Shown here: positions 1-64,000 of the stretch, in pieces | How the letters are laid out: each line of letters opens with the position of its first letter | Position numbering within the stretch: position 1 is the stretch's first letter | NCBI GenBank assembly: GCA_000004985.1 | Contig: GG738898.1 | Strand: one strand, 5' to 3' | Origin: Naegleria gruberi | Taxonomy: Eukaryota | Length of the DNA stretch: 64,000 nt | Made by a program: the position numbers and the translations under genes | The notes under the pieces: generated by a model | The model's input: only the letters and a program-made list of their open reading frames with translations | Database searches by the model: none | What the model was told of the DNA's origin: nothing

Positions 1-700
1 AGAAATTCAAACATTGCCAAAGTATGAAGAAAGTTTCTTTATCAAAAAGTTACTCTCAGACGAAACTCTAAATGATATTTCAGTGTTAAGGAGAGCCACT
101 AAGGAATTCTCTCTCAAATTAGATTCACTTCCATATTTTATTCGAAACTTTGGGAAATTCAACTATGAAATGCTATTGTTTCTTGTTGAGGAAACTAATC
201 ATGCTGTGAATGAACCCATTTATGGATGTTCTCTGCTGTGTGAAATGATTTACAATGCACATTTGAATAATATTTCAATAGCAAATGATATTCTCTCAAT
301 GGTGGAGAAGGGTGCAATAATTTCAATAGAAACTCAAGACGAAAGATATTCAACCGATGAAATTCTAGAATATTTTTACGAAGAAGAGGAATTTTATTTA
401 CCAATTATGGAAATATTAGTTGATATTTGTGGAGTTAGATTTAAAAAATTGGATCATTTCATACGAAGAGTGGCTAATAATTGTCGAAACTCTAAATGTT
501 TCTCTCCCACTGGACTAATCTCTGTAATTGAATTTGCTGGTAAATATTTAAATGTTCAATCCATTTCTACAAGAATATTTCAAGATGCTATGAATCATTA
601 TTATGACATGTATGTGGAAGAGAAATTTAATGAAAAACAAGCAGAAGAATTCAAGAATTATATTAATGGAAAGTTTGGTGGAAATACCTTAATAAACTAA
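1..700 (+). CDS. Hypothetical protein, C-terminal fragment (gene begins upstream of window)
   Basis: The frame is open from the window edge (codons start at nt 2) to TAA at 698-700. Codon usage matches the rest of the window. No recognisable domain. Confidence 0.4.
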   Translation, partial: EIQTLPKYEESFFIKKLLSDETLNDISVLRRATKEFSLKLDSLPYFIRNFGKFNYEMLLFLVEETNHAVNEPIYGCSLLCEMIYNAHLNNISIANDILSMVEKGAIISIETQDERYSTDEILEYFYEEEEFYLPIMEILVDICGVRFKKLDHFIRRVANNCRNSKCFSPTGLISVIEFAGKYLNVQSISTRIFQDAMNHYYDMYVEEKFNEKQAEEFKNYINGKFGGNTLIN

Positions 701-745
701 TAGGATTAATTACTGATTTCAACAAACTGTTTATATTTTGAATTC

Positions 746-1948
746 TTAAAAGTATACTGAAATAGATGACGCACTTGTCATTGTAAGAATCAATTCTTCG
801 TCCTCTTCACTTATTTCATTATCTATCAATGAAAGACTAGATAAATGTTTCAATTCTTGTATAAGGTGGAAAGCTCCTTTTCCAATTAAATTTCCTTCAA
901 CACTGAGGTTAAAAGTTTCCAATACATTCTGATCCTTCGCGACCAATCATGTTACTAGAAACATCAAGTTTTGTTAAATTTTCGAGTTGGCAAATGTATC
1001 TTATACCTTCCTCTCTTAATTGACAGTATGAAATATTGAGTCTTGTTAAATTGTTCAAATTACCAATGAACTGGGCACCCAAAGCACCAAATTCATTTGT
1101 TCCAATGTCAAGATCCGTCAAATTGGTTAATTTTCTTATTGATTTGGCTCCTTCTTCACTCAAACTATTATCTAACACATCCAGTGTTCTCAATTAAATC
1201 ATCTCAGATATAATTCGAGCTCCAACATCACCAATTCTACATCCTGACATTTTAAGTCTCTAAATTCTTCATTTTACTAATCAATCTCATTCCCTCAATC
1301 CCAATTTCATTGTTACTAACATTGAGGTATCTTAATTGTTCTAATTGGCTAATTGTACTTGCTCTGTCAACATTAATTCCACATTCTTCAACGTCAAGAC
1401 AGGTCAATTGCTTTGGTAGCTTTATGGATTCAATATTCATGCAATTCATACTCATTCTTAATGATTTCAATTGTTCCAGTTTTTGTAAAAACTCTCCCTT
1501 ACGAATACTATTGCAGGAAATTGATAAATGTTCCAAATTTATCATCCTTTCAAGACAATCCAAAAACAATTCACCATCAATTAGTGGCTGATCAAAGTCT
1601 CCATCAATTATTAAATCGACAATATTTTCTAAAAATTGACTCTTTAAGAGGAACGTTGCTCTTTGGTTGTCCATTTCGGAATGCAAATTAAGGCAGAGTT
1701 TTGAATGATTCCTCACCACTCTAAGCCACTGCTTGGATACCAATACAATACTATTTAATATGAACCATGATGATGATGAACTGTCGTTCATGGTTAAATA
1801 GGTTAATATTTCACTACATATTTCATCAGGAACATTAAACCCTAAACAATTAATTATACACAAAGTTATTAATACCTTAAATAATAAACAATAAACAATG
1901 AAAATTACAATTACTTGATGATTTGCTGCTTTCAATTCTAACGACCAT
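746..1948 (-). pseudogene. F-box-like / ribonuclease-inhibitor-type LRR protein, probably pseudogenised (paralog of 37841..39100)
   Basis: Three minus-strand ORF fragments (1252-1935, 909-1193, 746-946) all encode RI-type LRRs (e.g. LDVSSNMIGREGSECIG, LDIGTNEFGALGAQFIG) after an F-box-like PDEICSEILTYL...KQWLRVV segment. Three lesions break the frame with no GT..AG solution: a 1-nt frameshift in an A-run near 1250-1253, an in-frame TAA at 1194-1196 replacing one residue of an otherwise intact LRR, and a second frameshift near 925-945. Confidence 0.5.
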
Positions 1949-3198
1949 TTTTCTGATGATTAATTAAATATTTTTTTTATCCACTAATCTGCCGATTAAG
2001 GATCGCAGTAATGTACTAGTGATCGATATTATACTCATTGAGAATTAGGAAGTGCTAGATTGGATAGTATTAATATCATGATCCTTAATATATTCTTTTA
2101 AGATAACTTTATTTCGTCAGGTGTGTGGGAACCAAAGGTATTTAAATTGATGAGTAATCAGTGAAGTGCACAATTAATAATAATCAAATTAAACTCCAAG
2201 CCAATCAAATTATTTGTTCCAAGCTAGATAAAAATCCTAACGCAATTCTAGAATAATGGACATGTTAATTATCAAATAATATGATCAATCATTACTGTTG
2301 ATGAAAACTTGTAGTTTAAATTTACGGAACACAAAAGTTGCAAAATTACCCTGACACAATTAGTTTGGTGAGGAAATTGTTGTCGTTTTCTCAACAAAAA
2401 TCAAGATGAAAATCCAATATTATGTTCAAAATTCTATTCACAATGAAGACATCACATCTAATTCAATTTTTGCATTCTCTTTTATTTTTTAAAACAACAA
2501 AATTAACTTCAGCACTAACAATTATTATGGAACCCCTGAACAGAGCAATGCAGTGGACAACCTTCATGAAGGCTTTTCCAATATATATTATCCAACAAAA
2601 CAACAAGAAAGGAACTTTGATATTTAATGTATTTAAATGGTTGAAATGCAATTACAATCTATACAACAACATTTTCGATATTGAATATTCAAAACCCATT
2701 ATCGCTATGAAGTTGATGATATCTAACCCGATGTCATTTACTGTGGTGTCACCTTATGAAAGTCACAGCTCTTATTGTGCTTTGGTAACCGAAAATAACT
2801 CATCTCACCTGCCTTTAAATCCCTTCCGAATCTTGCCTTCCTATTTGTATTCATTTGGCCAATTTCATTCCTCAATAGAAAATTATCATTTTGCCTCAAT
2901 AAGATAATCATTAACAAAACGGAACCTATTATCAAATATTTGGTGACTTACAAAACCTCAGCGAATCAACAAGAGAAGCAAATTTCAATATCAACCATGC
3001 GAGCTTTCAGTTTCAACCTGTCAGTGTCGGAAATGCAACAGGTTAAAATCCATCATCTATCCCACCATCATGAGGCGAGTCATCCCAAATAACGACTTGG
3101 AATCGTATGAGTCACCTATTAGCTGTTTCCTTTCTTTTAACGGCATCCATTATTATCATAACCATTTCTTCATCATTAAAAAAAAATCAGAATATTAT

Positions 3199-4192
3199 AT
3201 GGCTAATACTGTACTTGGTAGCACAACCGCTGCTAAACATGCAGTTGGTTTCAACCTTTCATTGTTGGTATGTAGATTTCACTTTGTTTATTGTCTGACA
3301 CTTGCTTGCGCACTATACTTTTGACATTTGGCGTTCAATAATTTTTCACACTCCATGCGAAAATGTTTAATATACACAAATATCTATTGCGAATTCGAAT
3401 TAACAGAAAGGTGGTACTATTACCCAAACAATTATTGGTGCAATTATTACAGCTTTGGTAATTGCTTCAACCGTTGCAACCATTATCTTGGTTTCTGTTG
3501 GTGTTGGTTACAATCCACCAGTTGCGTAAGTATTATCTAATTTATTCGAATTAATTTACGAATCTAAATTCTTTTTCACAGTGCCAATGACTTTGCTTCT
3601 ACTTATAAGAGAATGCCAGTCACTGTCGATGTACTCATAAATGATAACGATCCACGTGGTGGTAATCTTACTTTGACTCAAATTGTTAATCAACCAAAGT
3701 ATGGTACTGTCAAGATCCTTTCTCGTTCCCAAGTTGTTTATCAATCCATTGGTTCTTTCTCTGGAAATGACACTTTCAGTTATGAAGTTAGTAATTCCTT
3801 TGTTACAGCCAATGCTACTGTTACTGTTCAAGTTTTGAATAGACCTCCTCAAGCTGTTCCAATCTATAAGAAGATTTCCAAGAATGCTCATAAGGCCCTT
3901 GTCGATATTTTCAATTATGTTGGTGACAATGATGAAAGAATTAGTGATATCGATAATGATGTCTTGTATGTTACTGGCTTCGCTGATCAACAAGTTATCA
4001 GTGGTAATGCTCAAAGTTTGGGATCCATTGAAGTTGACACTTACAATGGTTTCTTGTACACTCCTGTTACTGGTTTCAATGGTATTGAAAAGTTTAATTA
4101 CACAATCTCAGATGGTAATGACACTGCTTCTTCAACTGTTACTGTTGAAGTTGAAAATGATGCTCCTATTGCCGTTGATGATTACTTTAGAA
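3199..4192 (+). CDS. VCBS/cadherin-like tandem-repeat membrane protein, copy 1 (3' end lost in assembly gap)
   Basis: Exon 1 is 3199-3267 (MANTVLGSTTAAKHAVGFNLSLL), with donor GTATGT at 3268. Exon 2 is 3407-3525 and encodes a TM helix (GAIITALVIASTVATIILVSVGVGY), with donor GTAAGT at 3526. Exon 3 starts at 3582 after acceptor CACAG and runs into N at 4193. Exon 3 encodes ~95-aa repeats with PVAVDD ... (V/N)L(I/A)ND(N/Y)D signatures. This is a paralog of 60163..>64000. Confidence 0.8.
3582..4192 (+). repeat. Segmental duplicate of 60802..61412 (same strand, 57,220 bp apart) with a sharp identity boundary
   Basis: Positions 3631-3875 differ from 60851-61095 at only 2 positions by eye, with no indels. 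Positions 3582-3630 against 60802-60850 are only about 70% identical. Beyond 3876 identity falls to roughly 88-90%. Introns and exons 1-2 are much more diverged. Confidence 0.8.
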
Positions 4193-4802
4193 NNNNNNNN
4201 NNNNNNNNNNNNNNNNNNNNNNNNNNNNNNNNNNNNNNNNNNNNNNNNNNNNNNNNNNNNNNNNNNNNNNNNNNNNNNNNNNNNNNNNNNNNNNNNNNNN
4301 NNNNNNNNNNNNNNNNNNNNNNNNNNNNNNNNNNNNNNNNNNNNNNNNNNNNNNNNNNNNNNNNNNNNNNNNNNNNNNNNNNNNNNNNNNNNNNNNNNNN
4401 NNNNNNNNNNNNNNNNNNNNNNNNNNNNNNNNNNNNNNNNNNNNNNNNNNNNNNNNNNNNNNNNNNNNNNNNNNNNNNNNNNNNNNNNNNNNNNNNNNNN
4501 NNNNNNNNNNNNNNNNNNNNNNNNNNNNNNNNNNNNNNNNNNNNNNNNNNNNNNNNNNTCTGTAAACATGACACTTGTGTGAGTATTGACCATCCCTNNN
4601 NNNNNNNNNNNNNNNNNNNNNNNNNNNNNNNNNNNNNNNNNNNNNNNNNNNNNNNNNNNNNNNNNNNNNNNNNNNNNNNNNNNNNNNNNNNNNNNNNNNN
4701 NNNNNNNNNNNNNNNNNNNNNNNNNNNNNNNNNNNNNNNNNNNNNNNNNNNNNNNNNNNNNNNNNNNNNNNNNNNNNNNNNNNNNNNNNNNNNNNNNNNN
4801 NN

Positions 4803-6059
4803 GCGAAATTGTTGGGATGTATCCATTTTCGACAGTGGAAATGATTAGAATCCAATCTAAACCATTATCCTTAATGGTTGTCACACTAATTCTCCTACCA
4901 TCATATTGAAAAGATGAACTGTTAACTTTCAATGTCAAACTTTGAATATCATTAACTTTTTTTGAGTTATTTAATCGTAAAATATCACGTTTGTCAAGCT
5001 CGTTTGCTAATCGTTCGTTTCTACTATCTATTTCAGTCATTTGAAATCGTTTTCCATCTACTATATTCGGTTGAGAAAATGAATTCGAAACTAACATTCC
5101 ATTACGCTCAACCAAGACAATATCAATACTGTTGGTGTTCATGTCTAAGTGTCTACAGACTGTATTATTGAGTAATTGATCCATGTAGAATAGATCATAT
5201 TGCATTCCAATTATTTCTTCCACAAGAATCATTTCAGTTCCATTTTTAATAAATATTGGAAAATCCAATTTAGTAACTGCTGAAATTGATGGTGTGTTGA
5301 ACAGGTAGTGAATCCAAATATCTGTCCAAACGTATTGTGGGTATGTGTATTGATTAATATACCAAGGTCTTGTCGTGCAATCATACCCTCCTTTTTCAGT
5401 TGTCGTATTCGAAATTGGTTGAAAGTATTCGTCAAAATCAGACGATTTCAGTATGAGATCAGGTCCACTAGATTGAACTCTACTTCTATTCTTTGAAATT
5501 TCCAAACTAAACAATTGTTTTTGGCTATTTCCATAGGTTATTTCAGAGAAAGTCCTCGTAGACGAAATAATTGGTGCCAATTGACTCACCACTCGTTTAT
5601 AATTCTCAGTAAAATTCCCAATTTCATTGCCATAGATGTGTTGATGTAAAAAGAGAGAAGTTCTCAGATTGGATAAAATCTGTCTCGAAGTATGTACGAA
5701 ACCTTCCACCTCCCTTACAATATTTTCTTCTCTAATTTTGGAAGTGTTTGCAAGAGCTGTTTCTCCACTTTCCAATTTTGGATTTTGATTAAATTGTTGA
5801 AAACTAACCTCGAATAAATAATTATCAGCATGCACCCAATGCAGACGAATGTTTGTATGAGGAAAATTGAAAGGAAAATATTTTGAATGGTGTTACATTT
5901 CGAACAGGGAATTTTCCTTGGTGAAACAATTGTTTTTTCAATGTCGTCCGATTTTTCACAGGAGGACGATTCTGGTGGTGAGGTTATGCTTGTCTGCATT
6001 TTTTTGTATATGTGGGGGAGGTACCGTTTGTCCTTCTGTTGTCCAAAACCATTATCCAC
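4803..6059 (-). CDS. dCache (double Cache) extracellular sensor-domain membrane protein, N-terminal part (rest lost in gaps 4193-4802)
   Basis: Exon 1 is 6059-5809 and ends in a TM/signal-anchor segment (NIFLSIFLIQTFVCIGCMLIII). A 41-nt intron spans 5808-5768 (GTTAGT...AG). Exon 2 runs from 5767 to the gap in the frame of ORF 4132-5835. It contains a long helix and then the Cache hallmark GYDCTTRPWYINQY. Splicing is inferred because it joins the TM ORF in frame to the Cache ORF. Confidence 0.65.
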
Positions 6060-6524
6060 TGTTGTCTTTCTAAATATGGAAGTATTCCATTTTGGTTACA
6101 ATCGTTCCACTACCATTTGTGAATGAAATTAATCATATAATTCGGCACAAAAGATGATATCTATCTCTTCTTGATGATATTGCTTTAGAGGAAATGTTTA
6201 GAGGTAATGAAACCCATAAACATGTTTAGTCATGTCCAAATTAAGGTCGGCAAATATCTTAATCAATGTACGTTATTTCTTTGAATTTACTTCAAGTTGA
6301 GATTGAGAATCTTGTATGTTTCCTTTAATAACCAGTTGTATCTCTCTTACTGAGGACTAATGGGGCTCATTAAATGTTTTTCCTTTCGTTATAATCACAA
6401 CATTCGATTAGTTTCCAATAGTTGTTGCATGTGATCACACATCTATGGCATCTAGACTAAATATCAGTTTGACGGACTAACCAAACCAGAAACATGATCG
6501 GCACTCAAAGTATCACTACTAAGA

Positions 6525-7034
6525 TCACTGATTACCACTACTCATCAATGAACTATTAGCACTACTACTACTACTGCTGCCACTATCCACTGACACCACT
6601 GACACCATTGCACTACTACTACTACTACTGCTGCTTGTTATCATTGAAGTGGAAGATTGATTTGGATTGATAATTGGCCGCACAACCATAGCTCCCATTA
6701 CAATTTGAGATTTTGGAGGTTTGTAATTAATTGTTGGCAAATGACTGATTGGTGTTAAGGGAGTAAATGCAATGCAATTTCCCTTTTCCAAATGAGATTT
6801 GAAATCAATCATGTTATCGACCAAGTAAACATGCTTCTTGCATGCTTTACAATATTTGGTAGAGTTTGATTTGGATTTCAATTTTTCAAATTTTAATGGA
6901 CATTCGTATAGCCATTCACAATTTTCAATAAATTCTGAGCCTTTAAAAGAGGGAAGGACGTGTTTAGTTTCTTGAAATGGAATTTTGATTGAATTTAAAT
7001 GTTGAATTCTCCTTCTAAGAATGTGTAAATAATT
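6525..7034 (-). CDS. Cys-motif (putative zinc-ribbon, CEWLYECP...YCKACKKHVY) plus poly-Ser tail ORF; either a separate small gene or the C-terminal end of the giant gene across the gap
   Basis: The frame is open from gap edge 7034 to the stop at 6525. It carries a C-x5-C ... C-x2-C motif and a Ser-rich C-terminus. The 5' end lies in N-gap 7035-7545, so the relationship to the upstream giant ORF cannot be read. Confidence 0.35.
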   Translation of the reverse strand, partial: NYLHILRRRIQHLNSIKIPFQETKHVLPSFKGSEFIENCEWLYECPLKFEKLKSKSNSTKYCKACKKHVYLVDNMIDFKSHLEKGNCIAFTPLTPISHLPTINYKPPKSQIVMGAMVVRPIINPNQSSTSMITSSSSSSSSAMVSVVSVDSGSSSSSSANSSLMSSGNQ

Positions 7035-7545
7035 NNNNNNNNNNNNNNNNNNNNNNNNNNNNNNNNNNNNNNNNNNNNNNNNNNNNNNNNNNNNNNNNNN
7101 NNNNNNNNNNNNNNNNNNNNNNNNNNNNNNNNNNNNNNNNNNNNNNNNNNNNNNNNNNNNNNNNNNNNNNNNNNNNNNNNNNNNNNNNNNNNNNNNNNNN
7201 NNNNNNNNNNNNNNNNNNNNNNNNNNNNNNNNNNNNNNNNNNNNNNNNNNNNNNNNNNNNNNNNNNNNNNNNNNNNNNNNNNNNNNNNNNNNNNNNNNNN
7301 NNNNNNNNNNNNNNNNNNNNNNNNNNNNNNNNNNNNNNNNNNNNNNNNNNNNNNNNNNNNNNNNNNNNNNNNNNNNNNNNNNNNNNNNNNNNNNNNNNNN
7401 NNNNNNNNNNNNNNNNNNNNNNNNNNNNNNNNNNNNNNNNNNNNNNNNNNNNNNNNNNNNNNNNNNNNNNNNNNNNNNNNNNNNNNNNNNNNNNNNNNNN
7501 NNNNNNNNNNNNNNNNNNNNNNNNNNNNNNNNNNNNNNNNNNNNN

Positions 7546-10500
7546 GAGTGTGGATAGGAACAGGATTTTCATAGTGATGATGTTCCATATGTAATTCCAC
7601 ATCTGCTGATGAAATTATTGGCTTGTGATGAGAATCATCTTCCACTTGTGGAGTTTGTGGAATTTGTTCCTCTCCTTCCCATGCTCGTTTCACATTGGCA
7701 ACAAATGTTGTTGGAATACCAGTTGCTTGTTGCATAGTACCATCCACTTTGAGTGTTCTTGTTGATGATTGCTTCTCAAAGAGGTTACTAATATTGTACG
7801 TAGTGGTGGTTGTGGTGGCTGTGGTAGCTGTGGTGGCAGGTCTTTCTGAAATACAGTCTTGTGCATTCAAACTTTCCAAATTAACTTTAGAATTAATTGG
7901 TAGGATACTATTGATAGAGTATTTGAGTGATCTTGAAGTTGCTGGTGTTGATGGTTTAGTTGATGATTGACTGTAAATAGAACTAGATGGTTGAATAACA
8001 TGATGGTCAATCAAGTCTATGGAATCAACAACTTGTTGTGGAACAACCGAATTCTTCTTAATCAGGTCCAAATTCAATTCCTTGATAGAAATGACAGAAT
8101 TTGCAGTGGATGGCCTCTTGTCTTCCTCTTCAGTTGGACGAGTTGGTGTAGATGGTATTTCTTGATCGGGATTATATTCCTTTCTAGGAATGTAAAAATT
8201 TCCTTCAATATCTTCATGACTTGGAACAGCAATTTCACTTTCGTCACCATAATGTTTCTTTGAAGGAAGCTTAATCTTTTGTGGTTTGAGGTCATCATGA
8301 GTAACATAGGACAAGTGACGAAGAAGTTTTGGAATAGGACGTGGTCGAATAGGTCTGACCGGTCCAGAACCTTCCTTTGGGTTGGTGGAACCATGCTTAT
8401 TCTTTGAATTCTTGGTATTTCTCTTTCTCATAAAGAAACATACAAGGAAAAGCAACAAGAACATGCAGGACAATCCACATACTATGGCTGCTGAAAACAC
8501 AGCTGCTGCAACGTACATGTACGAGTAGTGAGAAACTGTGGCAGTCTGGATGACAAAGACATTGGTAAAGTGAGAACATTTACAATAGGCATGTGTATCA
8601 TTCTTCAGTTGGAGGGAACATGAGTAGGTAACTTCAGTAGTTCCATCTAAAAAGTCTGCACATGCATAACTGTCTGTTTCCTCTGTAAAATCGAATGAAC
8701 TTGCTGTACTAGATGTAAGAGTACTTGTAGTATTGATGGGAATAATGTAAATGAGGCCATCTTCCTTCATAGGAACACTCAAGTCCGTGAATTCAACCGA
8801 GACAATTGGAGAAATAAGACTTGACGTTCTAGTTGTCGAGGCAGAAAGTTTTTGTGAAAGTTTTAGCTTTCTATCAAGAGAAAACACATCATCTGTTACT
8901 GTCATTACGTACGTGAATGGTTTTTTAACAAGTGATGATACCTTATTTTCAAAAACAAAGAAATTGTCTGGAATTAGAACAGAAGTAGATCTTTCAGAGT
9001 CAGTAATGATATTCTCATAATCATAAATGGTACTTTTACCCATAATCATGGAGAAGAATGGTCCTTTGGTTCTAGTAATAGTACGAGAAATGTACATGTC
9101 TCTGGTTTGAAGATTTGACGACATTTTGAGTGCGGATAATAATTTTCTAGAATTGGAAGTTTGGTCAGTAATGTACTGTCTTTCCATAATGTAGTCATGG
9201 ACAGATTCAACACAAGCATTCAATAGGTTTTGCACACCTGGAGATAATTTGATTTTTCCAGAATCTTGGGCAGTTGTTAAAAACCTATTCAGGGTGCATA
9301 ATGCCTCTGAAATTGTCTTGGAATTGAGGAAATGATAATTAACAAGGATTGAATCAACAGCAAATGAGAGTAGAGAAATGTAATCCTCATTCAAACCATC
9401 AGTCTTATTCATACTTGTAGTAATATCATTTAGGACAGTTAATTTGCTCTTTTGGATGTTAGAAAAATCTCTAATGGAGGTTTCACAATGAGTACCAATA
9501 TATCCATCAGCACACTTGCATTCGCCTGAAACTTCTACACCACTTATACATTGAAGATACTTGGTTGATCTTTCATTTATGGAACGCTTAAATGATAAAT
9601 CTCCAAGGGTTTCTTTCAATAGAACCGAATCTGTTCTAGAAGTAGAGGCAGATTGATAGATGCTCTTACTGAAATGACCTTCGGACATGTAGGTTGCACT
9701 CACCCCTGACCAAGTCGATACAATTTCTTGAACTTGTTCAATGTCTGTTACTGTTGGTTTGGAAATTGTAATATTCTTCTCCATAAGAGTTGTACCGCCT
9801 GTGACAGTATTGATAATTTCAAAGAAACAAGTCACTGTATCACCATAGAATGGTGCAGGTAGTTTGGAGGCAAACACTTCACCAAGGTTGTACAGATAAA
9901 TCTTGGATCCTGATCTATCATCCAAAAAGCCATACTTAAAGTCAATATTTTCATCTGGATTTTTACAATTGGTACAATAGAAATCAAATTCAGTTTCAAG
10001 TGCAATACCTGTTGATGGATTAATGGAGCAATCACATGGTTTTGGAATGGAAGCCATTGAGAATGCATACGCTGTTCTCACAGTAACACCAGAAGAAGTA
10101 TCTCTTGCTGCAATAGTAAGAGTATTGGTTGAACCCTGCACAAGCAAGGTTGTATCTATGACTCCTGTCACCATTTCTGCAGCACCAACTTGCTGTACTA
10201 TGAATTTAGACTTGTCAAGAATCATTCCATTGAGAACCCATGTGGTTTCTGTGGAGGAAGTTATTTCTGATGAGATTAAAGTTTGAACGGAAAGTTTTTG
10301 CCCAGGAATCAAGTATTGAGTAGTAGGATTAATATCAAGGATATTCACCACAGGTGGAATATTATTAAAGTAAACAATGGTGGACTTTTCCACAATTCTG
10401 TCAGTTTTGGAGACTCTTAATCGAAGTTGAAGTGATGAAGGAACAATCATGCTTCCAAACAGGGCTGAATCAATGGTGAATAGCTTGGCTTTTGTGCTTG

Positions 10501-13500
10501 AAATGGATCGAAGCAAACTGAGCAAATCAGGATTGCCACTATCTAAGCAACTCCATGTCCATGTTTCCACTGATTCATAATTGATGGCATCCTCTGGATC
10601 ACTGTATTCCACTTTAATGACTGTATATGTCTTTCTGGATTCTAATTGAACAAGATTTAGATAGAGGTCTGGAGATTTTGTTGTCAATGTCACAGTAGAG
10701 GTTGAGGAGAGTGTTGGATTTGAAGCATAGTAAGCTTTCACTGTGAATGAGTAGCTCACACTTCCAAAAGTTCTCAATCTAGAAATGTACAAATTGTTAA
10801 ACTTGTCTACAGTGAATTCTATGGCAGGCCCTGATGTTTGAGCCCAATCAATTGTAACAGATTCTGATGCACATGTTGACTGAGTAACAACCTTCTTGAT
10901 TGAAGAAGGAAAATCTGTTGTGAGCTTTTCAACCAAGGATGGAGCCATCACTAAAGGAAGAGGTTTCTCAGACTTGACAAATTCCCTCGAATATACATAA
11001 GGACTAATAGTATTCAATGAAGGGCTATGGACCTGAAGCATCATTCTATATCTTCCAGCTGGAAGTGATGCTTCCAACTTGATAATAGCTTGATTGGGAT
11101 AACTATTAGATACAATTTCAAAGGTAGTTGCATCGAGTAAGGACCAATAATAGCTCAATTGCTTTCCATCATTGGAGTGGCTCAGAGTGCCATCTACACT
11201 AATTTCATCACACGAACTAAACATGTCTATATTGGCCATACTAATGAAGGCAGTTGGGGTGTTATTCTGTAAGGGCATGACAACTGGAATGGAAATATAT
11301 TCCTCTCTGGTTGTTAAGTTATTGTATCTATCGTAGACGAGTGTATTCAATTTGATTGATTGACCACTTTCTAATGTATAATCAATTGAACCAAAAGTGA
11401 TCATGAAAGCATAGCTTGCCTTATTCAAATATTTACATTTCACATTAGAGAAGGAACCATAAACATTTCTGGACCTATCTTCTGAACTGATAAGATTCGA
11501 GCACGGAATTTCCACACCAGTAAATGCTGTTGGGAGGTTGAGTTTAAATACTAATCCAGAAAAATCGGAAAGAATAGTGGCAGGTCCTTCAATCTTGGTT
11601 GCACAATTAATTCCATAATAGCCATTCAAACAAGTGTCACATAAGGAGCCATTCCAGAATCCACGTTCAAAACTTGAATAACATTTGCAAGTCAAATCAG
11701 ATTTACATTCTCCATTATTGAAACAATTATTTGCACAAGTACTATTTACAACAGTTGTTGGAGTACTGCTTGAATTATTGCTAGTATTGCTAGTTGCATT
11801 GTTTGAAATCGGTGGAACTATAACCTCGTTACTTGTGTTGTTTGTTGGAGTGGTTGAGTTTTCATTGGGAATGGTAATGTTTGGATGTAATTGTTCTGAA
11901 CAATTAAATCCCAAGTATCCATCCTTACATTTACAAGTGTCAAAATCAGTACACTGACCATTACCAGAACATACTAACTCAGATGTGGATTTAACAGAAA
12001 AGCAAGTTGTGAAATTACAGTTTGGTCCAAAATATGGCAAGTTACAGTCACAATGATTGAAAGATTCACACCTACCACGGGATTGACAAACAAGGGATTC
12101 ATTACTCAATACACCAAAACAACTTGTCACAGAGCAATCACTTCCAAAGCTATTTGGTTCACATTCACAAGTGTCCAAGTCTGAACAAACTCCTCTTTGA
12201 GAACAAACAGTCATATCTAACTTGGATTTACCGTAGCAATAAAAGTGAGAGCAATCTGGGCCAGAGTATCCTTTGTTGCAGACGCACGTATCATGACTTG
12301 TACAACTACCACGGCCAGTACACGTCTCAGAGCTATTGGACGATTTTGAAAAACATGTAGTCAACTCGCAATTCATTCCAAAATAGTTTTCAGCACATTC
12401 ACATTGGTCGAACTCAACACATTTTCCTCTGGAATTACACACAGAAGAGGAATTTGATGGAATATTGTGGCATAGAGGAATTTCACAATTAGATCCAGTA
12501 TATGAAGAATTGCAAGAGCAATGATTTAAGGTGGAACAATTTCCTCTTGAATTGCATACATTTGGATCATGAGAAGAAATTCCAAAACATGTAGTGTACT
12601 GACACCAAGGTCCTGCATACTCTGATGGACAATGGCACTCATCAACCTTTGAGCAATTTCCAACAGAATTACATACTTTGGAAGAGTTTGAGGCAATTCC
12701 AAAACATGTAGCCAACTCGCAATTTCTTCCTGTATACTTTTCATTACATGTACAATTATCTGGTGAATGGCAAGGGCCGTGATAGCTACAAACTGAAGAA
12801 TTACTATCCTTAATACCAAAGCATAGAGAACCAAAGCAATTATCACCATAAGAGCCGTGGTTACAAATACATGTATTCGAATCGGTGCATGAACCATGTC
12901 CAGAGCAAACACTGGATTGGTTATTCATTACACCAAAGCACTTGTAATTTTCACAATTGGATCCATAATAACCTGATTTACATTCACACAGATTGTAATC
13001 TTTACAAGAACCATGCGCAGAGCAAACATAAGAATCATTAGAAGCAATACCTGCACAATAGCTCTTTTCACAGTTGGTTCCAAAGTAGTGAGCTGAACAA
13101 GAACACTTATCGGCAGAGATACATTGGCCATGAGAGGAACAAACTGAGGAAACATTACTTAAAACTCCATTACATTGTGTTACTTCACAATGCTTGCCAA
13201 AATAATCCTTTAAACATGAGCAAGTCTCAATGTCAATACAAGTGCCCCTTCCTGAACAAACTTTAGTATCGGTACTGAGTGTACCATTGCATTTGAATAG
13301 TTCACATTTGCTTCCTGAGTAACCACTCTTACATGTACAGTTATTGAAATTAGAACAGGTACCATGAGAAGAACAAACTGAAGAGCTATTAGAAAGAGTT
13401 CCATAACATGAAGAAACCTGACAAGTTGAACCATAGTAATTTGCTGAGCAGATACAATTATTGAATGAGCTGCAATAACCATGTGAGTTACAAACACTTG

Positions 13501-16500
13501 GAGATGTTGAAAGTTGAGAGCCGCAGGTTGTAATCTCACATCTAGACCCCGAGTAATGATCTTGACACGTGCAAGTGTTTGGGGATGTACAATTTCCATG
13601 TGAGCTACACACAAGAGATGAATTGCCTGTTGTACCATTACATATTGGAATTTCACACCTACTTCCCAATGAATTTGATGAACAAGCACATGTATCAGTA
13701 TCTACACATGTTCCATAACCAGTGCACACTTTTGGAGATGTATTCTTGATGCCAAAACAATAGTGTTCTGAACAATTTTGCCCAAAGTTACCTTGAAGAC
13801 AAGAGCAATTATTAAACTCTCCACAAATTCCCTTTCCAGAACAAACAGAGCTAATGTTTGATAGGAATGAATAGCAAGAAGTAATTTCACATTGACTTCC
13901 CATGTAATTATTCAAACATGAGCATGTATTGAATCCAACACATGTTCCCCTTGATGAACAGACAGATGTATCATTACCAAGTTTTCCGTAACATTTAGAG
14001 ATGGAACAATTATTTCCGTAATAATTATTGGAACAAACACAAGTGTCAATATCCACACATGTTCCTCTTCCAGAGCAAGTCTTGTTCGAATAGTAAGGAA
14101 TGTCGTAGCACTTGTAATCAGAACATGTGCTGCCATAGTAGGTGTGATTACATTGACAATTATTGTAACTAATGCAGGAACCTCTTCCAGAGCATACATA
14201 CTTGCTGTTAGAGAAAACTCCAGAACAAGTAGTCAATTCACACCATTGTCCCAAATAGCCAGTTTTACAAAAACAAGTATCAGGTGCTATGCAACTACCA
14301 TGCGAATTACATACAGTGGTATCATTGGAAAGTGTTCCATTACATTGAACCACACTGCAATCCATTCCAGAATAGCCAATATTACATTTGCAAGTATCAG
14401 GACTAGTGCATGATCCTTGACCACTACAGACAAAGGTAGAATTGGATGAAGAAATTCCATAGCAACTTGTCTCCTCACAATACTCTCCAAAATATCCACT
14501 ATTGCATTCACAAACTTCGTTGGCAATGCATGAACCCCTTCCTGAACAAACAAAAGATTCATTATTACTTAGCATGCCATTGCAAATGTAGAGCGAACAA
14601 TCTGTTCCATAAGCTCCATAATTACACTTACAGCTGTTGTAGTCGATGCATTGTCCATTTCCAGAACATGTACTATTGTCATTGGAGTTGATACCATAGC
14701 ATTTTGTAAAGTTACAGCTGTTGCTTAAATATGGCTCAAATGGATCGAAACTCTTTGGTGGTTCAAATATGACACTCTCTAAAATAACATACGAGTTGAG
14801 AGCCCATATAGATCCAGCAACTGTTCCATGCACGTATAGATAGTCATCCTTGGTGGCTGATATAACAGTACCAGCTATTGGTTTTGTGGAAGAACCCCAC
14901 ACTTGTGATGAAGATCCAACCACCCAGTATAAATTTCTATGTGAGGCACAATTTAAAAAGGTAATACTTGAATTTGCATAATAGAGTGACGGAACCTTAA
15001 TTACTACTGGCTCTGTTCCAATAATAACAATATTTTGAGTTGGTTTTACAAACCAATTTGTTAAAAAACAAAGAACAGCTCCATTTCTAATGATTAGAGT
15101 TGAAGAGACATTGGTTGAGGTTAAGTATTGTGTACATGCCATATTTTGAATGAGATCAATTGATTTTGTCATTTCATCAACAAGCATCTGGCCAATTGGC
15201 TCAGAGGTCAAAACAATTGAAGCATTCTTATTTGGCAAGTACGGGAAGTATGAATATTCTTGTAATTCTAAAACCATACTAGCTGTCAATAACTGATACT
15301 CTCTTCCTATTGAGGAAATGACATGTTTTGAGCAGATCACTTTGTAACCGGCGAATATATCAGTCTTGAGTTTTTCGCAATTTTCACCTCCAAATCTATT
15401 TCCACATTGGCAAGAATTGAAATCAACACATTTTCCATTTCCAGAGCAAACATTGCTATCATTGGATGGGATACCGTGACATGAATTAATTTCACAGAAA
15501 GGACCATCATAATTAAGAAAACATTTGCAAATGTTGTAGTCTGTACAAGTACCATGTGAGCTACAAACTGAGGAAACATTTCCAAGAGTTCCATTACATG
15601 TTGTAATAGAACAATTTAAACCTAATCTGTTAGCTCCACATTGACATGTGTCTGGACTTGTGCATGAGCCATGGCCAGAGCACACTGAACTATTAAAATT
15701 ACTCACTCCAAAACAGTCATAATTGGAGCAATGGTTTCCATAGTATTTGTCTGAGCAGGTGCAATTTTCAAAAGAAGAACATTTTCCATGAGTAGAGCAA
15801 ACCAAAGAATCATTTGAAAAGATGTTTCCACATTTTGTTATATCACACTCCTGTCCATAGTAATGTTCTTCACAAGAACAATTGTTAAATGGCCAACAGA
15901 TTCCTCTTCTGTGGCATACCTCACTGTGATTGGAGAGAATTCCAAAACACAATGTCATTTGACAGAATTCTCCAAAATAATTTGAGGAACAATTGCACAT
16001 ATCATTAGCTGTACACGATCCATAACCATTGCAAACATTAGTGTCATTACTAAAAGTTCCATTACATTTAGAAATTTCACACTCATATCCAATGTAATGC
16101 TCAAAACAAGAACATGAATCTTTTTGAGAACAATTTCCTCTTCCACTACAAACAAAACTATTATTCATATTACTCACACCAAAGCATTCGAAATATTCAC
16201 ATTCAGAACCCGAATATCCAGGTTGGCAAGAACAATTATTGAAATCATTGCACTGCCCAAATCCCTTACAAACGAGTGAGGAGTTTTGTTGAATACCAAA
16301 GCAGGTTACAAACTCACAATATTTTCCGTAATACCCTTCTTTGCATTGGCATGTTTCTGGTGCAATGCAAGTTCCTCTTTCTCCATGACATTCTCCTATC
16401 GTACCATTACAAAGAGGTATTTCACACTCTGATCCTCCGTAGCCCAAAGTTGAATTGCAAGAACAGTTATTGGATGATATGCATTTACCTCGTTCATTAC

Positions 16501-19500
16501 AAACAAGTGGAGAGCTGTATGAATAATTTCCACACACATAGTCAGGCGCAATTTCCAAAATCGTAGTATTGGTACTGTTTGAAGGTTCTGAAATATTAAC
16601 CGAAAATGAACAATTCCCACACAAAGTTTGATTCCAATAAGTTTCATTGAGGGGATTGCTATTATTCGAAACTGTAATGTTTTGCTGCGTATTGGTACTG
16701 TTCATAGTAATGGTTTCATTTGAGAATAGAGTGGAAGAATTTAAAGTATAGTTTTCTGAGGGTGTACTATTGAAACCTAAAGTAGTACTATTGGTTTCCA
16801 CACATGATGAACAATTAGCTGTTGTATTGGAAGAAATACTCTCATTATAGATTGTAGAGTTGGATATTTCTAATGTGCTACTACTGGTTTGATTGTTAGA
16901 GATTTGATTATCAGAATTGTCTTCATGTTTGGTTTGATTGTTAGAATGGCTGGTTTGATTTTCACTTGAGGAGGAAAAATTCGATAGAATATTTGTGGAA
17001 TTATTTGTGAGAGTTTCATTCAAGGTTTGGTTGAATGTTTGAGAATTATCTTCCAATTCTCTTCCAAATTTGTGCGCTGAGTTGTTCAAAGTGCAATTAC
17101 TTCCCACTGGACAGTTTTCTAAAGCTGTCGCATTTTCCAGCAGAGAGCTAGTTGTCTCATTGAGTGATGAGGTATTAAGAGTGGTGGAGTTCTGAGAGAA
17201 TACAGTTCCATTCACTGTGTTATTTGACTGGAAAGAAGTGTTCCACGAAGCAATTTCACTACTGGAATTAGTTGTGCTCTCAAAAGTAGTGTTGAACGTG
17301 AACGTATGATTCGACAGAATTCCAGTGCTGTTCTCCAGACCTGTTTGATTGAAAATAATTGATGAGTTCATGCTGTTATTACAATCGGGAGATGTTACAT
17401 TGAGAGAGGTATTGATCCAAATCGTGCTGTTTCCTCCTTCATACGTATCAGAACTGTTGTAATGTTGAAGGATTGTTCCATTTGAGGTACTAGCATTATA
17501 ATTTTCACTGCTTGTAGTATTTTCCCAAACGGATGAATTGGAAAAGATAGTCGATTCGTTAGAGTAGGAAGTGAAATTCGATTGTGTGCCATTCCCCATG
17601 AACCATTCAGTTGAATTAGTAACAGATGTACTGTTCTTGTCTAAGGTTTCATTTGTACCATAAAGACAAGTATCACATGTGATGTTCAACACTGTGTAAT
17701 TGGAAAAGTTTGAAGAGTTACTAGTCAAACTCTGATTGGTGGCCAATTCGGTGTTGTTAAGACGAACATTTGAAAAATTTCCTGTAGAATTGCTTCCTAC
17801 TTCTAAGGAATTGTTGGTTACATTATTTGTACTGGTAGAATTATCAGAAATGGTGGTATTAGTATTAGTTCCAGTAGAATTATCCGAATCAGTTCCGTTT
17901 GTTTGACCAACAAAGTTAGTTCCATTATTTGATTCAGTAGTATTACTTGAAGAGGTGCCATTTGATGGAGTATTATTAATAGTTGAATTAGTGTTTGTTT
18001 CATTAGTATAAATAGTTCCATTATCCAATTCAGTAGAATTAGAAGAGAAAGGAATGGTTTCATTGAACGAAGTATGTTCGTTTGTAAGATTGTGATTTGT
18101 TATATTACTTTTGGTATTTTCTAACTTGGTTTGATTTACCATATTTGTAGCATTGAGCTGTGTATTGTTTGCTAAATTCGATGAACTATTAAGGGACAAG
18201 CTATTTGTCTCATTTGAAAGGATTGTGGAATTTATGACAGTTTGATTTTCTCCTTGAAATATTTCAGTTACTGTCCCATTATTGAATGGAGAGGTACTAT
18301 TCTCATAACTTTGGTTGTAAAAGCTTTGATTAGTGACAACGGAATAGTTTACAGTGGTGTGATTAAAGTCGTGAGTTATGTTGCCATGTACTACACTACT
18401 GTTGCTCACTGAATTATTCTCAGCCCTTTCAGTTATATTTAACACTGTAGAATTTCCTTCAGATTCACTAACTTTTCCTTTTGTTGGTATTGAATCATTA
18501 AGATTTTCACTGCCATTCTTTGAAATAGGATTACTTGAATTTGTAAGTTCCGTATTGTTTTCTGCTATTAAAGAAGTATTAGAAATACTGTGGTTTGTTT
18601 TTTCATGGTTTGTATTATTCAAAATGGTGCCATTAATTGTTTCATTCAAAGATATAATAGAGCTGTTACTACTTGTAAAGTTATGCATTTCTGTATCATT
18701 AAGCTGAGATCTGGTAATATTATTATAAATAGACTCATTAACAAATGATATCTGTGTTGCATTAAGAGATACAGAATTGTTAGACAATAGAGTATTATTC
18801 TCTTCGGAGTATCTCGTAAAGTTAGCATGGGTTTGATTAAGATTAGTACTATTTATCAGTGTGGAATTATTTTCATTCACTGTTCTATTCAATTCAGAAT
18901 GGTTATGTGGAGGTGTTTCAGTGCTGTTTTCTACAACTTTGTTTGAACTATTGCTGAATGTTGAATTCCACTGGTCAGTGACATTGAACGAAGTATTTGA
19001 AAGTGGATTTGTTGAATTGAGTAGACTTGAATTTGATACAGTACTTTGGTTGCCAAGGGAGGAGCTGTTCCCAAAGGTTTCTGTTCTGTTTACAAATTCG
19101 TTTGTGTTGTTATCCAAAGAGTTTGATCCTGTTATGTTACAGTTTGTATTATTTAAAGCAGCTGTAGTATTACTATTCTCTGTTGCATTAGCAAATCCGA
19201 AAGTGCCATTAGATAAGGAATTGTTGAAAGTTGCAGTATAACCCAAGTTTAGGGAATTGTTTGAATTTGTATTGGTGATGTTTCCTAATTGTGTACTTTC
19301 TGTGTAATTTAAATCATTCGTAGAATTAGAAGAAGTGAAATTCTGATTTGTACTGTTATTGGTATGTTCATTACTTGTATGGTTTGTTGTTGTGTTATTT
19401 TCCACCAATGAATTATTTAGTGCTGTAGTGTGATTTTGAACAAAAGTCTCATTGTTCAAGGTTTGTGTGTTATTTACACCAAATAAAGTCTCATTATTCC

Positions 19501-22500
19501 CTGATTTTCCTTCCAAAGTTTGATTCCTGGTTTCGTTTAAAAAACTTGAATTAGTGATAGCAGTATTATTTTCCAATACTGAAGATTGATTGTGTAACTT
19601 TGTGTTATTCTCAAATAGAGTGGTATTAATTGTCTGAGAATCGTCGATCATAGACGTTGCGTTAGTGTTAATTGTGAGATTCTCATTATTAACTGTAGAG
19701 TTTGTTTCAATACTGGGTACAGATGAGCTATTCTGATTCTCAGTTTGGTTGTACCTACTATGAAGAGACTCGTTCCCTATCATTGTTTTGTTTTCATTTA
19801 TCAGGGTGTCATTATTTACAAGAATTGTAGAACTAATAGATCCATTGAGGTACGTATCATTGAGTTGAAAGGTAGATTCATTAAGGAAGTTTAGACTTGA
19901 ATTCAAATTTGTATAGTTCACAGATATTGAAAGTGTTTGATTTTGTGATTTGATATTGACAAAAATGGAACTGTCATTCCTCAGAGTTTCGTTCAATGTT
20001 ACATTACCAACTGTGGTGACTTTGGTAGAATTTTCTGAAGAATTTCCATTCAAGAAACCGGTTTGGTTACTTATTGCCGTTCCATTTTCGGCAGGCATTG
20101 TTTGCTTTTCGAAAGTTGTAGTGTTGTTTTCAGCAAAACTATTATTTTCGGGCCTTGTGGTATTTTGAGTGGAAACTGTAATAGACATATTGCTAGAAAT
20201 TTCTCTGGTGATGTTGGAGTTTGTCATATTAGGATTAGTATTTGCCAAGTTATTAACCACTGAGCCGTTTTCCTGCAACGTTTGATTTCTTGTTTCCAAG
20301 CTGTCATCAGATCTAGATGTCGAGTTACTAGCAATACTGGTATTTGTTATTGAAATAGTTGTGACATTACTTTGTTCAGTGTTGTTCCAATTGGTTGAGT
20401 TCATTGTTTTGTTGCTTTCAAGGTTTTCTAGTGTTAAGTTCTTTGAAGACGTTTCATTAAGAAAAACGGTTTTGTTTGTAATAGTATCTTGTGAAGAATT
20501 ACCTCCGTTAGTATTATTGCTAGTGGTGATATTGAAAGATTCTGTGCGATTGATAAATAAATCAGAAGTGTTGTTTAGCACAAGCAATGAACTGTTAAGG
20601 TTAGTGGAGTTCTCAAGTGTTATGGTTGAATTGATTGAGATTGTTGAATCATCCAAAACAAACTGGTTTGTATTATTCAAATCTGTTGAATTACTTGTTT
20701 CATTCACCAATAATACGGAGGTATTAGAATAGCTATTGGAGAGTGTGTTATTCTCAATAGCATCAGTTGTATTTAAGCCTGTTGAATTCACAATTGATAA
20801 ACCTGATTCGTTAGAATGGTTTGAATAGTTATCAAACTTTGAGCTGTTGCTCCCGGTTAATGAAAAGTTGGCTACATCATTAAAAGTTGAATTATTAACA
20901 AGACCATGTGATTGACCCGAGGGACCGCTAATTGTTTGGTTTTCTGGGAAATGACTAGTGTTGAGCCTTGTTGTATAATTTGAATCAAGAGTGTTATTAG
21001 AAATAATGTCTGAACTAGCATTATTGGAAATTCTTGTACTATTCCCAGTGGTCATGGTACAGTTATTTGAATCATTAGAAGTAATATTTGAAACAGTACT
21101 ATTTGAAATTGTTGAATTGTTCACTGTTTCATTTCCTTGCTTAGTAGCTATGGTTGCATTCAAATCAACAGAGGAGTTGGATGGAACACTTGGAATATTA
21201 GATTCGTTTGAAAAATTTGTAATATTATCAAACCTAGAGCTGTTTCTCCCATTCAAAGTTGAGTTTGTAAGGTTATTAAATGTTGAATTCTCGAATGTCG
21301 ATAGGTTACTCCCACTCAGTGACGAGTTGGTAACATCTTTTAAGGTTGAATTATTAACTGAAGTAATGTTGGTTTCATTCTCAATACCAAATGATTGATT
21401 TGAGGGACTACCACTATTTGATAATGTTTGGTTTTCGGAGCTATAACTCGTGTTCACACTAGTTGCATTTTTTGAATCAACAGTGTTATTATTAGTCATG
21501 TTTGAACTAGTATTAGATAGTATTGTATTGTTAAAAGTTTCATTTCCTTTTTGTATAACAGTTGAATTCAATTCTAAAGTAGTATAGTATATACTTGTAT
21601 CATTTTGTTCAATAGATGAATTATTTGATAAGACGGTCTCATTTAGAATAACAGATCGATTATTCCAAGTACTGTCACTTGCATTTGTTTCATTTAGTGT
21701 GACAGTTACGTTATATGTCAGACTTGTATTGAAACTGGTCTCATTCTTAATTTGTCCATAAGAATTGTTCATTGAGGATGTTTCATTTGGATGAATTAAA
21801 GTCTCATTAACATTTACATCTGATTGGTTTGATGCTGTGTAAGTACTATTCCTTCCTGGACCAGTAGAGTTATTGAAAGTCGTCTCGTTGTTAGATGTTG
21901 AATTGTTTGATGTCAATTCACTTTCGTTGAATGTTGTATTTGAAGATGATCCAGTATCGTTTTGTCCATTACTGCTAACATTTAAACTTGTTTGGTTTGT
22001 TAAAGAAGTATTGGAATACATAGAAGAGTTGGAAACTGGTTCGTTAGTAAAGGGTGTATGTTGATCGGTTGCATTGTCCAGTAATGTCGAGTTATTAACG
22101 ACGTACGAGGTAGTATTGCTCTCAAAATAGGATGTATTGCTCTCTACATTTAGCTCCGTAGTGCCATTACTGACTTGTGAATCAGTTGTTTGGTTATCTT
22201 CTCTAAATATTCCAGTACTATTTGTTGAACTAGTATTATTTACAAGACTACTATTATCGCTAGAAATAGTAGCATTATCAAAACTAAAGTTCTTGGCGGA
22301 TGAGGTATTAACTGCCTCTGTGATTGTGGAAGTATTACATGCCAAACCGGTGTATCCATCTGTACAATTGCAAGTATTAAAATCAACACAGGTTCCATAT
22401 CCACTGCAAGTTGATGAGCTGTTCGATTCCACATCAAAACAGTATGTATATTGACAATGTGTTCCAAAGAACTGTTCCTCACATGTACATGACGACGTTT

Positions 22501-22945
22501 CATTACTGAGCCAAGAACAGTTACCATGTCCTGAACATGTGATCATGGTACTGTTATTATACTCACTTTCATTCCATGTCTTGGCTATCGAAGAACACTC
22601 CACATACTCGCACTCTTCTCCATAAAATCCCAACTGGCATTCACATTCAGTGTCATTTGTACAATTTCCTCGTCCAGAGCATATATTTATGCTAAGATTA
22701 TCATCAGTGAATAGCCTTAATTTGCAACTGTTGTGTCCCGATGATGATGTAGCAATTACTTTCGATAAAATTGCTCTCTGAATTATTAAGCATTGTATCA
22801 CCAATATTATCATGATCATAATATTTGTTATTGTTGTTATTCGCGTTTTCCATTTTACTCGCCTCCACACTTTGAATTTCTCATCCAAAAAGGTTGCTCC
22901 TTCACACGTATGATGATGAGAGTGAAGATGAACACGAATCGGCAT
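7546..22945 (-). CDS. Giant (>5,100 aa) single-exon surface protein: signal peptide, EGF-like (tenascin/ComC-type) repeats, ~1,600-aa NxS/T sequon-dense stalk, ~60 EGF-like repeats, beta-rich REJ/PKD-like region, GPS motif, one TM helix, Ser/Thr/Pro-rich cytoplasmic tail
   Basis: This is an uninterrupted 15.4-kb minus ORF from ATG at 22945 to gap 7545. The EGF repeats follow a ~33-aa periodicity of C..SG.G.C.....C.C...Y.G..CE. A GPS-like ...C..F...YSCSLQLKNDTHAYCKCSHFTNVFVIQ sits immediately before TM VAAAVFSAAIVCGLSCMFLLLFLVCFF at about 8440-8520. Codon usage is consistent throughout. Confidence 0.85.
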
Positions 22946-23564
22946 TCTATATTATTATCGTTATGTTGTTTTTATTTGGGCGCTTAATGGTCCAAAACAG
23001 AAGCAACACTTCGTGGTTATATTATTTTTAAGGCTCTGAGGAAAATGAAGATGCGCACTATACCCTTCCTTAGGTTCGAGTTGGGAGAGATGATTTTTTA
23101 CTCGAATGGAAAACACAAGCGATGGTGGTGGTTTTGTTTGTTATTTTCTCTTGTTGTTGTTTATTTCATTATTGATTCAAGTGCAAGATAATGGTTGTAA
23201 CTAACTTAGCCATTTGGTTAAAGGAAGATATTGAGGAAGTTTTGCTGTAGACCTTCGGAAGATGTGCTTAATTAAAGGAATGGATATGGCGAAGTGTTGA
23301 TGAAAGATTCACCAAAAAGGAGCTGAAGGGAAATTGCATTTGGCCTCTTTGAGAAAAATCTAATCGTAGAGGGGCAATTAAATTAAAGATGTGTCGTAAA
23401 GTTGATAAGATTATAAGATACAATCTTGCAAGATTGGAATTCATCACAGCAAAGGTAAATAACCAAGTGAAAAATCAATCAGTAATTCTACAAAGTTTAT
23501 TGGAAAAGTGAATGTGGACATGTTGCAATAGTTTTTGATAATTTCCATTCAATACCACAACCTA

Positions 23565-26121
23565 TTACAGTTTAGAAATTTGTTGTTTTGCAAGATTGAT
23601 CAAGTGAACTTCATCAGGACCGTCAGCAAGTTGCAATTGACGAGCACCAATCCAAACACGAGCAATGCTGAATGCTGATTCTTCGATTGGTGATGTATAG
23701 TCAGCAGGGGATGTCATTAATCCTTCAGCCCCAAATACTTGAATAGCTCTGTCTGCAACTCTTTTAGTGGCTCTTGGAACGGCAATCTTAATCATGGCAA
23801 TTTCAGCACGAGCATGTTTAGCTCCCACCTTATCAATCATGTAAGCTGCCTTTAAAACCAATAGTCTTGCCTGTTCAATGTCAATTCTCGATTCTCCAAT
23901 GTATTGTTGAATGATGGCATGTTGTGAGAGAGTCTTTCCAAATGTTTTTCTGGCCTTTGCTCTTCTAACCATCTGTTCAAATGTTCTCTCTGCCAAGCCA
24001 ATCATTCGCATGGCGTGGTGAATTCTTCCAGGACCAAGACGGGCTTGAGCAATGTTAAATCCTTGTCCTTCCTCGAAAATCAAATTCGATACTGGAACCT
24101 TGACGTTATCAAATGTGATTGACCAATGCCCAGATGGTGCATCATCAAGACCAAATGTAATGGCAGCTCTCTCCAATTTAACACCAGGTGCATCCAAAGG
24201 AATGAGAACCATTGATTGTCTGTGGTGGACGCTTGGATGTTCTGGATTAGTTTGACCCATGAAAATGGTGAATTTACATCTCTTATCACCAGCTCCAGTA
24301 ATGAACCACTTGACACCATTGATAATGTAGTGCTTTCCATCCTGTGTCTTTTTAATGGTGGAACGTACATTGGTAGCATCAGATGAACTGTTATTGTATT
24401 CAGTCATGCTAAAACATGATCTGATTTTGCCGTCCAATAGTGGTTTCAAATACTTTTCCTTTTGTTCTGGTGTTCCAAATTTCATCAAGACTTCCATATT
24501 TCCTGTATCTGGTGCATTACAATTGAATACTGAAATATGAAATAATTATTTAACATTTTCTTAAGAATGAAAAAAACAAACCTTCTGGTGCAATAAATGA
24601 TCTTCCCATAATTTCTGCCAAAACTGCATATTCCACATTTGTCAAGTGTTCAGTTGGATGATGGTGCACGAGGAAGAAATTCCACAAACCTTCCTTCTTT
24701 GCCTTTTCTTTTAATTCTTCGAGAATTGGAGGAGTATCCCACTTGTCCTTCATTTCGTGAATTTGATTTTCAAAAATCTTTTCACCTGGATAAATGTGTT
24801 CATTCATGAACTTTTCCAATTTTTCCTTGAGACGAAGAGCTTTGGTAGAGAGACCAAAATTCAATCCAGAATCACTCACTGTCAAATTGTCCTTCTCTGA
24901 ATTTACAATCAATTCCCAGGCAACATCTGATAATGAACCAGCTAACAAACCAACTTGAAGAGCATAATCACTGCTTGCATTTCCTTGTTTGTATCGTTTA
25001 TAGACTCCCTGAGTAATTCCAACAAGTCTGAAAATTGAAAATGCCAAATAGAAATGCCACTTGTCGATTGGTTTACGCTTGGCAAAGGTAGTGTACAAAT
25101 TTAAGCATTCAGCCTCTGTTAAAATACCAGTCTTTTGGAAGTTTACATCCTTGAGACCAGTAAATCCAGGCATTCTTGGAAAATGATAATACATGCAAGA
25201 GTAGGCCAAATCAGCAATTGGATGACCCAAAGTTGACAATTCCCAATCCAAAACAGCAATTACTCTATTCTCGGTAGGATGGAATATTACATTATCAAAC
25301 TTGTAGTCACCATGTGTAATACATGAAGATTCTGTCAAAGTCTCTTGTGGAATATTTTGAGGCAACCACTTGATCAATCGATTCATAGTTTCATTTTCAT
25401 GAGTTTCAGAAGCAACATATTGTCTAGTCCAAGTTGTAATCTGTCTCTCATAGTAATTCTCCTTCTTTTGTCCATTATTATTATTCAATGATGATGCTGC
25501 CTGTTTATACAATCCATTCAACAATTCAAAATCTCTAAAATTCACACTATGCAATCTGGATAAAGTTTTCACAAAATCAATCATCATTTCTCTTCTATCA
25601 TCGGCAGTCAATTGATCTGGTCCCTTTGCATCTGAAACTCCTCCTCCAACAACTTTATGCATTTGAGTAAAGGTAGCATCCTTGAAAATTCTACCTCTCA
25701 CAAACTCCATCAAGTAAAATTCAGTGCCAATCACTTCAGTTTCCCTGCAATACAAGTACATGTTCGGCACTGGAAATCCAATCGAGTGCAAACTCTTCAT
25801 GATGGCATATTCTCTGTAAATATCGTGAGCTGAAGGTAGGAGTTTTCCAGGTGGTTTCTTTCTTAAAACCAATTCAATTGTATTTACTTGTTGTTGTTGA
25901 TCCTTTGATGATGTTGTTGTTGGTGCTAATTGAATAACAACTTTAAAAGAAGGATTTGATTGCCCATCCGAAAATTGTACAATGCTCTGTAGGGAAAGGC
26001 TTGTTGTATGATGATTATTGTTGGTCTTGTTGAAAACATGAACGTTTTGTGAAAGATATTTGGCAAAGGCCTCCACATTGAACATGTGTTGAGGTCGAAT
26101 TTGAATATTATTGCTGATCAT
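23565..26121 (-). CDS. ACAD10/ACAD11-like acyl-CoA dehydrogenase family protein (N-terminal aminoglycoside-phosphotransferase-like kinase domain plus C-terminal ACAD domain), 2 exons
   Basis: The APH motifs HGDYKFDNVIF and DWELS are present. The ACAD C-terminal domain is present (...FNCNAPDTGNMEVLMKFGTPEQKEKYLKPLL...). A 52-nt intron at 24581-24530 (GTTTGT...CAG) joins ...IAPEG to VFNCNAPDTGNMEV, exactly as in ACAD10/11. Confidence 0.85.
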
Positions 26122-26267
26122 TTTGTTTTTATTTGATTATTTTATTATTTGATCATGTTGATGATGGAAGGACAAGTAAATTGATCCGTATCGTTGCTTT
26201 GATTTTCTCTCCGATTCTTATTGAGTACAACAAGAAGAATATTGCTCCGTTACTATTTGTTGTTTTC

Positions 26268-29200
26268 TTAAATATTGCAATTGATGGAATGTTTTTCCAA
26301 GAGTGGAATTAAATCATTCTTAAACTTCTTCTCAAGATAGACACTCATTTGGAGATTTTGCTTACTGACATGTTTTCTACGTTGTGTGAGACCTTCTTTG
26401 AGTTGGTAGGCAAGTTGAGAGAGTCTGGTCTTGTATTTCTCAATTAAGAGTTGATTTTCCTCAGTGAGATTTTCGAGAGCCTCTGGTGATAGGTAGCGTT
26501 CCACATCCTTGTAGATTCCTCCGTGAATTCTTGGATCAATTAGGCCAGTCAGCTCAGAATCAAGAGAGGCTGTTAGTAAATTACTTTCATTCAATTTGTG
26601 GCTAACGACCAATTCCTGAACAGCATGAATTCTCAATTCTAAATAGTAAATGGCCACTTCAAGACTGTTCAATTTGAAGAGCTTCTTTTCACGAACTTCC
26701 TGAATGGTGTACATGTTAGGGAATGGTTTCTTGATGGCAAAGAAGAAAATTGAGCCATCTTGATCATCCATTGATTGTTTTGGTTCATCCATATTGCCAG
26801 CACTTGCTGATTTTTCCTCTGTTTGTTCTCTCTTAACTTTGACTCTTTTGAAAACTTTGATATTGTGACTCTTGTGATATTGTTGAATCTTTGGTGAGAT
26901 AGTTGGATCTAATAATTTGAAACTATCCTCCCCAGTAGTTTCATCCATGAAAGAGTTAATTTCCTGTTGACTGGATGGCTCAACTGGGGCCAAAAAGATA
27001 ACTTGCTGTTCACTGGTTCTGAATTTAGTCTCATCGAAACTGGATGGAATTTCTCTCTTAATAGTAGCTCCCTTGAATTTGAGTTTGATAAAGTTGACAA
27101 AATCTGCAAGTTTTTGATGATGAGCATTAAAGATAAAGTTTGTGTTCGACATGGATTTACCATAAAATCCAACAAAGTAATACTTGTTGTACTCTCTGAT
27201 GGAGGTGACAATCTTCTTGTAGAGCTTACTCTCCTCTGAGTGAACCACTGACAATTCGGCATAATTCATCTTGTTCTTGTAAATGACACGAAGCTCCTCA
27301 TTGAGAGAGATGGCTCTTTCCCAATCCTTACCCTTCTCGAACAAGTCAATAACTTCCTTGTAGAGTTTAATCTTTCTTGTACACTCTGGCTCTTCTGGAT
27401 AATTGTCAGAGAAGAGAGGCAACTCAATGTTACTATTAAAGTTTAACATTTGTGCATGTTGGAAGATGGCAAGACCAGCTTCAATATAACGTTTTCTACT
27501 CTTCTGCATACTAGCCAACAAGTGCAAATACTTGAAATACAATTGAACATTGCTATTCTTCTTGAAGGATTTGAGAGCGTTCTTGAAGGACTTTTCTTGA
27601 TTTTGGAAATTCATGGTATTTGGATCATTGGTGCTGGCAGCCTCGATATCTCTAATTTGTTTGAGCAAGTGATGAAGAGATTCCATTAAAACATCCATCT
27701 TGTTTGCAAATTCATCCTCTGCCTCAGGTCCCAACAATTCTACCATCAGTTCCTTGTAAGATTTGAGCTTGGATTCAACACATGAAATGAATGTTCTCCT
27801 AACTCCTTCAAGACCAGAAACTTCACTGAAAAATCTTTCAGTTGCAGCTTCACACAATGACAAGGAATTTCTAGAAATATGCTCCAATTTCAATAAATCA
27901 AAGAATAAATTCTTGGCCACTGATGCAATTTCAGAGACATGAATCTTGAACAATTTGATTGTCTTTTCGATTAAATCAGGAAGGAGACTTTCTTGCAGTT
28001 GTAGTGGTGAAAAGCTCCAAATACAATCATAAAAGACCTGTAGAATTCCGTGACGAGTATCGTTTTGACTGAGGAAGAGTTTTCTGTCATAGGATGGCAT
28101 CTTTTCTGGTTCAAAACTAAAGATGGCATCAAACAAGTGCCTAACCAACAATTGAGAGAGTTTAACAATTCTATAAACATTAAACTCAGCAGGAGGTGAA
28201 TTAGTTGACACGGATCGTTCTTGTGACAAGTTGTGAATGGTAGTGATGGAGCAACCTTCCATGGTTGTAATGTACTTTTTCAACTTTAGGAAAATCATTA
28301 GAATAATGTTTGCAATTGTGCCGTATTGGTAAATGTTGAGTTGTGTCCAATTCTTTGGGAGTGGGTTCTTCTTGGATAGCACAATAGAAATCAAATCCAA
28401 GAGAAGGTCCTTTGTATCGAGTTCGGCAAGTTGTGAATTTTCATTCAAATTTGCAAAGATAGTATCCAAAACTCCCTTGAATGTTAAAAGATCTAAAAAG
28501 TTAACAATGGTGAGAATAATATCACAACTGATACGTTTGGCTTGGTTGATTTCTGGTTCAAATTTTTTGGCAATCAATGAATTATTTGTCCTGGCATCTC
28601 TAGTAGTGGAATCCAAAGTTTGAGTGGCTGTCTCTTGTTCAGTTCGCTCTCTGGAATATTCTGCCTCCAATTCTTCTGTTCTCTCCAGAGAAACATCAAA
28701 AGCCTCCTTCAACATGCTCAGTAAACCGAAAAAGTCAATCAAACTTGTGGCACATTCTTTCATCTTCTCTCTGTGCTCCTTGCTTAGAAGAGCAGTGTCA
28801 GTTTCCTCCTCACTAACAACAGTCATTCGTTCCGTTTGATGCTCGGAAGTTGTGGAGATGTTCAAATCACCCAGTCCAAAAGTACTCTTAAATGACTTGC
28901 CATCGTGTGACATACGAGTTTTGAAGAGATGAATAATCTTGTTCATGATCGATATTGATTTTGGTTCGAGGAAACATTCACTATAACCCTCAAGTGCCTC
29001 TAAAACTATTGGATAGAGAGTTTTAGATAGTGTTCCTTTTTGGAAAGGTTCTGAGGAAATGATATTATCAAAAAAGTGTAACTTTCGGTAAGATTCTTCT
29101 GCAGGTATGGCAGAGGAAAACTTTTCAATAATTCTTCCTAATCTATGTTCATTGAACAAATCTCGTACTGTTGTGAAAAAGTCTGGTGTCATTGTATCAA

Positions 29201-32200
29201 AGAGGGCATTCTTGACAGACTTGAAGATTGTTATTGTTTCTGTTTCTGGCTTTTGAATGAGCTGGTTAAGTTTTACATTTATCAGAGAAAGCTCATTCTG
29301 GAAAAATCTCAACTCCTCCTCAGCAAATTGTGGATATTTACGTTTAAAGTTGGTGAGGGAACTCTCAGCAATTTTGAGTAAATAATTAAGAGATTTGATG
29401 GCACGTATAAGTTTTTCTTTTGTTCCTACAGTCATATCATCAAGCTTAATCAAATCAAAATGCTTATTCAGGTAGAAAAGTATGAAACGATGACTCAGAC
29501 TGTACTGAAGAGACTTCTTGAAATCCTCAATGATAGAGATGGATGTTTCTGGAGAATCAACAAACTGAGCCAACAAAATACAAATCTTTTCAAAGACCTT
29601 CTGTAAAAGTTGACTCTCTTTGAATTCAAATGAATCACTTGTCTTTGGTTTGCCATACTTGTTGGCAATTCCAAGGAATGATGTCATTATCTCACGGAAA
29701 CATATAGTCGTATCGACTGTCTTGAAGTCAATATTGTTAATAATTGATTGAATGTTAGTTTCATCCATAATATCCCACTTTAAAAAGTCTCTCAGATTAG
29801 GATTGATCGCAATTGAAGTAGAGACAACATTAACAGCAAGACAGAGCTTGGCATTCTTTTGACACTTTTGTTTGATTGGTTCATTTTGGTCAAATTCATG
29901 AATATTCGTAAAGCCCTTTGTGAAATCATAGCATGGAAGAGGATCAATTTGAGTTTCATTTCCAAGTGTTAGAGTTCTGGTTCCATCATCAACATGGAAG
30001 TAAGCGAAAAAGTCTGGTGAAATTTCATATGCATTCTTCTTGGTATTTACAACATAAAATTCGAATACAATGATGGCAGATTGAAGTTGATGAGAATTTA
30101 CATTGACTAACAGAATTTCACTCCATGATGGGTTTTTCATTCTCACAATAGCACTATTAAAGAGTAAATTAAATTGTTTGATTATTCCTACTTACGATCT
30201 GTAAACTCTCTGCTTTCTATTGATATCACATTGAATAGTCATACCATCTTTGCCCTTTATGTACATCTTAGCTTCGACAAAGAGAGTCTTGACATTCTTG
30301 TTCAGAACATTCTTAACATTGATATAGATATCATTTCTAATATCGTCCGATATGATAGAACTGCTGAATCTTGTCATTGGAACGAGAGGAAGTTGAGAAA
30401 GTTGAGGATATTGCTTGTATGCTTTGTGATAATCTCCTGTGACCATACTGAGTGAAACATCAATTCCCATAATATCCTCTCTCTCAAGATTTTGATCATC
30501 ATTCATTACTTGATCGAGGAAGGAATCCAAATTGTCATTGCTCTTGAAGTTGAAAAAGGTAACCTCATGTTTAAGAGTGACACCACCAGCAAGTTCAGAA
30601 ACCACAGACTTGGTAAGTTTTGGTGAAACACCAACCGCCATAGGTATTCTGCAATCCAAAAAGGTCTTTCCATTGACTGGTGTGTCCAATTTAACTCTCT
30701 CCACTCTGAAGGCACGTACAAGAATGAGCATTTGTTCCCTCTCTATGAAAGCTCTTGAAACATCCTTGAAGAGTGCATAGAGATTTTGTCGTTGTCTAAG
30801 AGTTGCATCTTCCTCATCATGGTTGCCTGAGGAATTAATAGAAACATGTCNNNNNNNNNNNNNNNNNNNNNNNNNNNNNNNNNNNNNNNNNNNNNNNNNN
30901 AACTTGTCGCTATCTTCAAAACCTCTTCAGGGCCAGTAACACTCACTCTAGAATGATGCATGCTCGATGTGAAAATAACCAAATCTTCAGAAAGGAATGA
31001 TTTGGTAGAAATATCAAACAAACTAAATCTCCACTCCACTTTCAAATAGTAGGAACAGCCTCCAATTTCTATGGCCAATTGAGAGTTTCCTTCAGGTATT
31101 CTACTATATGATCTTCTCTTAGTCTTTAAAATGCTAAGGGCCAAATTACTCTCCTCCTTGTCAATAGTTTCCCAGTACATTTTGTACAAGTCGAAGAGAG
31201 GAGTATTGAGAGGTGACAATTTTTCGCCATTCTTCTTAATAACAACATCTTCACTAAAGAGAGATGCCCCCTCCTCTCTCAAGCTTACTTGAGATTTGAG
31301 AATTTCCTTCATTCTGGATTTGTAATTTTCCGAATCTTCTCTCCTCTGATAGGAATAATAATCAATGAGATAATTGATCATTCTAGCTTCAATTTCGAAT
31401 ACTCTCATGAATCGATCTCTGTTATCTTCCTGAGTTACCAAGGATTCAAAGTGACTCAAATTCCACTCATACACAGTTTCAATCATGGACTTGCAGAAAG
31501 GAACAGCCAAAAATGGTGAGAACCAATTATCCTCCAAGAAGGGAACAATTTCTCGTTGATAGTGTTGTGACATGTTTTGCAAGATTTCAACACTAGCTCC
31601 CAAATAGTTCGATTGTGCATAAATTTGTTCTGGAAAGACATTTCCAAGAGCTATCAATGCATTCGAAATGATAATATTTGCATTCTTTGGAGCTATGGCA
31701 AAAGCTGCATTGGAAGCAATGCTTTGGCTTCTTTTTCTGTCATGATTGCTACCTTTTGGAGAGAGTAATTTATCATTGTCATTACCACCACTGGAAAAGA
31801 TGTTATCTGCAAGGGAAGAAGTTCTCTGATTGGAAAATTCTTCTCTGCTAGCACTTGCTGAGAAAACATTTGACAAGTTCATACCTGACAAATTCAAACT
31901 AGCTCTCTTATTCTTTGAGGAATCATTGATAATACTTTGTCTCTTATCCACTGTTGGTGTGAGTGGCTTTCTTTCTGACTTTTCTGAAGGAGTTGGTGAT
32001 TCATAGCTCTTATCTTTTGAAATGTAATTTTCCAATTTTTGTTTGGTAGCACTAAAACTATTCATTAAACCTCTACGAAATGATTTGGCTCGATGTTGTT
32101 GATGTTGATTAGCAGGTGAAGTAAATGTTGGACTGACGTGTCCAGTTCCATTCATGTGTAAATTACTATCCGAAATGCTAAATGCACTATTAGAAAGAAA

Positions 32201-33978
32201 TAAATTATTTGATGGAAGTGATTGTGGTTGTGTTGTTCCATAAAGTCTTGGACTTGTCAATCCAGTTTCTTGCAAAATTGAATTGCTAATGATTGAATTA
32301 TTATTCATCTCATCCTGGAGTGATGAGTTAGAGGAGGACGAAACTGTTATAGGTGGAACAACAATACCTCCTCCATTTCCACTATTAACAGTACCAGCAG
32401 GAGTACTGCCACCACTAGAATTATTTTCATTAGAAAGGAATGGATTATTTGGTGATCCATTATTACTGTTCATGTTAGAAGATAGAAGAATTTGCAACTC
32501 TTGGGCTTGGCTCTTCAAAATTAAAAGCTTGTGAATTTCTGGTTCCATCATCCGATCGTGGTGATAAAAAGTTTGATTGTTGACTGTTGAGTGAAGAACC
32601 CATGGCTTGCAATTGTTGTTGAATGTAAGCTAGAGTAATTTCCTGGTTGAGTACCAATGATTGTCTATTAGGATTATTCTCAATACCTGTTGAGAGTTGA
32701 TAATTCAAAGAGAAGGGATTATTTGGACTTCCATCAAATCGAATCACATGAGTGGCAGGAAAGAAACCTTTAGAAGTCATGTTCAACTTGTCCTGTTGTT
32801 GATCACCTCCATTAGAATCATTCTTCCTTCTCTTGGATGATGACGATTTGGAAATTTCCTTATCATCTGATGCAGTAATTATCATGGAATTGTGTTGTTG
32901 TGTCCAATTTCCAACACCATTATCATTGGTGGATGAAGCAGCAGCCACAATAGCAGCTGAGAGATAATTGGTTGGTTGGAGACCACCTGTTGGAGAGGTC
33001 GGCATCATGTTGAGAGTATTGGGTGAAGTGGGTGGTGGTAGAATAATTTGTGGATCCGAATCAGAGAGGGAACTAGAACCCAGGAGGCCATTGTTGTTGT
33101 TATTCCTTCTCGAGGAGGCTCCTGATGGTGATTTGGATTTTAGAGAGGGATGGGCAAGATTGAGCATACTTGGGAATCTGTTGGGTGATTTAATTGATGA
33201 AGAATATTATTAGTAGTATGATGATGTAATTAATTAATAATTGGTTAAATATCATGACGATGATTGGTAAGAGAAAGATGATAAATATATGAACGTACCT
33301 TTCGCCCTTGTACCATCCTTCGTTTTCTCCCTTGATGAGAACTAAATCTCCCAAGGAAAGTTTAATGCAATAGTCGGCATATTGTGCTGGTGGTTCAAAG
33401 GGTTGAATGACTAGTAGCAGACAATTTTAAGATCATATTCGATTTTCCATAAAATATTTTGAAAATATTTTTTCGAATTGTTTTGTGTAACAGTAAAAAA
33501 CAGACAAAAGTGGCGGCAGAAGTGGTTGATATGATATCAGGTTATTTGTATGTTGATGTTATCAAATAATCCAAATATTTAATCCACAATCATGATGATT
33601 CAACAACATGTTATCATATGATGATCATTTGATCAAAATAACAAAAATATATCCGTGTTCATAATTTTCCAATACAATTTCATACAAATTTCCATCAACA
33701 AATGTTATCATAATTTTCCATCAATATAATGATGACGATGATCATATGAAAGATAATAGTAATTGCCAAAATATCAATGTATATTGATTTCATACAAAAT
33801 TAGATGATGATCATTCGTTGTATGAGAAACAATCAGCAACAAGACTAAACCTACCAATTCCGAATGTATGTTCATATTGTGGCCACAATTGTTTGGGCGT
33901 ATTATTGTTGAAGAATCCTAGGGAACCACCTCCAAATATTTCACCAAAAGATGAAATTGTAGATAATGCTGGTGGCAT
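26268..33978 (-). CDS. DOCK180-related (DOCK-A/B type) Rho-family GEF: N-terminal SH3, DHR-1 (C2-like), DHR-2 (DOCKER) domains, multi-exon
   Basis: Exon 1 is 33978-33855 (MPPALSTISSFGEIFGGG...), with donor GTAGGT. Exon 2 is 33410-33299 and encodes an SH3 domain (PAQYADYCIKLSLGDLVLIKGENEGWYKGE). Intron 2 is 33298-33169. The DHR-1 motifs are RNDIYINVKNVLNKNVKTLFVEAKMYIKGKDG and NPSWSEILLVNVN...IIVFEFYVV. A 42-nt intron (GTAAGT...TAG) joins ORF 30192-30731 to ORF 26268-30146. The DHR-2 motif is DWERAISLNEEL...YYFVGFYGKSM...FIFNAHHQKL. Frames around 32475-32551 and across gap 30851-30900 are unresolved. Confidence 0.75.
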
Positions 33979-34185
33979 ATTTTTTTGAGTTTGTTGACGT
34001 GTGGTTGATGGTTTGACAGAAGAACTATCTAAAGTAAGAATTGGCGGTATTAATCAGGAACCAACATACTAATATCGTAACACAAGAATCAATGAGAATA
34101 GCAATTTGATTGCACACTTCTGTTTGGGCAAAGGTCACAGGATATTTATTGAATTGTACATGAATTTTTTCATTAATTATCGCAA

Positions 34186-34272
34186 CCGATGATAGCTCAG
34201 CTGGTAGAGCATGGGACTGTAGCAAGAAAAACTGTCATCCTGTGGTCGGCGGTTCGATTCCGTCTCATCGGA
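34186..34272 (+). tRNA. tRNA-Tyr (anticodon GTA) with 14-nt intron (34223-34236)
   Basis: The cloverleaf is CCGATGA / GCTC-AGCTGGTAGA-GAGC / anticodon arm with CTGTAG / TTCGATTCC T-loop / TCATCGG acceptor. An intron follows position 37, as is usual for eukaryotic tRNA-Tyr. A TTTTT run follows at 34275-34279. Confidence 0.9.
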
Positions 34273-34274
34273 TC

Positions 34275-34279
34275 TTTTT
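34275..34279 (+). terminator. Pol III T5 terminator downstream of tRNA-Tyr
   Basis: A TTTTT run lies immediately 3' of the tRNA acceptor end. Confidence 0.5.
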
Positions 34280-34807
34280 GTTGTTTTCTGTAATGAAAGA
34301 AGCTTTTAAACCAATTTCTGTGTACGGTTGCTTTTTCTAGAAACATGCTGACCTGGAGTCGTTATCAATTCAAGATATGAATATTACAAGGCATGGTTCA
34401 ATGTTTTTTATCAATGAAACATTCTATTTGAACTTAAACTTCTAATAGCAACACATACAAATGATTACAATAGTATCCAATAGTCTTCCACGATTATTCC
34501 TTCTCTCAATATTTTATAGACCTGACTTCCAAATTATCATATATAGCTGGAGATAAGGAGTTTAAAAATGAGCGATTCATTACAAGGAAGTCTAATTCGA
34601 ATTTATCCCTACGAAGAGTGAACAGTACTACTTCCTTTTCCATTTCATCATCTCATTTAATTATTTCCCCCAAGCAACCTTCCACTGTAATCAGAGCAAG
34701 ATCCCGGCTCCGTGAAAAGGTCGTCTCTGTGTGAATGCTATTAAACTATTGCCTTCTTGTGTTGTGGTCTGCAAATTTCAATCAAGAAAAAAACTTGTGA
34801 GATTAGT

Positions 34808-37723
34808 ATGAGAAAAGGTAACAAAATGACCAGCCGCTATCATCAGCATCATTGGTCCATAATGATAATGATACTGTTGATTATTTCTTTTTCAATGATT
34901 GTTAACATTCATGCTGCATGGGATTTTAGTAGATTTTCCACTCACATGGAACAAATTCAACAATTGCACAATACCTTCTTCGCCAATATCAAGGGAGGTG
35001 CTTCCACTGCAATCTTATTCAGAAATGAAACTGTTGGCGAGGTGTTTGCTGGCATTGCTCAAGGAAATCAAAAGCCAACCAGAGATACCAAGTATAGAAT
35101 TGCTTCAGTAACCAAGACATTTGTCTCTGCTGCCATGATGGCCTTGAGAGATGAAGGACTCATTGATTTGGATCAATCAGTTTGTGATTTTGTTCCTGAA
35201 TTTTGTACCTTTCCAAATCCTGATGGATTATCTTCCAATTTCACATTCAGACAACTTTCATCCTATTTGAGTGGATTGCCAAGAGAAGCTCCATGTGTTC
35301 TCACTGCATGTGATTATTCCAATGGTCAAATAATGCAAAGAATTAAGGAGAATGGATTGTTCCTTGTTAGAGATGGTGATCATTATCCAATTTATTCCAA
35401 TCTTGGATATTCCTTCTTGGGACATGCATTGGAGAGTGCTGCCAAGATTAGTTTCGAACAAGTTATTCAGAGTAGAATTTTAGACAAGTTGGGCATGAAG
35501 AATTCTGGCTTTGTCAATAAGGACAATTTGAACAATCTCATTTTGGCTGAAGGTTATCATGAAAGTGAAAGAATTTACACCAACAACAAGACCATCTCTT
35601 GGTCTCAACCTGCTGCTGGAATGTATTCTAGCATTGCTGATTTGACATTGTACGTCAAGAATTTGATGAATGCATTTGCAAATTATGGAAACAAGATGGA
35701 AACATCCATCATGAGTAGACAAACATTGAGAGAGTTTTTGAATGCACAACATGTTCTTCCTCATGGCTCTGCTGCTGTTGGATTGAGTTGGGAAATGGTT
35801 CATTATCCATTCTTGGGAGGTTGGGCCATTATGAAGAGCGGTTTGATTGGTGGTTACAATGCTCAAGTTGTCATGATTCCTCATTGTGAGATGGCTGTCA
35901 TTACATTGCTTTCAAGAGATGATGGTGCACAATCTTTGGCTTTACAATCTGCTGCAACTATTGCTTCTGCAATGAAGGATTACTTGACTGAATTGAGAGA
36001 GAAGGAAATTGCTGGTAATTTTGGCTCTTTAGTCTCACAATACAAACAATCTGGAAATATTGTTAGTTTGGAACTTGGTAATGTCACCAATTCCAACCAA
36101 AAGTTACTCAATATTAGAAACCCAATTAGTTCACTTTCTCAATCTTTCAACTTGCTTCCAAGTAAGGAAAATGAATTTATTATTCAACCATACGATATTC
36201 CAACAAGAGTTCAATATGAAAAGGGATTAGGTGGAAGTAGGGTTATGACAAGAAGTGATCTTGCCAATATCACTTCACCTGATTTTGATTTATTTGCCAA
36301 CACCCTGTCTACTTCCAACAAGAGAAACTTGGAAAGACAAGCTATCACCTCTGTTTGTAATCACATTCCAAAGGATGTTTCACTCTCATTGCCAATCACT
36401 CAAAGTGATGCTGCTACTGCTTTGAAAAATTTGGGAGATTCAGTTTCTGCATTTGCTTCTCAAACTGGATCAAAAGTTGCTATCCAAGTTAACTATAAGG
36501 GTCAACAGGTTATTATGTTTACATTTGGATCTAGTACTGATTCTACTTCCTTCAATATTGGAACACTTACTCAACTCTTTACTTCCACTGCTATTCTTAT
36601 TGCCAAAGAGAAGGGACTTATCAAATCACTCGATGATCCTATTGTTAAATATCTTCCTCAAATTGTTTATCAAGAAAACTTGCCATTTGAGAATAACATG
36701 ACCATACGTCAATTGATGAATCATGCTTCAGGACTTCCAATTATTGCACCTTGTGATGATACTGACACCTGCTCATTGAACTGGAATCAATATGTTGAAA
36801 AAACAATGGCTGAACAACACATCATTCAACCAAGCTCAACTCTTAGAACATTCTCTACTATTGGATTTTCAATTTTAGGAAGATTGATTGCTTCTTTGAA
36901 AGGAGTAGTTTCATTCAATCAATTCGTTACTGACAATATTTTGACTCCTCTCAAAATGACTGATTCAGGATTCAAGTCTGCTTCATTCTTGGCCTCAAAT
37001 TCTGAAATGTATTCATCCATTAGAGATGTTTCCAAGTTTTTGAATTGTATTTCTGGAATTCATAGGGAATGCTCAATTATTAAGAAGGAATCATCCAGAT
37101 TACTCCACTTGAGAAATTTACTCTCCAACGACAAGGCAATGAGTATGTCACTTGGTTCATTTGAGCATGAATTCTCTAATGGCATTTGGTTTGCTTCCAA
37201 GTATGGATCTATTAAGGGTTACAGTTCCTATGTTGCTATGAATGACGATTTGGATCTCTCTGTTGTTGTATTGTCATCTTCAGATAATAATGTGGGAAAG
37301 TATCTTGTCAATAACCAAAGTGCCATTCCAAACTTGTTCAAAGCATTCACAACAGCACTTCAACAACAACCATCTTTCTTAAAAGCCAACACATCTCTTC
37401 CTAGTCAGGAATTGCTTAAGGATATGAAGGGTATTTACAAGGTATTCGATCAATTCCTTCTCTTTACTCAATATCTTCAAATTGATTACAATGCTCAATT
37501 GGGTTTGATCACTTTTGCATTTGTTGAAAGTGCTACTCCAGCACAATCTTCTGCATCTCCAAACTTTGTTTTGGAAATGATATCACCACAAGATAATCTC
37601 ACTTACAAGGTTAAAACATTGAGCACATTGTCTTGTATGGGAAATGTNNNNNNNNNNNNNNNNNNNNNNNNNNNNNNNNNNNNNNNNNNNNNNNNNNCAG
37701 GCATCCAATGCATTATTGAATAG
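34808..37723 (+). CDS. Secreted serine beta-lactamase/esterase-fold protein (LACTB/PBP4-like) with two tandem beta-lactamase-like domains
   Basis: A signal peptide (IMIMILLIISFSMIVNIHAA) is followed by domain 1 with SVTK (SxxK) and YSNLG (YxN) motifs. Domain 2 (..FTFGSSTDSTSFNIGTLTQLF..) has the SxxK serine replaced (TLTQ). The ORF crosses a 50-N gap at 37648-37697, so the C-terminus is uncertain. The start could be ATG 34808 or 34826. Confidence 0.7.
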   Translation: MRKGNKMTSRYHQHHWSIMIMILLIISFSMIVNIHAAWDFSRFSTHMEQIQQLHNTFFANIKGGASTAILFRNETVGEVFAGIAQGNQKPTRDTKYRIASVTKTFVSAAMMALRDEGLIDLDQSVCDFVPEFCTFPNPDGLSSNFTFRQLSSYLSGLPREAPCVLTACDYSNGQIMQRIKENGLFLVRDGDHYPIYSNLGYSFLGHALESAAKISFEQVIQSRILDKLGMKNSGFVNKDNLNNLILAEGYHESERIYTNNKTISWSQPAAGMYSSIADLTLYVKNLMNAFANYGNKMETSIMSRQTLREFLNAQHVLPHGSAAVGLSWEMVHYPFLGGWAIMKSGLIGGYNAQVVMIPHCEMAVITLLSRDDGAQSLALQSAATIASAMKDYLTELREKEIAGNFGSLVSQYKQSGNIVSLELGNVTNSNQKLLNIRNPISSLSQSFNLLPSKENEFIIQPYDIPTRVQYEKGLGGSRVMTRSDLANITSPDFDLFANTLSTSNKRNLERQAITSVCNHIPKDVSLSLPITQSDAATALKNLGDSVSAFASQTGSKVAIQVNYKGQQVIMFTFGSSTDSTSFNIGTLTQLFTSTAILIAKEKGLIKSLDDPIVKYLPQIVYQENLPFENNMTIRQLMNHASGLPIIAPCDDTDTCSLNWNQYVEKTMAEQHIIQPSSTLRTFSTIGFSILGRLIASLKGVVSFNQFVTDNILTPLKMTDSGFKSASFLASNSEMYSSIRDVSKFLNCISGIHRECSIIKKESSRLLHLRNLLSNDKAMSMSLGSFEHEFSNGIWFASKYGSIKGYSSYVAMNDDLDLSVVVLSSSDNNVGKYLVNNQSAIPNLFKAFTTALQQQPSFLKANTSLPSQELLKDMKGIYKVFDQFLLFTQYLQIDYNAQLGLITFAFVESATPAQSSASPNFVLEMISPQDNLTYKVKTLSTLSCMGNXXXXXXXXXXXXXXXXXXGIQCIIE

Positions 37724-37840
37724 TTTCCTCTTGTACTGTTTGATGGTTGCATTCATGTTTGTAAACTTGTAAAAAATTCCTTAATAAATTGTATTTACTA
37801 CACAATTTTTCAACTCGGTAGAGGAATAATTGGTGCAATA

Positions 37841-39100
37841 TCATTCATTACATAGTTGCGTAAGGTTTTTCAATTTGGAAATTTCTTTCAATCCTGTCGC
37901 ATCAATCCTAATATAATTTTTAGAAATATCAAGTGAGGTGAGGTTGAAAAGACCTGTTCCAATATACTTTGCTCCTTCTGAACTGATATTACACCAACTA
38001 ATATCAAGTTTTGTCAATTTTGTCATTGTGGATATTTGTTTTGCTCCTTCAGTGGATAATCTATTACCAAATATTGACAGGCTAGTCAGATTTTCCATTG
38101 AGCTGATTATACTTGCACCAATGCTATCTATGTTACAGTTTGCAACATTTAAGCTCGTAATTCCTTTCATTCCATTAATCAATTTCAAACCTGAAATACG
38201 AATAGTATTTTCCGAAATGTTCAGGAGTTTCAATTTTTTCAATGGTAACAAAAAATTGACATCCGTTAACTTATTGTAAGAAATACCTAGAGAGGTCAAA
38301 TTGGTAAAGTTCTTGATTACTTCGGCACCTGATGCTGCTATTCTATTTCCACTAATATCTAGGAATGTCAAATTGGTGAGATTACTCAAACATAGAGCTC
38401 CATCTGCTCCAATACTATTATCAGAAATGTCCAATTCAGTCAGTCCAATTAATTTTCCAATATCTTCCGCACATCTATTATCAAAACGATTTTTTGAAAT
38501 GTTTAGTGATAATAAATTTGTCAGTGAGCTTGTATTTTCACATTTATGCATTACATTTTTGGAAAGGTTTAGCTTTCTCAAACCTTTTAGCCTTCCAATC
38601 CATTTAATTTCCTTTTCTAATGCAAGAAATCCGATCACTCTTTCCATATCCAATGATTGAATTCTTTCAATAAACAATTTTTGTTCTGAAGTTTCCTCTA
38701 AATTCGAATACTTTCGTAACATGCTCCTAAATCTCTTCCAAGCTGACCAATCACTTATTTTCACATCAAAGACATGTCTTGTACAAGCCACACGAAACCA
38801 CTGTTTAGAAATTAGAAAACAATTCCTAATCACCTCCTTCGATGAAAAATATTCCATCACTTCGTAACAAACATCATCGGAAAATTCCAAACGATGATCA
38901 ATTGTTCTTTCATCACTAATTTCCGATAAATTAGGCTTGATTTTTTTGATGATTGAATCGGAAGAGCAAGAGGTTATTTGTGCTTCGAGATTTCTTTTCA
39001 TTTTTTTGAAGTAATCCAAAATTGGATTTACTACTTGATTGAAAAACATTAATATTAATGGTTCTCTCCGAATGATAAACAAACCAAAAAGTGGTGCCAA
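37841..39100 (-). CDS. F-box-like / RI-type leucine-rich-repeat protein (intact paralog of the 746-1948 pseudogene)
   Basis: This is a 419-aa single-exon ORF. It has an F-box-like CYEVMEYFSSKEVIRNCFLISKQWFRVAC segment, then about 12 LRRs of the L..L.L..N.IG..GA..I type. Confidence 0.7.
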   Translation of the reverse strand: MAPLFGLFIIRREPLILMFFNQVVNPILDYFKKMKRNLEAQITSCSSDSIIKKIKPNLSEISDERTIDHRLEFSDDVCYEVMEYFSSKEVIRNCFLISKQWFRVACTRHVFDVKISDWSAWKRFRSMLRKYSNLEETSEQKLFIERIQSLDMERVIGFLALEKEIKWIGRLKGLRKLNLSKNVMHKCENTSSLTNLLSLNISKNRFDNRCAEDIGKLIGLTELDISDNSIGADGALCLSNLTNLTFLDISGNRIAASGAEVIKNFTNLTSLGISYNKLTDVNFLLPLKKLKLLNISENTIRISGLKLINGMKGITSLNVANCNIDSIGASIISSMENLTSLSIFGNRLSTEGAKQISTMTKLTKLDISWCNISSEGAKYIGTGLFNLTSLDISKNYIRIDATGLKEISKLKNLTQLCNE

Positions 39101-39168
39101 AAGAATGAAAAAAATTAAGATGTTCCCAGTTGTTTTTGTTATCTGATTATTTAATCAAGCAATATGAT

Positions 39169-39259
39169 GGTGAGTTGGTCGAGTGGTCTAAGACGACACG
39201 TTAAGGTATGTTTAATACCGTGTTCCGCAAGGGCGTGGGTTCAAATCCCACACTCATCA
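39169..39259 (+). tRNA. tRNA-Leu (anticodon AAG) with ~11-nt intron (39207-39217)
   Basis: It has a type II cloverleaf: acceptor GGTGAGT/ACTCATC, D-loop AGTGGTCTAA, anticodon loop TTAAGG, long variable arm TCCGCAAGGGCG and T-arm GTGGGTTCAAATCCCAC. It lies in the 258-bp spacer between two minus-strand genes. Confidence 0.85.
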
Positions 39260-39358
39260 ATTTTGCCTCCCACAATTATTAATATATACATCATCAATAT
39301 TTGCCTCGAATCAATATTATTGGATTTTTAATAATAAATTAATACCAAGTCTATTTCT

Positions 39359-42300
39359 TTATTCAAAAATCTCATCTTCAACAACTGCTTTTACATGGTG
39401 CTTATCTGACAACAGATACGTGTTGCATAACCCTTTTCCTTTAACTTCGACACTTCTTTCCTCAAATTCAAATCCAATATGCTTCACTCTTTCATAAGTT
39501 GATAGTGAAATTTGAATCCTTCCTGAAAGTGATGTCGATTCCATTCTAGATGCTGTATTAACAGCATCACCCCACAAGTCGTAGGCAAACTTTTTTGTTC
39601 CAATTACACCAGCTACAGATTCTCCAGTATTCAAACCAATTCTAATATTGATCTGATGCCCAAATTCTAGTCGATGTTCCTCATTGTAAGATCTCACCAC
39701 CTGAAAAACGTCTATGGCAAATTTGAGTGTTCTTTCTGGATGGTCATCCTTTTCTGAGAGCTTGATTCCACCCACACAAAAGTAGGCATCACCAATGGTC
39801 TTGATCTTTTCCAAATTGTGTTTGTCAATGAGGGCATCAAAGCCATTCACTACATTATTCAACATGCCAACCAATTGAGTTGGATTAAGAGTTGAGGACA
39901 TTTTCGTGAAACCGACCATATCAGAGAAGAAACAAGTCATGTCATCAAACTTTTCTGCAATAAATGTATCTCCAGATTTCAATCTACTTGCGACACTCTC
40001 TGGTAAAATGGATCTTAACAAGTTTTCAGACTTTTTCTTTTCTTCAGCCAAGAGAGCGAGTTGTTTCTTGTCATTGGTCACGTCCTTAATGAAACAAGTA
40101 ATAACAGGCTTGTTATCAAAGAGTGTGGAAAATAAATTGACCTTTGCTGGAAATTTAGTTTGATTCTTTCTCAAACAATCTAAATCTACAGTTTCACCTT
40201 GAGATTCCTTTGTGGTGAGAGTTGATTGAATTAATTCGGAGATTAATCGGCTCAGCTCGTCTCTATTGTTCCTGTCGAAGAGACTTGTGAGTGAAGTACC
40301 AAGGGTATCACTTTGTTTGCAATTGAACATTTTCTGGGCTGCTGGATTGAAAATTTCAATTTCACATGCACTATTGCAAAGAACTGCTCCGTCAACAACA
40401 GAATTGAGAATATTTCTCACTTTGGATTCATCACCTGTTCCTTTAGAAATATTCTTCTTCTTTCCAAAAAGTGATCTACTTGGAAGTTTCTCATAGAGTA
40501 CGTACTCTCTTAGCTCATCAGATAATTCCAACTCTTCATATTGAACATAGTTTAAAAGCATTCTCATGTGTTCCGTATTTTTCGAATGTGATTTGAAAAT
40601 ACTTCTCAACATTAAAAAGATTGAAACAATGCAGATAGCACCAAGCACTCCAAAAACAATTACCATTGAGACAGAAGGAGTGGAACGAGTGATGGTGAAT
40701 AATGCGAGGAATTCCAGCAAGACTATACTAATGGTATGTGCCAACTCATCAATTTGGAAATGTTTCTCCAATAATTGAGAATCTGAGTAAATATTCTTCA
40801 TCAAGTCTTCATTTAGCTTTACACAACTCACCACGAATTCATCTACAATAGATTCCAAGCTGGAGCAGTTTTCACAAGCTTTAGTGGTGATAATTTCATC
40901 AATTCTTGGTACTATTCCCAAAATGGAAGGTGAGACTCCAATCTTTCCATAAATCATGTCATTATATGTAGATCTAAGATCTGTTACATTGAATCGGATA
41001 TCGTCTTTGAATAAATTTAAGGCTGAGTCATTGAACAGAGTTTTTGAATTGAAAAGTGAGCTCGGTAAATTACTGAAAGTCAATTCACCCATCTTGAATC
41101 CAATATTCTGAGTCAAAACAAGGGTCTCTGTTGTTTGTTTGACACTCAGCATGGTAGAGTAACCCAATTCTGAATTCAATACCAACTCGGCAAACATCAT
41201 AGATGCACATAATAAGGAAGCAAGAGCCATAACAATGAAAATTAAATATCGAAGCATATTTCTCTTCCTGTTGAAGGTGTTCAAAAATTGAGACGAGTTA
41301 CTGTGTGTGTACTTTCCCAATTCGGTATAAATATTCGAGATGAGCTCCTTCTTGATGTTCTTCTCGTAAGTTTTCAGAGTTCTTCCAATCTGAGAAAAGA
41401 AAATCTTCATGTACAAAAGGAAAGAAACAGCACAGATAACATAGACTCCACCAATGCTCACGAAAAAGTACAAGTAATCATTTGTAAATGTGTTCGCATT
41501 TACCTTGCATCTTTCAATGAAATCAAAGCAAATTTCTACAAAAGCATTTGTAAAACTATTGTAATTGAGATAGAGAATCATAAAGTTGTAAACATCAACT
41601 GTAGAATTGAAACCACTACTAGGATAGGACTCCACCAAGTGCATAAGAATGGAGGATATTTCTGAGAGTGAAACATTTTTTACAATGAAACTGTCATAAT
41701 ATCCACTGCTTCTTTTGTTTACAGTTGGAAGATAGAGCTTTTTTGTTTCTCCATTGTAGTCGTCATACATTTCAGGTGTGAACTTTCCAATCTTTTTTCC
41801 TTGTGACATTAGTTTAACATGCTCAATGTGTTCAACGTAGAAATCAACCCTTTCCTTCAATAATTCAGTAATTTTCTCCACCGATTGATCACTCTGTTCC
41901 AATGATAATACCATTTCATGATAAATTTGAGGAAGTGCCTTCTGGAGCGAAACTGAATTTTGAGACTGACTCATCTGCAACACTATTTGCTGATTTCTAA
42001 TCTGTTTGAAAATTGCATAACTTGAAACTGTTGGCTCGCAAACTTGCTGAACGAATTTCACATCAGCTAACACTCCATCAGAGAATACCAAACTCAATAC
42101 TGCCGCACAAATCAGGAAAGCTGCAGAAAGAAGGCAAAAACATAAGGCAAGACAAATATTGAACTCGTGTCCAATTGGTTGTGCAAGAGCCATCTTGAAT
42201 TTTTGATCTCTCTTTAAACTTGGATCTTCCTCCACACCATTCAAAAGTACATTCTCTGATATATCATCCAAATCCACTTCTACAGATTTATCATTCGCCC

Positions 42301-44437
42301 TATTATTATACAAGCCCTCAAGAAAGGCGATACTCTCCCCTCCTACTGCAGAAGTTTTCATTGCTTCCACTCGTTTTGCCTTCTTTGATTTTCTTAACAA
42401 GTTTGCTGCTTCTTCCTCTTCAAGCTCGTGTGCTTCAGAGTAGAATTCATTTGCAGTTTCTGAATCGAACTTGACCTCTTCCAAATATCTTGCATAAATT
42501 CTCAAGAAGGACTTGTTCATCTTGAAAGCTGAGAGTCTGTTTGAAAATGCAGTGTCCAAATCATTCATGATGGCTGTGCATTGTGTATTGATGATTTCTA
42601 ATGTTTCCACATTCACAATATCATTCATCATTTCCTTGAAGAATTCTCTATGGAGTGCTTTGAATTCTTTCAGTTTGGAGTCTAAACGAGAGGCAAGTTG
42701 TTCTGCATCGGTATGGATAGCGACAACTGGTTTGTTCTCCTTCTTGTTAATTTCCTTCATCAAATCATGACAAGCAATCTTGTCAGTGAGTGATGTACTT
42801 ATTCTACTTAGTTTTGTCATTAGTGAGAGGGAATAATTTGTGGCTCTCTCCTCTGTCATGCAGTAATAGACCAATAATGTGGCAAAATATAAGGTTATTG
42901 GATTTGCCAAAACTCTACTACTATGAGCCCCCTTAATGAGTGCCAGAGCCATGTCAGTATCTGTGAGTGAGCTATTTGGATCCTTTGGTTTTTCCTCATA
43001 ATTTGTTGCTCTCTTACGAATAATATCAACTGAGAAGCTAAAACGGAGAAAAATATTCAGTTGATTTGTTAGTTGTTTTTCTGAAATGTAAACTAGTATT
43101 GAGGTGGCTTTCTTTTCAATGAGACTTCGTATAGTCTCATTAGAAAGACTCTTTATAAGATTTGATTCTTTAGAAGAACTCAAATCCTCATATTGCCCAC
43201 CTTGTGTGAGAATAATCTGTCCAATTCTTCTCTTGATAATTCTAATGTAAGCTTCCATAGCTATAATTCCTCCAACGAATCCAATGACAATCAACCCTAA
43301 GGTAAGACCCATCATTCCCAATCCAAAATCCCATTTCACTGAAGTGTTAGTTAAAGAAGATATTAATGATCCAATGGCACCTCCAACTTTTGCTCCTGCA
43401 ATTCCTGAATAAATCGAATTTTCCCAAGACTTTTGGAATGGAAGAGATAGAAACAAAGGAATAAACCATGAAATAGACATGACCAAATGCACAATTGCTC
43501 TCCCAAAAACTTTTTGAGAGGGTATAAAGAAAATAATGAACACTTGTGAAATATTCGTGATGGAGAAGAATGTTAAAGGCCAATCATAAACCGGTTTGAA
43601 AACAAGAGAGCTATCCCATGTAGGAGAAAAACTAAAACGTGTCGCCATTATACTAATGCACAAAGTGATGAAGGCAACAATTGAGAATGCATAAAGAGTT
43701 AAATTTGAATTTCCAAAACATCTCACACTAGAAAATCTCTGCAATGCATAATCTGAATTATCAATCTCCTCAAAGTATACTGTCTTTGAATAATCACATT
43801 CGATAAAACTTGTCAAAATAAAGGCAAATATCATTGATAACCCATTCATGAAAAAGCCAACAAATAGTAATAGATTCTTCAGTTTCTCCATGTGCTTACT
43901 AGCTTTAAAAACTCCCCAAGCGGAGAACATGACCACCAACATGGCTATAAAACAAATGGTAATGACCAAACTAGTGATAACAACCATAGCATCATAGGGT
44001 ACTAAATCCAATGAGAGTGTAATTGGATAATTGAGAGCACGAAAAACCCACTCTCCATACTCTCCAAAATTAAAAGATCCCAACGTTGAGACCCAAACAC
44101 TAGTCCACAATATATACAAATTATACGCAACAGATAATAAAAGCTGTTTCCATCCTCTCCTCTGTTTTCTATCTTTCATTGATGAGATGAATGTAAAGAT
44201 TGCCTGTTGTCCATTCCTCATGATTGACGAAGTGATTGATGAAGATCGTCCCGTCTGATGACTTGTCTCACTCTCCACTATACTACTTCCATCGAAAACT
44301 TCATTTTGAGGCCTCCTTATTCCCTCAAAGAGAACTGTTGAATTATCTATTGATGCTGCTTGTAGTTGATGATGAGAAACCCCACCCTGAATAAGTATAC
44401 TCGTTCGCGGAGAAACAACAACACCAGAATGTTCCAT
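39359..44437 (-). CDS. Multi-pass membrane adenylyl cyclase with PAS domain and single C-terminal class III cyclase catalytic domain
   Basis: This is a 1692-aa single-exon ORF. It has two clusters of about 6 hydrophobic helices (residues ~95-400 and ~950-1250). A PAS-like segment (NILNSVVDGAVLCNSACEIEIFNPAAQKMF...) follows. A cyclase transducer element (LLRSILPESVASRLKSGDTFIAEKFDDMTCFFSDMVGFT) and the catalytic core (KIKTIGDAYFCVGGI ... AYDLWGDAVNTASRMEST) follow, at about 40117-39487. The specificity residues K and D indicate ATP rather than GTP. Confidence 0.85.
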   Translation of the reverse strand: MEHSGVVVSPRTSILIQGGVSHHQLQAASIDNSTVLFEGIRRPQNEVFDGSSIVESETSHQTGRSSSITSSIMRNGQQAIFTFISSMKDRKQRRGWKQLLLSVAYNLYILWTSVWVSTLGSFNFGEYGEWVFRALNYPITLSLDLVPYDAMVVITSLVITICFIAMLVVMFSAWGVFKASKHMEKLKNLLLFVGFFMNGLSMIFAFILTSFIECDYSKTVYFEEIDNSDYALQRFSSVRCFGNSNLTLYAFSIVAFITLCISIMATRFSFSPTWDSSLVFKPVYDWPLTFFSITNISQVFIIFFIPSQKVFGRAIVHLVMSISWFIPLFLSLPFQKSWENSIYSGIAGAKVGGAIGSLISSLTNTSVKWDFGLGMMGLTLGLIVIGFVGGIIAMEAYIRIIKRRIGQIILTQGGQYEDLSSSKESNLIKSLSNETIRSLIEKKATSILVYISEKQLTNQLNIFLRFSFSVDIIRKRATNYEEKPKDPNSSLTDTDMALALIKGAHSSRVLANPITLYFATLLVYYCMTEERATNYSLSLMTKLSRISTSLTDKIACHDLMKEINKKENKPVVAIHTDAEQLASRLDSKLKEFKALHREFFKEMMNDIVNVETLEIINTQCTAIMNDLDTAFSNRLSAFKMNKSFLRIYARYLEEVKFDSETANEFYSEAHELEEEEAANLLRKSKKAKRVEAMKTSAVGGESIAFLEGLYNNRANDKSVEVDLDDISENVLLNGVEEDPSLKRDQKFKMALAQPIGHEFNICLALCFCLLSAAFLICAAVLSLVFSDGVLADVKFVQQVCEPTVSSYAIFKQIRNQQIVLQMSQSQNSVSLQKALPQIYHEMVLSLEQSDQSVEKITELLKERVDFYVEHIEHVKLMSQGKKIGKFTPEMYDDYNGETKKLYLPTVNKRSSGYYDSFIVKNVSLSEISSILMHLVESYPSSGFNSTVDVYNFMILYLNYNSFTNAFVEICFDFIERCKVNANTFTNDYLYFFVSIGGVYVICAVSFLLYMKIFFSQIGRTLKTYEKNIKKELISNIYTELGKYTHSNSSQFLNTFNRKRNMLRYLIFIVMALASLLCASMMFAELVLNSELGYSTMLSVKQTTETLVLTQNIGFKMGELTFSNLPSSLFNSKTLFNDSALNLFKDDIRFNVTDLRSTYNDMIYGKIGVSPSILGIVPRIDEIITTKACENCSSLESIVDEFVVSCVKLNEDLMKNIYSDSQLLEKHFQIDELAHTISIVLLEFLALFTITRSTPSVSMVIVFGVLGAICIVSIFLMLRSIFKSHSKNTEHMRMLLNYVQYEELELSDELREYVLYEKLPSRSLFGKKKNISKGTGDESKVRNILNSVVDGAVLCNSACEIEIFNPAAQKMFNCKQSDTLGTSLTSLFDRNNRDELSRLISELIQSTLTTKESQGETVDLDCLRKNQTKFPAKVNLFSTLFDNKPVITCFIKDVTNDKKQLALLAEEKKKSENLLRSILPESVASRLKSGDTFIAEKFDDMTCFFSDMVGFTKMSSTLNPTQLVGMLNNVVNGFDALIDKHNLEKIKTIGDAYFCVGGIKLSEKDDHPERTLKFAIDVFQVVRSYNEEHRLEFGHQINIRIGLNTGESVAGVIGTKKFAYDLWGDAVNTASRMESTSLSGRIQISLSTYERVKHIGFEFEERSVEVKGKGLCNTYLLSDKHHVKAVVEDEIFE

Positions 44438-44870
44438 TGTTTTTATGGTTGTTGTTATTTGGTGGCTATGGAGAAGTATTAATAATAATAATGATGATGA
44501 ATAATATGATGGTGCGAAGCGTTTTTTTAAGGTTCTGTTTTAATGACTCTCTCGAGAATCTCTATTACGATTATTCGAGAGTGCACGGCCACGACACAGT
44601 TTGTGTGTTATTTCAAGTTTGTAAATAAGTGAGAGAGTTTGAAAGGTAGTGAAAGAGAGTCATTCATATTAATAAATTAATACAAATTTATTAATTAGTG
44701 GGACAAATCAAGAAGTAAATTTTCTTGGAATCATTTGATAATGGTACATAATATTGGTTGGATTAATCCTCTGTGCTTTCTAATGGTTGAATTGGTCCAT
44801 TGATTGGAATTTCCATAGTATTGGTAGTATTATTGGTTTCAGGGTAATTGCAGTCTATGGAATTAATAGT

Positions 44871-45596
44871 CTATGGAGAAATCCTGACCCATCCTTGATC
44901 GACCAAAATATTTGAATCATAGACAGCAAATTCCTTTTCACTTTCAGCAATTTCAATTTCACCACCTCCATTTTCAAAATGAGTTTTTAGTTTGGCCAAA
45001 AATTCCTTGTGAAAGGTATCACATTCTTCCTTTGGAGTTGGGCTAAACCATCTGAAAGTGAGCAAATGTCCACAAATATCATAATGTTTACCAAGTAAAT
45101 TTTGGCTTCTAGCAACTTCTTCCTTGATTAACAAACTATCCAAATGGGCCAATTGAGCAACTCTATCTTGACCTCTCAAATAAATCTTGGTATGATATTC
45201 AAAATATTTCATATCATTACCACTTGAAGAATCAGAGCTTAAATTCTTTTCAATATTCTTACAATTAGCCATAGCTTCCAATTTAACTCTTAACAATTCA
45301 AAACCATTATTTTTGATAGTATCAGCCATACCAAGAATGTGTTTCAAAACATCAGATTTCTTACCACTATGATAGGAAGATGACATTAATTCTTGTGGTC
45401 TATTTCTGATGGATTCAACTGGATAATTATCTTCAGAAGGATACAAGACCAACACTGGTTTACATTTTAATTCTTCTCTACATAATTTGGAAAATCTTTC
45501 AACTTGTTCGGATGACGGAGTCTTTCCATCCATATGGTTCTTGACAGTAATATGACATCCGAAGAGTCCTGATATTTCTTCAACTACGTTGCTCAT
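44871..45596 (-). CDS. Hypothetical 241-aa protein (possible 2H phosphoesterase-like fold; one clear H-I-T-V motif)
   Basis: This is a clean ORF with typical codon usage. GCHITVKNH and CGHLLTFRW are weak HxT/S-type motifs. The assignment is tentative. Confidence 0.45.
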   Translation of the reverse strand: MSNVVEEISGLFGCHITVKNHMDGKTPSSEQVERFSKLCREELKCKPVLVLYPSEDNYPVESIRNRPQELMSSSYHSGKKSDVLKHILGMADTIKNNGFELLRVKLEAMANCKNIEKNLSSDSSSGNDMKYFEYHTKIYLRGQDRVAQLAHLDSLLIKEEVARSQNLLGKHYDICGHLLTFRWFSPTPKEECDTFHKEFLAKLKTHFENGGGEIEIAESEKEFAVYDSNILVDQGWVRISP

Positions 45597-46242
45597 CTTG
45601 TTGTTTTGCAGTATTATTATTAAACTGTTTGTGTTTTTTTTTGTTCAATTCAAGTTCACCGTTTTTGTTTTTAAAAGAAAATCAACGGAAGGTAAAATTA
45701 GAGTTTGCAGTTCGATGGAGTTAGTTTACTAGTATTCTCTGGCTTTTGTAAGTTACAACTTCGGTTTCTTCGGTATACATTTCATAAGGATTGGATGGAA
45801 TTTAATAAATAATAATGAAAGAAAATCAATTTTGAAACACGTGTTGTTGTTTCAAAGTTCACACAGTGCGACCATTCAATGAATATTACATTGTGAATTA
45901 AGTGAAAGTTCATAGACTAATATCGCATTGCATTGAAAGGATAATAAGGAAATTTATTTGGACAATGAATGCCATCTTCTTGTCCAAAACAAACAAGTAA
46001 CTATTAAAGAATTTACAAATTATTATATCGCCCTAGTATAGTGAAATACTACATTAAAGAAGGTATTCTATTAAGGAAAGTACTTGAAAAAAATTGAGAG
46101 AAGAGTTAAGGGTAGGAGCAATTCAAATAGAGAGCGTTTGTAAATAATAAGAATACCACCACAACAACTAGAAACCATCTCCTCATTTCCAACCTCTCTA
46201 ATATATAACAGCATAATAAGAAAATATAAAATCATAATAATA

Positions 46243-47627
46243 ATGGGAGCTAGTAAATCTAAGGTATTCAGAGAAATTGTTCCGAAACGAGTGTTACTTT
46301 TGGGACTTGATGGTTCTGGTAAAACAAGTAAGTTACCTTTCCACATTACTCGAGTAATGTTAAACCTTGTCCCTAGCCATACTATATTCCATTAAATTAG
46401 GAAAATTCATCACTACAGTTAATACAATTGGATATAATGTTGAGACGATTAAGTGTGGCAAGTATGAATTGAATATTTTCGTAAGTGGTATTATTATTAT
46501 AATTATATTCCTAAACTCGACCATTAATAATTCAAATATAACCAATTCATACATTTACATCATCATTCACCTGAAAAAAACAGGACGTTGGAGGAAAGAA
46601 ACACATCAGATCATTATGGAATTGTTACTATGACAATAATCAAGCTATAATATTTGTTATTGACTCGTCGGAACCAACTCGATTGAGGGAGGCAAGAAGA
46701 GAGTTGAGAAAGTTACTATCCGATGAACGTCTCTCTCATCTTCCCTTCCTCATCATGATTAATAAGGTTGATTGTTGTAAGGCAATGTCACATACATCTT
46801 CTCATTCGCCACAACATATTCCTCTCGAGGATTTTGAGGATTTTCTGATAAGAGGTGTTGAAAGTGATGCTCTTCAACAACTAAGATTGGAAGCACTCAC
46901 TGCCATGGATGAACATCATGATGAAACTGATGAATCTCTATTATCGGAACACAATTCTGAGAGTTCAGGAGGTGCATTCCTTCAGCAACAACAACAGAGG
47001 GAAATGCCAGCTGTTATAGAGAATAGACACTTGAGTAGAGTGAGATTTGCCATGGATTATCCCTCAACAAGTACACAACCAACAACTAGTTTTGATAACA
47101 CAAATTCCACAACAGCATCTTTCCGATTTGCCAATTCTCCAACAAGTGAAAAGATCCTTCTGAAAACTCTAAGAGAAAGGAAAGGTTTACTACAATCATC
47201 TCCAACCACTAATGTCAATAATAATACGAGTGTAATATCCAACTCTCCACCACTACAGCAACAAGTAAGCTCACCTTCACCACCTTCCATCTTTCCAAAT
47301 ACACTTCAAATAGGAGATAATTCACCATGTTATAGTGACAACTATCTGTACAGCAATAATAGTCAACAGGGTGGAGGAACATGTTCCACATCTGATTTGG
47401 ATTCATCCTTCCAATGTTTGCATCACTATGAAGAGGAGGAAGATGATTATGCAGAGCTGAATTTTCCACTCGGAAAGAAACAATACCACCTACAGCCTTG
47501 TTGTGCACTTGATGGAGGAGGAATTATGCAAGGTTTTGCATGGATGTGTTCCTACTTTGATAGTCTTGAAGAGGAGCAGAGATATTCTTCTGCCTCTGGA
47601 GAGAACAAGACGATCCAGCTCAGATAG
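46243..47627 (+). CDS. ARF-like (ARL) small GTPase with ~230-aa Ser/Gln-rich C-terminal extension, 3 exons
   Basis: Exon 1 is 46243-46327 (MGASKSKVFREIVPKRVLLLGLDGSGKT). Intron 1 is 46328-46376 (GTAAGT..TAG). Exon 2 is 46377-46480 (TILYSIKLGKFITTVNTIGYNVETIKCGKYELNIF). Intron 2 is 46481-46583. Exon 3 starts at 46584 (DVGGKKHIRSLW...FLIMINKVD...). No canonical G5 (SAx) motif was found after NKVD. Confidence 0.7.
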
Positions 47628-48331
47628 AGCCATGTCATGTTCTTCAGTGGATCATAATCCACCACCTGTAGCGACAAGGCATTCTTCCAGTGGATCTTTA
47701 ATAAAGACACAACAGCTGTTGTAGTTTAGTCAACCAATTATCTAGCACATCTTTTGTTTGCATAACTTCCGGACCGTTGCGTTACGCAATTTGGTTTTTT
47801 TTACAAGAATAAATTTCGAAAGCATTTCAAAAATTTTTAAAAAAATATTTTATCCAAATAATCTAAGCCAACACTGTGGTCGTCCTATTTATCAAGGAAC
47901 AAACACTACGAACCACACACAACATCACCATCAACTCTAACTCTACGAACAGTTTATTTCTAAATTTTAGGTTTTCTCCAGCTGAAAGTTTAAAAGCGAA
48001 AACAATTGTCTAGAGTTTATTAAACATAACGGAAAAAGTTTTAATATTGTTCAGGTAAGCTATTGATCATCACTATGATTATATATTTATTAATATTAAT
48101 TCTATTAATTATATAATGTTTTTTAACCTTCCGTGATGATCACCATAAAAATTAAAATTTTAAAAATCGAATTGGTGTTGTGATGAAAATTAATAATACA
48201 AAATTTTATAATAATATTATTTGGTTGAACCATCATGTATTCAACAATAATTATCACCCGACCATCATCATCCTTTGACTTTGCTCAACCACCTCTCTTA
48301 ACAATGTTAAACATTACTATTATTTAGGAAA

Positions 48332-49963
48332 ATGTCAGAAGTCAGCACAGAAACAAACGATACCAAGAAGGAGGAAACTCCAGTTACTGAAGAAGCTCCT
48401 AAAAGCCCAACCAAAGTGGCTGATCCAACTAGTGCAGAATCAACAACATCAACAACAGATCTAGGTAAAAAAGAAGAAATAATCTCAGACTTGGAAGCAA
48501 CAGCAATGACTGATGAGTTTGAATACTTGATTAATGGAGCCACCAATCCAGCAGGTTCTTCTAATGGTAGAGTTTCATTCTTGTCTTCAGAAGAAGAAGA
48601 GGAAGAAGCTGCAATGCAAGCACCTATTGTCTATCAATCAATGCAACCATCTAGTTCCACAATGGATGAAGAAGACCTCTATCTTGTCAAGACCACCCTC
48701 AAGTCAGACTATGATGAGGAATCTTTGAAATTCGAACATGAATACTTCCCTAAGGATATTATTCACAACTTTGCAATTACCTTGTGGAGAATGCCAATCA
48801 AGACTATCAAACATATTGCTAGTAAGAATAATGTTACCATTTCCGATCCAAAATTAAAGAAGGGAAAGAGACTCACAGAAGACCACAAGAAGGAATTCTT
48901 GATTTTTGAAATTGGAAAGAAGGTTGTTAGTGTTGGTGTCAAACATTTCCTCACTGAATTGGATAGAGAAGATATGAGATTTGCTCTCAAGGATTTAATA
49001 AGCAACGAGACTGCTATGGATATTGTTGAAAATGCAAAGCAACAAAAGGACATTGATGAAGAACATTTATTGAGTGCTAAAAACATCCATCTCTTTAAGA
49101 AATCTGATTTGAGATTTAACTTTAAATTGATTTTCGAAAAGATGGGTGCTGAAGAATTGTTAGATGCTCTCACTGATGCCACACTCATTCTCTTCTTGCA
49201 AGCTTTGGAAATTAATGAAGTTGACACTACTCACTCTAACTTGGTTGATGCCATCTTGGAAGAAGTCTTCTTGTATGGTGCAAAGGAAGTTTTGGCCAAG
49301 TGTAAAAAGTCAATTCTCAGAGAAGCTGCTGAAGCTGCTCAATATGAACAAAAGAAACAAGTCTTTGATGCATCACCAACTAAGGAAATGCTTTCTGAAG
49401 TTATTCTCGTTGATGAATTCCCTCATGTTGCTGAGGATTTAATGTCAAGACTCAAGAAGAAGAAGCCACACTTGTTCGATGATTCTAGCAATATTAAACC
49501 AAAGAAGAGATCATACACTGAAGCTGCTGCTAGTGTTGTTGCCTCTTCCTTGACTGAAGATGATGAATTTGATGATCATTCTGATATTGATGGAGTCAAT
49601 TCTCCAAACTCTAAGAACCACAAGAAACGTGGAAGAAAACGCGTCATTAATACTGAAGGAGAAAGACCACAAATTGATCGTGGCATTACTTATAATGATC
49701 TCAAGGACAAGTATTTGGTACAAGAATTAATCTCCTTTGCTCAATCTAAGGGAATCAAATACGTGGGTGTAAAGAAGACAGACCTCTGTAACAGTATCAT
49801 TAAGTATTTGAATGGTGAATTGGTTCCTTCCTTGAAGAAGAGGGGAAGAGGTCGTCCACCAAAGAAGAGAAAGGAAAATCCAGAAGATGGTGATGATCAC
49901 GATGATGATGACACTATGGAAGAAGGTCACGAAGTTGCTGATTCTATGGAAGGTGAAGAGTAA
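48332..49963 (+). CDS. Acidic nuclear protein with C-terminal SAP-like domain and AT-hook (DEK-like architecture)
   Basis: This is a 543-aa ORF with acidic E/D runs. It has a SAP-like ITYNDLKDKYLVQELISFAQSKGIKYVGVKKTDLCNSIIKYL segment, then an AT-hook KKRGRGRPPKKRK. A possible 5'-UTR intron lies upstream (GTAAGC at ~48056 ... TTTAG at ~48329). Confidence 0.6.
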   Translation: MSEVSTETNDTKKEETPVTEEAPKSPTKVADPTSAESTTSTTDLGKKEEIISDLEATAMTDEFEYLINGATNPAGSSNGRVSFLSSEEEEEEAAMQAPIVYQSMQPSSSTMDEEDLYLVKTTLKSDYDEESLKFEHEYFPKDIIHNFAITLWRMPIKTIKHIASKNNVTISDPKLKKGKRLTEDHKKEFLIFEIGKKVVSVGVKHFLTELDREDMRFALKDLISNETAMDIVENAKQQKDIDEEHLLSAKNIHLFKKSDLRFNFKLIFEKMGAEELLDALTDATLILFLQALEINEVDTTHSNLVDAILEEVFLYGAKEVLAKCKKSILREAAEAAQYEQKKQVFDASPTKEMLSEVILVDEFPHVAEDLMSRLKKKKPHLFDDSSNIKPKKRSYTEAAASVVASSLTEDDEFDDHSDIDGVNSPNSKNHKKRGRKRVINTEGERPQIDRGITYNDLKDKYLVQELISFAQSKGIKYVGVKKTDLCNSIIKYLNGELVPSLKKRGRGRPPKKRKENPEDGDDHDDDDTMEEGHEVADSMEGEE

Positions 49964-50092
49964 AATATTTTGTATTGTAAATAGTAATAAAACCAATTGA
50001 CTTATGATTCTTAACAAATCATTTCCTCTCAGGAGACAGACAAAGTATGAGAACATTCTCAAGTCCTTCCTCCTTACCATCCTCGGGTAAGG

Positions 50093-51700
50093 CTATGTCT
50101 TGTCAAATAGCTCAACTAATGGTGAAAAATCATCCTGAACATTTAGGTCAAACCAAACCATATATCCCAATCTTAAAACCTTAACACTATCACAATTCAG
50201 CAAATGATGTGAAATCCACTCTACAATTTCAATCATTTTCTGTACAGTCATATTCTCTTCCTTATAATCCTTATCTTCTCTTTCTATTTTAAATATCAAT
50301 TGTTTCAATTGTTGCAATTTCTCAAGTTCCTCAAAAAAGATTCCACTCTCTTCCTTCGTGACTCGGAAATCATTAATTCTTAATATTCTCAAATTTGTCA
50401 ATTTACCTAAATGCTGCCATTTCTCTTTTCTATATTTCAAGTCATATTGTTCCTGACCAATGGAGTCTCTTGATACTTCTAATTCTTCCAAGTTGGGAAT
50501 TAGAGTAAAATTTAGAAATTTCCAACCAAATGAAAGAGCTAGGGATTTAAGGACAGGAAATCCATTTTTAATTAGTGATTCATTCCATTTCTGATACGAT
50601 CTAACTCTTAATTTCTGTATTGATTTGGATTTGGCAAGTTCAGCAAACGATGTAAATTGCAAATAACAGTCTAGGGTTAGTATTTGTAATTTTGAAACTT
50701 TTGAAATTATTGAACAAATTTCTTGTTCAACATTCTCGAGATAATTACCATTAATGTCTGATATTTCCAATACCCTTAGGTTTTTCAATCTTGTTAACAG
50801 GTAAACACTCTCAAGGTGGAGCCCATTGTTTATACTAAACTCTTCTAAATTTGGAAAACAGGGAATAAAATCATAGGTTAATGTGTTTTTTCTGGATGAT
50901 ATTGAAGTAATTATTTTCAAAGTTTTACAAGTATTGGCTTTAAACTTTTCTTGTGAATTATATCCAACATAATTTCCTAGTTCAATATTTTCCGTATTTG
51001 GAAATACCTTCAACAATAAAGGCAACAATTCCATTCCATCTTTCTTCAAATTTATAGATTTAATATGTTTAAATGCTGATTGGTTTTCTTTTGATTTTAA
51101 CATTATTTCAGTTCTTTTTTTAAGTTCTTCCATATATGTATGTTCTTTTGTAAACATTCTTTCATTAATTCTTGTTGCTTGTTTAATTATTTGAGCCTCC
51201 CAAAATGATAAATTGGGTGAATTTAATCTTTTTGCAATTCCAAACAAAATCTTGACTTGTTCCAAACTATATTTATGTTTACAATCAAGAACAATGCCAT
51301 GTTTAAATGTGAACCGAACTCTACCATCCAAATAATATCTTCCAAACCAATCCTTTGCAAATCGGGTCCAATTCATGAATGAATCATTCCAAAATTCCCT
51401 CTTTCCAACATTGGGTTCAATCTCAACTGTTCCAACAAAATCAAAGATCATATCAATGCAATCATAGGCAATCCAAGCAAAACTTCGTTTCGGTGGTCTT
51501 TTAGTTGGTTGCTTATTATTGCTTAATTGATTCTTTGCATTCCGATGAAGATTATTGTTATAATTTGAGCATGATGATTTCAAAGTTCGATTATCCAATA
51601 CTGCAAGAGTATTTGTATTGGTTGTGTGAGTAGTGGATCTTCGGGTTGGTTTGATCATTTTTTTAATGGATATTTGGGATTTACTTTTGTTACAGCTCAA
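50093..51700 (-). CDS. Leucine-rich-repeat protein (F-box-like N-terminal region), hypothetical
   Basis: This is a 535-aa ORF. It contains SFAWIAYDCIDMIFDFV and then repeated L..L..L.L units (NLRVLEISDINGN, KLQILTLDCY, NLEELEVSRDSIG...). Confidence 0.55.
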   Translation of the reverse strand: MSCNKSKSQISIKKMIKPTRRSTTHTTNTNTLAVLDNRTLKSSCSNYNNNLHRNAKNQLSNNKQPTKRPPKRSFAWIAYDCIDMIFDFVGTVEIEPNVGKREFWNDSFMNWTRFAKDWFGRYYLDGRVRFTFKHGIVLDCKHKYSLEQVKILFGIAKRLNSPNLSFWEAQIIKQATRINERMFTKEHTYMEELKKRTEIMLKSKENQSAFKHIKSINLKKDGMELLPLLLKVFPNTENIELGNYVGYNSQEKFKANTCKTLKIITSISSRKNTLTYDFIPCFPNLEEFSINNGLHLESVYLLTRLKNLRVLEISDINGNYLENVEQEICSIISKVSKLQILTLDCYLQFTSFAELAKSKSIQKLRVRSYQKWNESLIKNGFPVLKSLALSFGWKFLNFTLIPNLEELEVSRDSIGQEQYDLKYRKEKWQHLGKLTNLRILRINDFRVTKEESGIFFEELEKLQQLKQLIFKIEREDKDYKEENMTVQKMIEIVEWISHHLLNCDSVKVLRLGYMVWFDLNVQDDFSPLVELFDKT

Positions 51701-51846
51701 TTACTCCTATTCCTTAAATTCCGTAACAATAAAAAACCAAATTGGCCAAGTACCTGGTACTCCAGCCTTTTTACTTTGCATATTATTTGAAAATTATTAA
51801 GGAACGAGATCTATGTACATTAAAAGTTATTATTTTTTGGGATTTG

Positions 51847-51954
51847 ATGGCTACGGCCATATCACGATGAATGCACCTCATCCCGTCCGATTTGAGAAGT
51901 TAAGCATCGTCGAGCCACATCAGTACTGAGGTTGGAGACAACTTGGGAACCTGT
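51847..51954 (+). pseudogene. 5S rRNA copy, 3'-truncated (lacks the 3' strand of helix I)
   Basis: Positions 51847-51954 are identical to the corresponding 108 nt of the intact copy at 52316-52435 (ATGGCTACGGCCATATCACG...GTTGGAGACAACTTGGGAACCTGT). It then diverges into AAATTCATTTT instead of GGTGCTGTAGTC. Confidence 0.6.
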
Positions 51955-52310
51955 AAATTCATTTTACAAATTGTTAGATGAATTGTGGGGTGGATTAGCA
52001 TTTGAATTTGTGAAGAATTCAAATAGGATAAAGACTATTAACAAACAAACATTATTTTTGATCAATTTGAAGCATTAACAAATATAATTAGATTACATAA
52101 ATCTTTTCTCATTGTTTCCACTAATTAATTCTAATCCAAATTTGTTTGCCTTATTAAATCCAATAACTTGAAGGAAAATCTTGGAAGACAGAGAGTACTG
52201 GAGTAAGATTGTGCTTAGACTTGAAATTCTAAAAATATTTTGAAAACAACAAACTCGTGTCCCTGAATCATGGTATTTTAATTGGCATTTCCTATTCTCT
52301 CCATAAAGAT

Positions 52311-52315
52311 AAAAA
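52311..52315 (-). terminator. Pol III T5 terminator of the intact 5S gene
   Basis: AAAAA on the plus strand lies immediately 3' (minus sense) of the 5S 3' end. Confidence 0.5.
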
Positions 52316-52435
52316 GACTACAGCACCACAGGTTCCCAAGTTGTCTCCAACCTCAGTACTGATGTGGCTCGACGATGCTTAACTTCTCAAATCGGACGGG
52401 ATGAGGTGCATTCATCGTGATATGGCCGTAGCCAT
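52316..52435 (-). rRNA. 5S rRNA (120 nt, intact)
   Basis: It has the canonical 5S motifs (ACGGCCATA, CATCCCGTCCGAT, AAGTTAAGC, GTACT, GGGAAC). Helix I pairs the 5' GGCUACGGC with the 3' GCUGUAGUC. A TTTTT run follows on the minus strand (plus 52311-52315). Confidence 0.85.
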
Positions 52436-52733
52436 TCACTAACAAAAAATGTTGAATATTAATGAAGAAAACTCTTGTCTGCAATTATGAAACATAAATT
52501 GACCTCCTAATAATCCAATAGTCACAATCCAGTTCGTTATCTTTAAAGCAGCAAACAATTTCCATTCAAATTTCATCTTGCTCATTCATTTCCATTTATC
52601 AACAAGCAACTTGGCATCTCTGATAAAGACACATCAGGTCCAAACTAATCCACTCCTCGACCCGTCAATCTACAAAATCAGATAAACACATCTACGAAAT
52701 AAGAACCATCAAATATCCAAACATAAAAAAAAA

Positions 52734-55366
52734 ATGAACAAGACATTTGGCATGTTATCATGTCTGTTACTCTGTCTCATTGTATGCCTCGTCAGTGAAG
52801 AGACACACGCATTGACAGCAACAGAATTATTGCAAGTTAGAGCAACTCTCCTTTCAAATGTCACTTCAATTCCTTATTCATATGTTGGTTATTTGTTTAG
52901 TCATGGCAGCAATTCTGTTCCAATTATTGTTGGTTCTGGAGGTAATGCAGTAGTAGTTGCAGCTACTAGCTCCAATTCCTTGTCCACAGCTGGTCGAATT
53001 TGTGCATTTGGACATAACGGTTATGCATACACATCTGACATGACATCTGGCACAGCTCAATTATTGAAAAATTGTGCTAAATGGACTACCAAAAACAAAG
53101 CCAATGTCAGTTACATGCTACACGGAGTCAGTCAAAGTGGTGGCTCCACTTTTTATAACTCAATTTCAGGATTTTCATTGAACACATCAAAGAATGCATT
53201 CGACGAATTGGTTCGTCCATTAGAAAGCGTTGATTTACTAATTTTGAATTTAAATTCACTCTCAGGTGAGGCAACCTCCACTCAAATCCAAATGCTCTCC
53301 GACTTTTTGAATAGAGGTGGTGGAATTATTTGTGTAACTACTGCTTGGGCTTATTCCATTTCTGGAAATAGATTTCCTGGAAATGTGTTCTTTTCCAGAT
53401 TGGGAGTTTCATTCTATACAGCTTATTTTGAAGGTAGCCCATTTGTGGCATCTACTAAGGATTTGAGTGAAGTGAATGCTTATTTCAAATTGGAACAAAT
53501 TCAAAATACCTTTTCTTTATATGGAAATGTTTCTACAGATGATGTGAATACAGTTGGAAATATGCTATCCAATGTGTATCCAACATTGCCACAGCCAATT
53601 ACCTTAAATTCCATTGAAACGAATCAAAAAGCCAAAACTGTCTATGATTCCATTTGTGGAAGTACAACAATTTCCTTCCCAGTTTCGTCTTCTTTCCAGA
53701 AATTCTGTGTAGTCATGGTGGACACACTAAACAAGGCAAACATTTTACCAATCTCAAATAATCCACAAGTTTTGGCAGGTGAAAACTTCCCNNNNNNNNN
53801 NNNNNNNNNNNNNNNNNNNNNNNNNNNNNNNNNNNNNNNNNNNNNNNNNNNNNNNNNNNNNNNNTATATCGTATAGTGGAGGTACCATTTACTTTGATGT
53901 GTCCAAAATTCCGTTATCCTTCACTGCAACCATCACAGGACAAGTGGTAAAAANCTCCCTTTTTTAGAAATGACCTTCACACAGATTCTGATTGGAAAAA
54001 TACCATTAGAAATTATCCAGGACCTTGGGTAGAAGTTGAATCCGATTATTTCGTATTCAATGTTGAGTCGTCCTATGCCAGAAACTTGACAGAATTGACC
54101 AGTGTCACAAATTACTGGAAAAAGGTTTTGGAGCTTTATTATGAACTCTCCCAAAGACCAATTAGAGATTATAAGGAAAGAATGCAAATTGATATCGATA
54201 TTTCAATTGGATATATGCATTCTGGATACCCAATTATGGCATTTCAGGACCAAAATGAAGGAACTATTAAGGCAGTCAACCCTGCCAACATGGCTCTTGC
54301 TTCAAAAACTCCTGGACGTTGGGGACATTACCATGAATTGGGACACAATTTCCAAGTTTCTGATTGGACCTACTCTCAAGCAGTTGAAGTAACTTGTAAT
54401 ATTTTCTCTTTATATTTGGAAGAGAATTTCCCAGATTCGGCCAATACTTATGGAAAGTCGTTTAATCCACCGAGAGGTCTTGAGACCACTTTTAAGGGAA
54501 ATACTCAGGATTATAAGGGGGATTGGACAAGTGCTGGTTTATTGTTTTATTTGGATTTGATTCAAGCTTTCGGTTGGGTTTCTATTCGAAAGGCATTTGC
54601 TGAATATTATACAGCAGCTTCTGGAACTTTACCAACCAGCGAGGATGAAAAGAGAGATCAATGGGTTGTAAGATACAGTAAGATTGTTGGTAGAAATCTT
54701 GGGCCTTTCTGTGATGCTTGGAGTTTCCCAATTTCACAATCAGCCAAAAGTCAAGTTTCTAATTTAACTTCATGGATGCCAAATAATTTCATTGTTGGAT
54801 GTTCAGTAGCTCGTTTCTCTGATTCACCTTGTGCTTCATTAACCATTCAAGATAATTCCTATGCCAAGTCAACCACCTATGAAGTGAAAATTGTAACTTG
54901 GACACCAGTGAGAAGTATTTATGGTGAACGTTTCATTTTCACTTTCGGTGGTGATTCTCTTCCTCAATTACAAACTGGAACAACAGCTCTCACCTTATTG
55001 GATGGAACAACAAGTTTGAACTCAACTGCTGTTGTGACTAATAATAATGGAACGAGTATTACACTTTCGACCAATGTTGTCGAGTTTGTCAAATCTGGAC
55101 AACTATTGAAATTCTCCTTCCAAGCAAAGAATAGTGTCAAGATTGGAAGCTTTACCACTTCAATTAAGATATTGGATTCAAAGAATGTATTGGTAAATGT
55201 TGTGGAGAGACCATTAGAGTTTACCAATTCAATTGTCATTCCAACTTCATCTTCAACAGTGGTTGGAAAGAAGAGTACAGTTACTGGCAATTCTACCAAG
55301 AACGGGATGAATGTAGTGTTAATTGCATTCTTGATTGGTTGGGTATTATTTGTTTATTCCTTCTAG
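52734..55366 (+). CDS. Secreted/anchored peptidase M60-like (enhancin-like) zinc metallopeptidase with HEXXH motif
   Basis: A signal peptide (MNKTFGMLSCLLLCLIVCLVS) is followed by an N-terminal accessory region. The catalytic region contains WGHYHELGHNFQ (HEXXH). A hydrophobic C-terminus (GMNVVLIAFLIGWVLFVYSF) is compatible with a TM or GPI signal. The gene is split into two ORFs by N-gap 53792-53864 and an ambiguous base at 53954. It is probably one continuous gene. Confidence 0.7.
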
Positions 55367-55436
55367 ACACAACTGGTAAATAAGGATGTTATTGAAATGT
55401 CCTGAATAAATATTTTACATTCAAGATAATACATTT

Positions 55437-56978
55437 TTATTGCTTCTTTGCAACTACCTTCTTAACCTTCTTGACAACTCTCTTCTTTTGTGGTTTAACA
55501 ACTCTACCAGTACCACGAGAGAGGACAAACTTGATATTGAAAGCATCATTTGGTAAAGCGTAATACTTCATGACAAATGACTTGATAATAGCTCTGGAAG
55601 TAGTTTGGTGAGTTTGAATATACTTGACACGATCATTAAAAAGTTTCTTCTTCAAATATTTTGGAGAAGTCTTATTCAATGACTTGCTCTTCTTAAACTT
55701 GGCAACTAAACGTCCCTTATCGTTGAGTGAAAGTCTGACACGTTGTCTGAGCCATTTGGATTTGATCTTTTGAATATTCAAAATGTTTTGACCAATAACA
55801 TAGGAAACCTTAACCAAGGTCTTTGTCTTGTGGAAACAAATGAGTGGTTTGAGGAAGAGATCATTGGTAACTGATTGAGATTCAATCTTTTCCTTATTAC
55901 TAGAATTCTTGCTGACTGTACAAATGTATGGGAGTTTGTTCTTCTTTAAAGCAAGTCTAATGTAGGTCTTTTCAGTATAATCGACTGGCTTTGGAAGACT
56001 CTTCAAAAGTTCATCCTTGTTAGAGGCAGTTTCATAAATCTTCTTCTTCTTTTCAATAGCAGCAACTTGCTTTTCATACTTGGTCTTGAGGAGTTTATGC
56101 AATCCCTTTGGAAGAGTAATCTTACGAGAGGAGAGAACAGCGGCAGCTTCTTTCAATTTGAGAGCGACCTTTTCAAGAGTTGTCTTGGCCCTCTTGATCA
56201 AAATGGTACAAGTGGCAATGTGCTTTTTGTATTGTTCAATCTTGACCTTGCTAACTTGGAGAACTCCCTTCAATTTGTTTTTAATGACCTCAGTGGTAGC
56301 AGCTTCTAATTGTTTTTCCCATTCGACAACCTTCTTCTTTTCTTCTTCCAATTTCAAGTTAAAGACCTTGGAACGAGCATTTTCATAGTTCAAAACCTTG
56401 AAGACATTATTTCTATGTTTGACCAAATAGTTCAAGACAAAGATTTGTCTTCTCAAATAAAAGTACATGGCATTGGAATATCTCTTTTGAGCAATTAAAA
56501 CATCCAACTTGGCAAAATTGACAAGGTATGGAGCAATAAACTTGGTCTTGCCATGCTTTTCCTTTTGAGCCTTGTAAATAGAGACGGCTTGTGACTTACT
56601 CTTCAGAGCAATCTTGTAACGTTTCAACAATTTGGCAATGTGTAAGTTGATCAACTTTTTCAAACGGTTGTATGCAATGGCCTTCTTGGTCTTGAGCTTT
56701 TTGAGATTGTTCAAAGCATTCTTCAACTTGTCATTGTTCAACTTTTTAAGTTTTTGCAATCTGGTGACATTTCTTTCAGCCTTAATCTTGTTATGTTGAT
56801 GTTCAGCCTTGTTTTCCTCATCCTTGCTATCTTCCAAATTCTTCTTTGTCATGACAACCAATTGTTGCAATGGATAGAGTTTCTTATTAATAATAGATCT
56901 CTTTTGTCTGAGAGCCTTGATTATTGTTCGAGCATCAGAGAGTTTTCTAGTGAGGCCAACAAAATGTGAGCCAAACAT
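55437..56978 (-). CDS. Lys-rich basic coiled-coil-like hypothetical protein (513 aa)
   Basis: This is a long ORF with AAG/TTG/GCT/AGA codon usage typical of the window. It has low-complexity K-rich sequence and no recognisable domain. Confidence 0.45.
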   Translation of the reverse strand: MFGSHFVGLTRKLSDARTIIKALRQKRSIINKKLYPLQQLVVMTKKNLEDSKDEENKAEHQHNKIKAERNVTRLQKLKKLNNDKLKNALNNLKKLKTKKAIAYNRLKKLINLHIAKLLKRYKIALKSKSQAVSIYKAQKEKHGKTKFIAPYLVNFAKLDVLIAQKRYSNAMYFYLRRQIFVLNYLVKHRNNVFKVLNYENARSKVFNLKLEEEKKKVVEWEKQLEAATTEVIKNKLKGVLQVSKVKIEQYKKHIATCTILIKRAKTTLEKVALKLKEAAAVLSSRKITLPKGLHKLLKTKYEKQVAAIEKKKKIYETASNKDELLKSLPKPVDYTEKTYIRLALKKNKLPYICTVSKNSSNKEKIESQSVTNDLFLKPLICFHKTKTLVKVSYVIGQNILNIQKIKSKWLRQRVRLSLNDKGRLVAKFKKSKSLNKTSPKYLKKKLFNDRVKYIQTHQTTSRAIIKSFVMKYYALPNDAFNIKFVLSRGTGRVVKPQKKRVVKKVKKVVAKKQ

Positions 56979-57730
56979 AATAGATTACAATTATAATTAT
57001 TTCTCTTTGCATGTCTGACACTACGTTTCAAATACTTTTTGTGATTTAATTGTTGTTCACTTTGAGTAGACAAGGTAGCAACTCCACTTGAATCAAGAGC
57101 CTCATCAAGACCATATCCTTCACTAGTATTTGAAGAGGCTTCCTCAATCTCAGATTCACTATCCTCATCATTTAAAGTTTCTACCAATTCCTCATTTTCA
57201 TCCGAACTAACTCCTTCACTAGCAGCAGCAGCTTCCTCCTCCAAGTCCTCTCCATTCAATCCCTCTTCCTGATTCTCCAACAAGTGTCCCAACAAATTTG
57301 AAATCTCCTCATCATTATTCAATTCATGAGCGGTGGTAGCTGTGTTGAGAGTATTTTTTTCAAAGGCTCCAAACGACTCCTCATCACTCAAAACAACGGA
57401 GCCGTAACTTTCCAACTGCTCTACCGGTCTCAAGGAGGTCATTGTCATGGCTGATGTTGTTGATGATGATGTTGTTGTGGCGGCAACAAGTTCATTCTCT
57501 TGTATGATGGCAGCGGTTGCGGCTTGTTCGCTGTTTGGGGAGGCCCACGACGAGGTTAAACCGCCTAATCGATTCTGTTTGGCACTCTCATCGATACCAC
57601 CAGCTTGCACCACTGTTGTTGTTGATGATGATTGGAAGAGAAAGATGAGCAAGCAGGTGAGAGCGAAAAAGAGAAGCAAACGGTTGCTCCAACTTTTCAT
57701 TTTGTTTTTTTTTGAGATGTGACTTGACAT
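56921..57730 (-). CDS. Secreted acidic hypothetical protein (269 aa); may be the N-terminal part of the 55437-56978 ORF
   Basis: It has a signal peptide (LLLFFALTCLLIFLFQSSS) and then an E/D/S-rich sequence. It overlaps the downstream ORF by 58 nt in a different frame. I found no convincing intron. Confidence 0.4.
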   Translation of the reverse strand: MSSHISKKNKMKSWSNRLLLFFALTCLLIFLFQSSSTTTVVQAGGIDESAKQNRLGGLTSSWASPNSEQAATAAIIQENELVAATTTSSSTTSAMTMTSLRPVEQLESYGSVVLSDEESFGAFEKNTLNTATTAHELNNDEEISNLLGHLLENQEEGLNGEDLEEEAAAASEGVSSDENEELVETLNDEDSESEIEEASSNTSEGYGLDEALDSSGVATLSTQSEQQLNHKKYLKRSVRHAKRNNYNCNLLCLAHILLASLENSLMLEQ

Positions 57731-58045
57731 ATGACTCGATGACCTTGCTGGCTAAAATATTTTTGGCGCTGAGGTTGTGATTCGCAGTGGTAATGTTGAA
57801 GAAAGAAGGGTTTCAAGATATTTCAAAGTGAAATTTCAAAGAAATTGTAAATTTTATTGTTTTTTGTAATGCATAGGGTTGAATGTTTGTATTGTGTTTT
57901 ATTGTTGTAAATGGCAACCATTACTTTCTAGAATTGGAATTTGTCTTCTTTCATTTTATTTGTATTAAAAAAATGAACGGTTTCGAATATCAAGAACACA
58001 ATTCACTACAAACACAAATTCCGATAATGTTGAATCACTTTAAAT

Positions 58046-59377
58046 TTATCTCAAGTAAAGAGCACCATTTCTGTTGGTGAGTGTAGCACTAGCAACACTT
58101 GTTGTATCATAGACGTATTGAACACCAGGATTGAATCCAGGACCTGGACCTCCCTCAGGACATGAAGGATAAGTATAAGTTGCCCAAACCGTGCCTGCAC
58201 CTGCATTCATGAAAGAGTCAGTTGTAGCACGTGGAATACCCATTCTGAACCCCATACAGTGCATATCTGATGTCTTACTATAGGTGACATAGGTTGGAAG
58301 AGTTAGAACATTCTTCAAATTGTAACATGTTGCAGGAATGGCAGCATAATAAGTTTGCATCGTTGGATCACTGTATGCTGTTACTCTTGTTCTTTGAACG
58401 TAATCTCTCAATCCTTGTGGAATTGTACAATAGGCACTATATTGCCAATCATTTGTAAAGAAATTAGAAAAAGCAATAGTTGCTGCATTACCACTGTCAG
58501 TGGATGCTCTAATCTGAGTGGAAATATTCATCAAATCAGATGTTGGAATGTGGAATGTAATAGTATCATTTGTAGTGGTGGCAGCATTATCATCAAAGAC
58601 GTGGAAGTGAGCTCCGTAATAGTCTCTTCTAATACCAGCAAACATGGTCCATCCTCCACCGTCTGTATCCATATCACAATAGACTGTCATGACTGTATTT
58701 CCAGGTTTAATTTGATACAATCCACTTCCTTCACCCAAGTACATTCTAGGAGCTATTGGATTTCTATACTCCTTACATGATCTTGCATAGGTTCCATCGG
58801 CATATTTAAATCCACTCACTGAATTATAGCTGGTTGTTGTACCATTGACTGTTTCACAATTATCTCCAATGTAAGGTGATTTACAGGAACACTTATTGGA
58901 GGATGTACAGTTACCACGTCCAGAACAAACTGAGGCGCTTGTGGCGAGTACACCAAAACATGCCATTTGCATGCAATTGATTCCGGCCCATCCTGAGGCG
59001 CATCCTTGGTTGCAATCATCACCACTATAATGTTGACATGTTGTTGTGATGGTGTTAACTTCCAATGAGAGACTATCGATGGCGGTTTGAATTTTATCAG
59101 ATTGTTTTTGTCTCAGTATTATAATTGAGGTCAAATTTGCATTTCCAGTAGAGTTGAGGAGGGAAATAGCAGACGTGATTTTAGCCTTTGTACTCACTAG
59201 CTTTGCAAGTTCTGCATTAAGGTCGGTAAGGTAGGATCTAATGCTGCATCCTCCTGGGAGAGTGCATGTAAAATTTTGTTGTCCATTCACAACATGATAT
59301 GTTGCGGATGATGATAACAACCCAACCAAAATGAGCAGCAAGACTCGTGTGGAAATGAGATGAGCGATGCCTTGCAT
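58046..59377 (-). CDS. Secreted EGF-like plus fibrinogen-related-domain (FReD/FBG) protein (tenascin/ficolin-like)
   Basis: It has a signal peptide and a helical N-terminal region. One tenascin-type EGF follows (CFGVLATSASVCSGRGNCTSSNKCSCKSPYIGDNCE). The FBG core is ...SGLYQIKPGNTVMTVYCDMDTDGGGWTMFAGIRRDYYG.. The VYCDM.TDGGGWT motif is diagnostic. Confidence 0.8.
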   Translation of the reverse strand: MQGIAHLISTRVLLLILVGLLSSSATYHVVNGQQNFTCTLPGGCSIRSYLTDLNAELAKLVSTKAKITSAISLLNSTGNANLTSIIILRQKQSDKIQTAIDSLSLEVNTITTTCQHYSGDDCNQGCASGWAGINCMQMACFGVLATSASVCSGRGNCTSSNKCSCKSPYIGDNCETVNGTTTSYNSVSGFKYADGTYARSCKEYRNPIAPRMYLGEGSGLYQIKPGNTVMTVYCDMDTDGGGWTMFAGIRRDYYGAHFHVFDDNAATTTNDTITFHIPTSDLMNISTQIRASTDSGNAATIAFSNFFTNDWQYSAYCTIPQGLRDYVQRTRVTAYSDPTMQTYYAAIPATCYNLKNVLTLPTYVTYSKTSDMHCMGFRMGIPRATTDSFMNAGAGTVWATYTYPSCPEGGPGPGFNPGVQYVYDTTSVASATLTNRNGALYLR

Positions 59378-59782
59378 TGCGTTTTTTTTCTAAGGATTGT
59401 TGGGTGGTGGAACAAACATATATCGATATTGAAACTGTAGTTGGGTAATTTGGACCCTCAAATACCGAATGCCTTATTGATACTCTTTTAATTTTCCAAA
59501 AACCAATTGACCAAGGAAGTGTTGGTAAATATTTGACACTTCAAGTAACGTGGGAAATTGGAAAATTCACAGAGTTTTAAAGTTAGTAGGAATACTTGTA
59601 CAAAGATTTTGAGCCTTTGGGTGCTGTTTGATACTTGTACGAGAAGCAGTAACTAACTGTAATGTGAAATATTTCCATCAATACTGCTCAAATATTCCTA
59701 CATCCAATCAACTGATAACTCGCTAGCAGTAGATGCTCAGAACAAGCAAGTTGTGCATCACCTCTGGTATTGTAATCATCAG

Positions 59783-59913
59783 CAAACATTCAGCATGTTC
59801 ATGCACATAAAATGTACTACTACAGCTTGTTGTATTGATTATCGAACGCGAATCACTGACAAATGTCACAACCATTGTACATTTTAAATGTGCATGAACA
59901 TGCTGAATGTTTG
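59783..59913. repeat. Intergenic inverted repeat (arms ~35 bp, 59783-59817 and 59877-59913; ~59-bp spacer)
   Basis: The left arm CAAACATTCAGCATGTTCATGCACAT(AAAATGTAC) is reverse-complemented on the right as (GTACATTTTAA)ATGTGCATGAACATGCTGAATGTTTG. The 26-bp core is perfect. It lies between divergent genes (FBG gene minus, VCBS copy 2 plus). Confidence 0.6.
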
Positions 59914-60162
59914 AAATGAACACTTCAAACCTCTAACATGTGAAAGGTTTAAAACCTATGAATTTTCAATAGAGCGGTAAATTAACGAGGAGGATTCCAG
60001 AGTGAACTGCCTTACTGTCGTTGTAAACTGCCCTATTCACTCAACTTTTTGATGTCAAGTGGTTTGATACTTTCAACTCTACCACTACGAGTGTCAAAAG
60101 TCAATAAAACTAACCTTCCACCTCGAGCAAAACATACTTCATCATTAAAAAAAACAATCAAG

Positions 60163-63100
60163 ATGCCAGCTACTATCTTGAACGGTTCTACCACTTCAAG
60201 TTCTGGTCTCAATATTAACCTTTCATTGTTGGTAAGTTTACATATTTCACATGAGCTTAATTATAATTCTTTATTGTTGTTGTTGCTGATCTTTCTCCAC
60301 ACCAATGACATCTGGCACTGTGATCTCTCTTACTCTTTCGATATTTTAATATCACATGCTAAACTAATTACTTTGAATGGCCATGTTGTTTCTTTTCTAA
60401 ATTCTCCACTTTGACCAAAACGCGGTCAATTCAACTTTTTAAAAAATTGGCATCACATTTGATCTTCTGAATCTTTGCAACGCGATTTTCCTTCTTTGCT
60501 CCTTTGGCGCTTTTTCTGGTGCGGTTCAATCATCATCAATATTAATTTATTGTTAAAATTACTTTTTTAAATGATGAATCCGTGTTGAGTAGAAAGGAGG
60601 TACTATTAGTCAGACAATTGTATGTTTTTTAAATATTTTGTATGTTTAATATTTTGAATGTTAGGTTGGTGCAATTATTACAGCTTTGGTAGTTGCTTCC
60701 ACAGTTGCTACTATTATCTTGGTTTCAGTTGGTGTTGGTTATTCTAGTCCTCAACCGTATGTACTTTTAAAATTCATTATTTGAAATTAATTGAAATCTA
60801 GTCAACCTGATTTTGCTACTACTTACAAGAGAGTGCCTATTACTGTTGATGTACTCATAAATGATAACGATCCACGTGGTGGTAATCTTACTTTGACTCA
60901 AATTGTTGATCAACCAAAGTATGGTACTGTCAAGATTCTTTCTCGTTCCCAAGTTGTTTATCAATCCATTGGTTCTTTCTCTGGAAATGACACTTTCAGT
61001 TATGAAGTTAGTAATTCCTTTGTTACAGCCAATGCTACTGTTACTGTTCAAGTTTTGAATAGACCTCCTCAAGCTGTTCCAATCTATAAGAAGATCTCCA
61101 AGAATGCTAATAAGGCTCTCGTTGATATTTTCAATTATATTGGTGACAATGATGAAAAGATTACTGATATTGATAATGATGTCTTGTATGTTACTGGCTT
61201 CGCTGATCAACAAGTTACCAGTGGTAATGCTCAAAGTTTAGGTGCAATTGAAATTGATCCTTACAATGGTTTCTTGTACACTCCTGTTAATGGTTTCAAT
61301 GGTATCGAACAATTCAAGTATACCATCTCAGATGGTAATGACACTGCTTCTTCAACTGTTACTGTTGAAGTTGAAAATGATGCTCCTGTTGCTACTGATG
61401 ATGTTTACAGAATTCCAAAATATAGTAGTTTGGAATTGCTCATTTTACAAAATGATTATGATATCAATGGTGATGATTTCAATGTTACCAACGCTGTTGG
61501 TGCTGGTTATGGTGCTCTTCGTGTTCAAGACAAGACTGTTGTCTATTTCACTTCAAGTGTTTTAACCAAAAAGTATACTGATTCTTTCGAATATTCAATT
61601 TCTGATAGTCAAGCTTCAGGATCTGCTGTAGTTTCTGTTCAAGTTTACAATACTGAACCAACTGTCTACTCCAAGACTGTCACTGTTGGAAAGTCCTCTT
61701 CCAATAACCTCATTTCAATTGATTACTCTGATCCTGATGGAAAGGATGTTGTCGTATTGACCAAAGTTACTCCTGCATTGGCCTCTCTTAATCCAGCTGC
61801 TTCCATGCAAGTTGCTAAGGGTACTAAACGTGTCAACCTTGATTGTTGTGATTGGGTTAGCGTTGAAACTAATAATTACACTATTGTTTATACTCCAACT
61901 CCTGGAGTTGTTTACTCACAAACTTTGGATATTTCCATGACAGATGGTGAATCTGATGGCTATGGTAAGATTACTATTAATGTAGTCAATAATCCACCTG
62001 TTGCTGTTGATGACACTGTTACTTGTAATAAGAATCAACAAGTTTTGATTAATGTTCTTGCCAATGACTATGATGTTAACCCAGGCGATACTGAACTTCT
62101 TCAATTAACTAATAACGGTTGGCAATCAACTACCAAGAATGGTGGTTCTGTTTCTATTTATAATGCTACACATGTATTGTATGTTGCTCCAAAGGGTAGT
62201 TTGGCTACTGATGTTGCCTCCTATAGAATCTATGATCAAAGCAAAGATGTACAAGGTAATCCAGATTCTACTGGTTTCTCAACTGGTAAGATTAGTATTA
62301 ACATTATCAATAATCCACCTGTTCCTGTTGATGATGTTTTTACTATTTCAAAGGGTCTTAATGCCACTTTGAACGTTTTGAATAATGATTATGATCCTAA
62401 TTTCGATCTTATTTCAACAATTAACTCTGTTGATAGATCAACTGTTAAAAATATCTTGGCTACTATTGTTAAGAATTCTGGTGAAAATGATACCTTATTC
62501 TATACTGCTGCTAATGAAGAGTACACTGATTACCTTACTTATGATGTAATTGATGTTGACGGTTTGGTTTCTGAAAATAAGGCCACTGTCACTTTGAATG
62601 TTGTCAATAATGCTCCAGTTGCTAGAGATGATACTTATAGTGTTAACTGGAATCACAATATTTTGTGCCCTGTCAAGACTAATGATGCTGATATCAATGG
62701 TGATTTGCCTTCTTCCAAGATTGAAATTTATCAAAATCCATCTAATGGTGTTGTTGAAGTTATTAGTGATAGTGTAAGATATACTCCAAATACTGCATTT
62801 GTTGGTGTTGATACTTTCCAATACAAGTTGAACGATGGTAGTGTTGCCAATTTCTTGTCAAATGCTGCTACTGTTACAATTAATGTTTTGAATACTGCTC
62901 CTGTTGCTGTTGATGATACTGCCACTACTCACTGGAGAAATGATGCTGGTGTTTTAGTCAGTGTTTTGGTTAATGATTCTGATAATGAAGGTGATTCCTT
63001 GTCTGTTACCAATGCTCTAGTTGATGCTGTACTGCTTCAGTTTTTGATAGTCAAACTGTCAAGTTTGTTTCAACTCAAACCTCTGCTACTGTTGGTACTA

Positions 63101-64000
63101 AGCAAATTAAGTATACCGTCTCTGATGGAAACAAGAATACCATTGGAAATGTCAATGTCTTGGTTACAAATACCAAACCAGTCGCTTTTGCTGATGCTTA
63201 CACTTACCACTGGGCTGCTCCAAAACAAACATTGAGTGTCATGTCTAACGATAAGGATGCCGACCTTGATCCAATTTCAATCAAATCTGTTTCTGGAAGT
63301 GCTGCCGCTGTTAAGAATGGAAATGATATTGATTATACTCCAAAGAAGGATGGTGTTACTGATACCTTCCAATATGTCATTACTGATACTGTTACTGATG
63401 CTGATCCAGCAACTGTCACTGTTACTTTCACTAACAATGACAAGCCAGTTGCTTCAAGTGTTTCAACTTCTATTCACTGGAGAGCTTTCGCTGCTCAATC
63501 TAATCAACAAGATTTCTCTGTTTATTCCTCAACAACTGATGCTGATGGTGACGCTCTTACATTGACTGTTAATCCAACTGCTACTGGTATTTCTGGTGCT
63601 TCATGTAGCAAGACCACTGATTCAATTGCCAAGGTTAGAGTTACAGCTCCAACCAAGACTACTGGTTCTGCCACCTGTTCCTTCTCAGTTTCTGATGGTT
63701 TGGCAAATACTGGATCAAAGACTGCTACTGTTACTATAACTAACAATGCTCCAACATGTACTGATATTACTGTTTTCTTCAATGCTATCTATGTGTCAGT
63801 TGGTCAAACATTCTCCGTTTCTTCATCTGTTAGTGATGCTGATTCTGCTGATGTTCCTTATTTGGCAGCTAGTAGTGCAATCATGTCTGGTTCATTCTCA
63901 GGTGATACATTCTCTGTTTCAAATGGTAACCTCCTCTTCAAACCAAATGGTCAATTGGGTAATCGTGTTTATGGTTATAAGGTTACTGATGGTATTGTTG
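60163..64000 (+). CDS. VCBS/cadherin-like tandem-repeat membrane protein, copy 2 (continues beyond window end)
   Basis: Exon A is 60163-60231 (MPATILNGSTTSSSGLNINLSLL), with donor GTAAGT. A 433-nt intron follows. Exon B is 60665-60756 and encodes a TM helix (VGAIITALVVASTVATIILVSVGVGY), with donor GTATGT. A 45-nt intron follows. Exon C starts at 60802. It contains at least 11 ~95-aa repeats with PVAVDD...NVLANDYD...GD motifs. There is an apparent 1-nt frameshift near 63030, after which the coding frame continues to 64000. Confidence 0.8.

What the first reader, a model, noticed from the sequence alone, without database searches (positions are those of the whole stretch)
3199..4192. A VCBS/cadherin-like gene pair brackets the window, with a sharp near-identity tract inside exon 3
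Two same-strand paralogs lie 57.2 kb apart (3199-4192 and 60163->64000). They share a 3-exon 5' structure: a 23-aa N-terminal exon, a TM-helix exon and a long repeat exon. The mosaic identity pattern is unusual. Positions 3631-3875 against 60851-61095 show only 2 mismatches in 245 nt, including synonymous sites. The first 49 nt of the same exon are only about 70% identical. Exons 1-2 and both introns (139 vs 433 nt; 56 vs 45 nt) are strongly diverged, and identity decays to about 88% after 3876. This is the signature of a recent gene-conversion tract within an older duplication, not uniform purifying selection. Copy 1 also has a 27-nt insertion in the TM exon.
Basis: seen in the sequence. Interest (0 to 1): 0.6.

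Follow-up and report, generated by a model that had tools for sequence, protein, structure and literature searches.

The report
Gene-conversion tract between Naegleria adhesin paralogs
Two old, diverged copies of a Naegleria gruberi surface-protein gene 57 kb apart share a 248-base stretch that is almost identical, most likely because one copy recently overwrote the other there; this is a clean example of a well-known process, not a new one.

Summary
Window 3628-3875 and 60848-61095 differ at 2 of 248 positions. The 46 nt before the tract differ at 13 positions and the 296 nt after it at 27. No permutation of the differences gives such a run (0 of 200,000; third codon positions alone P=0.0015).

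The tract is not unusually constrained. Against the N. lovaniensis homologue P0001 it has diverged as much as its flanks (70/248 vs 109/295; Fisher P=5e-4 against the paralog counts). Upstream flanks are unrelated and introns nearly unalignable, so these are two loci, not one mis-assembled locus.

Interlocus gene conversion on an older duplication is the best explanation (about 0.75). In residues 1-78 the copies are no more alike (52/78) than either is to N. lovaniensis (57-60/78). In residues 79-260 they are 169/182 identical, against about 120/182 across species. Homogenisation therefore starts about 16 codons into exon 3 and has at least two age layers (dS 0.018 and 0.28).

Corrections:
- Copy 1 ends at an assembly gap, not a gene end.
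- The "27-nt insertion" is a conserved micro-exon; copy 2 has an extra 45-nt intron.
- The domains are Big_9/Cadherin_4/5 (tandem-95), not VCBS.

The assembly cannot be checked against reads here. The finding is ordinary in kind.

The parts
3168..3185 (+). 18-nt motif CTTCATCATTAAAAAAAA upstream of the copy 1 ATG; identical motif upstream of copy 2
   Evidence: Only two matches in the window at up to 2 mismatches, 0.08 expected. The surrounding upstream sequence is unalignable.
3199..3267 (+). Copy 1 exon 1 (23 codons, N-terminal tail)
   Evidence: ATG at 3199, GT donor at 3268. Matches public model P0121. dS versus copy 2 is about 1.0.
3268..3406 (+). Copy 1 intron 1 (139 nt, GT-AG)
   Evidence: Barely alignable to the copy 2 intron (z=2.2).
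3407..3525 (+). Copy 1 exon 2: KGGTITQTI plus the transmembrane helix, in one exon
   Evidence: The 9 residues are conserved across the Naegleria family.
3526..3581 (+). Copy 1 intron 2 (56 nt, GT-AG, phase 2)
3582..4192 (+). Copy 1 exon 3, encoding two Big_9/cadherin-like domains; cut by the assembly gap
   Evidence: Pfam Big_9 3.4e-23, Cadherin_5 2.3e-15, Cadherin_4 5.5e-14. AlphaFold model shows two beta-sandwiches, pLDDT 95.7.
3628..3875 (+). Near-identity (conversion) tract in copy 1: 2 differences in 248 nt; perfect core 3718-3875
4193..4802 (.). Assembly gap (366 N, a 39-nt island, 205 N) that hides the rest of copy 1 and the end of a convergent minus-strand ORF
60137..60154 (+). Same 18-nt motif upstream of the copy 2 ATG
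60163..60231 (+). Copy 2 exon 1 (23 codons)
   Evidence: matches P0247.
60232..60592 (+). Copy 2 intron 1 (361 nt, GT-AG)
60593..60619 (+). Copy 2 27-nt micro-exon (KGGTISQTI), skipped in the public model
   Evidence: 21/27 nt and 8/9 aa identical to copy 1, flanked by AG and GT. The residues are conserved in all N. lovaniensis and N. fowleri homologues.
60620..60664 (+). Copy 2 extra 45-nt intron, absent from copy 1
   Evidence: GT-AG. An intron sits at the same place, within 1 nt, in two N. lovaniensis paralogs.
60665..60756 (+). Copy 2 transmembrane-helix exon
60757..60801 (+). Copy 2 last 5' intron (45 nt, phase 2)
60802..64000 (+). Copy 2 long repeat exon, which runs off the window; at least 9 Big_9/tandem-95 domains in the window
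   Evidence: Pfam Big_9 1.9e-66 and 5.2e-19. NCBIfam tandem-95 at 153.6 bits against a cut-off of 90. Public model P0247 continues to a C-terminal VWA domain.
60848..61095 (+). Near-identity tract in copy 2, partner of 3628-3875
63029..63031 (+). Apparent 1-nt deletion (frameshift) in copy 2
   Evidence: The reading frame switches here and stays open for 323 more codons. Either a sequencing error or a very recent lesion.

Best explanation
The window is Naegleria gruberi DNA. Its two ends carry paralogs of a Naegleria surface-protein family. Each protein has a short N-terminal tail and one transmembrane helix. A long chain of bacterial-type Ig/cadherin-like 'tandem-95' domains follows. In full-length members the protein ends in a VWA domain.

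The duplication is old. Exon 1, the introns and the upstream DNA are at or near saturation, and the first 78 residues are no more alike between the copies than between species.

From about 16 codons into exon 3 the copies have been homogenised by non-reciprocal homologous recombination (interlocus gene conversion). An older layer lies at 3876 to at least 4192 (dS about 0.28). A very recent event covers 3628-3875 (dS 0.018; 158-248 nt).

Shown: two distinct loci, significant breakpoints, a normal between-species rate in the tract, and a switch in phylogenetic signal.

Inferred: the repair mechanism (double-strand-break repair using the ectopic copy as template), the direction of transfer, and that the public assembly reports both loci faithfully.
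For: Identity of the organism and genes:
- Copy 1 is 100% identical to an annotated N. gruberi protein, P0121. Copy 2 corresponds to P0247 on the same 310-kb scaffold.

The tract and its significance:
- 2 differences in 248 nt, against 13/46 before and 27/296 after.
- dS is 0.018, against 0.82 and 0.28.
- Permutation P<5e-6 for all sites and 0.0015 for third positions.

Not constraint:
- Versus N. lovaniensis the tract differs at 70-72/248 sites, and at 38-39 of 82 third positions. That is similar to the flanks (102-109/295). Fisher P=5e-4.

Two separate loci:
- No similarity between 1-3167 and the region upstream of copy 2.
- Introns have different lengths and number and are barely alignable (z about 2).

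Switch of phylogenetic signal:
- Residues 1-78: copy 1 vs copy 2 is 52/78, copy 1 vs N. lovaniensis 60/78, copy 2 vs N. lovaniensis 57/78.
- Residues 79-260: copies 169/182, across species about 120/182. P=5e-7 and P=1e-10.

Other points:
- No Rfam family in the tract, and the antisense ORF is not conserved.
- Naegleria genomes encode RAD51/DMC1 and mismatch-repair genes (PMC9928731).
Against: - I could not inspect reads or a second assembly. Copy 1 lies on a 4.2-kb contig that ends 317 nt after the tract, next to two gaps, so a consensus contaminated by reads from copy 2 is not excluded.
- With only two close sequences the donor, the recipient and the pre-conversion state are unknown.
- The 5' evidence for a very old duplication rests on about 80 codons and small synonymous counts (5' vs downstream P=0.02).
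- Faster evolution of copy 2's N-terminus would explain part of the 5' divergence.
Confidence: 0.75

Rival explanations
1. Assembly artefact. In the draft Sanger assembly, reads from copy 2 (or from a collapsed repeat) were merged into the consensus of the short copy 1 contig. This would create an apparent identity tract that does not exist in the genome.
For: - Copy 1 sits on a 4,192-nt contig that ends inside the repeat exon, beside two N gaps and a 39-nt island.
- The rest of copy 1 is missing from the scaffold.
- Copy 2 has a 1-nt frameshift, suggesting imperfect consensus.
- The last 21 nt of the contig are unusually divergent.
Against: - The tract (248 nt) is shorter than a Sanger read (my knowledge, not tested here). 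It is flanked on both sides, within one read length, by sequence clearly specific to copy 1: 28% different upstream and 9% downstream.
- It contains 2 differences, so it is not a plain copy of the copy 2 consensus.
- Mis-recruited reads would be expected to spoil the flanks as well.
Confidence: 0.1
2. Recent duplication with rapid 5' divergence. The pair arose recently. The tract shows the true low baseline divergence, and the rest has diverged fast, for example under diversifying selection or through conversion from other family members.
For: - Copy 2's exon 1 is atypical for the family, whereas copy 1's is close to the family consensus.
- Three-taxon branch lengths give copy 2 the longest 5' branch.
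- A third N. gruberi paralog exists (P0248).
Against: - Synonymous sites (dS 0.28 to about 1.0), introns and upstream DNA are diverged too, which selection on protein does not explain.
- The third paralog matches only 43/82 residues in the tract and about 55/100 downstream, so it is not a donor for the flanks.
- Mechanistically this rival still requires gene conversion.
Confidence: 0.07
3. Nucleotide-level constraint. The tract is kept identical because it holds an overlapping functional element, such as an RNA, an antisense gene or a splicing or regulatory element.
For: Antisense ORFs of 152 and 155 codons overlap the tract in both copies.
Against: - Between species the tract has diverged at 28-29% of sites and about 47% of third positions.
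- N. lovaniensis has an 86-nt intron in the middle of it.
- There is no Rfam match.
- The antisense frame carries 4-5 stops in two N. lovaniensis paralogs.
Confidence: 0.03
4. Divergent haplotypes. The 1-4192 contig is an alternative allele of the copy 2 locus, or a chimaera containing one, placed wrongly in the scaffold.
For: - Published work describes Naegleria as mainly heterozygous diploid (PMC9928731).
- The contig is joined to the scaffold only across gaps.
Against: - There is no homology at all upstream of the 18-nt motif.
- Intron number and lengths differ, and dS is up to about 1.
- Exon 1 proteins match at 9/23 residues. This is far beyond allelic variation.
Confidence: 0.03

Closest known systems
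Interlocus (ectopic) gene conversion and concerted evolution of dispersed paralogs, as described for globin, tubulin and MHC genes
   Same: - Two non-allelic copies on the same strand.
- A short contiguous tract (158-248 nt) of near identity that includes synonymous sites, with sharp edges.
- Older diverged flanks.
- Phylogenetic signal that differs between gene segments.
   Different: - Only two sequences are available, so donor and direction are unknown.
- One partner is incomplete in the assembly.
- I found no earlier report for this family in 2 full-text searches.
Bacterial tandem-95 / Big_9 / Cadherin_4 / Cadherin_5 repeat adhesins (large RTX-type and 'VCBS-annotated' surface proteins)
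   Same: - The same roughly 95-residue domain, well above the Pfam and NCBIfam thresholds.
- Tandem beta-sandwich fold.
- The N-D-x-D-type acidic motifs are visible in the sequence.
   Different: - A eukaryotic gene with spliceosomal introns.
- An N-terminal transmembrane anchor specific to Naegleria and relatives, and a C-terminal VWA domain.
- No RTX, T1SS or LPXTG signals were seen.
- The Pfam VCBS model itself does not match.
Segmental gene conversion among surface-protein genes in trypanosomes (VSG mosaics)
   Same: - A surface-protein multigene family in a discobid protist (placement from my own knowledge).
- A partial copy and a short conversion tract.
   Different: - Here the tract makes the copies the same rather than creating new variants.
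- There is no expression-site logic, no evidence of switching, and only three close paralogs in N. gruberi.
- This is an analogy only.

Membership tests
Interlocus gene conversion | The two sequences are non-allelic loci with unrelated flanks | tested here: met
   No similarity upstream of the 18-nt motif. Intron number and lengths differ.
Interlocus gene conversion | A contiguous tract diverges significantly less than its flanks, including at synonymous sites | tested here: met
   2/248 differences against 13/46 and 27/296. dS is 0.018 against 0.82 and 0.28. Permutation P<5e-6 for all sites and 0.0015 for third positions.
Interlocus gene conversion | Low divergence is not explained by a locally low substitution rate | tested here: met
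   Divergence from N. lovaniensis is 70-72/248 in the tract and 102-109/295 downstream. Fisher P=5e-4.
Interlocus gene conversion | Phylogenetic incongruence between converted and unconverted segments | tested here: met
   Residues 1-78: copies 52/78, no higher than cross-species 57-60/78. Residues 79-260: copies 169/182, cross-species about 120/182. The 5' segment is short.
Interlocus gene conversion | The sequence at both loci is verified independently of one draft assembly | not testable with these tools
   N. gruberi proteins are not on record in the contig collection. The metagenome scan found nothing.
Interlocus gene conversion | Donor and recipient are identified | not testable with these tools
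   This needs other N. gruberi strains or a pre-conversion haplotype.
Big_9 / Cadherin_4 / Cadherin_5 (tandem-95 repeat) domain proteins | Score above the curated family thresholds | tested here: met
   Pfam Big_9 221 bits (cut-off 23.6), Cadherin_4 185 bits, Cadherin_5 96.5 bits. NCBIfam NF012211 153.6 bits (cut-off 90).
Big_9 / Cadherin_4 / Cadherin_5 (tandem-95 repeat) domain proteins | Ig/cadherin-like beta-sandwich fold in tandem | tested here: met
   The model of 3583-4191 has pLDDT 95.7 and two all-beta domains. Foldseek PDB hits are tandem Ig-like and cadherin EC pairs, E down to 1.7e-9. TM-scores are low (0.3-0.45), most likely because the inter-domain angle differs.
VCBS repeat (Pfam PF13517) | Match to the VCBS model | tested here: not met
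   PF13517 does not appear among Pfam hits at E<=0.01 for either copy. 'VCBS' appears only as a source-given name on some bacterial homologues.
Classical cadherins (Pfam PF00028) | Match to the cadherin EC domain model | tested here: not met
   No PF00028 hit. The resemblance is at fold level only.
VWA-domain adhesion proteins | VWA domain with a D-x-S-x-S MIDAS motif | tested here: inconclusive
   Outside the window. Public model P0247 for copy 2 carries PF00092/PF13519 and the sequence LLDSSQSIG. For copy 1 the region lies in the gap or is absent.

The most novel reading that the evidence does not exclude
Copy 1 may really be a short 5' gene fragment, as the estimated gap sizes suggest. It would then act as a cassette that exchanges segments with the full-length gene. 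This Naegleria surface-adhesin family would then remodel its membrane-proximal domains by segmental gene conversion, loosely like mosaic surface-antigen formation in the related trypanosomes, while the cytoplasmic tail and anchor evolve independently behind a fixed conversion boundary near codon 78.
Probability: 0.06. Interest if true: 0.65.

Novelty: new member of a known kind. Interest (0 to 1): 0.3.

Why it matters
- It is direct sequence evidence that homologous recombination acts between dispersed paralogs in N. gruberi, an organism in which sex and recombination are inferred mostly from gene content and heterozygosity.
- It points to a little-described Naegleria and Willaertia family of membrane-anchored proteins. 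These are built from bacterial-type tandem-95 domains plus a VWA domain, and they are plausible adhesion molecules with members in the pathogen N. fowleri.
- It shows that the two public gene models at these loci are partly artefactual.
- It does not reveal a new mechanism.

Tried and rejected
- **Single mis-assembled locus or alleles:** rejected. Flanks are unrelated and introns differ.
- **Purifying or nucleotide-level constraint:** rejected. The between-species rate in the tract is normal and N. lovaniensis has an intron inside it.
- **Overlapping RNA or antisense gene:** rejected. No Rfam hit in either gene, and the antisense ORF is broken in N. lovaniensis.
- **Third N. gruberi paralog as donor:** rejected. 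P0248 matches only 43/82 residues in the tract.
- **Conversion from another repeat within the gene:** rejected. The best internal repeat match is 78% over 46 nt.
- **Independent N. gruberi DNA:** exact-protein look-ups for three N. gruberi products found nothing on record. A metagenome scan with a 29-mer from the tract found nothing.
- **Family search with the N-terminal 118 residues:** swamped by bacterial repeat proteins, because the query included half a repeat domain. Uninformative.
- **Quartet test for conversion among N. lovaniensis and N. fowleri paralogs:** uninformative. The N. fowleri pair looks like a lineage-specific duplicate.
- **PDB sequence search:** no hit.
- **Synteny with N. 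lovaniensis:** none detected around P0001, so orthology of either copy to a particular N. lovaniensis paralog stays open.

Full report
**What the sequence is**

The window is nuclear DNA of the amoeboflagellate Naegleria gruberi. The spliced product of the first locus is 100% identical to an annotated N. gruberi protein, P0121. The second locus corresponds to model P0247 on the same 310-kb scaffold. The nearest relatives come from N. lovaniensis at 61% identity, with further members in N. fowleri and Willaertia magna.

Both loci encode members of one family:
- a 23-residue N-terminal exon;
- a conserved KGGTI(T/S)QTI segment and a single transmembrane helix;
- a long exon of tandem domains of about 95 residues.

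The domains match Pfam Big_9, Cadherin_4 and Cadherin_5 far above threshold. They also match the NCBIfam 'tandem-95 repeat' model at 153.6 bits against a cut-off of 90. The Pfam VCBS and classical cadherin models do not match.

An AlphaFold model of 3583-4191 gives two tandem beta-sandwiches (pLDDT 95.7). Its best solved matches are tandem Ig-like and cadherin EC domain pairs.

Full-length homologues are about 2,300 residues and end in a VWA domain. The copy 2 model has the sequence DSSQS at the expected metal-site position, but that part lies outside the window.

**Checking the observation**

The alignment has a constant offset of 57,220 nt through exon 3.

| Segment | Differences | Identity | dS |
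|---|---|---|---|
| 3582-3627 | 13 of 46 | 72% | 0.82 |
| 3628-3875 | 2 of 248 | 99.2% | 0.018 |
| 3876-4171 | 27 of 296 | 91% | 0.28 |

Counts are and dS values. The dS segments start at codon position 3583 and are cut at codon boundaries, so they differ from these ranges by up to 3 nt. The longest perfect run is 158 nt. Identity is 89% from 3876 to the contig end.

Randomly redistributing the 42 differences never produced a run of at most 2 differences as long as 248 nt in 200,000 trials. The result holds for third codon positions alone (P=0.0015). It also holds when the very divergent first 46 nt are left out (P=1.3e-4).

**Is it constraint?**

No. I spliced the N. lovaniensis homologue P0001 (locus L001) and aligned it codon by codon. 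Inside the tract it differs from the N. gruberi copies at 70-72 of 248 sites, and at 38-39 of 82 third positions. Downstream it differs at 102-109 of 295 sites. The paralog-to-homologue ratio differs between the two segments (Fisher P=5e-4). N. lovaniensis even has an 86-nt intron in the middle of the tract. No Rfam family matches in either gene. The antisense ORF that overlaps the tract is broken by 4-5 stops in two N. lovaniensis paralogs.

**Is it one locus assembled twice, or two alleles?**

No. Nothing upstream of an 18-nt motif just before each ATG is alignable. Intron 1 is 139 nt in copy 1 and 361 nt in copy 2. The introns are barely more similar than shuffled sequence (z about 2). The exon 1 products share 9 of 23 residues.

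**How old is the pair, and how far does homogenisation reach?**

dS is about 1.0 in exon 1, 0.47 in the transmembrane exon and 0.82 in the first 16 codons of exon 3.

| Residues | Copy 1 vs copy 2 | Copy 1 vs N. lovaniensis | Copy 2 vs N. lovaniensis |
|---|---|---|---|
| 1-78 | 52/78 | 60/78 | 57/78 |
| 79-260 | 169/182 | about 120/182 | about 120/182 |

These counts are and the tests. Three-taxon branch lengths change from star-like in the 5' part (10, 16 and 8 differences) to a long shared stem in the 3' part (6, 7 and 56). The duplication is therefore old: neutral sites are near saturation, and the 5' protein divergence is comparable to that between species. The repeat exon has evolved in concert from about codon 78 onward.

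Because the introns are almost unalignable, the 9% zone after 3876 is best read as an older homogenised layer and the 0.8% tract as the latest event. The 5' evidence rests on few sites. The synonymous contrast between the 5' coding region and the downstream zone is only P=0.02. Faster evolution of copy 2's N-terminus contributes to the pattern.

1. Position 4192 is the edge of an assembly gap: 366 N, a 39-nt island, then 205 N. A convergent minus-strand ORF (4804 to about 5890) also runs into that gap. The estimated 610 nt cannot hold the remainders of both genes. Either the gap is much larger than estimated, or copy 1 is a fragment. No further family sequence lies between 4803 and 59000. The public model P0121 splices across the gap into unrelated sequence.
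2. The '27-nt insertion in copy 1' is not an insertion. Copy 2 has the same 27 nt at 60593-60619, flanked by AG and GT. The nine residues are conserved in every Naegleria homologue. Copy 2 therefore has a micro-exon and an extra 45-nt intron (60620-60664). Two N. lovaniensis paralogs have an intron at that position, within 1 nt. Copy 1 has therefore most likely lost it.
3. Copy 2 has an apparent 1-nt deletion at about 63029-63031. The frame stays open for 323 more codons. This points to a sequencing error or a very recent lesion.

**Mechanism**

The best explanation is repair of a break in one copy using the other copy as template. The template lies 57 kb away on the same strand. Mismatch correction would then leave a converted patch of 158-248 nt. 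From my own knowledge, that size is typical of ectopic conversion tracts in other eukaryotes.

A published pangenome study reports that Naegleria genomes encode RAD51, DMC1 and mismatch-repair genes, and reports loss of heterozygosity (PMC9928731). The recombination step, its direction and its timing are inferred, not shown.

**What remains open**

I could not see reads or a second assembly. N. gruberi proteins are not on record in the contig collection. A metagenome scan found nothing.

A consensus artefact on the short, gap-bounded copy 1 contig therefore remains possible. I rate it at about 0.1. The tract is flanked within a few hundred bases on both sides by clearly copy 1-specific sequence, and it is not perfectly identical to copy 2.

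**Verdict**

In kind it is ordinary: interlocus gene conversion and concerted evolution. I found no earlier description for this gene family or, at paralog level, for Naegleria in two full-text searches.

Noticed in passing
window 51849-51967 (+) and 52315-52433 (-): Two 5S rRNA genes in inverted (tail-to-tail) orientation, 348 nt apart. They are identical over the first 106 nt. The last 13 nt of the plus-strand copy are unrelated, so it looks 3'-truncated (Rfam 69.6 vs 105.4 bits).
   Followed up: partly
window 6995-22945 (-): One uninterrupted ORF of more than 5,300 codons made of teneurin-type EGF repeats, broken only by the 7035-7545 assembly gap. It is a giant single-exon surface-protein gene next to the adhesin-like pair.
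   Followed up: partly
window 3168-3185 and 60137-60154: The exact 18-nt motif CTTCATCATTAAAAAAAA lies 13 and 8 nt upstream of the two ATGs, in otherwise unalignable upstream DNA. These are the only two matches in the window (0.08 expected). It may be a conserved promoter or 5'-UTR element of this gene pair.
   Followed up: partly
window 3199-6120 and 60163-64000 (public models P0121, P0247): The public N. gruberi gene models look partly artefactual. P0121 splices across the N gap into unrelated sequence. P0247 skips the conserved 27-nt micro-exon and removes stretches of repeat exon, including around the 1-nt frameshift.
   Followed up: yes
window 3199-3900 vs L001 10001-11500 and L002 3001-3900: Intron positions in the 5' part of this gene differ almost completely between N. 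gruberi and N. lovaniensis. Only the intron after QTI is shared (within 1 nt, phase 0 vs phase 1). At least four other positions are species-specific.
   Followed up: partly
L001 10001-17403: The N. lovaniensis model P0001 and the next gene (13849-17403, with a VWA domain) look like one gene split by annotation. The window's copy 2 ends in ...YGYKVTDGIV and the downstream N. lovaniensis product starts MSYKVTDGVA. A 44-nt 'intron' at L001 11430-11473 contains repeat coding sequence (DSFEYSITDG), which suggests a frameshift workaround.
   Followed up: partly
window 58046-59377 (-): A 443-codon ORF with an EGF-like module and a short match to the fibrinogen C-terminal domain (DGGGWT-type motif). 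It lies immediately upstream of copy 2.
   Followed up: no
window 34186-34272 and 39169-39259 (+): Two tRNA matches of 87 and 91 nt, probably intron-containing. ARAGORN reports only the second and gives no confident anticodon.
   Followed up: no
window 1252-1935 (-) and about 37,900-38,830: An F-box/LRR ORF near copy 1 has a protein-level paralog (about 35-45% identity) in the middle of the window.
   Followed up: no
window 4804-5890 (-): An ORF of about 360 codons with no Pfam match runs into the same assembly gap as copy 1 from the other side.
   Followed up: partly

What the first reader, a model, noticed from the sequence alone, without database searches (positions are those of the whole stretch)
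7546..22945. 15.4-kb intronless gene for a giant EGF-repeat / sequon-stalk / GPS single-pass surface protein
This is one continuous ORF of more than 5,100 codons. It encodes about 60 tenascin-type EGF repeats in two blocks. Between them is a ~1,600-aa stalk with an N-x-S/T sequon roughly every 5-6 residues, hundreds of potential N-glycosylation sites. After the repeats comes a beta-rich REJ/PKD-like region. Then a GPS-like autoproteolysis motif (CKCSHFTNVFV, H-F|T in place of H-L|T) sits directly before a single TM helix and a cytoplasmic tail of at least 300 aa. A GPS motif with only one visible TM, rather than the 7TM of adhesion GPCRs or the 11TM of polycystin-1, is notable.
Basis: partly seen in the sequence, partly recalled or inferred. 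Interest (0 to 1): 0.6.

Follow-up and report, generated by a model that had tools for sequence, protein, structure and literature searches.

The report
Giant single-pass EGF–REJ–GAIN surface glycoprotein
This is a real, intact 15.4-kb gene of the amoeba Naegleria gruberi for a huge sugar-coated surface protein. Next to its single membrane anchor it carries the self-cleaving "GAIN" module known from animal adhesion receptors and polycystin, but its domains and one-anchor layout are already known elsewhere.

Summary
A stop-free ORF of 5,133 codons lies on the minus strand (22945→7547) and runs into the N-gap at 7035-7545. The window is Naegleria gruberi NEG-M.

Corrections:
- There are about 39 EGF repeats, not about 60.
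- The sequon stalk is about 1,930 aa with 303 N-x-S/T sites, 19 SD above composition shuffles.
- The two main EGF blocks are separated by an unreported ice-binding-like (DUF3494) β-solenoid.

The interpretation also holds:
- Pfam REJ is significant.
- H4792-F4793|T4794 sits at the turn before the last strand, and one TM helix follows.

Complete paralogs in N. gruberi, one of them 4,968 aa, and relatives in other excavates nearly all have one C-terminal TM.

The one-TM REJ+GPS layout is not unprecedented: sea-urchin SpREJ1, 8 and 9 have it.

Whether the domain actually cleaves is open. P-1 is Phe, both GPS tryptophans are missing, and the close paralogs aligned lack the His.

Verdict: a new variant of a known kind, of moderate interest.

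The parts
7546..22945 (-). Open reading frame of 5,133 codons (aa 1-5133). The 3' end is cut by the assembly gap.
22748..22945 (-). N-terminus (aa 1-66). A basic 41-aa leader is followed by a hydrophobic segment at aa 42-60. This is a probable signal peptide or signal anchor; M43 or M45 could be alternative starts.
   Evidence: Hydropathy 2.54. Paralogs P0001 and P0007 have similar long N-regions.
22331..22726 (-). Three EGF repeats (aa 74-205).
   Evidence: Pfam EGF_2 at 9.6e-14; regex count.
16541..22330 (-). Sequon stalk (aa 206-2135). It holds 303 N-x-S/T sites in a loose 6-residue unit, N-x-T/S-Φ-Φ-x. Composition is 21% Asn and 34% Ser+Thr, with almost no Cys.
15377..16534 (-). EGF block 1: 10 repeats of 39 aa (aa 2138-2523).
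14711..15367 (-). Ice-binding-like (DUF3494, IBP-1 fold) β-solenoid with one long flanking helix (aa 2527-2745).
   Evidence: Pfam PF11999 at E 6.6e-5, which is sub-threshold. AF2 model pLDDT 77.7, pTM 0.79. The top 30 Foldseek PDB hits are all ice-binding proteins.
11900..14701 (-). EGF block 2: 24 repeats of 39 aa (aa 2749-3682).
   Evidence: Pfam EGF_2 at 1.8e-50 and EGF_TEN at 2e-45 on a sub-segment; regex count.
11597..11899 (-). Short sequon linker plus one 8-Cys EGF-like module (aa 3683-3783).
9611..11578 (-). β-rich PKD-like plus REJ region (aa 3790-4445). The Pfam REJ match covers aa 4262-4410.
   Evidence: REJ at E 3.4e-14, 52.7 bits; K319L-like PKD at E 3.6e-4, sub-threshold. Homology over this span to REJ proteins P0025 and P0044, whose own REJ matches are 1e-70 and 5e-50.
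9482..9553 (-). Single EGF module directly before the GAIN domain (aa 4465-4488).
9095..9478 (-). GAIN subdomain A: five long α-helices (aa 4490-4617).
8522..9079 (-). GAIN subdomain B: a β-sandwich (aa 4623-4808). It includes the GPS motif with four invariant Cys at aa 4762, 4776, 4788 and 4790.
8564..8572 (-). Putative autoproteolysis site H4792-F4793|T4794, in the turn before the last β-strand (TNVFVIQTATVSHY).
   Evidence: Alignment to the ADGRL3 H-L|T site; DSSP of the model.
8429..8518 (-). Single transmembrane helix (aa 4810-4839).
   Evidence: Hydropathy 2.8; AF2 helix at model residues 361-400.
7547..8428 (-). Cytoplasmic tail, 294 aa visible (aa 4840-5133). It is rich in Ser, Thr and Pro and has no Pfam domain. 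It contains SVVPQQVVDSIDLID and ADVELH, which resemble the motifs at the C-terminal ends of paralog tails.
7035..7545 (.). Assembly gap of 511 N that hides the true C-terminus and stop codon.

Best explanation
**Shown.** This is an intact protein-coding gene of Naegleria gruberi. No model containing its REJ-GAIN-TM region is in the protein collection searched.

It encodes a type-I, single-pass surface protein of more than 5,133 aa. The domain order is:
1. signal or anchor segment
2. 3 EGF repeats
3. a 1,930-aa stalk with 303 N-glycosylation sequons
4. 10 EGF repeats
5. an ice-binding-like β-solenoid
6. 24 EGF repeats
7. a PKD/REJ region
8. one EGF module
9. a complete GAIN domain
10. one TM helix
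11. a disordered tail of at least 294 aa

It belongs to a paralogous family in N. gruberi. Relatives occur in N. fowleri, Willaertia, Percolomonas, Stygiella and Trimastix.

**Inferred mechanism.**
- The sequon stalk is heavily N-glycosylated and acts like a mucin bottle-brush. It holds the EGF and β-solenoid binding modules far from the membrane, where they mediate adhesion to or sensing of substrate, prey or other cells.
- In the ER the GAIN domain cuts its own chain between F4793 and T4794. H4792 acts as the base and T4794 as the nucleophile.
- The roughly 4,790-aa N-terminal fragment stays bound non-covalently, because the last β-strand (TNVFVIQ...) remains embedded in the GAIN fold.
- Pulling on the ectodomain can then extract that strand and shed the N-terminal fragment.
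- There is no 7TM or 11TM bundle to receive a tethered agonist. The output would therefore be release of the ectodomain (a mechanical fuse) and/or a change in the state of the short TM-plus-tail fragment, whose conserved tail motifs recruit cytoplasmic partners.
For: **Gene is real.** The frame is 15.4 kb and stop-free in a genome of about 35% GC.

**Species.** The window ORF at 48332-49963 is identical to N. gruberi XP_002672353.1.

**Family.**
- The search found 51 homologues.
- Seven N. gruberi paralogues are 40-46% identical across REJ to TM.
- Further relatives lie in other excavates.

**Domains.** See Pfam, the structure models and the fold searches.

**Cleavage-site register.** It aligns to the ADGRL3 H-L|T site. 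His and Thr are present, and the site sits in the turn before the last strand.

**Stalk under selection for glycosylation.** Sequons are 19 SD above shuffles, and NxT is preferred 2:1 although Ser is commoner than Thr.

**Single pass.** Paralogues with complete C-termini have one TM and tails of 22-187 aa. No PLAT or other domain is found in the tail.

**Cleavage mechanism in other GAIN domains.** The mechanism, and non-covalent retention of the two fragments, are established for aGPCR and PC1 GAIN domains (PMC3321182; PMC1934368).
Against: **Cleavage is not assured.**
- P-1 is Phe, not the usual aliphatic Leu (PMC3321182).
- The two conserved GPS tryptophans are absent.
- The close N. gruberi paralogues aligned have K, Q, R, S or T instead of His at P-2. 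Autoproteolysis is therefore not a conserved property of the subfamily.
- BAI3, with Arg at that position, crystallised uncleaved.

**Other limits.**
- There are no expression, localisation or glycosylation data.
- The C-terminus is hidden by the gap.
- The N-terminal hydrophobic segment could be an uncleaved anchor.
- Adhesion, sensing and tail signalling are inferred from the architecture only.
Confidence: 0.6

Rival explanations
1. The protein has the same architecture, but its GAIN domain does not cleave. It serves only as a rigid juxtamembrane scaffold, as in uncleaved aGPCRs. The protein is then a permanently intact adhesion or glycocalyx molecule.
For: - The close paralogues aligned lack the P-2 His.
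- P-1 is Phe.
- Both GPS tryptophans are missing, although distant relatives keep the canonical C-x-C-[NT]-H-L-T motif with two Trp.
- The best structural matches include uncleaved GAIN domains: 8oek ADGRB2 'uncleaved state', 4dlo BAI3 and 8vy2 CELSR1.
Against: - Among the N. gruberi sequences aligned, only this member keeps both the His and the Thr, in exact register with the ADGRL3 H-L|T site. The Willaertia sequence P0026 also keeps them, as SHA|T.
- The strand after the site, TNVF, is strongly conserved.
Confidence: 0.33
2. The protein is a polycystin-1-like multi-pass protein. Its further TM helices, and a PLAT domain, are hidden in or beyond the 511-N gap.
For: - The C-terminus is not visible.
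- Remote relatives P0025, P0028 and P0044 carry about 10-11 TM segments after the REJ region.
- A 169-codon frame is open on the same strand right after the gap.
Against: - The 294 aa after TM1 contain no PLAT domain and no hydrophobic segment. In the PKD1 family, PLAT where present follows TM1 directly (PMC1934368).
- The gap holds at most about 170 codons if its size is correct.
- The post-gap frame has no TM-like segment and no Pfam hit.
- All seven close paralogues end after one TM.
- The tail already contains the motifs that lie at the C-terminal ends of paralogue tails.
Confidence: 0.05
3. The ORF is a pseudogene or an assembly chimera, not a functional gene.
For: - No model containing its REJ-GAIN-TM region appears in the protein collection searched.
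- An assembly gap truncates the ORF.
Against: - A run of 5,133 sense codons in AT-rich DNA cannot arise by chance.
- The domain order is colinear with complete paralogues.
- The sequon enrichment and the invariant cysteines indicate purifying selection.
Confidence: 0.02

Closest known systems
Sea-urchin receptors for egg jelly SpREJ1, SpREJ8 and SpREJ9 (PKD1 family members with one TM)
   Same: - They have a REJ domain followed by a GPS upstream of a single predicted TM.
- SpREJ1 also has an EGF domain and is about 50% carbohydrate.
- It is a surface receptor for an extracellular polysaccharide (PMC1934368).
   Different: - They are animal proteins of 1,450-3,274 aa, with C-type lectin domains.
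- They have no 1,930-aa sequon stalk, no arrays of 37 EGF repeats and no ice-binding-like domain.
- Sequence identity to them was not measured here.
Polycystin-1 and PKD1-like proteins
   Same: - They share the PKD-like + REJ + GAIN/GPS juxtamembrane module.
- Cleavage at H-L|T, with the two fragments staying associated, is documented for them.
   Different: - They have 11 TM segments, a PLAT domain after TM1 and a channel-like C-terminal half. None of these was found here.
Adhesion GPCRs (ADGRL, ADGRB, CELSR, ADGRF and others)
   Same: - They share the GPS register.
- They share long adhesive N-termini that often include EGF repeats.
   Different: - There is no 7TM domain here, so tethered-agonist activation of a helical bundle cannot apply.
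- The GAIN-7TM fusion is reported as holozoan-specific (PMC12716839).
N. gruberi paralogues, for example XP_002674088.1 (4,968 aa), XP_002673696.1 and XP_002669085.1, annotated as 'predicted protein'
   Same: - They have the same module order and are 40-46% identical over REJ-GAIN-TM.
- They carry sequon stalks, ice-binding-like inserts, one TM and short tails.
   Different: - They lack the P-2 His.
- Their stalks are shorter, with 15-150 sequons per protein against 388 here.
- XP_002674088.1 has more EGF repeats (61) and five ice-binding-like inserts.
Transmembrane mucins with SEA domains (MUC1, MUC17 and others); an analogy only
   Same: - They combine a giant glycan-covered stalk, EGF modules, a juxtamembrane autoproteolytic domain whose halves stay non-covalently bound and separate under force, a single TM and a signalling tail (SEA properties: PMC10556640).
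   Different: - Their fold is different (SEA, not GAIN).
- Their stalks are O-glycosylated Pro/Thr/Ser repeats rather than N-x-S/T sequons.
- There is no homology.

Membership tests
GAIN/GPS autoproteolytic domain | Complete GAIN fold: helical subdomain A plus β-sandwich subdomain B, ending directly before the first TM. | tested here: met
   - AF2 model: pLDDT 80.8, pTM 0.71.
- Foldseek: the top 5 hits are all GAIN domains, E 2.1e-13 to 7.8e-10.
GAIN/GPS autoproteolytic domain | GPS sequence motif recognisable by profile. | tested here: inconclusive
   - The single-sequence Pfam GPS match scores 14.6 bits, below the 22.5 cut-off, at E 0.049.
- phmmer against PDB sequences hits ADGRL3 at E 0.0012.
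- The family profile hits ADGRL3 at 9.3e-8 and ADGRD1 at 7.6e-7.
- Four Cys are invariant in the family.
GAIN/GPS autoproteolytic domain | Cleavage triad: His at P-2, an aliphatic residue (usually Leu) at P-1, and Thr, Ser or Cys at P+1. | tested here: inconclusive
   H4792 and T4794 are present, but P-1 is Phe. The close paralogues aligned lack the His.
GAIN/GPS autoproteolytic domain | Two conserved tryptophans in the GPS motif. | tested here: not met
   There is no Trp in aa 4762-4800. Distant relatives P0025, P0044, P0034 and P0042 keep them.
GAIN/GPS autoproteolytic domain | Actual autoproteolysis with non-covalent association of the N- and C-terminal fragments. | not testable with these tools
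   This needs biochemistry.
Polycystin-1 / REJ (PKD1) family | REJ domain. | tested here: met
   Pfam PF02010 scores 52.7 bits against a cut-off of 25, E 3.4e-14. Paralogue P0001 matches REJ profile positions 49-443.
Polycystin-1 / REJ (PKD1) family | [quoted passage not shown] | tested here: met
Polycystin-1 / REJ (PKD1) family | PLAT/LH2 domain immediately after TM1. | tested here: not met
   There is no Pfam hit in the 294-aa tail at E ≤ 1.
Polycystin-1 / REJ (PKD1) family | 11 TM segments with a channel-like C-terminal half. | tested here: not met
   One C-terminal hydrophobic segment is visible. The caveat is the gap at 7035-7545. SpREJ1, 8 and 9 are accepted one-TM exceptions.
Adhesion GPCR (class B2) | 7TM domain following the GAIN domain. 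| tested here: not met
   There is a single TM, followed by a hydrophilic tail.
Teneurin/tenascin-type EGF (EGF_2) repeats | Six-Cys EGF modules matching the Pfam profiles above their cut-offs. | tested here: met
   EGF_2 scores 169 bits and EGF_Teneurin 137 bits on a 459-aa sub-segment. EGF_Tenascin itself is weak, E 0.0077.
DUF3494 / IBP-1 ice-binding-like fold | Right-handed β-solenoid with a long flanking α-helix, and a Pfam PF11999 match. | tested here: inconclusive
   Pfam scores 23.1 bits, below the 28.7 cut-off. The fold test is met: the top 30 Foldseek hits are all ice-binding proteins, with probability 0.98-1.0 and TM about 0.5. Ice binding itself is neither implied nor tested.

The most novel reading that the evidence does not exclude
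In these excavate protists the GAIN domain works without any multi-pass partner. It would be a force-sensitive release latch at the base of a giant N-glycan 'mucin'. That would be a convergent counterpart of the SEA module of animal transmembrane mucins.

Single-pass EGF-REJ-GAIN relatives also occur in Heterolobosea, a jakobid (Stygiella) and a preaxostylan (Trimastix). This would suggest that the ancestral eukaryotic context of GAIN was a single-pass adhesion protein, and that fusion to 7TM or 11TM bundles came later.
Probability: 0.25. Interest if true: 0.65.

Novelty: new variant of a known kind. Interest (0 to 1): 0.45.

Why it matters
- **Range of GAIN domains.** GAIN domains have been reported outside animals in Tetrahymena and Dictyostelium (PMC3321182). 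The GAIN-7TM fusion is considered holozoan-specific (PMC12716839). A structurally verified GAIN domain in a single-pass protein family of Naegleria, with relatives in a jakobid and a preaxostylan, widens the known range. It also offers a system for asking what GAIN does without a receptor bundle.
- **Sequon stalk.** With 303 sites in 1,930 aa, it is an extreme case of apparent selection for N-glycosylation. It would dominate the amoeba's glycocalyx if expressed.
- **Medical angle.** A relative exists in the pathogen N. fowleri, so the family may bear on adhesion and surface antigenicity.
- **Annotation.** No protein containing this ORF's REJ-GAIN-TM region was found in the collection searched, so the gene may be missing from the annotation.

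Tried and rejected
- **The search for homologous proteins.** I ran it twice, with aa 3740-4860 and aa 4400-4850. It returned nothing, although paralogues 40-46% identical are in that collection. I treat this as a blind spot of the word index, not as absence.
- **The look-up of encoding contigs.** Two neighbouring ORFs gave no record. A third gave only metagenome contigs. The species was settled instead by an exact cluster look-up.
- **Tandem Repeats Finder.** It found no DNA-level repeats in the gene, so I rejected recent repeat expansion.
- **Pfam on flanking peptides.** The cytoplasmic tail and the post-gap open frame gave no hits.
- **afdb50 fold library.** It was unavailable.
- **Literature searches.** Searches for Naegleria with GPS, REJ, GAIN or N-glycan sequons found no paper on this family.
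- **Readings considered and rejected.**
  - An adhesion GPCR: there is no 7TM domain.
  - A true polycystin-1: there is no PLAT domain and no 11 TM.
  - 'Tenascin-type, 31-aa' repeats: the period is 39 aa and the best profiles are EGF_2 and teneurin.
  - An antifreeze function for the ice-binding-like domain: only the fold is supported.
Full report
**1. Observation**

The only long ORF overlapping 7546-22945 is on the minus strand. Translated from 22945 downwards, it gives 5,133 sense codons with no stop. In-frame stops lie just upstream of M1. The frame runs straight into a run of 511 N at 7035-7545, so the true stop codon is not visible. The region is about 32-38% G+C, and a stop-free run of this length cannot be chance. 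TRF finds no DNA-level tandem repeats in the gene, so the protein repeats are old and diverged.

**2.

- **Hydrophobic segments.** Hydropathy finds two: aa 42-60 near the N-terminus, and aa 4810-4839, whose peak window is aa 4821-4839.
- **EGF modules.** The C-x-C...G-x-x-C signature counts 39, not about 60.
  - 3 at aa 74-205
  - 10 at aa 2138-2523
  - 24 at aa 2749-3682, with a regular 39-aa period
  - one 8-Cys module at aa 3737-3783
  - one at aa 4465-4488
- **EGF type.** Pfam assigns the repeats to EGF_2, EGF_Teneurin and EGF_TEN. The Tenascin profile itself matches only weakly.
- **Stalk size and sequon count.** The stalk is aa 206-2135 and contains 303 N-x-S/T sequons. In 2,000 composition-preserving shuffles the count is 137.6 ± 8.6, with a maximum of 167.
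- **Stalk sequon pattern.**
  - 74% of its Asn lie in sequons, and the median spacing is 6 residues.
  - NxT outnumbers NxS 198 to 105 although Ser is more frequent than Thr.
  - The reversed control motif [ST]-x-N occurs only 126 times.
  - Hydrophobic residues are enriched at +3 and +4, which gives a loose N-x-T-Φ-Φ-x unit.
  - This pattern is what selection for efficient N-glycosylation would produce. Occupancy itself is not shown.

**3. An unreported domain**

The two large EGF blocks are separated by about 220 aa (aa 2527-2745).
- The Pfam Ice_binding (PF11999) match is sub-threshold, E 6.6e-5.
- Paralogues carry one to five copies of this module.
- An AF2 model built from nine copies has pLDDT 77.7 and pTM 0.79. 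It shows a β-solenoid with one long helix.
- The top 30 Foldseek PDB hits are all DUF3494-type ice-binding proteins.
- I read this as an IBP-1-fold surface or adhesin module. Nothing here supports an antifreeze function.

**4. REJ and GAIN**

- **REJ.** Pfam REJ is significant: 52.7 bits against a cut-off of 25, E 3.4e-14. A K319L-like PKD match is sub-threshold.
- **GPS by sequence.**
  - The single-sequence Pfam GPS match is weak, E 0.049.
  - phmmer against PDB sequences aligns TYSCSLQLKNDTHAYCKCSHFTNVFVIQ to the ADGRL3 segment [28 protein letters not shown], at E 0.0012.
  - A profile of 15 family members reaches ADGRL3 at 9.3e-8 and ADGRD1 at 7.6e-7.
- **GAIN by structure.**
  - An AF2 model of aa 4450-4850 has pLDDT 80.8 and pTM 0.71.
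  - It shows one EGF module, five long helices, a β-sandwich and a terminal TM helix.
  - By Foldseek the five best PDB hits are all GAIN domains: ADGRB2 2.1e-13, BAI3 8.7e-13, CELSR1 5e-10 and CL1 7.8e-10. The next hit is at 9e-5.
- **Cleavage site.** H4792-F4793-T4794 lies in the turn between the last two strands. The final strand, TNVFVIQTATVSHY, leads directly into the TM helix.

**5. Origin and family**

- **Species.** A neighbouring window ORF (48332-49963) is identical to N. gruberi XP_002672353.1, so the window is N. gruberi NEG-M.
- **Family size.** A full HMMER scan of 1.84 billion representative proteins with aa 3791-4850 gave 51 hits.
- **Closest members.** The top seven are 40-46% identical across REJ to TM. 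The five of them looked up are N. gruberi 'predicted proteins'. One of them, XP_002674088.1, has 4,968 aa, 61 EGF repeats, 150 sequons and five ice-binding-like inserts.
- **Other species.** Further members are from Willaertia magna, N. fowleri (named 'PKD/REJ-like domain-containing protein'), Percolomonas, Stygiella and Trimastix.
- **No self hit.** Nothing near 100% identity appeared, so no model containing this ORF's REJ-GAIN-TM region is in that collection.
- **TM number.** Nearly all members have one C-terminal TM. Three remote ones (P0025, P0028, P0044) have about 10-11 TM after the REJ region, and Pfam GPS matches P0025 and P0044 at 5e-10.

**6. Single pass or not**

The C-terminus is hidden, but several lines point the same way.
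- The 294 visible tail residues have no hydrophobic segment and no PLAT or other Pfam domain.
- Complete paralogues end 22-187 aa after their one TM.
- The tail already contains SVVP...DSIDLID and ADVELH. These resemble the ...V[IV]P..DL[LMV]D and [IV]EL..[ST]V motifs that lie at the C-terminal ends of paralogue tails.
- The gap could hold at most about 170 codons if its size is right.
- All three frames after the gap lack TM-like segments. One frame is open for 169 codons down to 6525 and has no Pfam hit. It may be a separate small gene.

I put the multi-pass alternative at about 5%.

**7. Does the GAIN domain cleave?**

The established mechanism uses His at P-2 as the base and Thr, Ser or Cys at P+1 as the nucleophile. 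Cleavage follows an aliphatic residue, usually Leu. BAI3, with Arg at P-2, is uncleaved (PMC3321182).
- Here His and Thr are present, but P-1 is Phe.
- The two GPS tryptophans are absent.
- The close N. gruberi paralogues have K, Q, R, S or T at P-2 (KQL|T, VRL|T, SKL|T, KRF|T, STL|G). Only this protein (SHF|T) and a Willaertia member (SHA|T) keep the His.
- More distant single-pass relatives from Trimastix and Stygiella, the unidentified P0032, P0038 and P0040, and the multi-TM relatives P0025 and P0044 keep the canonical C-x-C-[NT]-H-L-T-x-F motif with both Trp.

Autoproteolysis is therefore plausible for this member, at about even odds, but it is not a conserved trait of the Naegleria subfamily.

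**8. Mechanism**

- **Shown.** The gene is intact. The protein is a type-I single-pass molecule with the domain order listed above and a complete GAIN fold at the membrane.
- **Inferred.**
  - Dense N-glycosylation of the stalk turns it into an extended bottle-brush that presents the EGF and β-solenoid modules for adhesion or sensing.
  - Cleavage at F4793|T4794 would leave a roughly 4,790-aa N-terminal fragment held by the embedded last strand.
  - Force would extract that strand and shed the fragment.
  - With no 7TM or 11TM bundle, the output would be ectodomain release and/or signalling by the TM-plus-tail stub.
- **Analogy.** The logic resembles SEA-domain transmembrane mucins. Their halves stay associated after autoproteolysis and need mechanical force to separate (PMC10556640).

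**9. Comparison with known families and novelty**

- The PKD/REJ-GPS module defines the PKD1/REJ family.
- This protein fails that family's PLAT and 11-TM features.
- Sea-urchin SpREJ1, 8 and 9 are accepted members with a GPS and one predicted TM. SpREJ1 also has an EGF domain and is heavily glycosylated (PMC1934368).
- It is not an adhesion GPCR, because it has no 7TM domain. The GAIN-7TM fusion is reported as holozoan-specific (PMC12716839).
- What is new is the combination and the scale. These are the extreme sequon stalk, the ice-binding-like insert, the protist lineage, and the apparent absence of this gene from the protein collection searched.
- I found no paper that describes the family.

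**10. Verdict**

It is a new variant of a known kind, of moderate interest (0.45). The main open questions are whether it is cleaved, whether the stalk is glycosylated, and what lies in the gap.

Noticed in passing
window 14711-15367 (minus strand; aa 2527-2745 of the giant ORF): An ice-binding-like (DUF3494, IBP-1 fold) β-solenoid sits between the two EGF blocks. Paralogues carry one to five copies.
   Followed up: yes
window 6525-7034 (minus strand): Directly after the gap, one frame on the same strand as the giant ORF is open for 169 codons (NYLHILRRR...YCKACKKHVYL...SGNQ*). It contains several Cys, ends in a Ser-rich tract, and has no TM-like segment and no Pfam hit. It could be a separate small gene whose 5' end lies in the gap, or less likely the far C-terminus of the giant protein.
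   Followed up: partly
window 3435-4182 and 60666-61402 (plus strand): This segment is duplicated at 89% identity near both ends of the window. The copy at 60791-63235 encodes an 814-aa array of bacterial-type Big_9 and cadherin-like repeats (Pfam E 8e-67 and 2e-54).
   Followed up: partly
window 58046-59377 (minus strand): This 443-aa ORF has an N-terminal hydrophobic segment and the same 39-aa type of EGF module. It also has a short significant match to the fibrinogen C-terminal domain (PF00147, 27.5 bits against a cut-off of 22; motif DTDGGGWTMF). That domain is unusual in a protist.
   Followed up: partly
window 52734-55366 (plus strand, interrupted by the gap at 53792-53864): A gene with an N-terminal hydrophobic segment carries a Peptidase_M60 (enhancin-like) domain at E 3.9e-44. 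It lies about 30 kb from the mucin-like giant gene. No link between the two is shown.
   Followed up: no
Paralogue tails (P0001-P0022) and giant ORF aa 4962-4977 and 5110-5116 (window about 8015-8062 and 7598-7618): The cytoplasmic tails of close paralogues end in ...V[IV]P..DL[LMV]D. Those of distant paralogues end in [IV]EL..[ST]V, which looks like a PDZ ligand. The giant protein has both kinds of motif internally.
   Followed up: partly
Tool behaviour: the search for homologous proteins returned no hits for this family. Yet N. gruberi paralogues 40-46% identical, sharing 10-residue identical words, are in its collection. A negative result from that tool is unreliable for this protein.
   Followed up: yes
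window 39359-44437 (minus strand) and 26268-30146 (minus strand): The first is a multi-TM protein with PAS and adenylate/guanylate-cyclase domains (E 1e-53). The second is a DOCK-type DHR-2 protein. Both are ordinary signalling genes.
   Followed up: no

What the first reader, a model, noticed from the sequence alone, without database searches (positions are those of the whole stretch)
39359..44437. 12-TM-like PAS-domain adenylyl cyclase with a single catalytic domain
The topology of two 6-helix blocks separated by a ~550-aa cytosolic region resembles metazoan tmACs. Unlike them, there is only one class III catalytic domain, which would make it an obligate homodimer. It is preceded by a PAS domain and a cyclase transducer element. 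The specificity residues (K in KIKTIGDAY, D in AYDLWGD) predict ATP use. The ~550-aa middle cytosolic region has no recognisable C1-like domain, so it may be a degenerate ancient catalytic half.
Basis: partly seen in the sequence, partly recalled or inferred. Interest (0 to 1): 0.55.

Follow-up and report, generated by a model that had tools for sequence, protein, structure and literature searches.

The report
Receptor-type adenylyl cyclase with TmcB-like membrane module
This Naegleria gruberi gene encodes a cAMP-making enzyme fused to a large, uncharacterised 12-helix membrane module with two outward-facing sensor-like domains; it is not a degenerate relative of animal adenylyl cyclases, and it belongs to an unstudied receptor-cyclase family found across several protist lineages.

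Summary
The 1692-aa ORF at 39359-44437(-) is real and is identical to a deposited Naegleria gruberi "predicted protein". The C-terminal part of the finding is confirmed. There is a PAS domain, a cyclase-transducer helix (SILP motif) and one class IIIa catalytic domain. All six catalytic residues are present (D1506, D1550, K1546, D1620, N1627, R1631), which predicts an ATP-specific homodimer.

The headline claim is not confirmed. The membrane part is 8 + 4 helices, not 6 + 6. Region 400-950 is not a degenerate cyclase half. Residues 394-761 are an all-helical cytosolic region carrying the Pfam "TmcB TPR" domain. Residues 781-988 are an extracellular helical domain with a conserved Cys pair and a conserved N-glycosylation sequon.

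A confident model (pLDDT 83) shows two extracellular four-helix bundles. Their best structural matches are bacterial chemoreceptor and sensor-kinase ligand-binding domains.

The whole architecture recurs in at least 9 N. gruberi paralogs. It also occurs in other Heterolobosea, a jakobid and two Amoebozoa. Cyclase-less copies of the module exist in Diphylleia and a chytrid. Dictyostelium TmcB, which gave the TPR domain its name, is a reported regulator of cAMP signalling.

Verdict: an uncharacterised variant of a known kind (receptor-type class III adenylyl cyclase), of moderate interest.

The parts
39359..44437 (-). Whole gene: single-exon ORF of 1692 aa plus stop codon. It is identical to a deposited N. 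gruberi 'predicted protein' (P0001).
44144..44437 (-). N-terminal cytosolic tail, residues 1-98. It is hydrophilic, has no signal peptide and is poorly conserved.
43259..44143 (-). Membrane block A, residues 99-393, with 8 predicted helices at 99-117, 151-169, 190-208, 246-264, 287-305, 314-332, 342-363 and 375-393. Helix 342-363 is weakly hydrophobic. In the six close family sequences it has K or R at position 350 and invariant G352 and G356 (GxxxG). C214 and C240 in an outward loop are invariant in the same six. P333, N340 and G372 are conserved across 103 homologs. No Pfam match.
42155..43258 (-). Cytosolic all-helical region, residues 394-761. Its tail (about 683-745) is acidic, low-complexity and predicted disordered.
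42407..42673 (-). Pfam PF25474 'TmcB, TPR repeats', residues 589-677.
   Evidence: E 6.6e-10, 39.4 bits, cut-off 27; paralogs score 30-67 bits
42098..42154 (-). TM9, residues 762-780.
41474..42097 (-). Ectodomain 1, residues 781-988: a helical bundle with one beta-hairpin. C800 and C970 are each 96% conserved, and the N921-V-S sequon is 93% conserved.
41417..41473 (-). TM10, residues 989-1007.
41249..41416 (-). Short basic cytosolic loop, residues 1008-1063 (11 K/R, 3 D/E), with the conserved motif KLxxKxIxKxxxGKIYHxL.
41192..41248 (-). TM11, residues 1064-1082.
40673..41191 (-). Ectodomain 2, residues 1083-1255: a helical bundle. The N1190 sequon is 63% conserved and C1191 is 85% conserved.
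40616..40672 (-). TM12, residues 1256-1274.
40421..40615 (-). Juxtamembrane linker, residues 1275-1339, with the conserved motif MLNY.
40076..40420 (-). PAS domain, residues 1340-1454. Only structural positions are conserved; there is no conserved His or Cys.
39959..40063 (-). Cyclase-transducer (helical-domain) helix, residues 1459-1493. The centre motif is S1476-I-L-P1479, and P1479 is 100% conserved.
   Evidence: (HNOBA C-terminal piece)
39407..39958 (-). Class IIIa nucleotidyl cyclase catalytic domain, residues 1494-1677. Key residues: D1506 and D1550 (metal binding), K1546 and D1620 (adenine specificity), N1627 and R1631 (transition state).

Best explanation
The gene encodes a receptor-type, homodimeric, ATP-specific class IIIa adenylyl cyclase.

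Shown: one catalytic domain carries all six canonical residues, so two subunits must pair head to tail to form two symmetric active sites.

Inferred: the N-terminal 1275 residues are a conserved sensor and scaffold module with three parts. The first is an 8-helix membrane block. The second is a cytosolic TmcB-type TPR region, probably a protein-docking site. The third is a 4-helix block that displays two extracellular four-helix-bundle domains, placed in the membrane as in bacterial chemoreceptor and sensor-kinase ligand-binding domains.

Inferred mechanism: binding of an unknown extracellular ligand shifts TM10-TM12. The change passes through the juxtamembrane linker and the PAS domain into the conserved transducer helix. 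That helix sets the geometry of the catalytic dimer and so the rate of cAMP synthesis. The PAS domain may add a second, intracellular input or may act only as a dimerising relay.
For: Enzyme part:
- Pfam Guanylate_cyc E 1e-53.
- The best solved relatives are AC9 C2 and C1, AC8, AC5 and the homodimeric mycobacterial Cya (E 1e-49 to 1e-63), and the alignments extend through the helical domain.
- D1506, D1550, K1546, D1620, N1627 and R1631 are present and are conserved in 36-40 of 40 family members.
- The CTE motif SxL/MP is present.
- Single-domain class III cyclases need dimerisation to be active.

Topology:
- Family-averaged hydropathy, the positive-inside rule, the conserved Cys pair C800/C970 and the conserved N921 sequon agree.

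Sensor part:
- The AF2 model of residues 755-1290 has pLDDT 83 and pTM 0.80.

The module is a conserved unit:
- The exhaustive profile search found 548 hits, 104 of them at E <= 1e-30.
- The same five-part architecture occurs in dozens of representatives.
- These come from Naegleria, Willaertia, Acrasis, Pharyngomonas, Andalucia, Phalansterium and Cavostelium.

Precedent: the membrane anchors of class III cyclases can act as receptors (PMC4821796, PMC11606603, PMC9433096).
Against: - No ligand, activity, localisation or expression data exist.
- The 8-helix block has no detectable relative of known function.
- The PAS domain has no recognisable cofactor residues.
- The protein could sit in an internal membrane and not at the cell surface.
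Confidence: 0.6

Rival explanations
1. The protein is a tmAC-like 2x6-TM enzyme whose middle cytosolic region is a degenerate ancient catalytic (C1-like) half, making it an evolutionary intermediate between bacterial 6-TM cyclases and animal pseudo-heterodimers.
For: The total helix count is about 12. The catalytic domain is class IIIa, and its best matches are tmAC C2 domains.
Against: - Helices are arranged 8+4 with two large ectodomains.
- hhalign of 394-761, 400-950 and both ecto loops against the family's cyclase domain gives probabilities of 0.1-0.2%, against 100% for the control.
- Pfam assigns a TmcB TPR to the region.
- The predicted structure is all-helical.
- The two membrane blocks are not similar to each other.
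Confidence: 0.02
2. The PAS domain is the real sensor (for example of redox state, gas, a metabolite or light). The 12-TM module is mainly a membrane anchor and TPR scaffold that places the cyclase at a particular membrane or complex.
For: The PAS domain lies directly next to the transducer helix, the usual position of the regulatory domain in PAS-cyclases. The TPR region suggests protein docking. PAS hits include FixL-type sensors.
Against: - No conserved His (FixL heme) or Cys (LOV) is present, and only structural PAS positions are conserved.
- The ectodomains are as well conserved as the rest of the protein. They carry a conserved disulfide pair and a conserved glycosylation site, which a mere anchor would not need.
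Confidence: 0.2
3. The membrane module is a transporter or channel, and the cyclase reports or is coupled to its activity. Known protist chimeras of this kind include the P4-ATPase-guanylate cyclases and the ion-channel-cyclase fusions of alveolates.
For: - The compact 8-helix block has conserved polar or small residues in or near the membrane: N340 and P333 across 103 homologs, and K/R350 and G352xxxG356 in the six close relatives.
- Chimeric transporter-cyclases exist in protists (PMC13466520, listed; the channel-cyclase example rests on my own knowledge).
Confidence: 0.12
4. It is a guanylyl cyclase or a dual-specificity cyclase, not an adenylyl cyclase.
For: The Pfam family covers both activities. 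Several database names for relatives say 'guanylate cyclase domain-containing'.
Against: The specificity pair is Lys and Asp (K1546, D1620), as in adenylyl cyclases. Guanylyl cyclases carry Glu and Cys (or Ser) at these positions (established knowledge, not tested here). K is present in 39 of 40 family members and D in 40 of 40. The database names are automatic domain labels.
Confidence: 0.05

Closest known systems
Mycobacterium tuberculosis Rv1625c/Cya (homodimeric membrane class IIIa adenylyl cyclase; PDB 7yz9, 7yzk, 5o5k)
   Same: It has a single catalytic domain with all six catalytic residues and is an obligate homodimer. A helical or transducer element precedes the catalytic domain. Sequence similarity runs through the helical and catalytic domains (E 1e-49 to 1e-53). 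Its membrane domain has been proposed to act as a receptor.
   Different: Cya has 6 TM helices, and TM6 continues directly into the helical domain. The Naegleria protein has 12 helices (8+4), two large ectodomains, a 368-aa cytosolic TPR region, and a linker plus PAS domain between the last TM helix and the transducer helix.
Metazoan membrane adenylyl cyclases AC1-9 (for example bovine AC9, PDB 6r3q)
   Same: The catalytic domain is class IIIa, and the best PDB sequence matches are AC9 C2 and C1. The CTE motif SxL/MP is shared. The total number of helices is about 12.
   Different: Metazoan ACs are pseudo-heterodimers with two 6-TM bundles and two complementary catalytic halves, C1 and C2. This protein has one complete catalytic domain, an 8+4 helix layout, no C1-like remnant, large ectodomains, and TPR and PAS domains.
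Dictyostelium discoideum TmcB (tiny macrocysts protein B) and the Pfam family PF25474 'TmcB, TPR repeats'
   Same: The cytosolic region matches the TmcB TPR model above the curated cut-off in this protein and in all five other family members scanned. TmcB is reported to regulate the cAMP pathway during sexual development (PMC12750705, PMC8516963). That fits a module that is physically fused to a cAMP-producing enzyme here.
   Different: To my knowledge, TmcB has no cyclase domain. I could not obtain a Dictyostelium TmcB sequence, so homology outside the TPR region is untested. Cyclase-less full modules were confirmed only in Diphylleia and a chytrid.
Bacterial four-helix-bundle extracytoplasmic sensor domains (Tsr, Tar and PcaY chemoreceptor ligand-binding domains; NarX, NarQ and TorS sensors; the NIT domain of NasR)
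   Different: There is no detectable sequence similarity. The fold is generic. Here two bundles sit in one polypeptide, the first has an added beta-hairpin, and the output is a eukaryotic cyclase reached through a PAS domain and not through a HAMP domain with a kinase or methyl-accepting module.
Other protist chimeric or receptor-type cyclases: trypanosome receptor-type ACs, Dictyostelium ACG, and alveolate P4-ATPase-guanylate cyclases
   Same: A class III catalytic domain is attached to a large lineage-specific membrane or extracellular module, within expanded gene families (Naegleria has at least 81 cyclases, PMC9928731).
   Different: The sensor modules are different: a periplasmic-binding-protein-like domain, a CHASE domain, or a P4-ATPase (mostly from my own knowledge; the P4-ATPase-guanylate cyclases are described in PMC13466520). 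None of them has the TmcB-type 12-TM, TPR and double-bundle module.

Membership tests
Class III (IIIa) nucleotidyl cyclase, catalytically competent homodimer type | Guanylate_cyc (PF00211) catalytic fold | tested here: met
   182 bits against a cut-off of 21.9, covering model positions 3-182 of 183.
Class III (IIIa) nucleotidyl cyclase, catalytically competent homodimer type | Two metal-binding Asp, the transition-state Asn and Arg, and the substrate-specifying pair, all in one domain | tested here: met
   D1506, D1550, N1627, R1631, K1546 and D1620 align to the C1 and C2 residues of AC9. They are conserved in 36-40 of 40 relatives.
Class III (IIIa) nucleotidyl cyclase, catalytically competent homodimer type | Adenine specificity (Lys and Asp, not Glu and Cys) | tested here: met
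   K1546 and D1620. This is a sequence prediction only; enzyme activity was not tested.
Class III (IIIa) nucleotidyl cyclase, catalytically competent homodimer type | Cyclase-transducer element with the centre motif SxL/MP directly before the catalytic domain | tested here: met
   S1476-I-L-P1479. P1479 is 100% conserved and L1478 is 93% conserved. The motif definition comes from PMC9552081.
Metazoan-type tmAC (pseudo-heterodimer) | Two hexahelical membrane bundles | tested here: not met
   The layout is 8 + 4 helices with ectodomains of 208 and 173 aa.
Metazoan-type tmAC (pseudo-heterodimer) | Two catalytic halves, C1 and C2 (or a recognisable remnant of one) | tested here: not met
   There is only one PF00211 hit. 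hhalign of the middle regions against the cyclase profile gives 0.1-0.2%. The structure is all-helical. No cyclase appears among the listed fold matches.
Metazoan-type tmAC (pseudo-heterodimer) | The last TM helix of each bundle extends directly into the helical domain | tested here: not met
   A 65-aa linker and a 115-aa PAS domain separate TM12 from the transducer helix.
Rv1625c/Cya-type 6-TM homodimeric cyclase | A single 6-TM anchor followed by the helical domain and one catalytic domain | tested here: not met
   The catalytic and helical parts match, but the membrane part has 12 helices and an unrelated layout.
TmcB/TmcC family (Pfam PF25474) | TmcB-type TPR repeat domain | tested here: met
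   39.4 bits against a cut-off of 27. The other five family members scanned score 30-67 bits.
TmcB/TmcC family (Pfam PF25474) | Homology of the membrane blocks to Dictyostelium TmcA, TmcB or TmcC | not testable with these tools
   No Dictyostelium sequence could be retrieved. Cyclase-less proteins with the full module were confirmed only in Diphylleia (E 2.4e-10) and a chytrid (6.7e-7).
PAS domain sensors | PAS fold | tested here: met
   PAS_9 49.9 bits against 27; PAS 24.6 bits against 22.6. TIGR00229 28 bits against 22.9.
PAS domain sensors | Known cofactor-binding residues (FixL proximal His; LOV Cys) | tested here: not met
   No conserved His or Cys in 40 relatives.
4HB_MCP, NIT or NarX-type extracytoplasmic sensor domains | Four-helix bundle between two TM helices on the outer face of the membrane | tested here: met
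4HB_MCP, NIT or NarX-type extracytoplasmic sensor domains | Sequence-level membership (Pfam or profile match) | tested here: not met
   No such Pfam or NCBIfam hit at E <= 1. No PDB sequence hit for the module profile.

The most novel reading that the evidence does not exclude
The TmcB-type module (8 TM helices, TPR, 4 TM helices with two extracellular bundles) is an ancient eukaryotic receptor whose ancestral output is an adenylyl cyclase. The full module is present in Discoba, Amoebozoa, CRuMs and a chytrid fungus. A TmcB-type TPR also occurs in the stramenopile Cafeteria, and tmcB-family homologs are reported in the metamonad Carpediemonas. The fused Naegleria-type proteins are then a 'Rosetta stone'. 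They would explain why free-standing Dictyostelium TmcB regulates cAMP signalling: it would act as a detached sensor subunit of a cyclase.
Probability: 0.25. Interest if true: 0.6.

Novelty: new variant of a known kind. Interest (0 to 1): 0.42.

Why it matters
Naegleria encodes an unusually large set of cyclases (at least 81 across the genus), and almost nothing is known about what they sense. This analysis defines one coherent sub-family. It has at least 9 paralogs in N. gruberi and orthologs in the pathogen N. fowleri. It has a specific, testable anatomy: two extracellular bundle domains, a cytosolic TPR platform, a PAS relay and a competent homodimeric cyclase.

The family spans Discoba and Amoebozoa, so it is old. 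Its link to TmcB offers a mechanistic lead for a Dictyostelium cAMP-signalling regulator whose biochemical role is unknown. It also removes a tempting but wrong evolutionary story, that of an intermediate on the way to animal adenylyl cyclases.

Tried and rejected
- The look-up of encoding contigs found no exact record for the protein.
- Two of the three indexed homology searches were aimed at the membrane module. They returned only close relatives or Cafeteria TPR proteins. A Dictyostelium TmcB sequence was never obtained, so the wider TmcB homology is untested.
- The Muramoto et al. 2005 paper is not held. Its content is cited only through later papers.
- The AFDB Foldseek library was unavailable.
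- Foldseek of the low-confidence full-module model against the PDB gave nothing at E <= 0.001, only generic alpha-solenoids.
- A profile of the module against PDB sequences gave nothing (best E 0.068).
- Internal duplication was tested. Block A against block B gave 0.2%. Unit TM9-ecto1-TM10 against TM11-ecto2-TM12 gave probability 7% and E 0.005, with a colinear alignment. This is a hint only and is not claimed.
- The extra hydrophobic stretch at 1232-1250 seen in the single-sequence plot is not conserved as hydrophobic in the family. It is modelled as the last ectodomain helix, so it was rejected as a TM helix.
- Apparent cyclase-less 8-TM plus TPR proteins of N. fowleri were rejected as a separate class. 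At least one pair, FDP41_006142 and FDP41_006143, consists of consecutively numbered genes on one contig, and an alternative annotation in the same cluster gives a 1651-aa protein.
- Literature searches found no paper describing TmcB-type cyclases.
Full report
**Source and reality of the feature.**
The window is about 35% GC, with long intron-less ORFs and several assembly gaps. The ORF at 39359-44437 on the minus strand is uninterrupted for 1692 codons. At this base composition the probability of that happening by chance is about 1e-52. The product is 100% identical over its full length to a deposited "predicted protein" of Naegleria gruberi. The gene is therefore real, single-exon and already in public databases, but without any functional description.

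- Pfam finds one Guanylate_cyc domain at 1494-1677 (E 1e-53) and a PAS domain at 1340-1454 (PAS_9, E 4e-13). It also finds a sub-threshold match of residues 1459-1486 to the last 28 positions of HNOBA. This is the coiled-coil piece that precedes cyclase domains.
- The best solved relatives are AC9 (C2 and C1), AC8, AC5 and the homodimeric mycobacterial Cya, with E 1e-49 to 1e-63. The alignments begin at about residues 1458-1467, inside the helix that precedes the catalytic core.
- In those alignments D1506 (FFSDMVGFT) and D1550 (TIGDAY) pair with the C1 metal-binding aspartates.
- K1546 (KIKTIG), D1620 (YDLWGD), N1627 and R1631 (AVNTASRM) pair with the C2 substrate and transition-state residues.
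- All six residues are conserved in 36-40 of 40 relatives.
- The helix 1466-1489 is nearly invariant. It contains S1476-I-L-P1479, which matches the "SxL/MP" centre of the class IIIa cyclase-transducer element.
- A single domain that carries all six residues must homodimerise to form its active sites. This is established knowledge and is restated.
- The Lys and Asp pair predicts ATP as substrate.
- The PAS domain conserves only structural positions. There is no conserved His or Cys that would indicate FixL-type heme or LOV-type flavin chemistry.

**The membrane part: not 6 + 6.**
Single-sequence and family-averaged hydropathy, together with the secondary structure of two AlphaFold models, give the following layout.

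| Segment | Residues | Notes |
|---|---|---|
| Block A, 8 helices | 99-117, 151-169, 190-208, 246-264, 287-305, 314-332, 342-363, 375-393 | 342-363 is weakly hydrophobic and Gly/Ala-rich |
| Cytosolic region | 394-761 | carries the TmcB-type TPR |
| TM9 | 762-780 | |
| Loop 1 | 781-988 (208 aa) | predicted extracellular |
| TM10 | 989-1007 | |
| Basic loop | 1008-1063 (56 aa) | 11 K/R against 3 D/E |
| TM11 | 1064-1082 | |
| Loop 2 | 1083-1255 (173 aa) | predicted extracellular |
| TM12 | 1256-1274 | |

- With the cyclase necessarily cytosolic, the two long loops are extracellular or lumenal.
- C800 and C970 are each 96% conserved, which suggests a disulfide.
- The N921 sequon is 93% conserved. 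The N1190 sequon is 63% conserved and C1191 is 85% conserved.
- In block A an outward loop carries C214 and C240, which are invariant in the six close relatives.
- The total is thus 12 helices (or 11), arranged as 8 + 4.

**The middle region is not a degenerate cyclase.**
- Profile-profile comparison of family alignment slices against the family's own cyclase domain gives probabilities of 0.1-0.2%. The slices were 394-761, 400-950, 560-700 and both ecto loops. The positive control gives 100%.
- Pfam instead places "TmcB, TPR repeats" (PF25474) at 589-677, above the curated cut-off. It does the same in the five other family members scanned.
- The region is predicted entirely alpha-helical.
- The two membrane blocks show no similarity to each other, unlike what a duplication model predicts.
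- In tmACs and Cya the last TM helix runs directly into the helical domain. Here a 65-aa linker and the PAS domain lie between them.

**What the ectodomains look like.**
- Residues 755-1290 were modelled with a 27-sequence alignment of relatives that are at most about 50% identical. The model is confident, with pLDDT 83 and pTM 0.80.
- The TM helices continue as very long helices into two helical bundles. The first bundle carries a beta-hairpin.
- The same set heads the list for the independent full-module model.

**The family.**
- An exhaustive profile search with residues 97-1296 found 548 proteins at E <= 1e-3 and 104 at E <= 1e-30.
- Local domain HMMs show the complete five-part architecture in dozens of 50%-identity representatives. 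The order is block A, TPR, block B, PAS, cyclase.
- Source look-ups place these in N. gruberi, with at least nine paralogs. They also place them in N. fowleri, N. lovaniensis, Willaertia magna, Acrasis kona and Pharyngomonas kirbyi. More distant members come from the jakobid Andalucia godoyi and the Amoebozoa Phalansterium solitarium and Cavostelium apophysatum.
- At least some short "TmcB/TmcC TPR" proteins of N. fowleri are split gene models.
- Cyclase-less proteins that still have both membrane blocks occur in Diphylleia rotans and in the chytrid Quaeritorhiza.
- A TmcB-type TPR also occurs in a different membrane context in Cafeteria.

**Link to TmcB.**
Dictyostelium tmcB is described as a regulator of the cAMP pathway in sexual development (Muramoto et al. 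2005, as cited in PMC12750705 and PMC8516963). A module that carries the TmcB TPR and is fused to an adenylyl cyclase in many protists suggests a functional link. I could not retrieve a Dictyostelium sequence, so homology beyond the TPR is untested. No paper in the library describes TmcB-type cyclases.

**Mechanism proposed.**
- Shown: the protein is a competent, homodimeric, ATP-type class IIIa catalytic domain preceded by a canonical transducer helix and a PAS domain. It has a conserved multi-pass module with two outward-facing helical bundles and a cytosolic TPR.
- Inferred: an extracellular signal is sensed by the bundles. It is transmitted through TM10-12 and the juxtamembrane linker to the PAS domain and the transducer helix, and it alters cAMP synthesis. 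The TPR docks partner proteins.
- Precedent for receptor function of cyclase membrane domains comes from chimeras and lipid regulation of Rv1625c and mammalian ACs.
- Rivals, in order of likelihood, are a PAS-centred sensor with a passive anchor, a transporter-coupled cyclase and a guanylyl cyclase.

**Verdict.**
The protein is an uncharacterised variant of a known kind (receptor-type class III adenylyl cyclase). Its module is conserved and widely distributed, but it has not been described in any paper I could find. Interest is moderate.

Noticed in passing
window 6995-22945 (-): A giant uninterrupted ORF of 5316 aa, densely packed with EGF_2 and teneurin-type EGF repeats (Pfam E 1e-104 and 4.5e-100). 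An assembly gap at 7035-7545 lies inside its 3' part. It may be a very large extracellular or adhesion-type protein in a unicellular amoeboflagellate.
   Followed up: partly
window 34757-37723 (+): A 988-aa ORF with two matches to the beta-lactamase (serine hydrolase) fold, PF00144, E 7e-68. The ORF runs into a run of N at 37648-37697, so its C-terminus is unresolved.
   Followed up: partly
window 26268-30146 (-): A 1292-aa ORF with a DOCK-type DHR-2 lobe A domain (E 6.5e-12), so a putative Rho-family GEF.
   Followed up: no
window 37841-39100 (-): A 419-aa leucine-rich-repeat protein lies immediately downstream of the cyclase gene on the same strand. Nothing links it functionally to the cyclase.
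   Followed up: no
window 4193-4558, 4598-4802, 7035-7545, 30851-30900, 37648-37697, 53792-53864: Runs of N (assembly gaps). None falls within the cyclase gene.
   Followed up: yes
N. fowleri proteins P0039/P0166 (FDP41_006142 and FDP41_006143) and P0171/P0172 (FDP41_007427 and FDP41_007428): Reference N. fowleri annotations appear to split members of this cyclase family into consecutively numbered genes on one contig (a 'TmcB/TmcC TPR' protein and a 'guanylate cyclase domain' protein). Alternative annotations in the same 90%-identity clusters give single proteins of 1651 and 1724 aa. Cyclase counts for N. fowleri may be affected.
   Followed up: partly
residues 342-363 of the cyclase (window 43349-43414, -): The weakly hydrophobic seventh helix has a basic residue (K or R at position 350) and invariant G352 and G356 (a GxxxG motif) in the six close relatives. 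N340 is 89% conserved across 103 homologs and lies just before the helix. This may be a functional polar site within the membrane block.
   Followed up: partly
P0177 and P0178 (Cafeteria roenbergensis, about 2000 aa): The TmcB-type TPR domain also occurs together with an Mpv17/PMP22 (PF04117) membrane domain in a stramenopile. The TPR can therefore combine with other membrane modules.
   Followed up: no

What the first reader, a model, noticed from the sequence alone, without database searches (positions are those of the whole stretch)
51847..52435. Inverted pair of 5S rRNA copies: one intact, one 3'-truncated but otherwise identical
The minus-strand copy (52316-52435) is a complete 120-nt 5S with helix I pairing and a T5 terminator. 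The plus-strand copy 361 bp away is 100% identical over 108 nt but loses the last 12 nt, the 3' strand of helix I, and so cannot fold into a functional 5S. Perfect identity implies a very recent duplication or conversion. The truncated copy could be a pseudogene or the head of a 5S-derived SINE-like element. The 5S genes here are dispersed among protein-coding genes rather than in an rDNA array.
Basis: seen in the sequence. Interest (0 to 1): 0.5.

Follow-up and report, generated by a model that had tools for sequence, protein, structure and literature searches.

The report
Naegleria 5S gene beside disrupted copy
This is an ordinary 5S ribosomal RNA gene of the amoeba Naegleria gruberi lying tail-to-tail with a broken sister copy (a pseudogene), in a genome already known to carry about 279 scattered 5S copies, some of them partial.

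Summary
Rfam finds an intact 119-nt 5S rRNA gene at 52433..52315 (-) and a second copy at 51849 (+). The second copy is 100% identical for 5S positions 1-106, plus 2 upstream nt, and then diverges, losing the 3' strand of helix I. The window is Naegleria gruberi NEG-M scaffold_54. Both copies already appear in a published table of 279 putative N. gruberi 5S genes, about 20 of which are short hits.

The "very recent duplication" and "SINE head" readings are not supported. The plus copy keeps the family-typical upstream motif in register. After a 34-nt hairpin-forming segment (51955-51988), its downstream sequence resumes weak but location-specific homology (about 70%) with the intact copy's own 3' end and 3' flank, until the two arms meet near 52158.

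The pair is therefore best read as an old DNA-level inverted duplication. One copy was interrupted at position 106/107. The 106-nt body stayed identical, presumably through gene conversion, while the 13-nt tail and the flanks decayed. The plus copy may still be transcribed to a T4 run, but it cannot make a functional 5S rRNA.

Genome-wide recurrence of the junction could not be tested. Interest is low.

The parts
52315..52433 (-). Intact 119-nt 5S rRNA gene. The terminator is T5 at 52311-52315, counting the last U of the gene.
   Evidence: Rfam RF00001 scores 105.4 bits over model positions 1-120 with all pairs standard. The canonical fold is -41.5 kcal/mol. The gene is 100% identical to the 5S on the independent N. 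gruberi-like contig L006.
51849..51954 (+). 5S positions 1-106 of the disrupted copy, 100% identical to the intact gene. It contains the box A-like AGTTAAGC (positions 50-57) and the box C-like GGTTGGAGAC (positions 82-91).
   Evidence: Searches show the identity. One search gives the motif positions, using the consensus quoted in PMC3369914.
51955..51988 (+). 34-nt segment that interrupts the 5S at position 106/107. It forms a hairpin, AATTCAT (51956-51962) pairing with ATGAATT (51978-51984). It contains a T4 run at 51962-51965, a likely Pol III stop. TGT occurs on both sides (51952-51954 and 51984-51986), so the true insert may be about 29-32 nt with a 3-bp duplication.
   Evidence: The sequence is. 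The hairpin appears in the folds (DNA -4.3 kcal/mol, z -2.0). The segment is unique in the window and in all fetched loci. T4 terminators follow the tRNA at 39169-39259 and the 5S genes of L001 and L008.
51989..52003 (+). Degenerate remnant of the 5S 3' end and terminator: GGTGGATTAG-CATTT against GGTGCTGTAGTCTTTTT in the intact copy. Within the 13-nt 5S tail there are 8 matches, 4 mismatches and 1 deletion.
   Evidence: The local alignment starts exactly at the first lost 5S position. The contrast of 0/106 differences in the body against 5/13 in the tail gives Fisher p = 7e-6.
52004..52166 (+). Diverged 3'-flank arm of the plus copy.
   Evidence: It has 116/165 aligned positions identical to the minus copy's 3' flank. 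The tile next to the plus copy ranks #1 of about 2450 window tiles for a 100-nt query under four scoring schemes.
52150..52314 (-). 3'-flank arm of the intact copy. The two arms meet at about 52158.
   Evidence: With the 5S tail removed, the flank-only score between the two window copies is 50, against 18-38 for unrelated 5S loci.
51804..51848 (+). Upstream promoter-like region of the plus copy: CATTAA at 51818-51823 (-31..-26), ATTTTTTG at 51832-51839 (-17..-10), and AT at -2/-1.
   Evidence: In-register identity with the partner is 25/40 and with unrelated loci 16-19/40, against about 13-14/40 when shifted. See also repeat finder pair I1.
52434..52478 (-). Upstream promoter-like region of the intact copy: CATTAA at 52459-52464 and ATTTTTTG at 52443-52450, both read on the minus strand.
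   Evidence: In-register identity with L008 is 20/40 and with L001 22/40.
50093..51700 (-). Neighbouring gene for a leucine-rich-repeat protein, transcribed away from the plus 5S copy.
   Evidence: The ORF is. Pfam LRR_14 matches at 2.3e-08, below its curated cutoff.
52734..55366 (+). Neighbouring gene for an M60-like peptidase (N. gruberi predicted protein P0006, 808 aa), interrupted by the assembly gap at 53792-53864. It is transcribed away from the intact 5S copy.
   Evidence: (Peptidase_M60, 3.9e-44).

Best explanation
The region 51804-52478 is an old inverted (tail-to-tail) duplication, made at the DNA level, of one complete 5S rRNA gene unit of Naegleria gruberi. Each arm holds the upstream promoter-like region, the 119-nt gene and about 160 nt of 3' flank.

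The minus-strand copy is a normal 5S gene, transcribed by RNA polymerase III.

The plus-strand copy was interrupted between 5S positions 106 and 107 by a hairpin-forming segment of about 32-34 nt. The 106 nt before the interruption have stayed identical to the family sequence. This is inferred to result from gene conversion, either from the partner 360 bp away or from other members of the roughly 279-copy family, with conversion tracts stopping at the heterology. The stranded 13-nt 3' end and both flanks have drifted to about 60-70% identity.

The plus copy keeps the upstream motif and the internal control region, and a T4 run lies 8-11 nt past the break. It may therefore still be transcribed into an RNA of about 117 nt. 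That RNA lacks the 3' strand of helix I, so it cannot serve as 5S rRNA. The plus copy is a pseudogene.

Shown here: the identity, the loss of helix I, the retained upstream and internal motifs, and the location-specific flank homology. Inferred: the insertion event, gene conversion as the homogenising force, and transcription.
For: - Two Rfam 5S hits: the plus copy scores 69.6 bits with helix I mismatched, the minus copy 105.4 bits.
- 106/106 identity in the body plus the family-wide AT upstream.
- No fold of the plus copy, with or without its flank, restores helix I.
- A local alignment of the plus copy's downstream sequence with the intact copy's tail and 3' flank starts exactly at the first missing 5S position, after a 34-nt gap. 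It runs for about 180 nt at 116/165 identity until the arms meet.
- In a scan of about 2450 window tiles on both strands, the tile immediately downstream of the plus copy ranks #1 for a 100-nt query under all four scoring schemes, and #1-3 for 190 nt.
- The flank-only score is 50, against 18-38 for unrelated Naegleria 5S loci.
- Once the 34 nt are removed, both arms measure 275 nt from 5S +1 to the centre near 52158 (from the coordinates).
- The tail remnant has 5/13 differences against 0/106 in the body, p = 7e-6.
- The upstream motif is shared in register with the partner (25/40) and with independent loci (16-22/40, against about 13-14 when shifted), so the plus copy sits in a genuine 5S-gene context.
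- T4 runs act as terminators at other Naegleria Pol III genes.
- The published catalogue lists both copies and about 20 short hits among 279. Many 5S genes there lie in loose local clusters 1-3 kb apart, so local duplication and decay are common in this genome.
Against: - The flank homology is weak. It is invisible under strict scoring.
- It ranks only 10-25 of 2467 tiles for a 60-nt query.
- A gappy alignment to an unrelated region (34351-34600) scores about as high for the 190-nt query.
- Near the centre, the two arms are aligned partly against the same bases, so that part of the alignment is not independent evidence.
- The hairpin is only modestly stable (z -2), and the 34-nt segment has no known relative.
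- Gene conversion and transcription are inferred, not observed.
- No orthologous locus or outgroup could be obtained.
Confidence: 0.6

Rival explanations
1. Plain 3'-truncated pseudogene. A deletion or rearrangement breakpoint removed 5S positions 107-119 and everything beyond. The apparent downstream homology and the 'tail remnant' are chance matches in AT-rich DNA.
For: Strict scoring finds no flank similarity. The rank is only 10-25 of 2467 for a 60-nt query, and an unrelated region scores similarly for 190 nt. Truncated 5S pseudogenes are common elsewhere; Rooney and Ward 2005 is cited for this in PMC5555474.
Against: The best alignment starts exactly at the lost 5S position and lies at the one pre-specified location and orientation. 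It ranks #1 of about 2450 tiles under four scoring schemes for 100 nt. The flank-only score of 50 exceeds all unrelated 5S locus pairs, which score 18-38.
Confidence: 0.2
2. The plus copy is the head of a 5S-derived SINE or a chimeric retrocopy. Alternatively, the 34-nt segment is the footprint of a mobile element that targets position 106/107 of 5S genes, so the same junction recurs across the genome.
For: The copy begins at the 5S 5' end and keeps the internal control region. Feng et al.'s table holds several other hits of 98-106 nt. One of them, on the same scaffold (scaffold_54:144229-144326), has the same similarity value of 0.669. The 34-nt segment is palindromic and flanked by TGT on both sides.
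Against: The upstream flank carries the gene-type motif in register, which a retrocopy would not bring along. The downstream sequence resembles the partner's own flank. There is no poly(A), LINE tail or simple-repeat tail. No second copy of the junction or insert exists in the 64-kb window or in the other fetched loci. The metagenome hit and all four peptide-derived loci have intact 3' ends.
Confidence: 0.08
3. The truncated copy is kept by selection as a working element. It could be a Pol III-bound site acting as a boundary between the two divergent protein genes, or the gene for a 5S-like regulatory RNA. Selection would then explain its perfect 106-nt identity.
For: There are 0/106 differences while the flanks have decayed. 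The upstream motif, internal control region and a T4 stop are all retained. Each 5S copy lies 150-300 bp from the start of a divergently oriented protein gene.
Against: Gene conversion in a family of about 279 copies explains the identity without any function. There are no expression or binding data. The N. fowleri locus of the M60 homologue has no 5S gene, though orthology is uncertain at 34% identity.
Confidence: 0.08
4. Assembly artefact: a false palindrome or a chimeric join inside a collapsed 5S repeat.
For: This is a draft assembly with N runs, the nearest at 53792-53864. 5S is a repeat of about 279 copies, and short-read contigs of the same organism break at 5S copies.
Against: Artefactual fold-backs give perfect inverted repeats. 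Here only the 5S body is identical, and the arms are 60-70% alike with indels. A chimeric join within a repeat would give a full-length 5S, not a copy with a unique 34-nt insert. The whole structure spans less than 700 bp. From memory, this JGI assembly was built from Sanger reads of about that length; I did not verify this.
Confidence: 0.03

Closest known systems
Truncated 5S rRNA pseudogenes of dispersed 5S families evolving by birth and death (filamentous fungi; Rooney and Ward 2005, as cited in PMC5555474)
   Same: 5S genes are dispersed among protein-coding genes. Copies lacking an intact coding sequence cannot form the 5S fold and are classed as pseudogenes. Local duplication is followed by decay.
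   Different: The organism is a heterolobosean amoeba. The copy is 100% identical over 106 nt rather than mutated. The defect looks like an internal interruption with a decayed 3' remnant, set inside an inverted pair.
The published N. gruberi 5S catalogue (Feng et al. 2012, PLoS One, PMC3369914, Table S1)
   Same: Both copies are listed: scaffold_54:276314-276430 (117 nt) and 275852-275950 (99 nt). Their 462-nt spacing matches the window pair. The same table has about 20 other short hits.
   Different: The table calls all entries 'putative 5S rRNA genes'. It gives no strand, no pseudogene call and no description of the inverted pair or the interruption.
Giardia lamblia WB 5S gene copy with a 15-bp insert in the coding region (Feng et al. 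2012)
   Same: It is a 5S family member with a short internal insertion. In Giardia, RT-PCR found no transcript of it.
   Different: The species, the insert position and the insert size differ. Expression of the Naegleria copy is untested.
5S-derived SINEs (for example zebrafish SINE3) and 5S-L1 chimeric retrocopies of mammals (recalled from memory)
   Same: Both have a 5' part equal to 5S from +1, including the internal promoter, with the 3' end of 5S replaced by other sequence.
   Different: There is no repeated body, no LINE-like or poly(A) tail and no multi-copy junction in any sequence I could reach. The gene-type upstream motif is present, and the downstream sequence is homologous to the neighbouring gene's flank.
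Inverted-repeat gene pairs homogenised by arm-to-arm gene conversion (for example the human Y-chromosome palindromes; recalled from memory)
   Same: Inverted duplicates lie close together, and part of the arms stays identical while the rest diverges.
   Different: The scale is tiny, at about 300-bp arms. Identity is confined to the gene body, which is also shared with hundreds of dispersed copies, so the conversion donor need not be the partner.

Membership tests
Eukaryotic 5S rRNA gene (Rfam RF00001) | Covariance-model score above the gathering threshold (38 bits) | tested here: met
   The minus copy scores 105.4 bits and the plus copy 69.6 bits.
Eukaryotic 5S rRNA gene (Rfam RF00001) | Helix I formed by the 5' and 3' ends, required for the three-way-junction fold (plus copy) | tested here: not met
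   In the plus copy, 5 of the 9 helix I pairs and three helix V pairs are non-standard in the Rfam alignment. No fold, with or without up to 44 nt of extra 3' flank, closes helix I. The remnant GGTGGATTAGCA would pair at only 5 of 9 positions (read directly from the sequence). The minus copy meets this feature with 9 bp, two of them G-U.
Eukaryotic 5S rRNA gene (Rfam RF00001) | Internal control region (box A, intermediate element, box C) within the gene | tested here: met
   The box A-like AGTTAAGC lies at 50-57 and the box C-like GGTTGGAGAC at 82-91, both upstream of the break at 106. The consensus is the one quoted in PMC3369914. These are sequence matches only. The intermediate-element consensus is too degenerate to be informative. 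Feng et al. found no TFIIIA in N. gruberi.
Eukaryotic 5S rRNA gene (Rfam RF00001) | Pol III terminator (T run) at the mature 3' end | tested here: inconclusive
   The minus copy has T5 at the 3' end. The plus copy has T4 at 51962-51965, inside the inserted segment and not at a 5S 3' end. T4 does follow other Naegleria Pol III genes. Termination was not measured.
5S rRNA pseudogene | Clear descent from 5S, plus a lesion incompatible with the 5S fold | tested here: met
   106/106 identity, then loss of the helix I 3' strand.
5S rRNA pseudogene | No contribution to ribosomal 5S rRNA (no stable, incorporated transcript) | not testable with these tools
   No RNA data are available here.
5S-derived SINE | Many dispersed copies sharing the same head-body junction and body | tested here: inconclusive
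   The junction and insert occur once in the 64-kb window and not at all in about 60 kb of other loci. The one metagenome hit and all four peptide-derived loci have intact 3' ends. The N. gruberi genome itself could not be searched.
5S-derived SINE | LINE-related, poly(A) or simple-repeat 3' tail, and target-site duplications around the whole element | tested here: not met
   No such tail occurs in 51955-52314. Instead the downstream sequence aligns to the partner gene's 3' flank.
5S-derived SINE | Insertion brings no gene-type upstream promoter, because the copy starts at +1 of the transcript | tested here: not met
   The upstream flank shares the family motif in register: 25/40 with the partner and 16-19/40 with unrelated loci, against about 13-14 when shifted.
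Inverted duplication with homogenised core | Homology of the arms beyond the conserved gene, in inverted orientation, with the arms meeting at a centre | tested here: met
   Upstream identity is 25/40 in register. Downstream identity is 116/165, with rank #1 of about 2450 tiles for 100 nt. The flank-only score is 50 against 18-38 for controls. The support is moderate, not overwhelming.

The most novel reading that the evidence does not exclude
The break at 5S position 106/107 may not be a one-off. Several other hits of 98-106 nt in the published N. gruberi table, including one on the same scaffold with the same similarity value, could share this junction. The 34-nt palindrome flanked by TGT would then be the footprint or a miniature copy of a mobile element that specifically targets 5S genes, or the start of a 5S-derived SINE family in a heterolobosean.
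Probability: 0.08. Interest if true: 0.5.

Novelty: new member of a known kind. Interest (0 to 1): 0.12.

Why it matters
It matters little beyond annotation. The plus copy should be labelled a 5S pseudogene rather than a gene, so the count of functional 5S genes in N. gruberi is lower than the 279 hits reported.

The pair is a tidy small example of concerted evolution. The gene body is kept identical right up to an interruption, and the stranded 13-nt tail decays like the flanks.

The locus would become interesting only if the same junction recurs elsewhere in the genome. That would point to a 5S-targeting or 5S-derived mobile element in an understudied eukaryotic lineage.

Tried and rejected
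- Alternative helix I from the 3' flank. Folds of 106, 115 and 150 nt never pair the 5' end with the flank. Rejected.
- Orphan 5S 3' end elsewhere. GGTGCTGTAGTC with up to 2 mismatches occurs only in the intact copy, apart from unrelated chance sites.
- Repeated element in the spacer or flanks. BLAST of the spacer and both upstream regions against the window gave only self hits. An Rfam E-value scan of 51400-52900 found nothing else; SCARNA7 at E = 0.63 is noise.
- Public collections, searched with GAGACAACTTGGGAACCTGT. The metagenome scan gave one intact Naegleria-type 5S. The bacterial and archaeal genomes gave two chance 20-mers with no 5S. The viral contigs gave none.
- Peptide trick. I searched 5S-encoded pseudo-peptides in three frames to recover spurious ORF calls over Naegleria 5S genes. 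There were only 4 hits, all with intact 3' ends.
- Independent assembly of the locus. An ENA/Logan assembly (ERR1078381) holds N. gruberi contigs 99.6-99.7% identical to the window, but I could not reach a contig covering the pair. The M60 search returned no such contig. The LRR search returned nothing at all. Ten small intergenic ORFs and the LRR protein are not in the collection. The NCBI N. gruberi genome is not indexed for locus look-ups.
- Synteny. The N. fowleri locus of the M60 homologue (34% identity) has no 5S. The contig of the metagenome M60 homologue starts inside the gene. Both are uninformative.
- Strict-scoring scan for flank homology. It was negative. Homology is seen only with permissive scoring.
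- Sequencing method of the JGI assembly. The Cell 2010 genome paper is not held and the pangenome paper does not state the method, so the Sanger statement rests on memory.

Full report
**Observation**

Rfam's 5S_rRNA model matches twice in the window. One hit is at 52433..52315 on the minus strand (105.4 bits, every pair standard). The other is at 51849..51967 on the plus strand (69.6 bits), where the 3' strand of helix I and three helix V pairs are non-standard.

The two copies are identical for 5S positions 1-106 (51849-51954) plus the two bases 'AT' just upstream. They then diverge completely: CCTGT|GGTGCTGTAGTCTTTTT against CCTGT|AAATTCATTTTAC. A 36-nt 5S probe gives 2 hits against 0 expected in shuffles.

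- The gene is 119 nt and 13 nt are lost.
- The spacer is 360 nt.
- The copies are convergent.
- The intact copy ends in T5.

The intact copy folds into the canonical three-arm structure with a 9-bp helix I (-41.5 kcal/mol). The plus copy never closes helix I, with or without up to 44 nt of extra flank.

**Source and context**

The ORF at 48332-49963 is exactly XP_002672353.1 (NAEGRDRAFT_81259) of Naegleria gruberi, on a 310,422-bp scaffold.

Feng et al. 2012 (PMC3369914) found 279 putative 5S genes in this assembly, spread over many scaffolds, and reported an internal control region, an upstream TATA box and no detectable TFIIIA. Their Table S1 lists scaffold_54:275852-275950 (99 nt) and scaffold_54:276314-276430 (117 nt). 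The 462-nt spacing matches this pair and occurs nowhere else in the table, so the window is about scaffold_54:223998-287997. Both copies were thus already catalogued, the broken one as a short hit.

About 20 of the 279 entries are short (80-112 nt). Many full-length entries lie in loose groups 1-3 kb apart. Local duplication and partial copies are therefore common in this genome.

The Naegleria 18S-5.8S-28S genes lie on an extrachromosomal circle (abstract of PMC5805870, seen), so a dispersed chromosomal 5S family is expected.

The pair lies in the 1-kb gap between two divergently oriented protein genes: a leucine-rich-repeat protein (50093-51700, minus) and an M60-like peptidase (from 52734, plus).

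A local alignment of the sequence downstream of the plus copy against the intact copy's 3' end and flank begins exactly at the first 'lost' 5S base, but 34 nt further along. GGTGGATTAG-CATTTG (from 51989) aligns with GGTGCTGTAGTCTTTTT. The alignment continues for about 180 nt at 116/165 identity, until the two arms meet at 52150-52166.

The 34 skipped bases (51955-51988) form a hairpin, AATTCAT...ATGAATT. They are flanked by TGT on both sides and occur nowhere else in the window or in any fetched locus. With those 34 nt removed, both arms measure 275 nt from 5S +1 to the centre near 52158.

The flank homology is weak, so I tested it in three ways:
- Shuffles and random window segments reach the observed score in 2/500 and 4/474 trials.
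- In a scan of about 2450 tiles on both strands, the pre-specified tile next to the plus copy ranks #1 for a 100-nt query under all four permissive scoring schemes. It ranks #1-3 for 190 nt but only 10-25 for 60 nt. Strict scoring does not see it at all.
- With the 5S tail removed, the flank-only score between the two window copies is 50. Unrelated Naegleria 5S loci score 18-38. The only higher pair, L001/L006 at 54, looks like an orthologous locus in two strains.

I take the homology as probable, not proven.

**Upstream region**

The two copies share CATTAA at -31..-26 and ATTTTTTG at -17..-10 in register, with 25/40 identity.

Independent Naegleria-type 5S loci were recovered from a metagenome (L001) and from an N. 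gruberi-like ENA assembly (L008). They share 16-22/40 in register with the window copies, against about 13-14/40 when shifted. All have AT at -2/-1. The motif is therefore a family feature, presumably the upstream promoter element, and the plus copy retains it. A retro-inserted 5S copy would not.

**What the plus copy can still do**

The box A-like and box C-like elements lie at positions 50-57 and 82-91, before the break.

A T4 run lies at 51962-51965. T4 runs directly follow the tRNA gene at 39169-39259 and the 5S genes of L001 and L008.

Transcription into an RNA of about 117 nt is therefore plausible but untested. That RNA would lack helix I and could not function as 5S rRNA.

**Why the body is identical**

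The tail remnant has 5 differences in 13 positions and the flanks are 60-70% identical, whereas the body has 0 differences in 106 (Fisher p = 7e-6).

A recent duplication would have produced identical flanks, so it is excluded. The pattern fits homogenisation of the body by gene conversion, from the inverted partner or from the wider family, with tracts ending at the interruption. Selection on the plus copy is a less economical alternative.

Not all family members are identical. L008 carries a 2-nt insertion and scores 92 bits.

**SINE and retrocopy reading**

Evidence against:
- The gene-type upstream motif is present.
- The downstream sequence is homologous to the partner's flank.
- There is no poly(A) or LINE-like tail.
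- The junction occurs only once in all the sequence I could reach.
- The metagenome hit and the four loci recovered through 5S-encoded pseudo-peptides all have intact 3' ends.

This reading is not excluded, because the N. gruberi genome itself could not be searched. Table S1 holds other hits of 98-106 nt, one on the same scaffold with the same similarity value.

**Assembly artefact**

This is unlikely. The arms differ by substitutions and indels everywhere except the 5S body, whereas a false fold-back would be a perfect repeat. A chimeric join within a repeat would give a full-length gene, not a unique 34-nt insert.

An independent short-read assembly of nearly identical N. gruberi DNA exists (L002/L003, 99.6-99.7% identity). 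I could not reach its contig for this locus.

**Comparison and verdict**

The closest known cases are the truncated 5S pseudogenes of dispersed 5S families, well described in filamentous fungi (Rooney and Ward 2005 via PMC5555474), and the Giardia 5S copy with a 15-bp insert that is not transcribed.

This is a further member of that kind, in a genome where the loci were already listed. The added detail is that the copy looks interrupted rather than truncated, and that it sits in an old, degenerate palindrome. Interest is low at 0.12.

The only reading that would raise the interest is a recurrent, position-specific 5S disruption. I put its probability at about 0.08.

Noticed in passing
window 34186-34272 (+) and 39169-39259 (+): There are two intron-containing tRNA genes. 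Read by eye, the first has a GTA anticodon (tRNA-Tyr) with a 17-nt intron and is followed by T5. The second looks like tRNA-Leu(AAG) with a long variable arm and a 16-nt intron, and is followed by T4. ARAGORN, which runs with bacterial settings, found only the second and could not name it.
   Followed up: partly
L008 1-1354 (ENA ERZ929261 contig k127_101776): This N. gruberi-like contig is a dense Pol III cluster. A 5S variant with a 2-nt insertion (CATCCCGTCC becomes CACCCCTCGTCC; 92 bits) lies among three complete tRNA genes and one partial one. So not all family members are identical, and 5S and tRNA genes can be interleaved.
   Followed up: partly
L007 6297-6411 (ENA ERZ2098899 NODE_1451): A related heterolobosean 5S shows compensatory changes in helix V (CCAC/GTGG becomes CTGC/GCAG) and a G-U to G-C change in helix I. 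It lies next to genes for a linker histone and a polyprenyl synthase. It would be useful as an outgroup for the 5S structure.
   Followed up: no
L002/L003 against window 48103-50742: Run ERR1078381 (PRJEB11402), which is labelled a metagenome, contains N. gruberi DNA 99.6-99.7% identical to the window. Its contigs tend to end at 5S copies. It could serve as an independent check of this locus.
   Followed up: partly
window 52734-55366, with the gap at 53792-53864: The M60-like peptidase gene is split by an N run in the assembly. Outside Naegleria, its best homologues are metagenomic and Verrucomicrobiota M60 peptidases, at about 40% identity over about 30% of the query. This may hint at bacterial ancestry.
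   Followed up: no
window 34351-34600 (+): The region downstream of the tRNA-Tyr gene gives a gappy alignment to the 5S 3' flank that scores about as high as the true arm-to-arm alignment for the 190-nt query. This is probably chance in AT-rich DNA. It sets the noise level for the flank-homology claim.
   Followed up: partly
window 50096-51661 (-): The word-indexed protein search returned no hit at all for the LRR protein, not even the N. gruberi protein itself or the C-terminal fragment seen on L002/L003. Low-complexity words probably filled the 8000-candidate limit. The exact ATG-started ORF is also absent from the collection, so the annotated gene model probably differs from this ORF.
   Followed up: no
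window 4193-4558, 4598-4802, 7035-7545, 30851-30900, 37648-37697, 53792-53864: The assembly has several gaps (N runs), and the window is 35.4% G+C. This is a scaffold-level draft, so local structures near gaps should be treated with care.
   Followed up: no

What the first reader, a model, noticed from the sequence alone, without database searches (positions are those of the whole stretch)
58046..59377. Fibrinogen-related domain (FReD) fused to a tenascin-type EGF in a non-metazoan-looking genome
VYCDMDTDGGGWTMF is the hallmark of the fibrinogen C-terminal globular domain, which is used for carbohydrate and pattern recognition in ficolins, tenascins and angiopoietins. FReDs are overwhelmingly metazoan. 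Finding one with a signal peptide and an EGF repeat identical in type to those of the giant gene is notable. It may reflect lateral acquisition or an ancient lectin-like recognition module.
Basis: partly seen in the sequence, partly recalled or inferred. Interest (0 to 1): 0.55.

Follow-up and report, generated by a model that had tools for sequence, protein, structure and literature searches.

The report
Divergent fibrinogen-like lectin domain in Naegleria
A Naegleria gruberi gene encodes a secreted protein whose end domain has the fibrinogen/intelectin lectin fold but belongs to a divergent, mostly prokaryotic branch of that superfamily, so it is probably an old gene transfer rebuilt into a ficolin-like layout and not an animal-type fibrinogen domain.

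Summary
The ORF is real: window 58046-59377, minus strand, 443 aa, identical to an NCBI 'predicted protein' of Naegleria gruberi. The motif VYCDMDTDGGGWTMF lies at residues 232-246. Sequence profiles detect only a ~50-residue module: Pfam Fibrinogen_C positions 14-47 of 221, and NCBIfam GGGWT_bact at 43.8 bits. This is FReD subdomain A, also called the 'NEC' module. The canonical FReD P-domain motifs (DxDxD loop, GWW, NLNG) are absent.

Full-length relatives are few. They are two N. gruberi paralogues, one protein on a tightly packed prokaryote-like contig (sister to the Naegleria clade, 100% bootstrap), and Myxococcales-type bacterial proteins. All end in 'GAxWxR'; intelectins end similarly in 'FYR'. 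The module itself is common in predatory and episymbiotic bacteria, archaea, cyanophages and some protists.

The architecture is signal peptide, two heptad helices, one EGF-like unit of the giant-gene type, then the globular domain. I read it as an oligomeric secreted lectin or adhesin, probably of prokaryotic origin. It is moderately interesting.

The parts
58046..59377 (-). Complete single-exon ORF, 443 aa plus stop. It equals the N. gruberi 'predicted protein' P0001.
59303..59377 (-). Signal-peptide-like N-terminus (res 1-25: MQGIAHLISTRVLLLILVGLLSSSA). The cleavage site is inferred.
   Evidence: Hydrophobicity maximum at res 2-30; helix 2-21 in the full-length model. No signal-peptide predictor was available.
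59027..59242 (-). Two long helices (res 46-76 and 80-117) with heptad periodicity; putative coiled-coil or oligomerisation stalk, conserved in paralogue P0005.
   Evidence: a/d positions 78-89% hydrophobic against 25-32% elsewhere; AF2 helices with pLDDT 65-81
58853..59038 (-). Cys-rich EGF-like segment (res 114-175): a 4-Cys partial unit plus one complete 6-Cys unit (res 140-174, nt 58856-58960). Same type as the 39-aa repeats of the giant ORF. Absent from paralogue P0005.
   Evidence: Pfam EGF_2 21.7 bits, sub-threshold; tblastn to nt 11900-16500 and 22300-22750, up to 53% identity; regex pattern and 39-aa period
58628..58792 (-). FReD subdomain-A / 'NEC' / GGGWT_bact module (res ~196-250), with the disulfide pair Cys201-Cys234 and the motif VYCDMDTDGGGWTMF (nt 58640-58684).
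   Evidence: Pfam PF00147 res 216-247; NF040941 res 215-246; hhalign 98.3-98.7% to intelectins and FReDs over 49-56 columns; profile vs PDB
58049..58627 (-). Rest of the globular domain (res 251-443). Sequence-divergent, predicted to complete a FReD/intelectin-like fold. Clade-conserved Cys317, Cys351, Cys374, Cys406, the HFHVFDD motif and EGG. Ends in the terminal strand GALYLR (nt 58049-58066).

Best explanation
The gene encodes a secreted, probably oligomeric, lectin-like or adhesive protein. It has four parts: a signal peptide, a two-helix heptad stalk, an EGF-like spacer taken from a Naegleria EGF-repeat repertoire, and a C-terminal ~250-residue globular domain. That domain belongs to the fibrinogen-related (FReD) fold superfamily. 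It sits in a divergent, largely prokaryotic branch with three hallmarks: a Cys...YCDxxxDGGGWT module, a sequence-unique middle part, and a C-terminal strand ending '...GAxW/Y-L/V-R'. In predicted structure this branch is closer to intelectins (X-type lectins) than to ficolins or fibrinogen.

The most likely history has three steps. An ancestor of N. gruberi acquired the domain from a prokaryote. The gene was fully adapted to the host genome and duplicated (three paralogues today). In this copy an EGF unit was inserted between stalk and head.

The likely mechanism is multivalent binding by the clustered globular heads to surface carbohydrates or acetylated groups on bacterial prey or on the amoeba or cyst surface. 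This would give agglutination, capture or adhesion.

Shown: the ORF, the module, the family membership and the predicted fold. Inferred: secretion, oligomerisation, direction of transfer and ligand class.
For: Module: Pfam PF00147 at 27.5 bits and NF040941 at 43.8 bits.

Family: the exhaustive HMMER search found full-length relatives P0005 (41% identity) and P0010 (36-40%), plus the Myxococcales-type group at 21-26%. All end in GAxWxR, and 139 of 265 retrieved proteins end in three hydrophobic residues plus a basic one. Intelectins end in ...VLIFYR.

Origin: in the NJ tree, (target, P0005) has 97% support and adding P0010 gives 100%. The P0010 contig has same-strand genes 4 and 34 bp apart and a neighbour with the same pilin-like N-terminus. 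There are 202 confirmed prokaryotic genome loci. No close orthologue of either paralogue exists elsewhere.

Native integration: 310-kb scaffold, GC3 0.30 within the range of the neighbours, and an EGF unit shared with the giant gene.

Architecture: heptad helices.

Functional theme: prokaryotic relatives are fused to pilin N-termini, and cyanophage tail-fibre-like proteins share the fold.
Against: Beyond the first ~75 residues of the domain there is no significant sequence similarity to any FReD or intelectin. The fold assignment of the remainder therefore rests on one AF2 model built from a 13-sequence alignment, with low confidence at domain residues 149-160 and 199-231. That second stretch is roughly where FReD and intelectin ligand sites would lie.

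The canonical FReD Ca2+ loop and the GWW and NLNG motifs are absent. In a forced alignment the intelectin ligand-site residues have no conserved counterparts. Carbohydrate binding is therefore not supported by conserved site residues.

The prokaryotic nature of the sister sequence P0010 is inferred from a 2.7-kb unbinned contig. Genomes of other Naegleria species and other Heterolobosea could not be searched directly. There is no expression, localisation or oligomerisation data.
Confidence: 0.6

Rival explanations
1. It is a canonical metazoan-type FReD (ficolin, tenascin or angiopoietin-like). It was either acquired from an animal or inherited from a common eukaryotic ancestor, and it uses the usual P-domain Ca2+/acetyl-binding site.
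Against: The Pfam match covers only 34 of 221 profile positions. The family profile and hhalign reach only the module. There is no DxDxD loop, GWW or NLNG. The closest full-length relatives are a protein on a prokaryote-like contig and bacterial proteins, not animal ones. Intelectins score higher than any classical FReD.
Confidence: 0.05
2. Vertical inheritance. The FReD-like domain is ancient in eukaryotes, has diverged beyond recognition in Naegleria and has been lost or remains unsampled elsewhere. The prokaryote-like relative P0010 would then be a transfer out of eukaryotes, or a mis-assigned contig.
For: The module occurs in other protists. Phalansterium has 14 tandem units, and apicomplexan CCp proteins carry a stand-alone NEC module (PMC2211786). 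N. gruberi has three paralogues with native codon composition. The P0010 contig has 34% GC, close to Naegleria, and is taxonomically unassigned.
Against: No other eukaryote has a full-length relative in an exhaustive search of 1.84 billion cluster representatives that includes EukProt-derived entries. The next-nearest group after P0010 is bacterial, including a Myxococcales MAG in a normal bacterial gene neighbourhood. The gene packing on the P0010 contig (4-bp and 34-bp gaps, paralogous pilin-like neighbour) is not eukaryote-like.
Confidence: 0.2
3. [not shown]
For: All sequence methods stop at the module. Mean pLDDT is 69, with 64 residues below 50. The same module is known to combine with other C-terminal parts, such as COLFI and stand-alone NEC.
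Confidence: 0.12
4. Bacterial contamination or a mis-assembly in the N. gruberi assembly, not a real amoeba gene.
For: The domain family is mostly prokaryotic. Neighbouring genes also carry 'bacterial' Pfam families such as Big_9 and Peptidase_M60.
Against: The gene lies inside a 310-kb scaffold. Its GC and GC3 match the neighbours. The FReD-like domain is fused in one ORF to an EGF unit that matches the giant Naegleria gene 35-47 kb away. Two further paralogues lie on other large scaffolds.
Confidence: 0.02

Closest known systems
Intelectins / X-type lectins (human intelectin-1 4WMQ/4WMY, Xenopus XEEL 4WMO, lamprey LSVL 7E1E)
   Different: Identity is only 12-15% over the structural alignment. 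hhalign is significant for just 49 columns. The intelectin ligand-site segment (C-N-T-E-H-H..., then the FPE and W/Y positions) has no conserved counterpart in a forced alignment. The Cys pattern differs. The domain is ~30 residues shorter. Intelectins are reported throughout chordates, whereas this family is found in prokaryotes and Naegleria.
Canonical fibrinogen-related domains (Pfam PF00147: ficolins, tachylectin-5A, FIBCD1, tenascins, angiopoietins, FGL1, fibrinogen beta/gamma)
   Different: Only 34 of 221 profile positions match. There is no P-domain Ca2+ loop (DxDxD), no GWW...C...NLNG disulfide region, and no terminal MK[IV]RP. The relatives are prokaryotic rather than metazoan.
NCBIfam NF040941 'fibrinogen-like YCDxxxxGGGW domain-containing protein' (GGGWT_bact) and the 'NEC' module of Pradel et al. 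2004
   Same: The target passes the NF040941 cut-off (43.8 against 30 bits). Its nearest relatives carry that NCBI name. The module is the alpha-beta3 disulfide-stabilised unit that PMC2211786 defined as shared by fibrinogen, ficolin, intelectin, neurexin, the collagen C-propeptide and Plasmodium CCp proteins.
   Different: Those definitions cover only ~46-60 residues. Here the module is the front end of a conserved ~250-residue domain subfamily (target, P0005, P0010, P0146, P0139, P0078, P0152-4). No Pfam or NCBIfam model in the libraries searched covers the rest of it.
Cyanophage tail-fibre-like 'Fibrinogen C-terminal domain' proteins (e.g. P-SSM4 Q58LR8, S-CAM8 R9TQT3)
   Same: Foldseek E 1.6e-6 to 6.7e-4 over ~300 alignment columns. 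They are a non-metazoan use of the fold in a presumed receptor-binding role.
   Different: Identity is 12-14%, TM-scores are 0.42-0.46, and the context is a phage structural protein. No sequence-level relationship was tested.

Membership tests
Canonical FReD (Pfam PF00147 Fibrinogen_C) | Profile match across the ~220-residue domain (subdomains A, B, P) | tested here: not met
   The match passes the gathering score (27.5 against 22 bits) but covers only profile positions 14-47 of 221. The family profile against PDB and hhalign also stop at the module.
Canonical FReD (Pfam PF00147 Fibrinogen_C) | Subdomain-A disulfide and the YCDM...GGGWT motif | tested here: met
   Cys201 and Cys234 flank the module, with VYCDMDTDGGGWT at res 232-244. 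Both are invariant or nearly invariant in alignments A1 and A2.
Canonical FReD (Pfam PF00147 Fibrinogen_C) | P-domain Ca2+-binding loop (FSTxDxDND type) and the GWW...C...NLNG region that forms the ligand pocket (motifs from my own knowledge, visible in the A3 consensus) | tested here: not met
   The regex search finds no DxDxD outside the module itself, and no WW, NLNG or [FY]S[TS]xDxD. The classical FReD consensus A3 shows KFSTxDxDND...WWY..C...NLNG.
Canonical FReD (Pfam PF00147 Fibrinogen_C) | Three-dimensional FReD fold | tested here: met
   [not shown]
Intelectin / X-type lectin | Intelectin-type decorated FReD fold | tested here: met
   [not shown]
Intelectin / X-type lectin | Sequence homology across the ~280-residue CRD | tested here: not met
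   hhalign is 98.3% but over 49 columns only. HMM against PDB covers profile positions 9-75 only. The forced global alignment scores lower than the local one (86.9 against 103.6).
Intelectin / X-type lectin | Ligand-site Ca2+ ligands and aromatic box. Positions 260, 288 and 297 are given in PMC9434060; N260/E262/H263/E274/W288/Y297 are from my memory of Wesener et al. 2015. | tested here: inconclusive
   In the forced alignment the intelectin 'RVTGCNTE(T/H)HC' aligns to 'FRMGIPRATTD' with no conserved N, E or H. That alignment is low-confidence, the model is poor in this region (pLDDT <50 at domain residues 199-231), and no model coordinates were available for a superposition.
Intelectin / X-type lectin | C-terminus ending on a hydrophobic strand plus Arg (...FYR-stop) | tested here: met
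   Intelectin consensus ...AAVLIFYR; target ...GALYLR, relatives GAIFLR, GAVWLR, GAFWVR.
NCBIfam NF040941 GGGWT_bact | Score above the curated cut-off for the 46-position model | tested here: met
   43.8 bits against cut-off 30, E 2e-11, res 215-246 on model positions 11-46. P0005 scores 44.1 bits and P0010 72.4 bits.
Full-domain 'GGGWT...GAxWxR' subfamily (defined here: target, P0005, P0010, P0146, P0139, P0078, P0152-4) | End-to-end alignment of ~235-260 residues with conserved Cys134/Cys168 (domain numbering), R107, G193-x-R195 and terminal G-A-x-x-x-R | tested here: met
   Local HMM hits cover model positions 2-237 of 237 at 203-340 bits. Invariant columns are listed.
EGF-like domain (Pfam EGF_2 / teneurin-tenascin type) | Six-Cys EGF pattern and a profile score above threshold | tested here: inconclusive
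   The six-Cys pattern is present. EGF_2 scores 21.7 bits against cut-off 22.1, EGF_Teneurin 14.8 against 24.3, and DUF7949 20.8 against 27.

The most novel reading that the evidence does not exclude
The 'GGGWT...GAxWxR' proteins would be an unrecognised third branch of the fibrinogen-related superfamily. The branch would be centred in prokaryotes, as pilin-linked or surface adhesins of predatory and episymbiotic bacteria and archaea, and in phage fibres. It would be the sister or source of the animal intelectin (X-type lectin) fold. Naegleria would have captured one copy and independently assembled a ficolin/angiopoietin-like oligomeric lectin (stalk + EGF + head), a case of convergent invention of an innate-immunity-style pattern-recognition molecule in a bacterivorous amoeba.
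Probability: 0.25. Interest if true: 0.7.

Novelty: new variant of a known kind. Interest (0 to 1): 0.42.

Why it matters
FReD and intelectin lectins are textbook animal innate-immunity receptors. This gene shows the same fold in a free-living heterolobosean amoeba. Here it belongs to a branch whose other members are bacterial, archaeal and phage surface proteins, and it has been rebuilt with a coiled-coil stalk and an EGF spacer into an animal-like layout.

If the domain binds microbial glycans, that would give a tractable example of how a phagotroph recognises prey. It would also support a prokaryotic origin for the intelectin/FReD fold. On a practical level, the C-terminal ~190 residues of this subfamily are not covered by any Pfam or NCBIfam model in the libraries searched. 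Current annotation ('Fibrinogen_C') therefore overstates what is actually detected.

Tried and rejected
1. Word-index homology search with the whole protein returned only the protein itself and an EGF-only hit, P0002. The same tool, queried with alignment A1, failed to return three of its own query members. Its negatives are therefore weak evidence. The exhaustive HMMER run was what revealed the family.

2. Local hhalign against classical FReDs and intelectins and the profile against PDB gave no sequence support beyond the module. The forced global alignment gave only three weak co-linear anchors. I do not treat it as evidence about site residues.

They returned only module-level matches, so no donor lineage can be named.

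4. The AFDB50 fold library was unavailable.

5. The full-length AF2 model has low confidence (pLDDT 52). I used it only for the two N-terminal helices; the EGF region was not resolved.

6. A giant-virus route for the transfer gets no support, because the BFVD hits are cyanophage proteins only.

7. Literature searches for Naegleria + fibrinogen, non-metazoan FReDs and 'GGGWT' found no description of this protein or subfamily. The only relevant papers were the NEC-module paper (PMC2211786) and intelectin papers.

8. Contamination was rejected on scaffold size, composition and the fused native EGF unit.

9. There are no paralogues of the globular domain elsewhere in the window. The antisense ORFs at 58294-58780 were not tested, and I regard them as incidental.

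Full report
1. WHAT IS THERE. The window has ~35% GC, long intron-poor ORFs and a 5316-aa giant gene. The finding corresponds to one uninterrupted minus-strand ORF at 58046-59377, 443 aa. It is 100% identical over its full length to an NCBI/UniRef/EukProt 'predicted protein' of Naegleria gruberi on a 310-kb scaffold. So the organism is a heterolobosean amoeba and the gene model is already public, but unnamed. The quoted motif VYCDMDTDGGGWTMF is residues 232-246 (nt 58640-58684).

2. ANATOMY. Residues 1-25 are the most hydrophobic stretch of the protein and look like a signal peptide. No other comparably hydrophobic segment ranks in the scan, and the protein ends on the last strand of the domain. 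Residues 46-76 and 80-117 are predicted helices (pLDDT 65-81 in an otherwise poor full-length model). They have clear heptad periodicity: a/d positions are 78-89% hydrophobic against 25-32% elsewhere. This stalk is conserved in the paralogue P0005.

Residues 114-175 are Cys-rich, with a 4-Cys partial unit and one complete 6-Cys EGF-like unit (140-174). That unit has exactly the pattern repeated at least 24 times, with a 39-aa period, in the giant ORF 6995-22945. Identity reaches 53% at the protein level and 70-78% in short DNA stretches. Pfam EGF_2 scores 21.7 bits, just under its 22.1 cut-off, and the teneurin-type EGF models score well below theirs. 'EGF-like, same type as the giant gene' is therefore right, and 'tenascin-type' is loose. 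Residues ~184-443 form the globular domain.

3. HOW MUCH OF IT IS A FReD BY SEQUENCE? Only the front. Pfam Fibrinogen_C passes its gathering score (27.5 against 22 bits, E 3.3e-6) but aligns residues 216-247 to profile positions 14-47 of 221. NCBIfam NF040941, 'fibrinogen-like YCDxxxxGGGW domain-containing protein' (GGGWT_bact, 46 positions), scores 43.8 bits against a cut-off of 30. Phmmer against PDB hits ficolins, fibrinogens, tenascins and angiopoietins only at residues ~215-250. The best and longest hits are intelectin-family lectins: lamprey serum lectin 7e1e at residues 184-275, then intelectin-1 and XEEL.

A family profile against PDB and hhalign against classical FReDs (98.7%, 56 columns) or intelectins (98.3%, 49 columns) also stop at the module. 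This module is the disulfide-stabilised N-terminal alpha-beta3 unit of the fibrinogen globe. Pradel et al. named it 'NEC' and found it in fibrinogen, ficolin, intelectin, neurexins, collagen C-propeptides and, stand-alone, in Plasmodium CCp proteins (PMC2211786). The canonical P-domain hallmarks, visible in my classical FReD consensus (KFSTxDxDND...WWY...C...NLNG), are absent from the target.

4. THE REST OF THE DOMAIN IS CONSERVED, IN A SMALL SUBFAMILY. An exhaustive HMMER search of 1.84 billion cluster representatives with residues 180-443 found 979 proteins at E<=1e-3. Nearly all match only query positions ~6-80, often in up to 15 copies per protein spaced ~200-270 residues apart. End-to-end relatives are few:
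- P0005, 41% identity, an N. gruberi paralogue (XP_002674073) with the same signal peptide and stalk but no EGF.
- P0015, a 106-aa N. gruberi fragment (XP_002677618), 66% identity.
- P0010, 36-40% identity, from a 2.7-kb Logan contig.
- A group at 21-26% identity: P0146 from a Myxococcales MAG, plus P0139/P0266, P0078 and P0152-4.

They share the two module cysteines, two further invariant cysteines, R107, G-x-R and a C-terminal end '...G-A-x-[WYF]-[LVF]-R-stop'. Of the 265 proteins retrieved, 139 end in three hydrophobic residues followed by a basic one. Intelectins end in '...AAVLIFYR-stop'. Every member of the subfamily hits Pfam Fibrinogen_C only at profile positions ~2-50 (one reaches position 88), so no Pfam or NCBIfam model in the libraries searched covers the remaining ~190 residues.

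I conclude that the whole domain, not just the motif, has the FReD-superfamily fold and lies nearer the intelectin branch. The caveat is that this rests on one medium-confidence prediction.

A forced global profile alignment places three weak motifs in the same order as in intelectins (LLRYxT ~ QIRAST; LCxGxRVTGC ~ HCMGFRMG; terminal FYR ~ YLR). The intelectin ligand-site residues that follow the second motif are not conserved. [quoted passage not shown]

6. DISTRIBUTION AND ORIGIN. A scan of one genome per GTDB species found 202 confirmed loci. They fall in Myxococcota, Bradymonadia, Bdellovibrionota, many Patescibacteria (Gracilibacteria, Peribacteria, Komeilibacteria, Saccharibacteria, Minisyncoccus), Methanosarcinales and Woesearchaeota archaea, Methylobacterium and Odoribacter. 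Many carriers have prepilin or archaeal-pilin N-termini, He_PIG domains, discoidin domains or EGF domains. Cyanophage tail-fibre-like proteins share the fold. Among eukaryotes, the amoebozoan Phalansterium has a 3103-aa protein with Sushi, EGF and 14 tandem units. The premise that FReDs are 'overwhelmingly metazoan' therefore fails for this module.

For the full-domain subfamily, an NJ tree groups the two full-length Naegleria paralogues (97% bootstrap), with P0010 as their sister (100%) and the bacterial groups outside. P0010 sits on a contig with same-strand genes 34 and 4 bp apart. Its downstream neighbour has the same 'K/R-G + hydrophobic' pilin-like N-terminus, so I read it as prokaryotic, possibly archaeal. 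This is an inference.

Neither Naegleria paralogue has any close orthologue in the 5.8-billion-sequence collection, and no other eukaryote has a full-length relative. The target's GC3 (0.30) is typical of its neighbours (0.24-0.44), and it is fused to a native EGF unit. The most parsimonious history is therefore an old prokaryote-to-Naegleria transfer, then duplication and domain shuffling. My estimate is about 0.6. Vertical inheritance with loss remains possible (about 0.2), because I could not search other heterolobosean genomes directly and the word-index tool is demonstrably lossy.

7. LIKELY FUNCTION. The design is a signal peptide, a coiled-coil-like stalk, an EGF spacer and a C-terminal FReD/intelectin-like head. 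It parallels ficolins, angiopoietins, tenascins and intelectins, where oligomerisation clusters weak binding sites into a high-avidity surface-pattern binder (established knowledge of those families). Prokaryotic and phage relatives are attached to pilins, surface repeats or tail-fibre-like proteins, which also points to cell-surface recognition.

I therefore propose a secreted multivalent lectin or adhesin that binds glycans or acetylated groups on bacteria (prey capture or agglutination) or on the amoeba or cyst surface. The ligand site is unknown. The classical and intelectin site residues are not recognisably conserved, and the model is weakest where they would lie. Clade-invariant H-x-H-x-F-[DE]-[DE] (residues 257-263) and E-G-G motifs are candidates only.

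8. VERDICT. It is a genuine FReD-superfamily domain in a protist and probably a lateral acquisition. It is not an animal-type FReD, and the module is not rare outside animals. I file it as a new variant of a known kind: a divergent, prokaryote-centred, intelectin-like branch of the FReD superfamily, here rebuilt into a ficolin-like architecture. Interest is moderate (0.42). The fold, the module and bacterial homologues are already known, and transfers into Naegleria are not surprising (my own background knowledge). The subfamily is uncharacterised, and the convergent architecture and the possible link to the origin of intelectins are worth a follow-up.

Noticed in passing
window 6995-22945 (-): A single 5316-aa ORF with at least 24 strict 6-Cys EGF-like units at a 39-aa period (aa 2215-3609, nt ~11900-16500, more near 22300-22750). 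It also has a REJ domain (PF02010, 66 bits) in the C-terminal third. This looks like a giant PKD1/REJ-like surface receptor in an amoeba.
   Followed up: partly
window 60791-63235 (+): An 814-aa ORF made of 'bacterial' Ig/cadherin-like repeats (Big_9 x7 at 222 bits, Cadherin_4 x6, Cadherin_5 x5). It lies 1.4 kb from the FReD-like gene and is another candidate for prokaryotic ancestry or a surface adhesin.
   Followed up: no
window 54086-55366 (+): A Peptidase_M60 (enhancin-like) match of 151 bits to profile positions 56-275. It could be a secreted mucin- or glycoprotein-degrading metalloprotease. The ORF as listed starts at TTG, so the true start or an upstream exon is probably missing.
   Followed up: no
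window 56921-57730 (-) and 55437-56978 (-): A 269-aa Ser/Thr/Glu-rich protein with a signal-peptide-like N-terminus and no Pfam hit. Its 3' end overlaps the start of the next ORF (513 aa, no Pfam hit) by 58 nt. They could be one gene with an intron or frameshift.
   Followed up: no
P0004 (Phalansterium solitarium, EukProt) and P0003 (JGI metagenome, 275-kb contig): Giant proteins of 3103 and 4035 aa with 14-15 tandem FReD-like units every ~200-270 residues. P0004 also has Sushi and EGF domains. One unit of P0003 matches the fibrillar collagen C-propeptide model almost end to end (COLFI positions 22-226 of 233).
   Followed up: partly
L080 (Logan ERR11420198 contig, 2687 bp), genes 803-1816 and 1820-2470: The closest non-Naegleria relative (P0010) and its downstream neighbour share a nearly identical pilin-like N-terminus (...GFLLVLSI(V/A)S(L/I)VYAVGFHQTSEV(V/L)PG...) but have different C-terminal domains. 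This looks like a cassette of surface or pilus proteins with swappable heads.
   Followed up: partly
L002-L079 (GTDB genome loci) and the hit lists: Prokaryotic carriers of the GGGWT module are concentrated in predatory or episymbiotic lineages: Myxococcota, Bradymonadia, Bdellovibrionota, Patescibacteria including Minisyncoccus archaeiphilus, and Woesearchaeota. This hints at a role in attaching to other cells. The enrichment was not tested statistically.
   Followed up: no
P0015 (N. gruberi XP_002677618, 106 aa): The third Naegleria paralogue is annotated as a fragment starting exactly at 'MTVYCDM...'. It diverges after ~65 residues, so it is probably a truncated gene model or a pseudogene.
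   Followed up: no
tool behaviour: The word-index protein search did not return P0005, P0010 or P0078 even when they were rows of the query alignment. Negative results from that tool should not be read as absence.
   Followed up: yes
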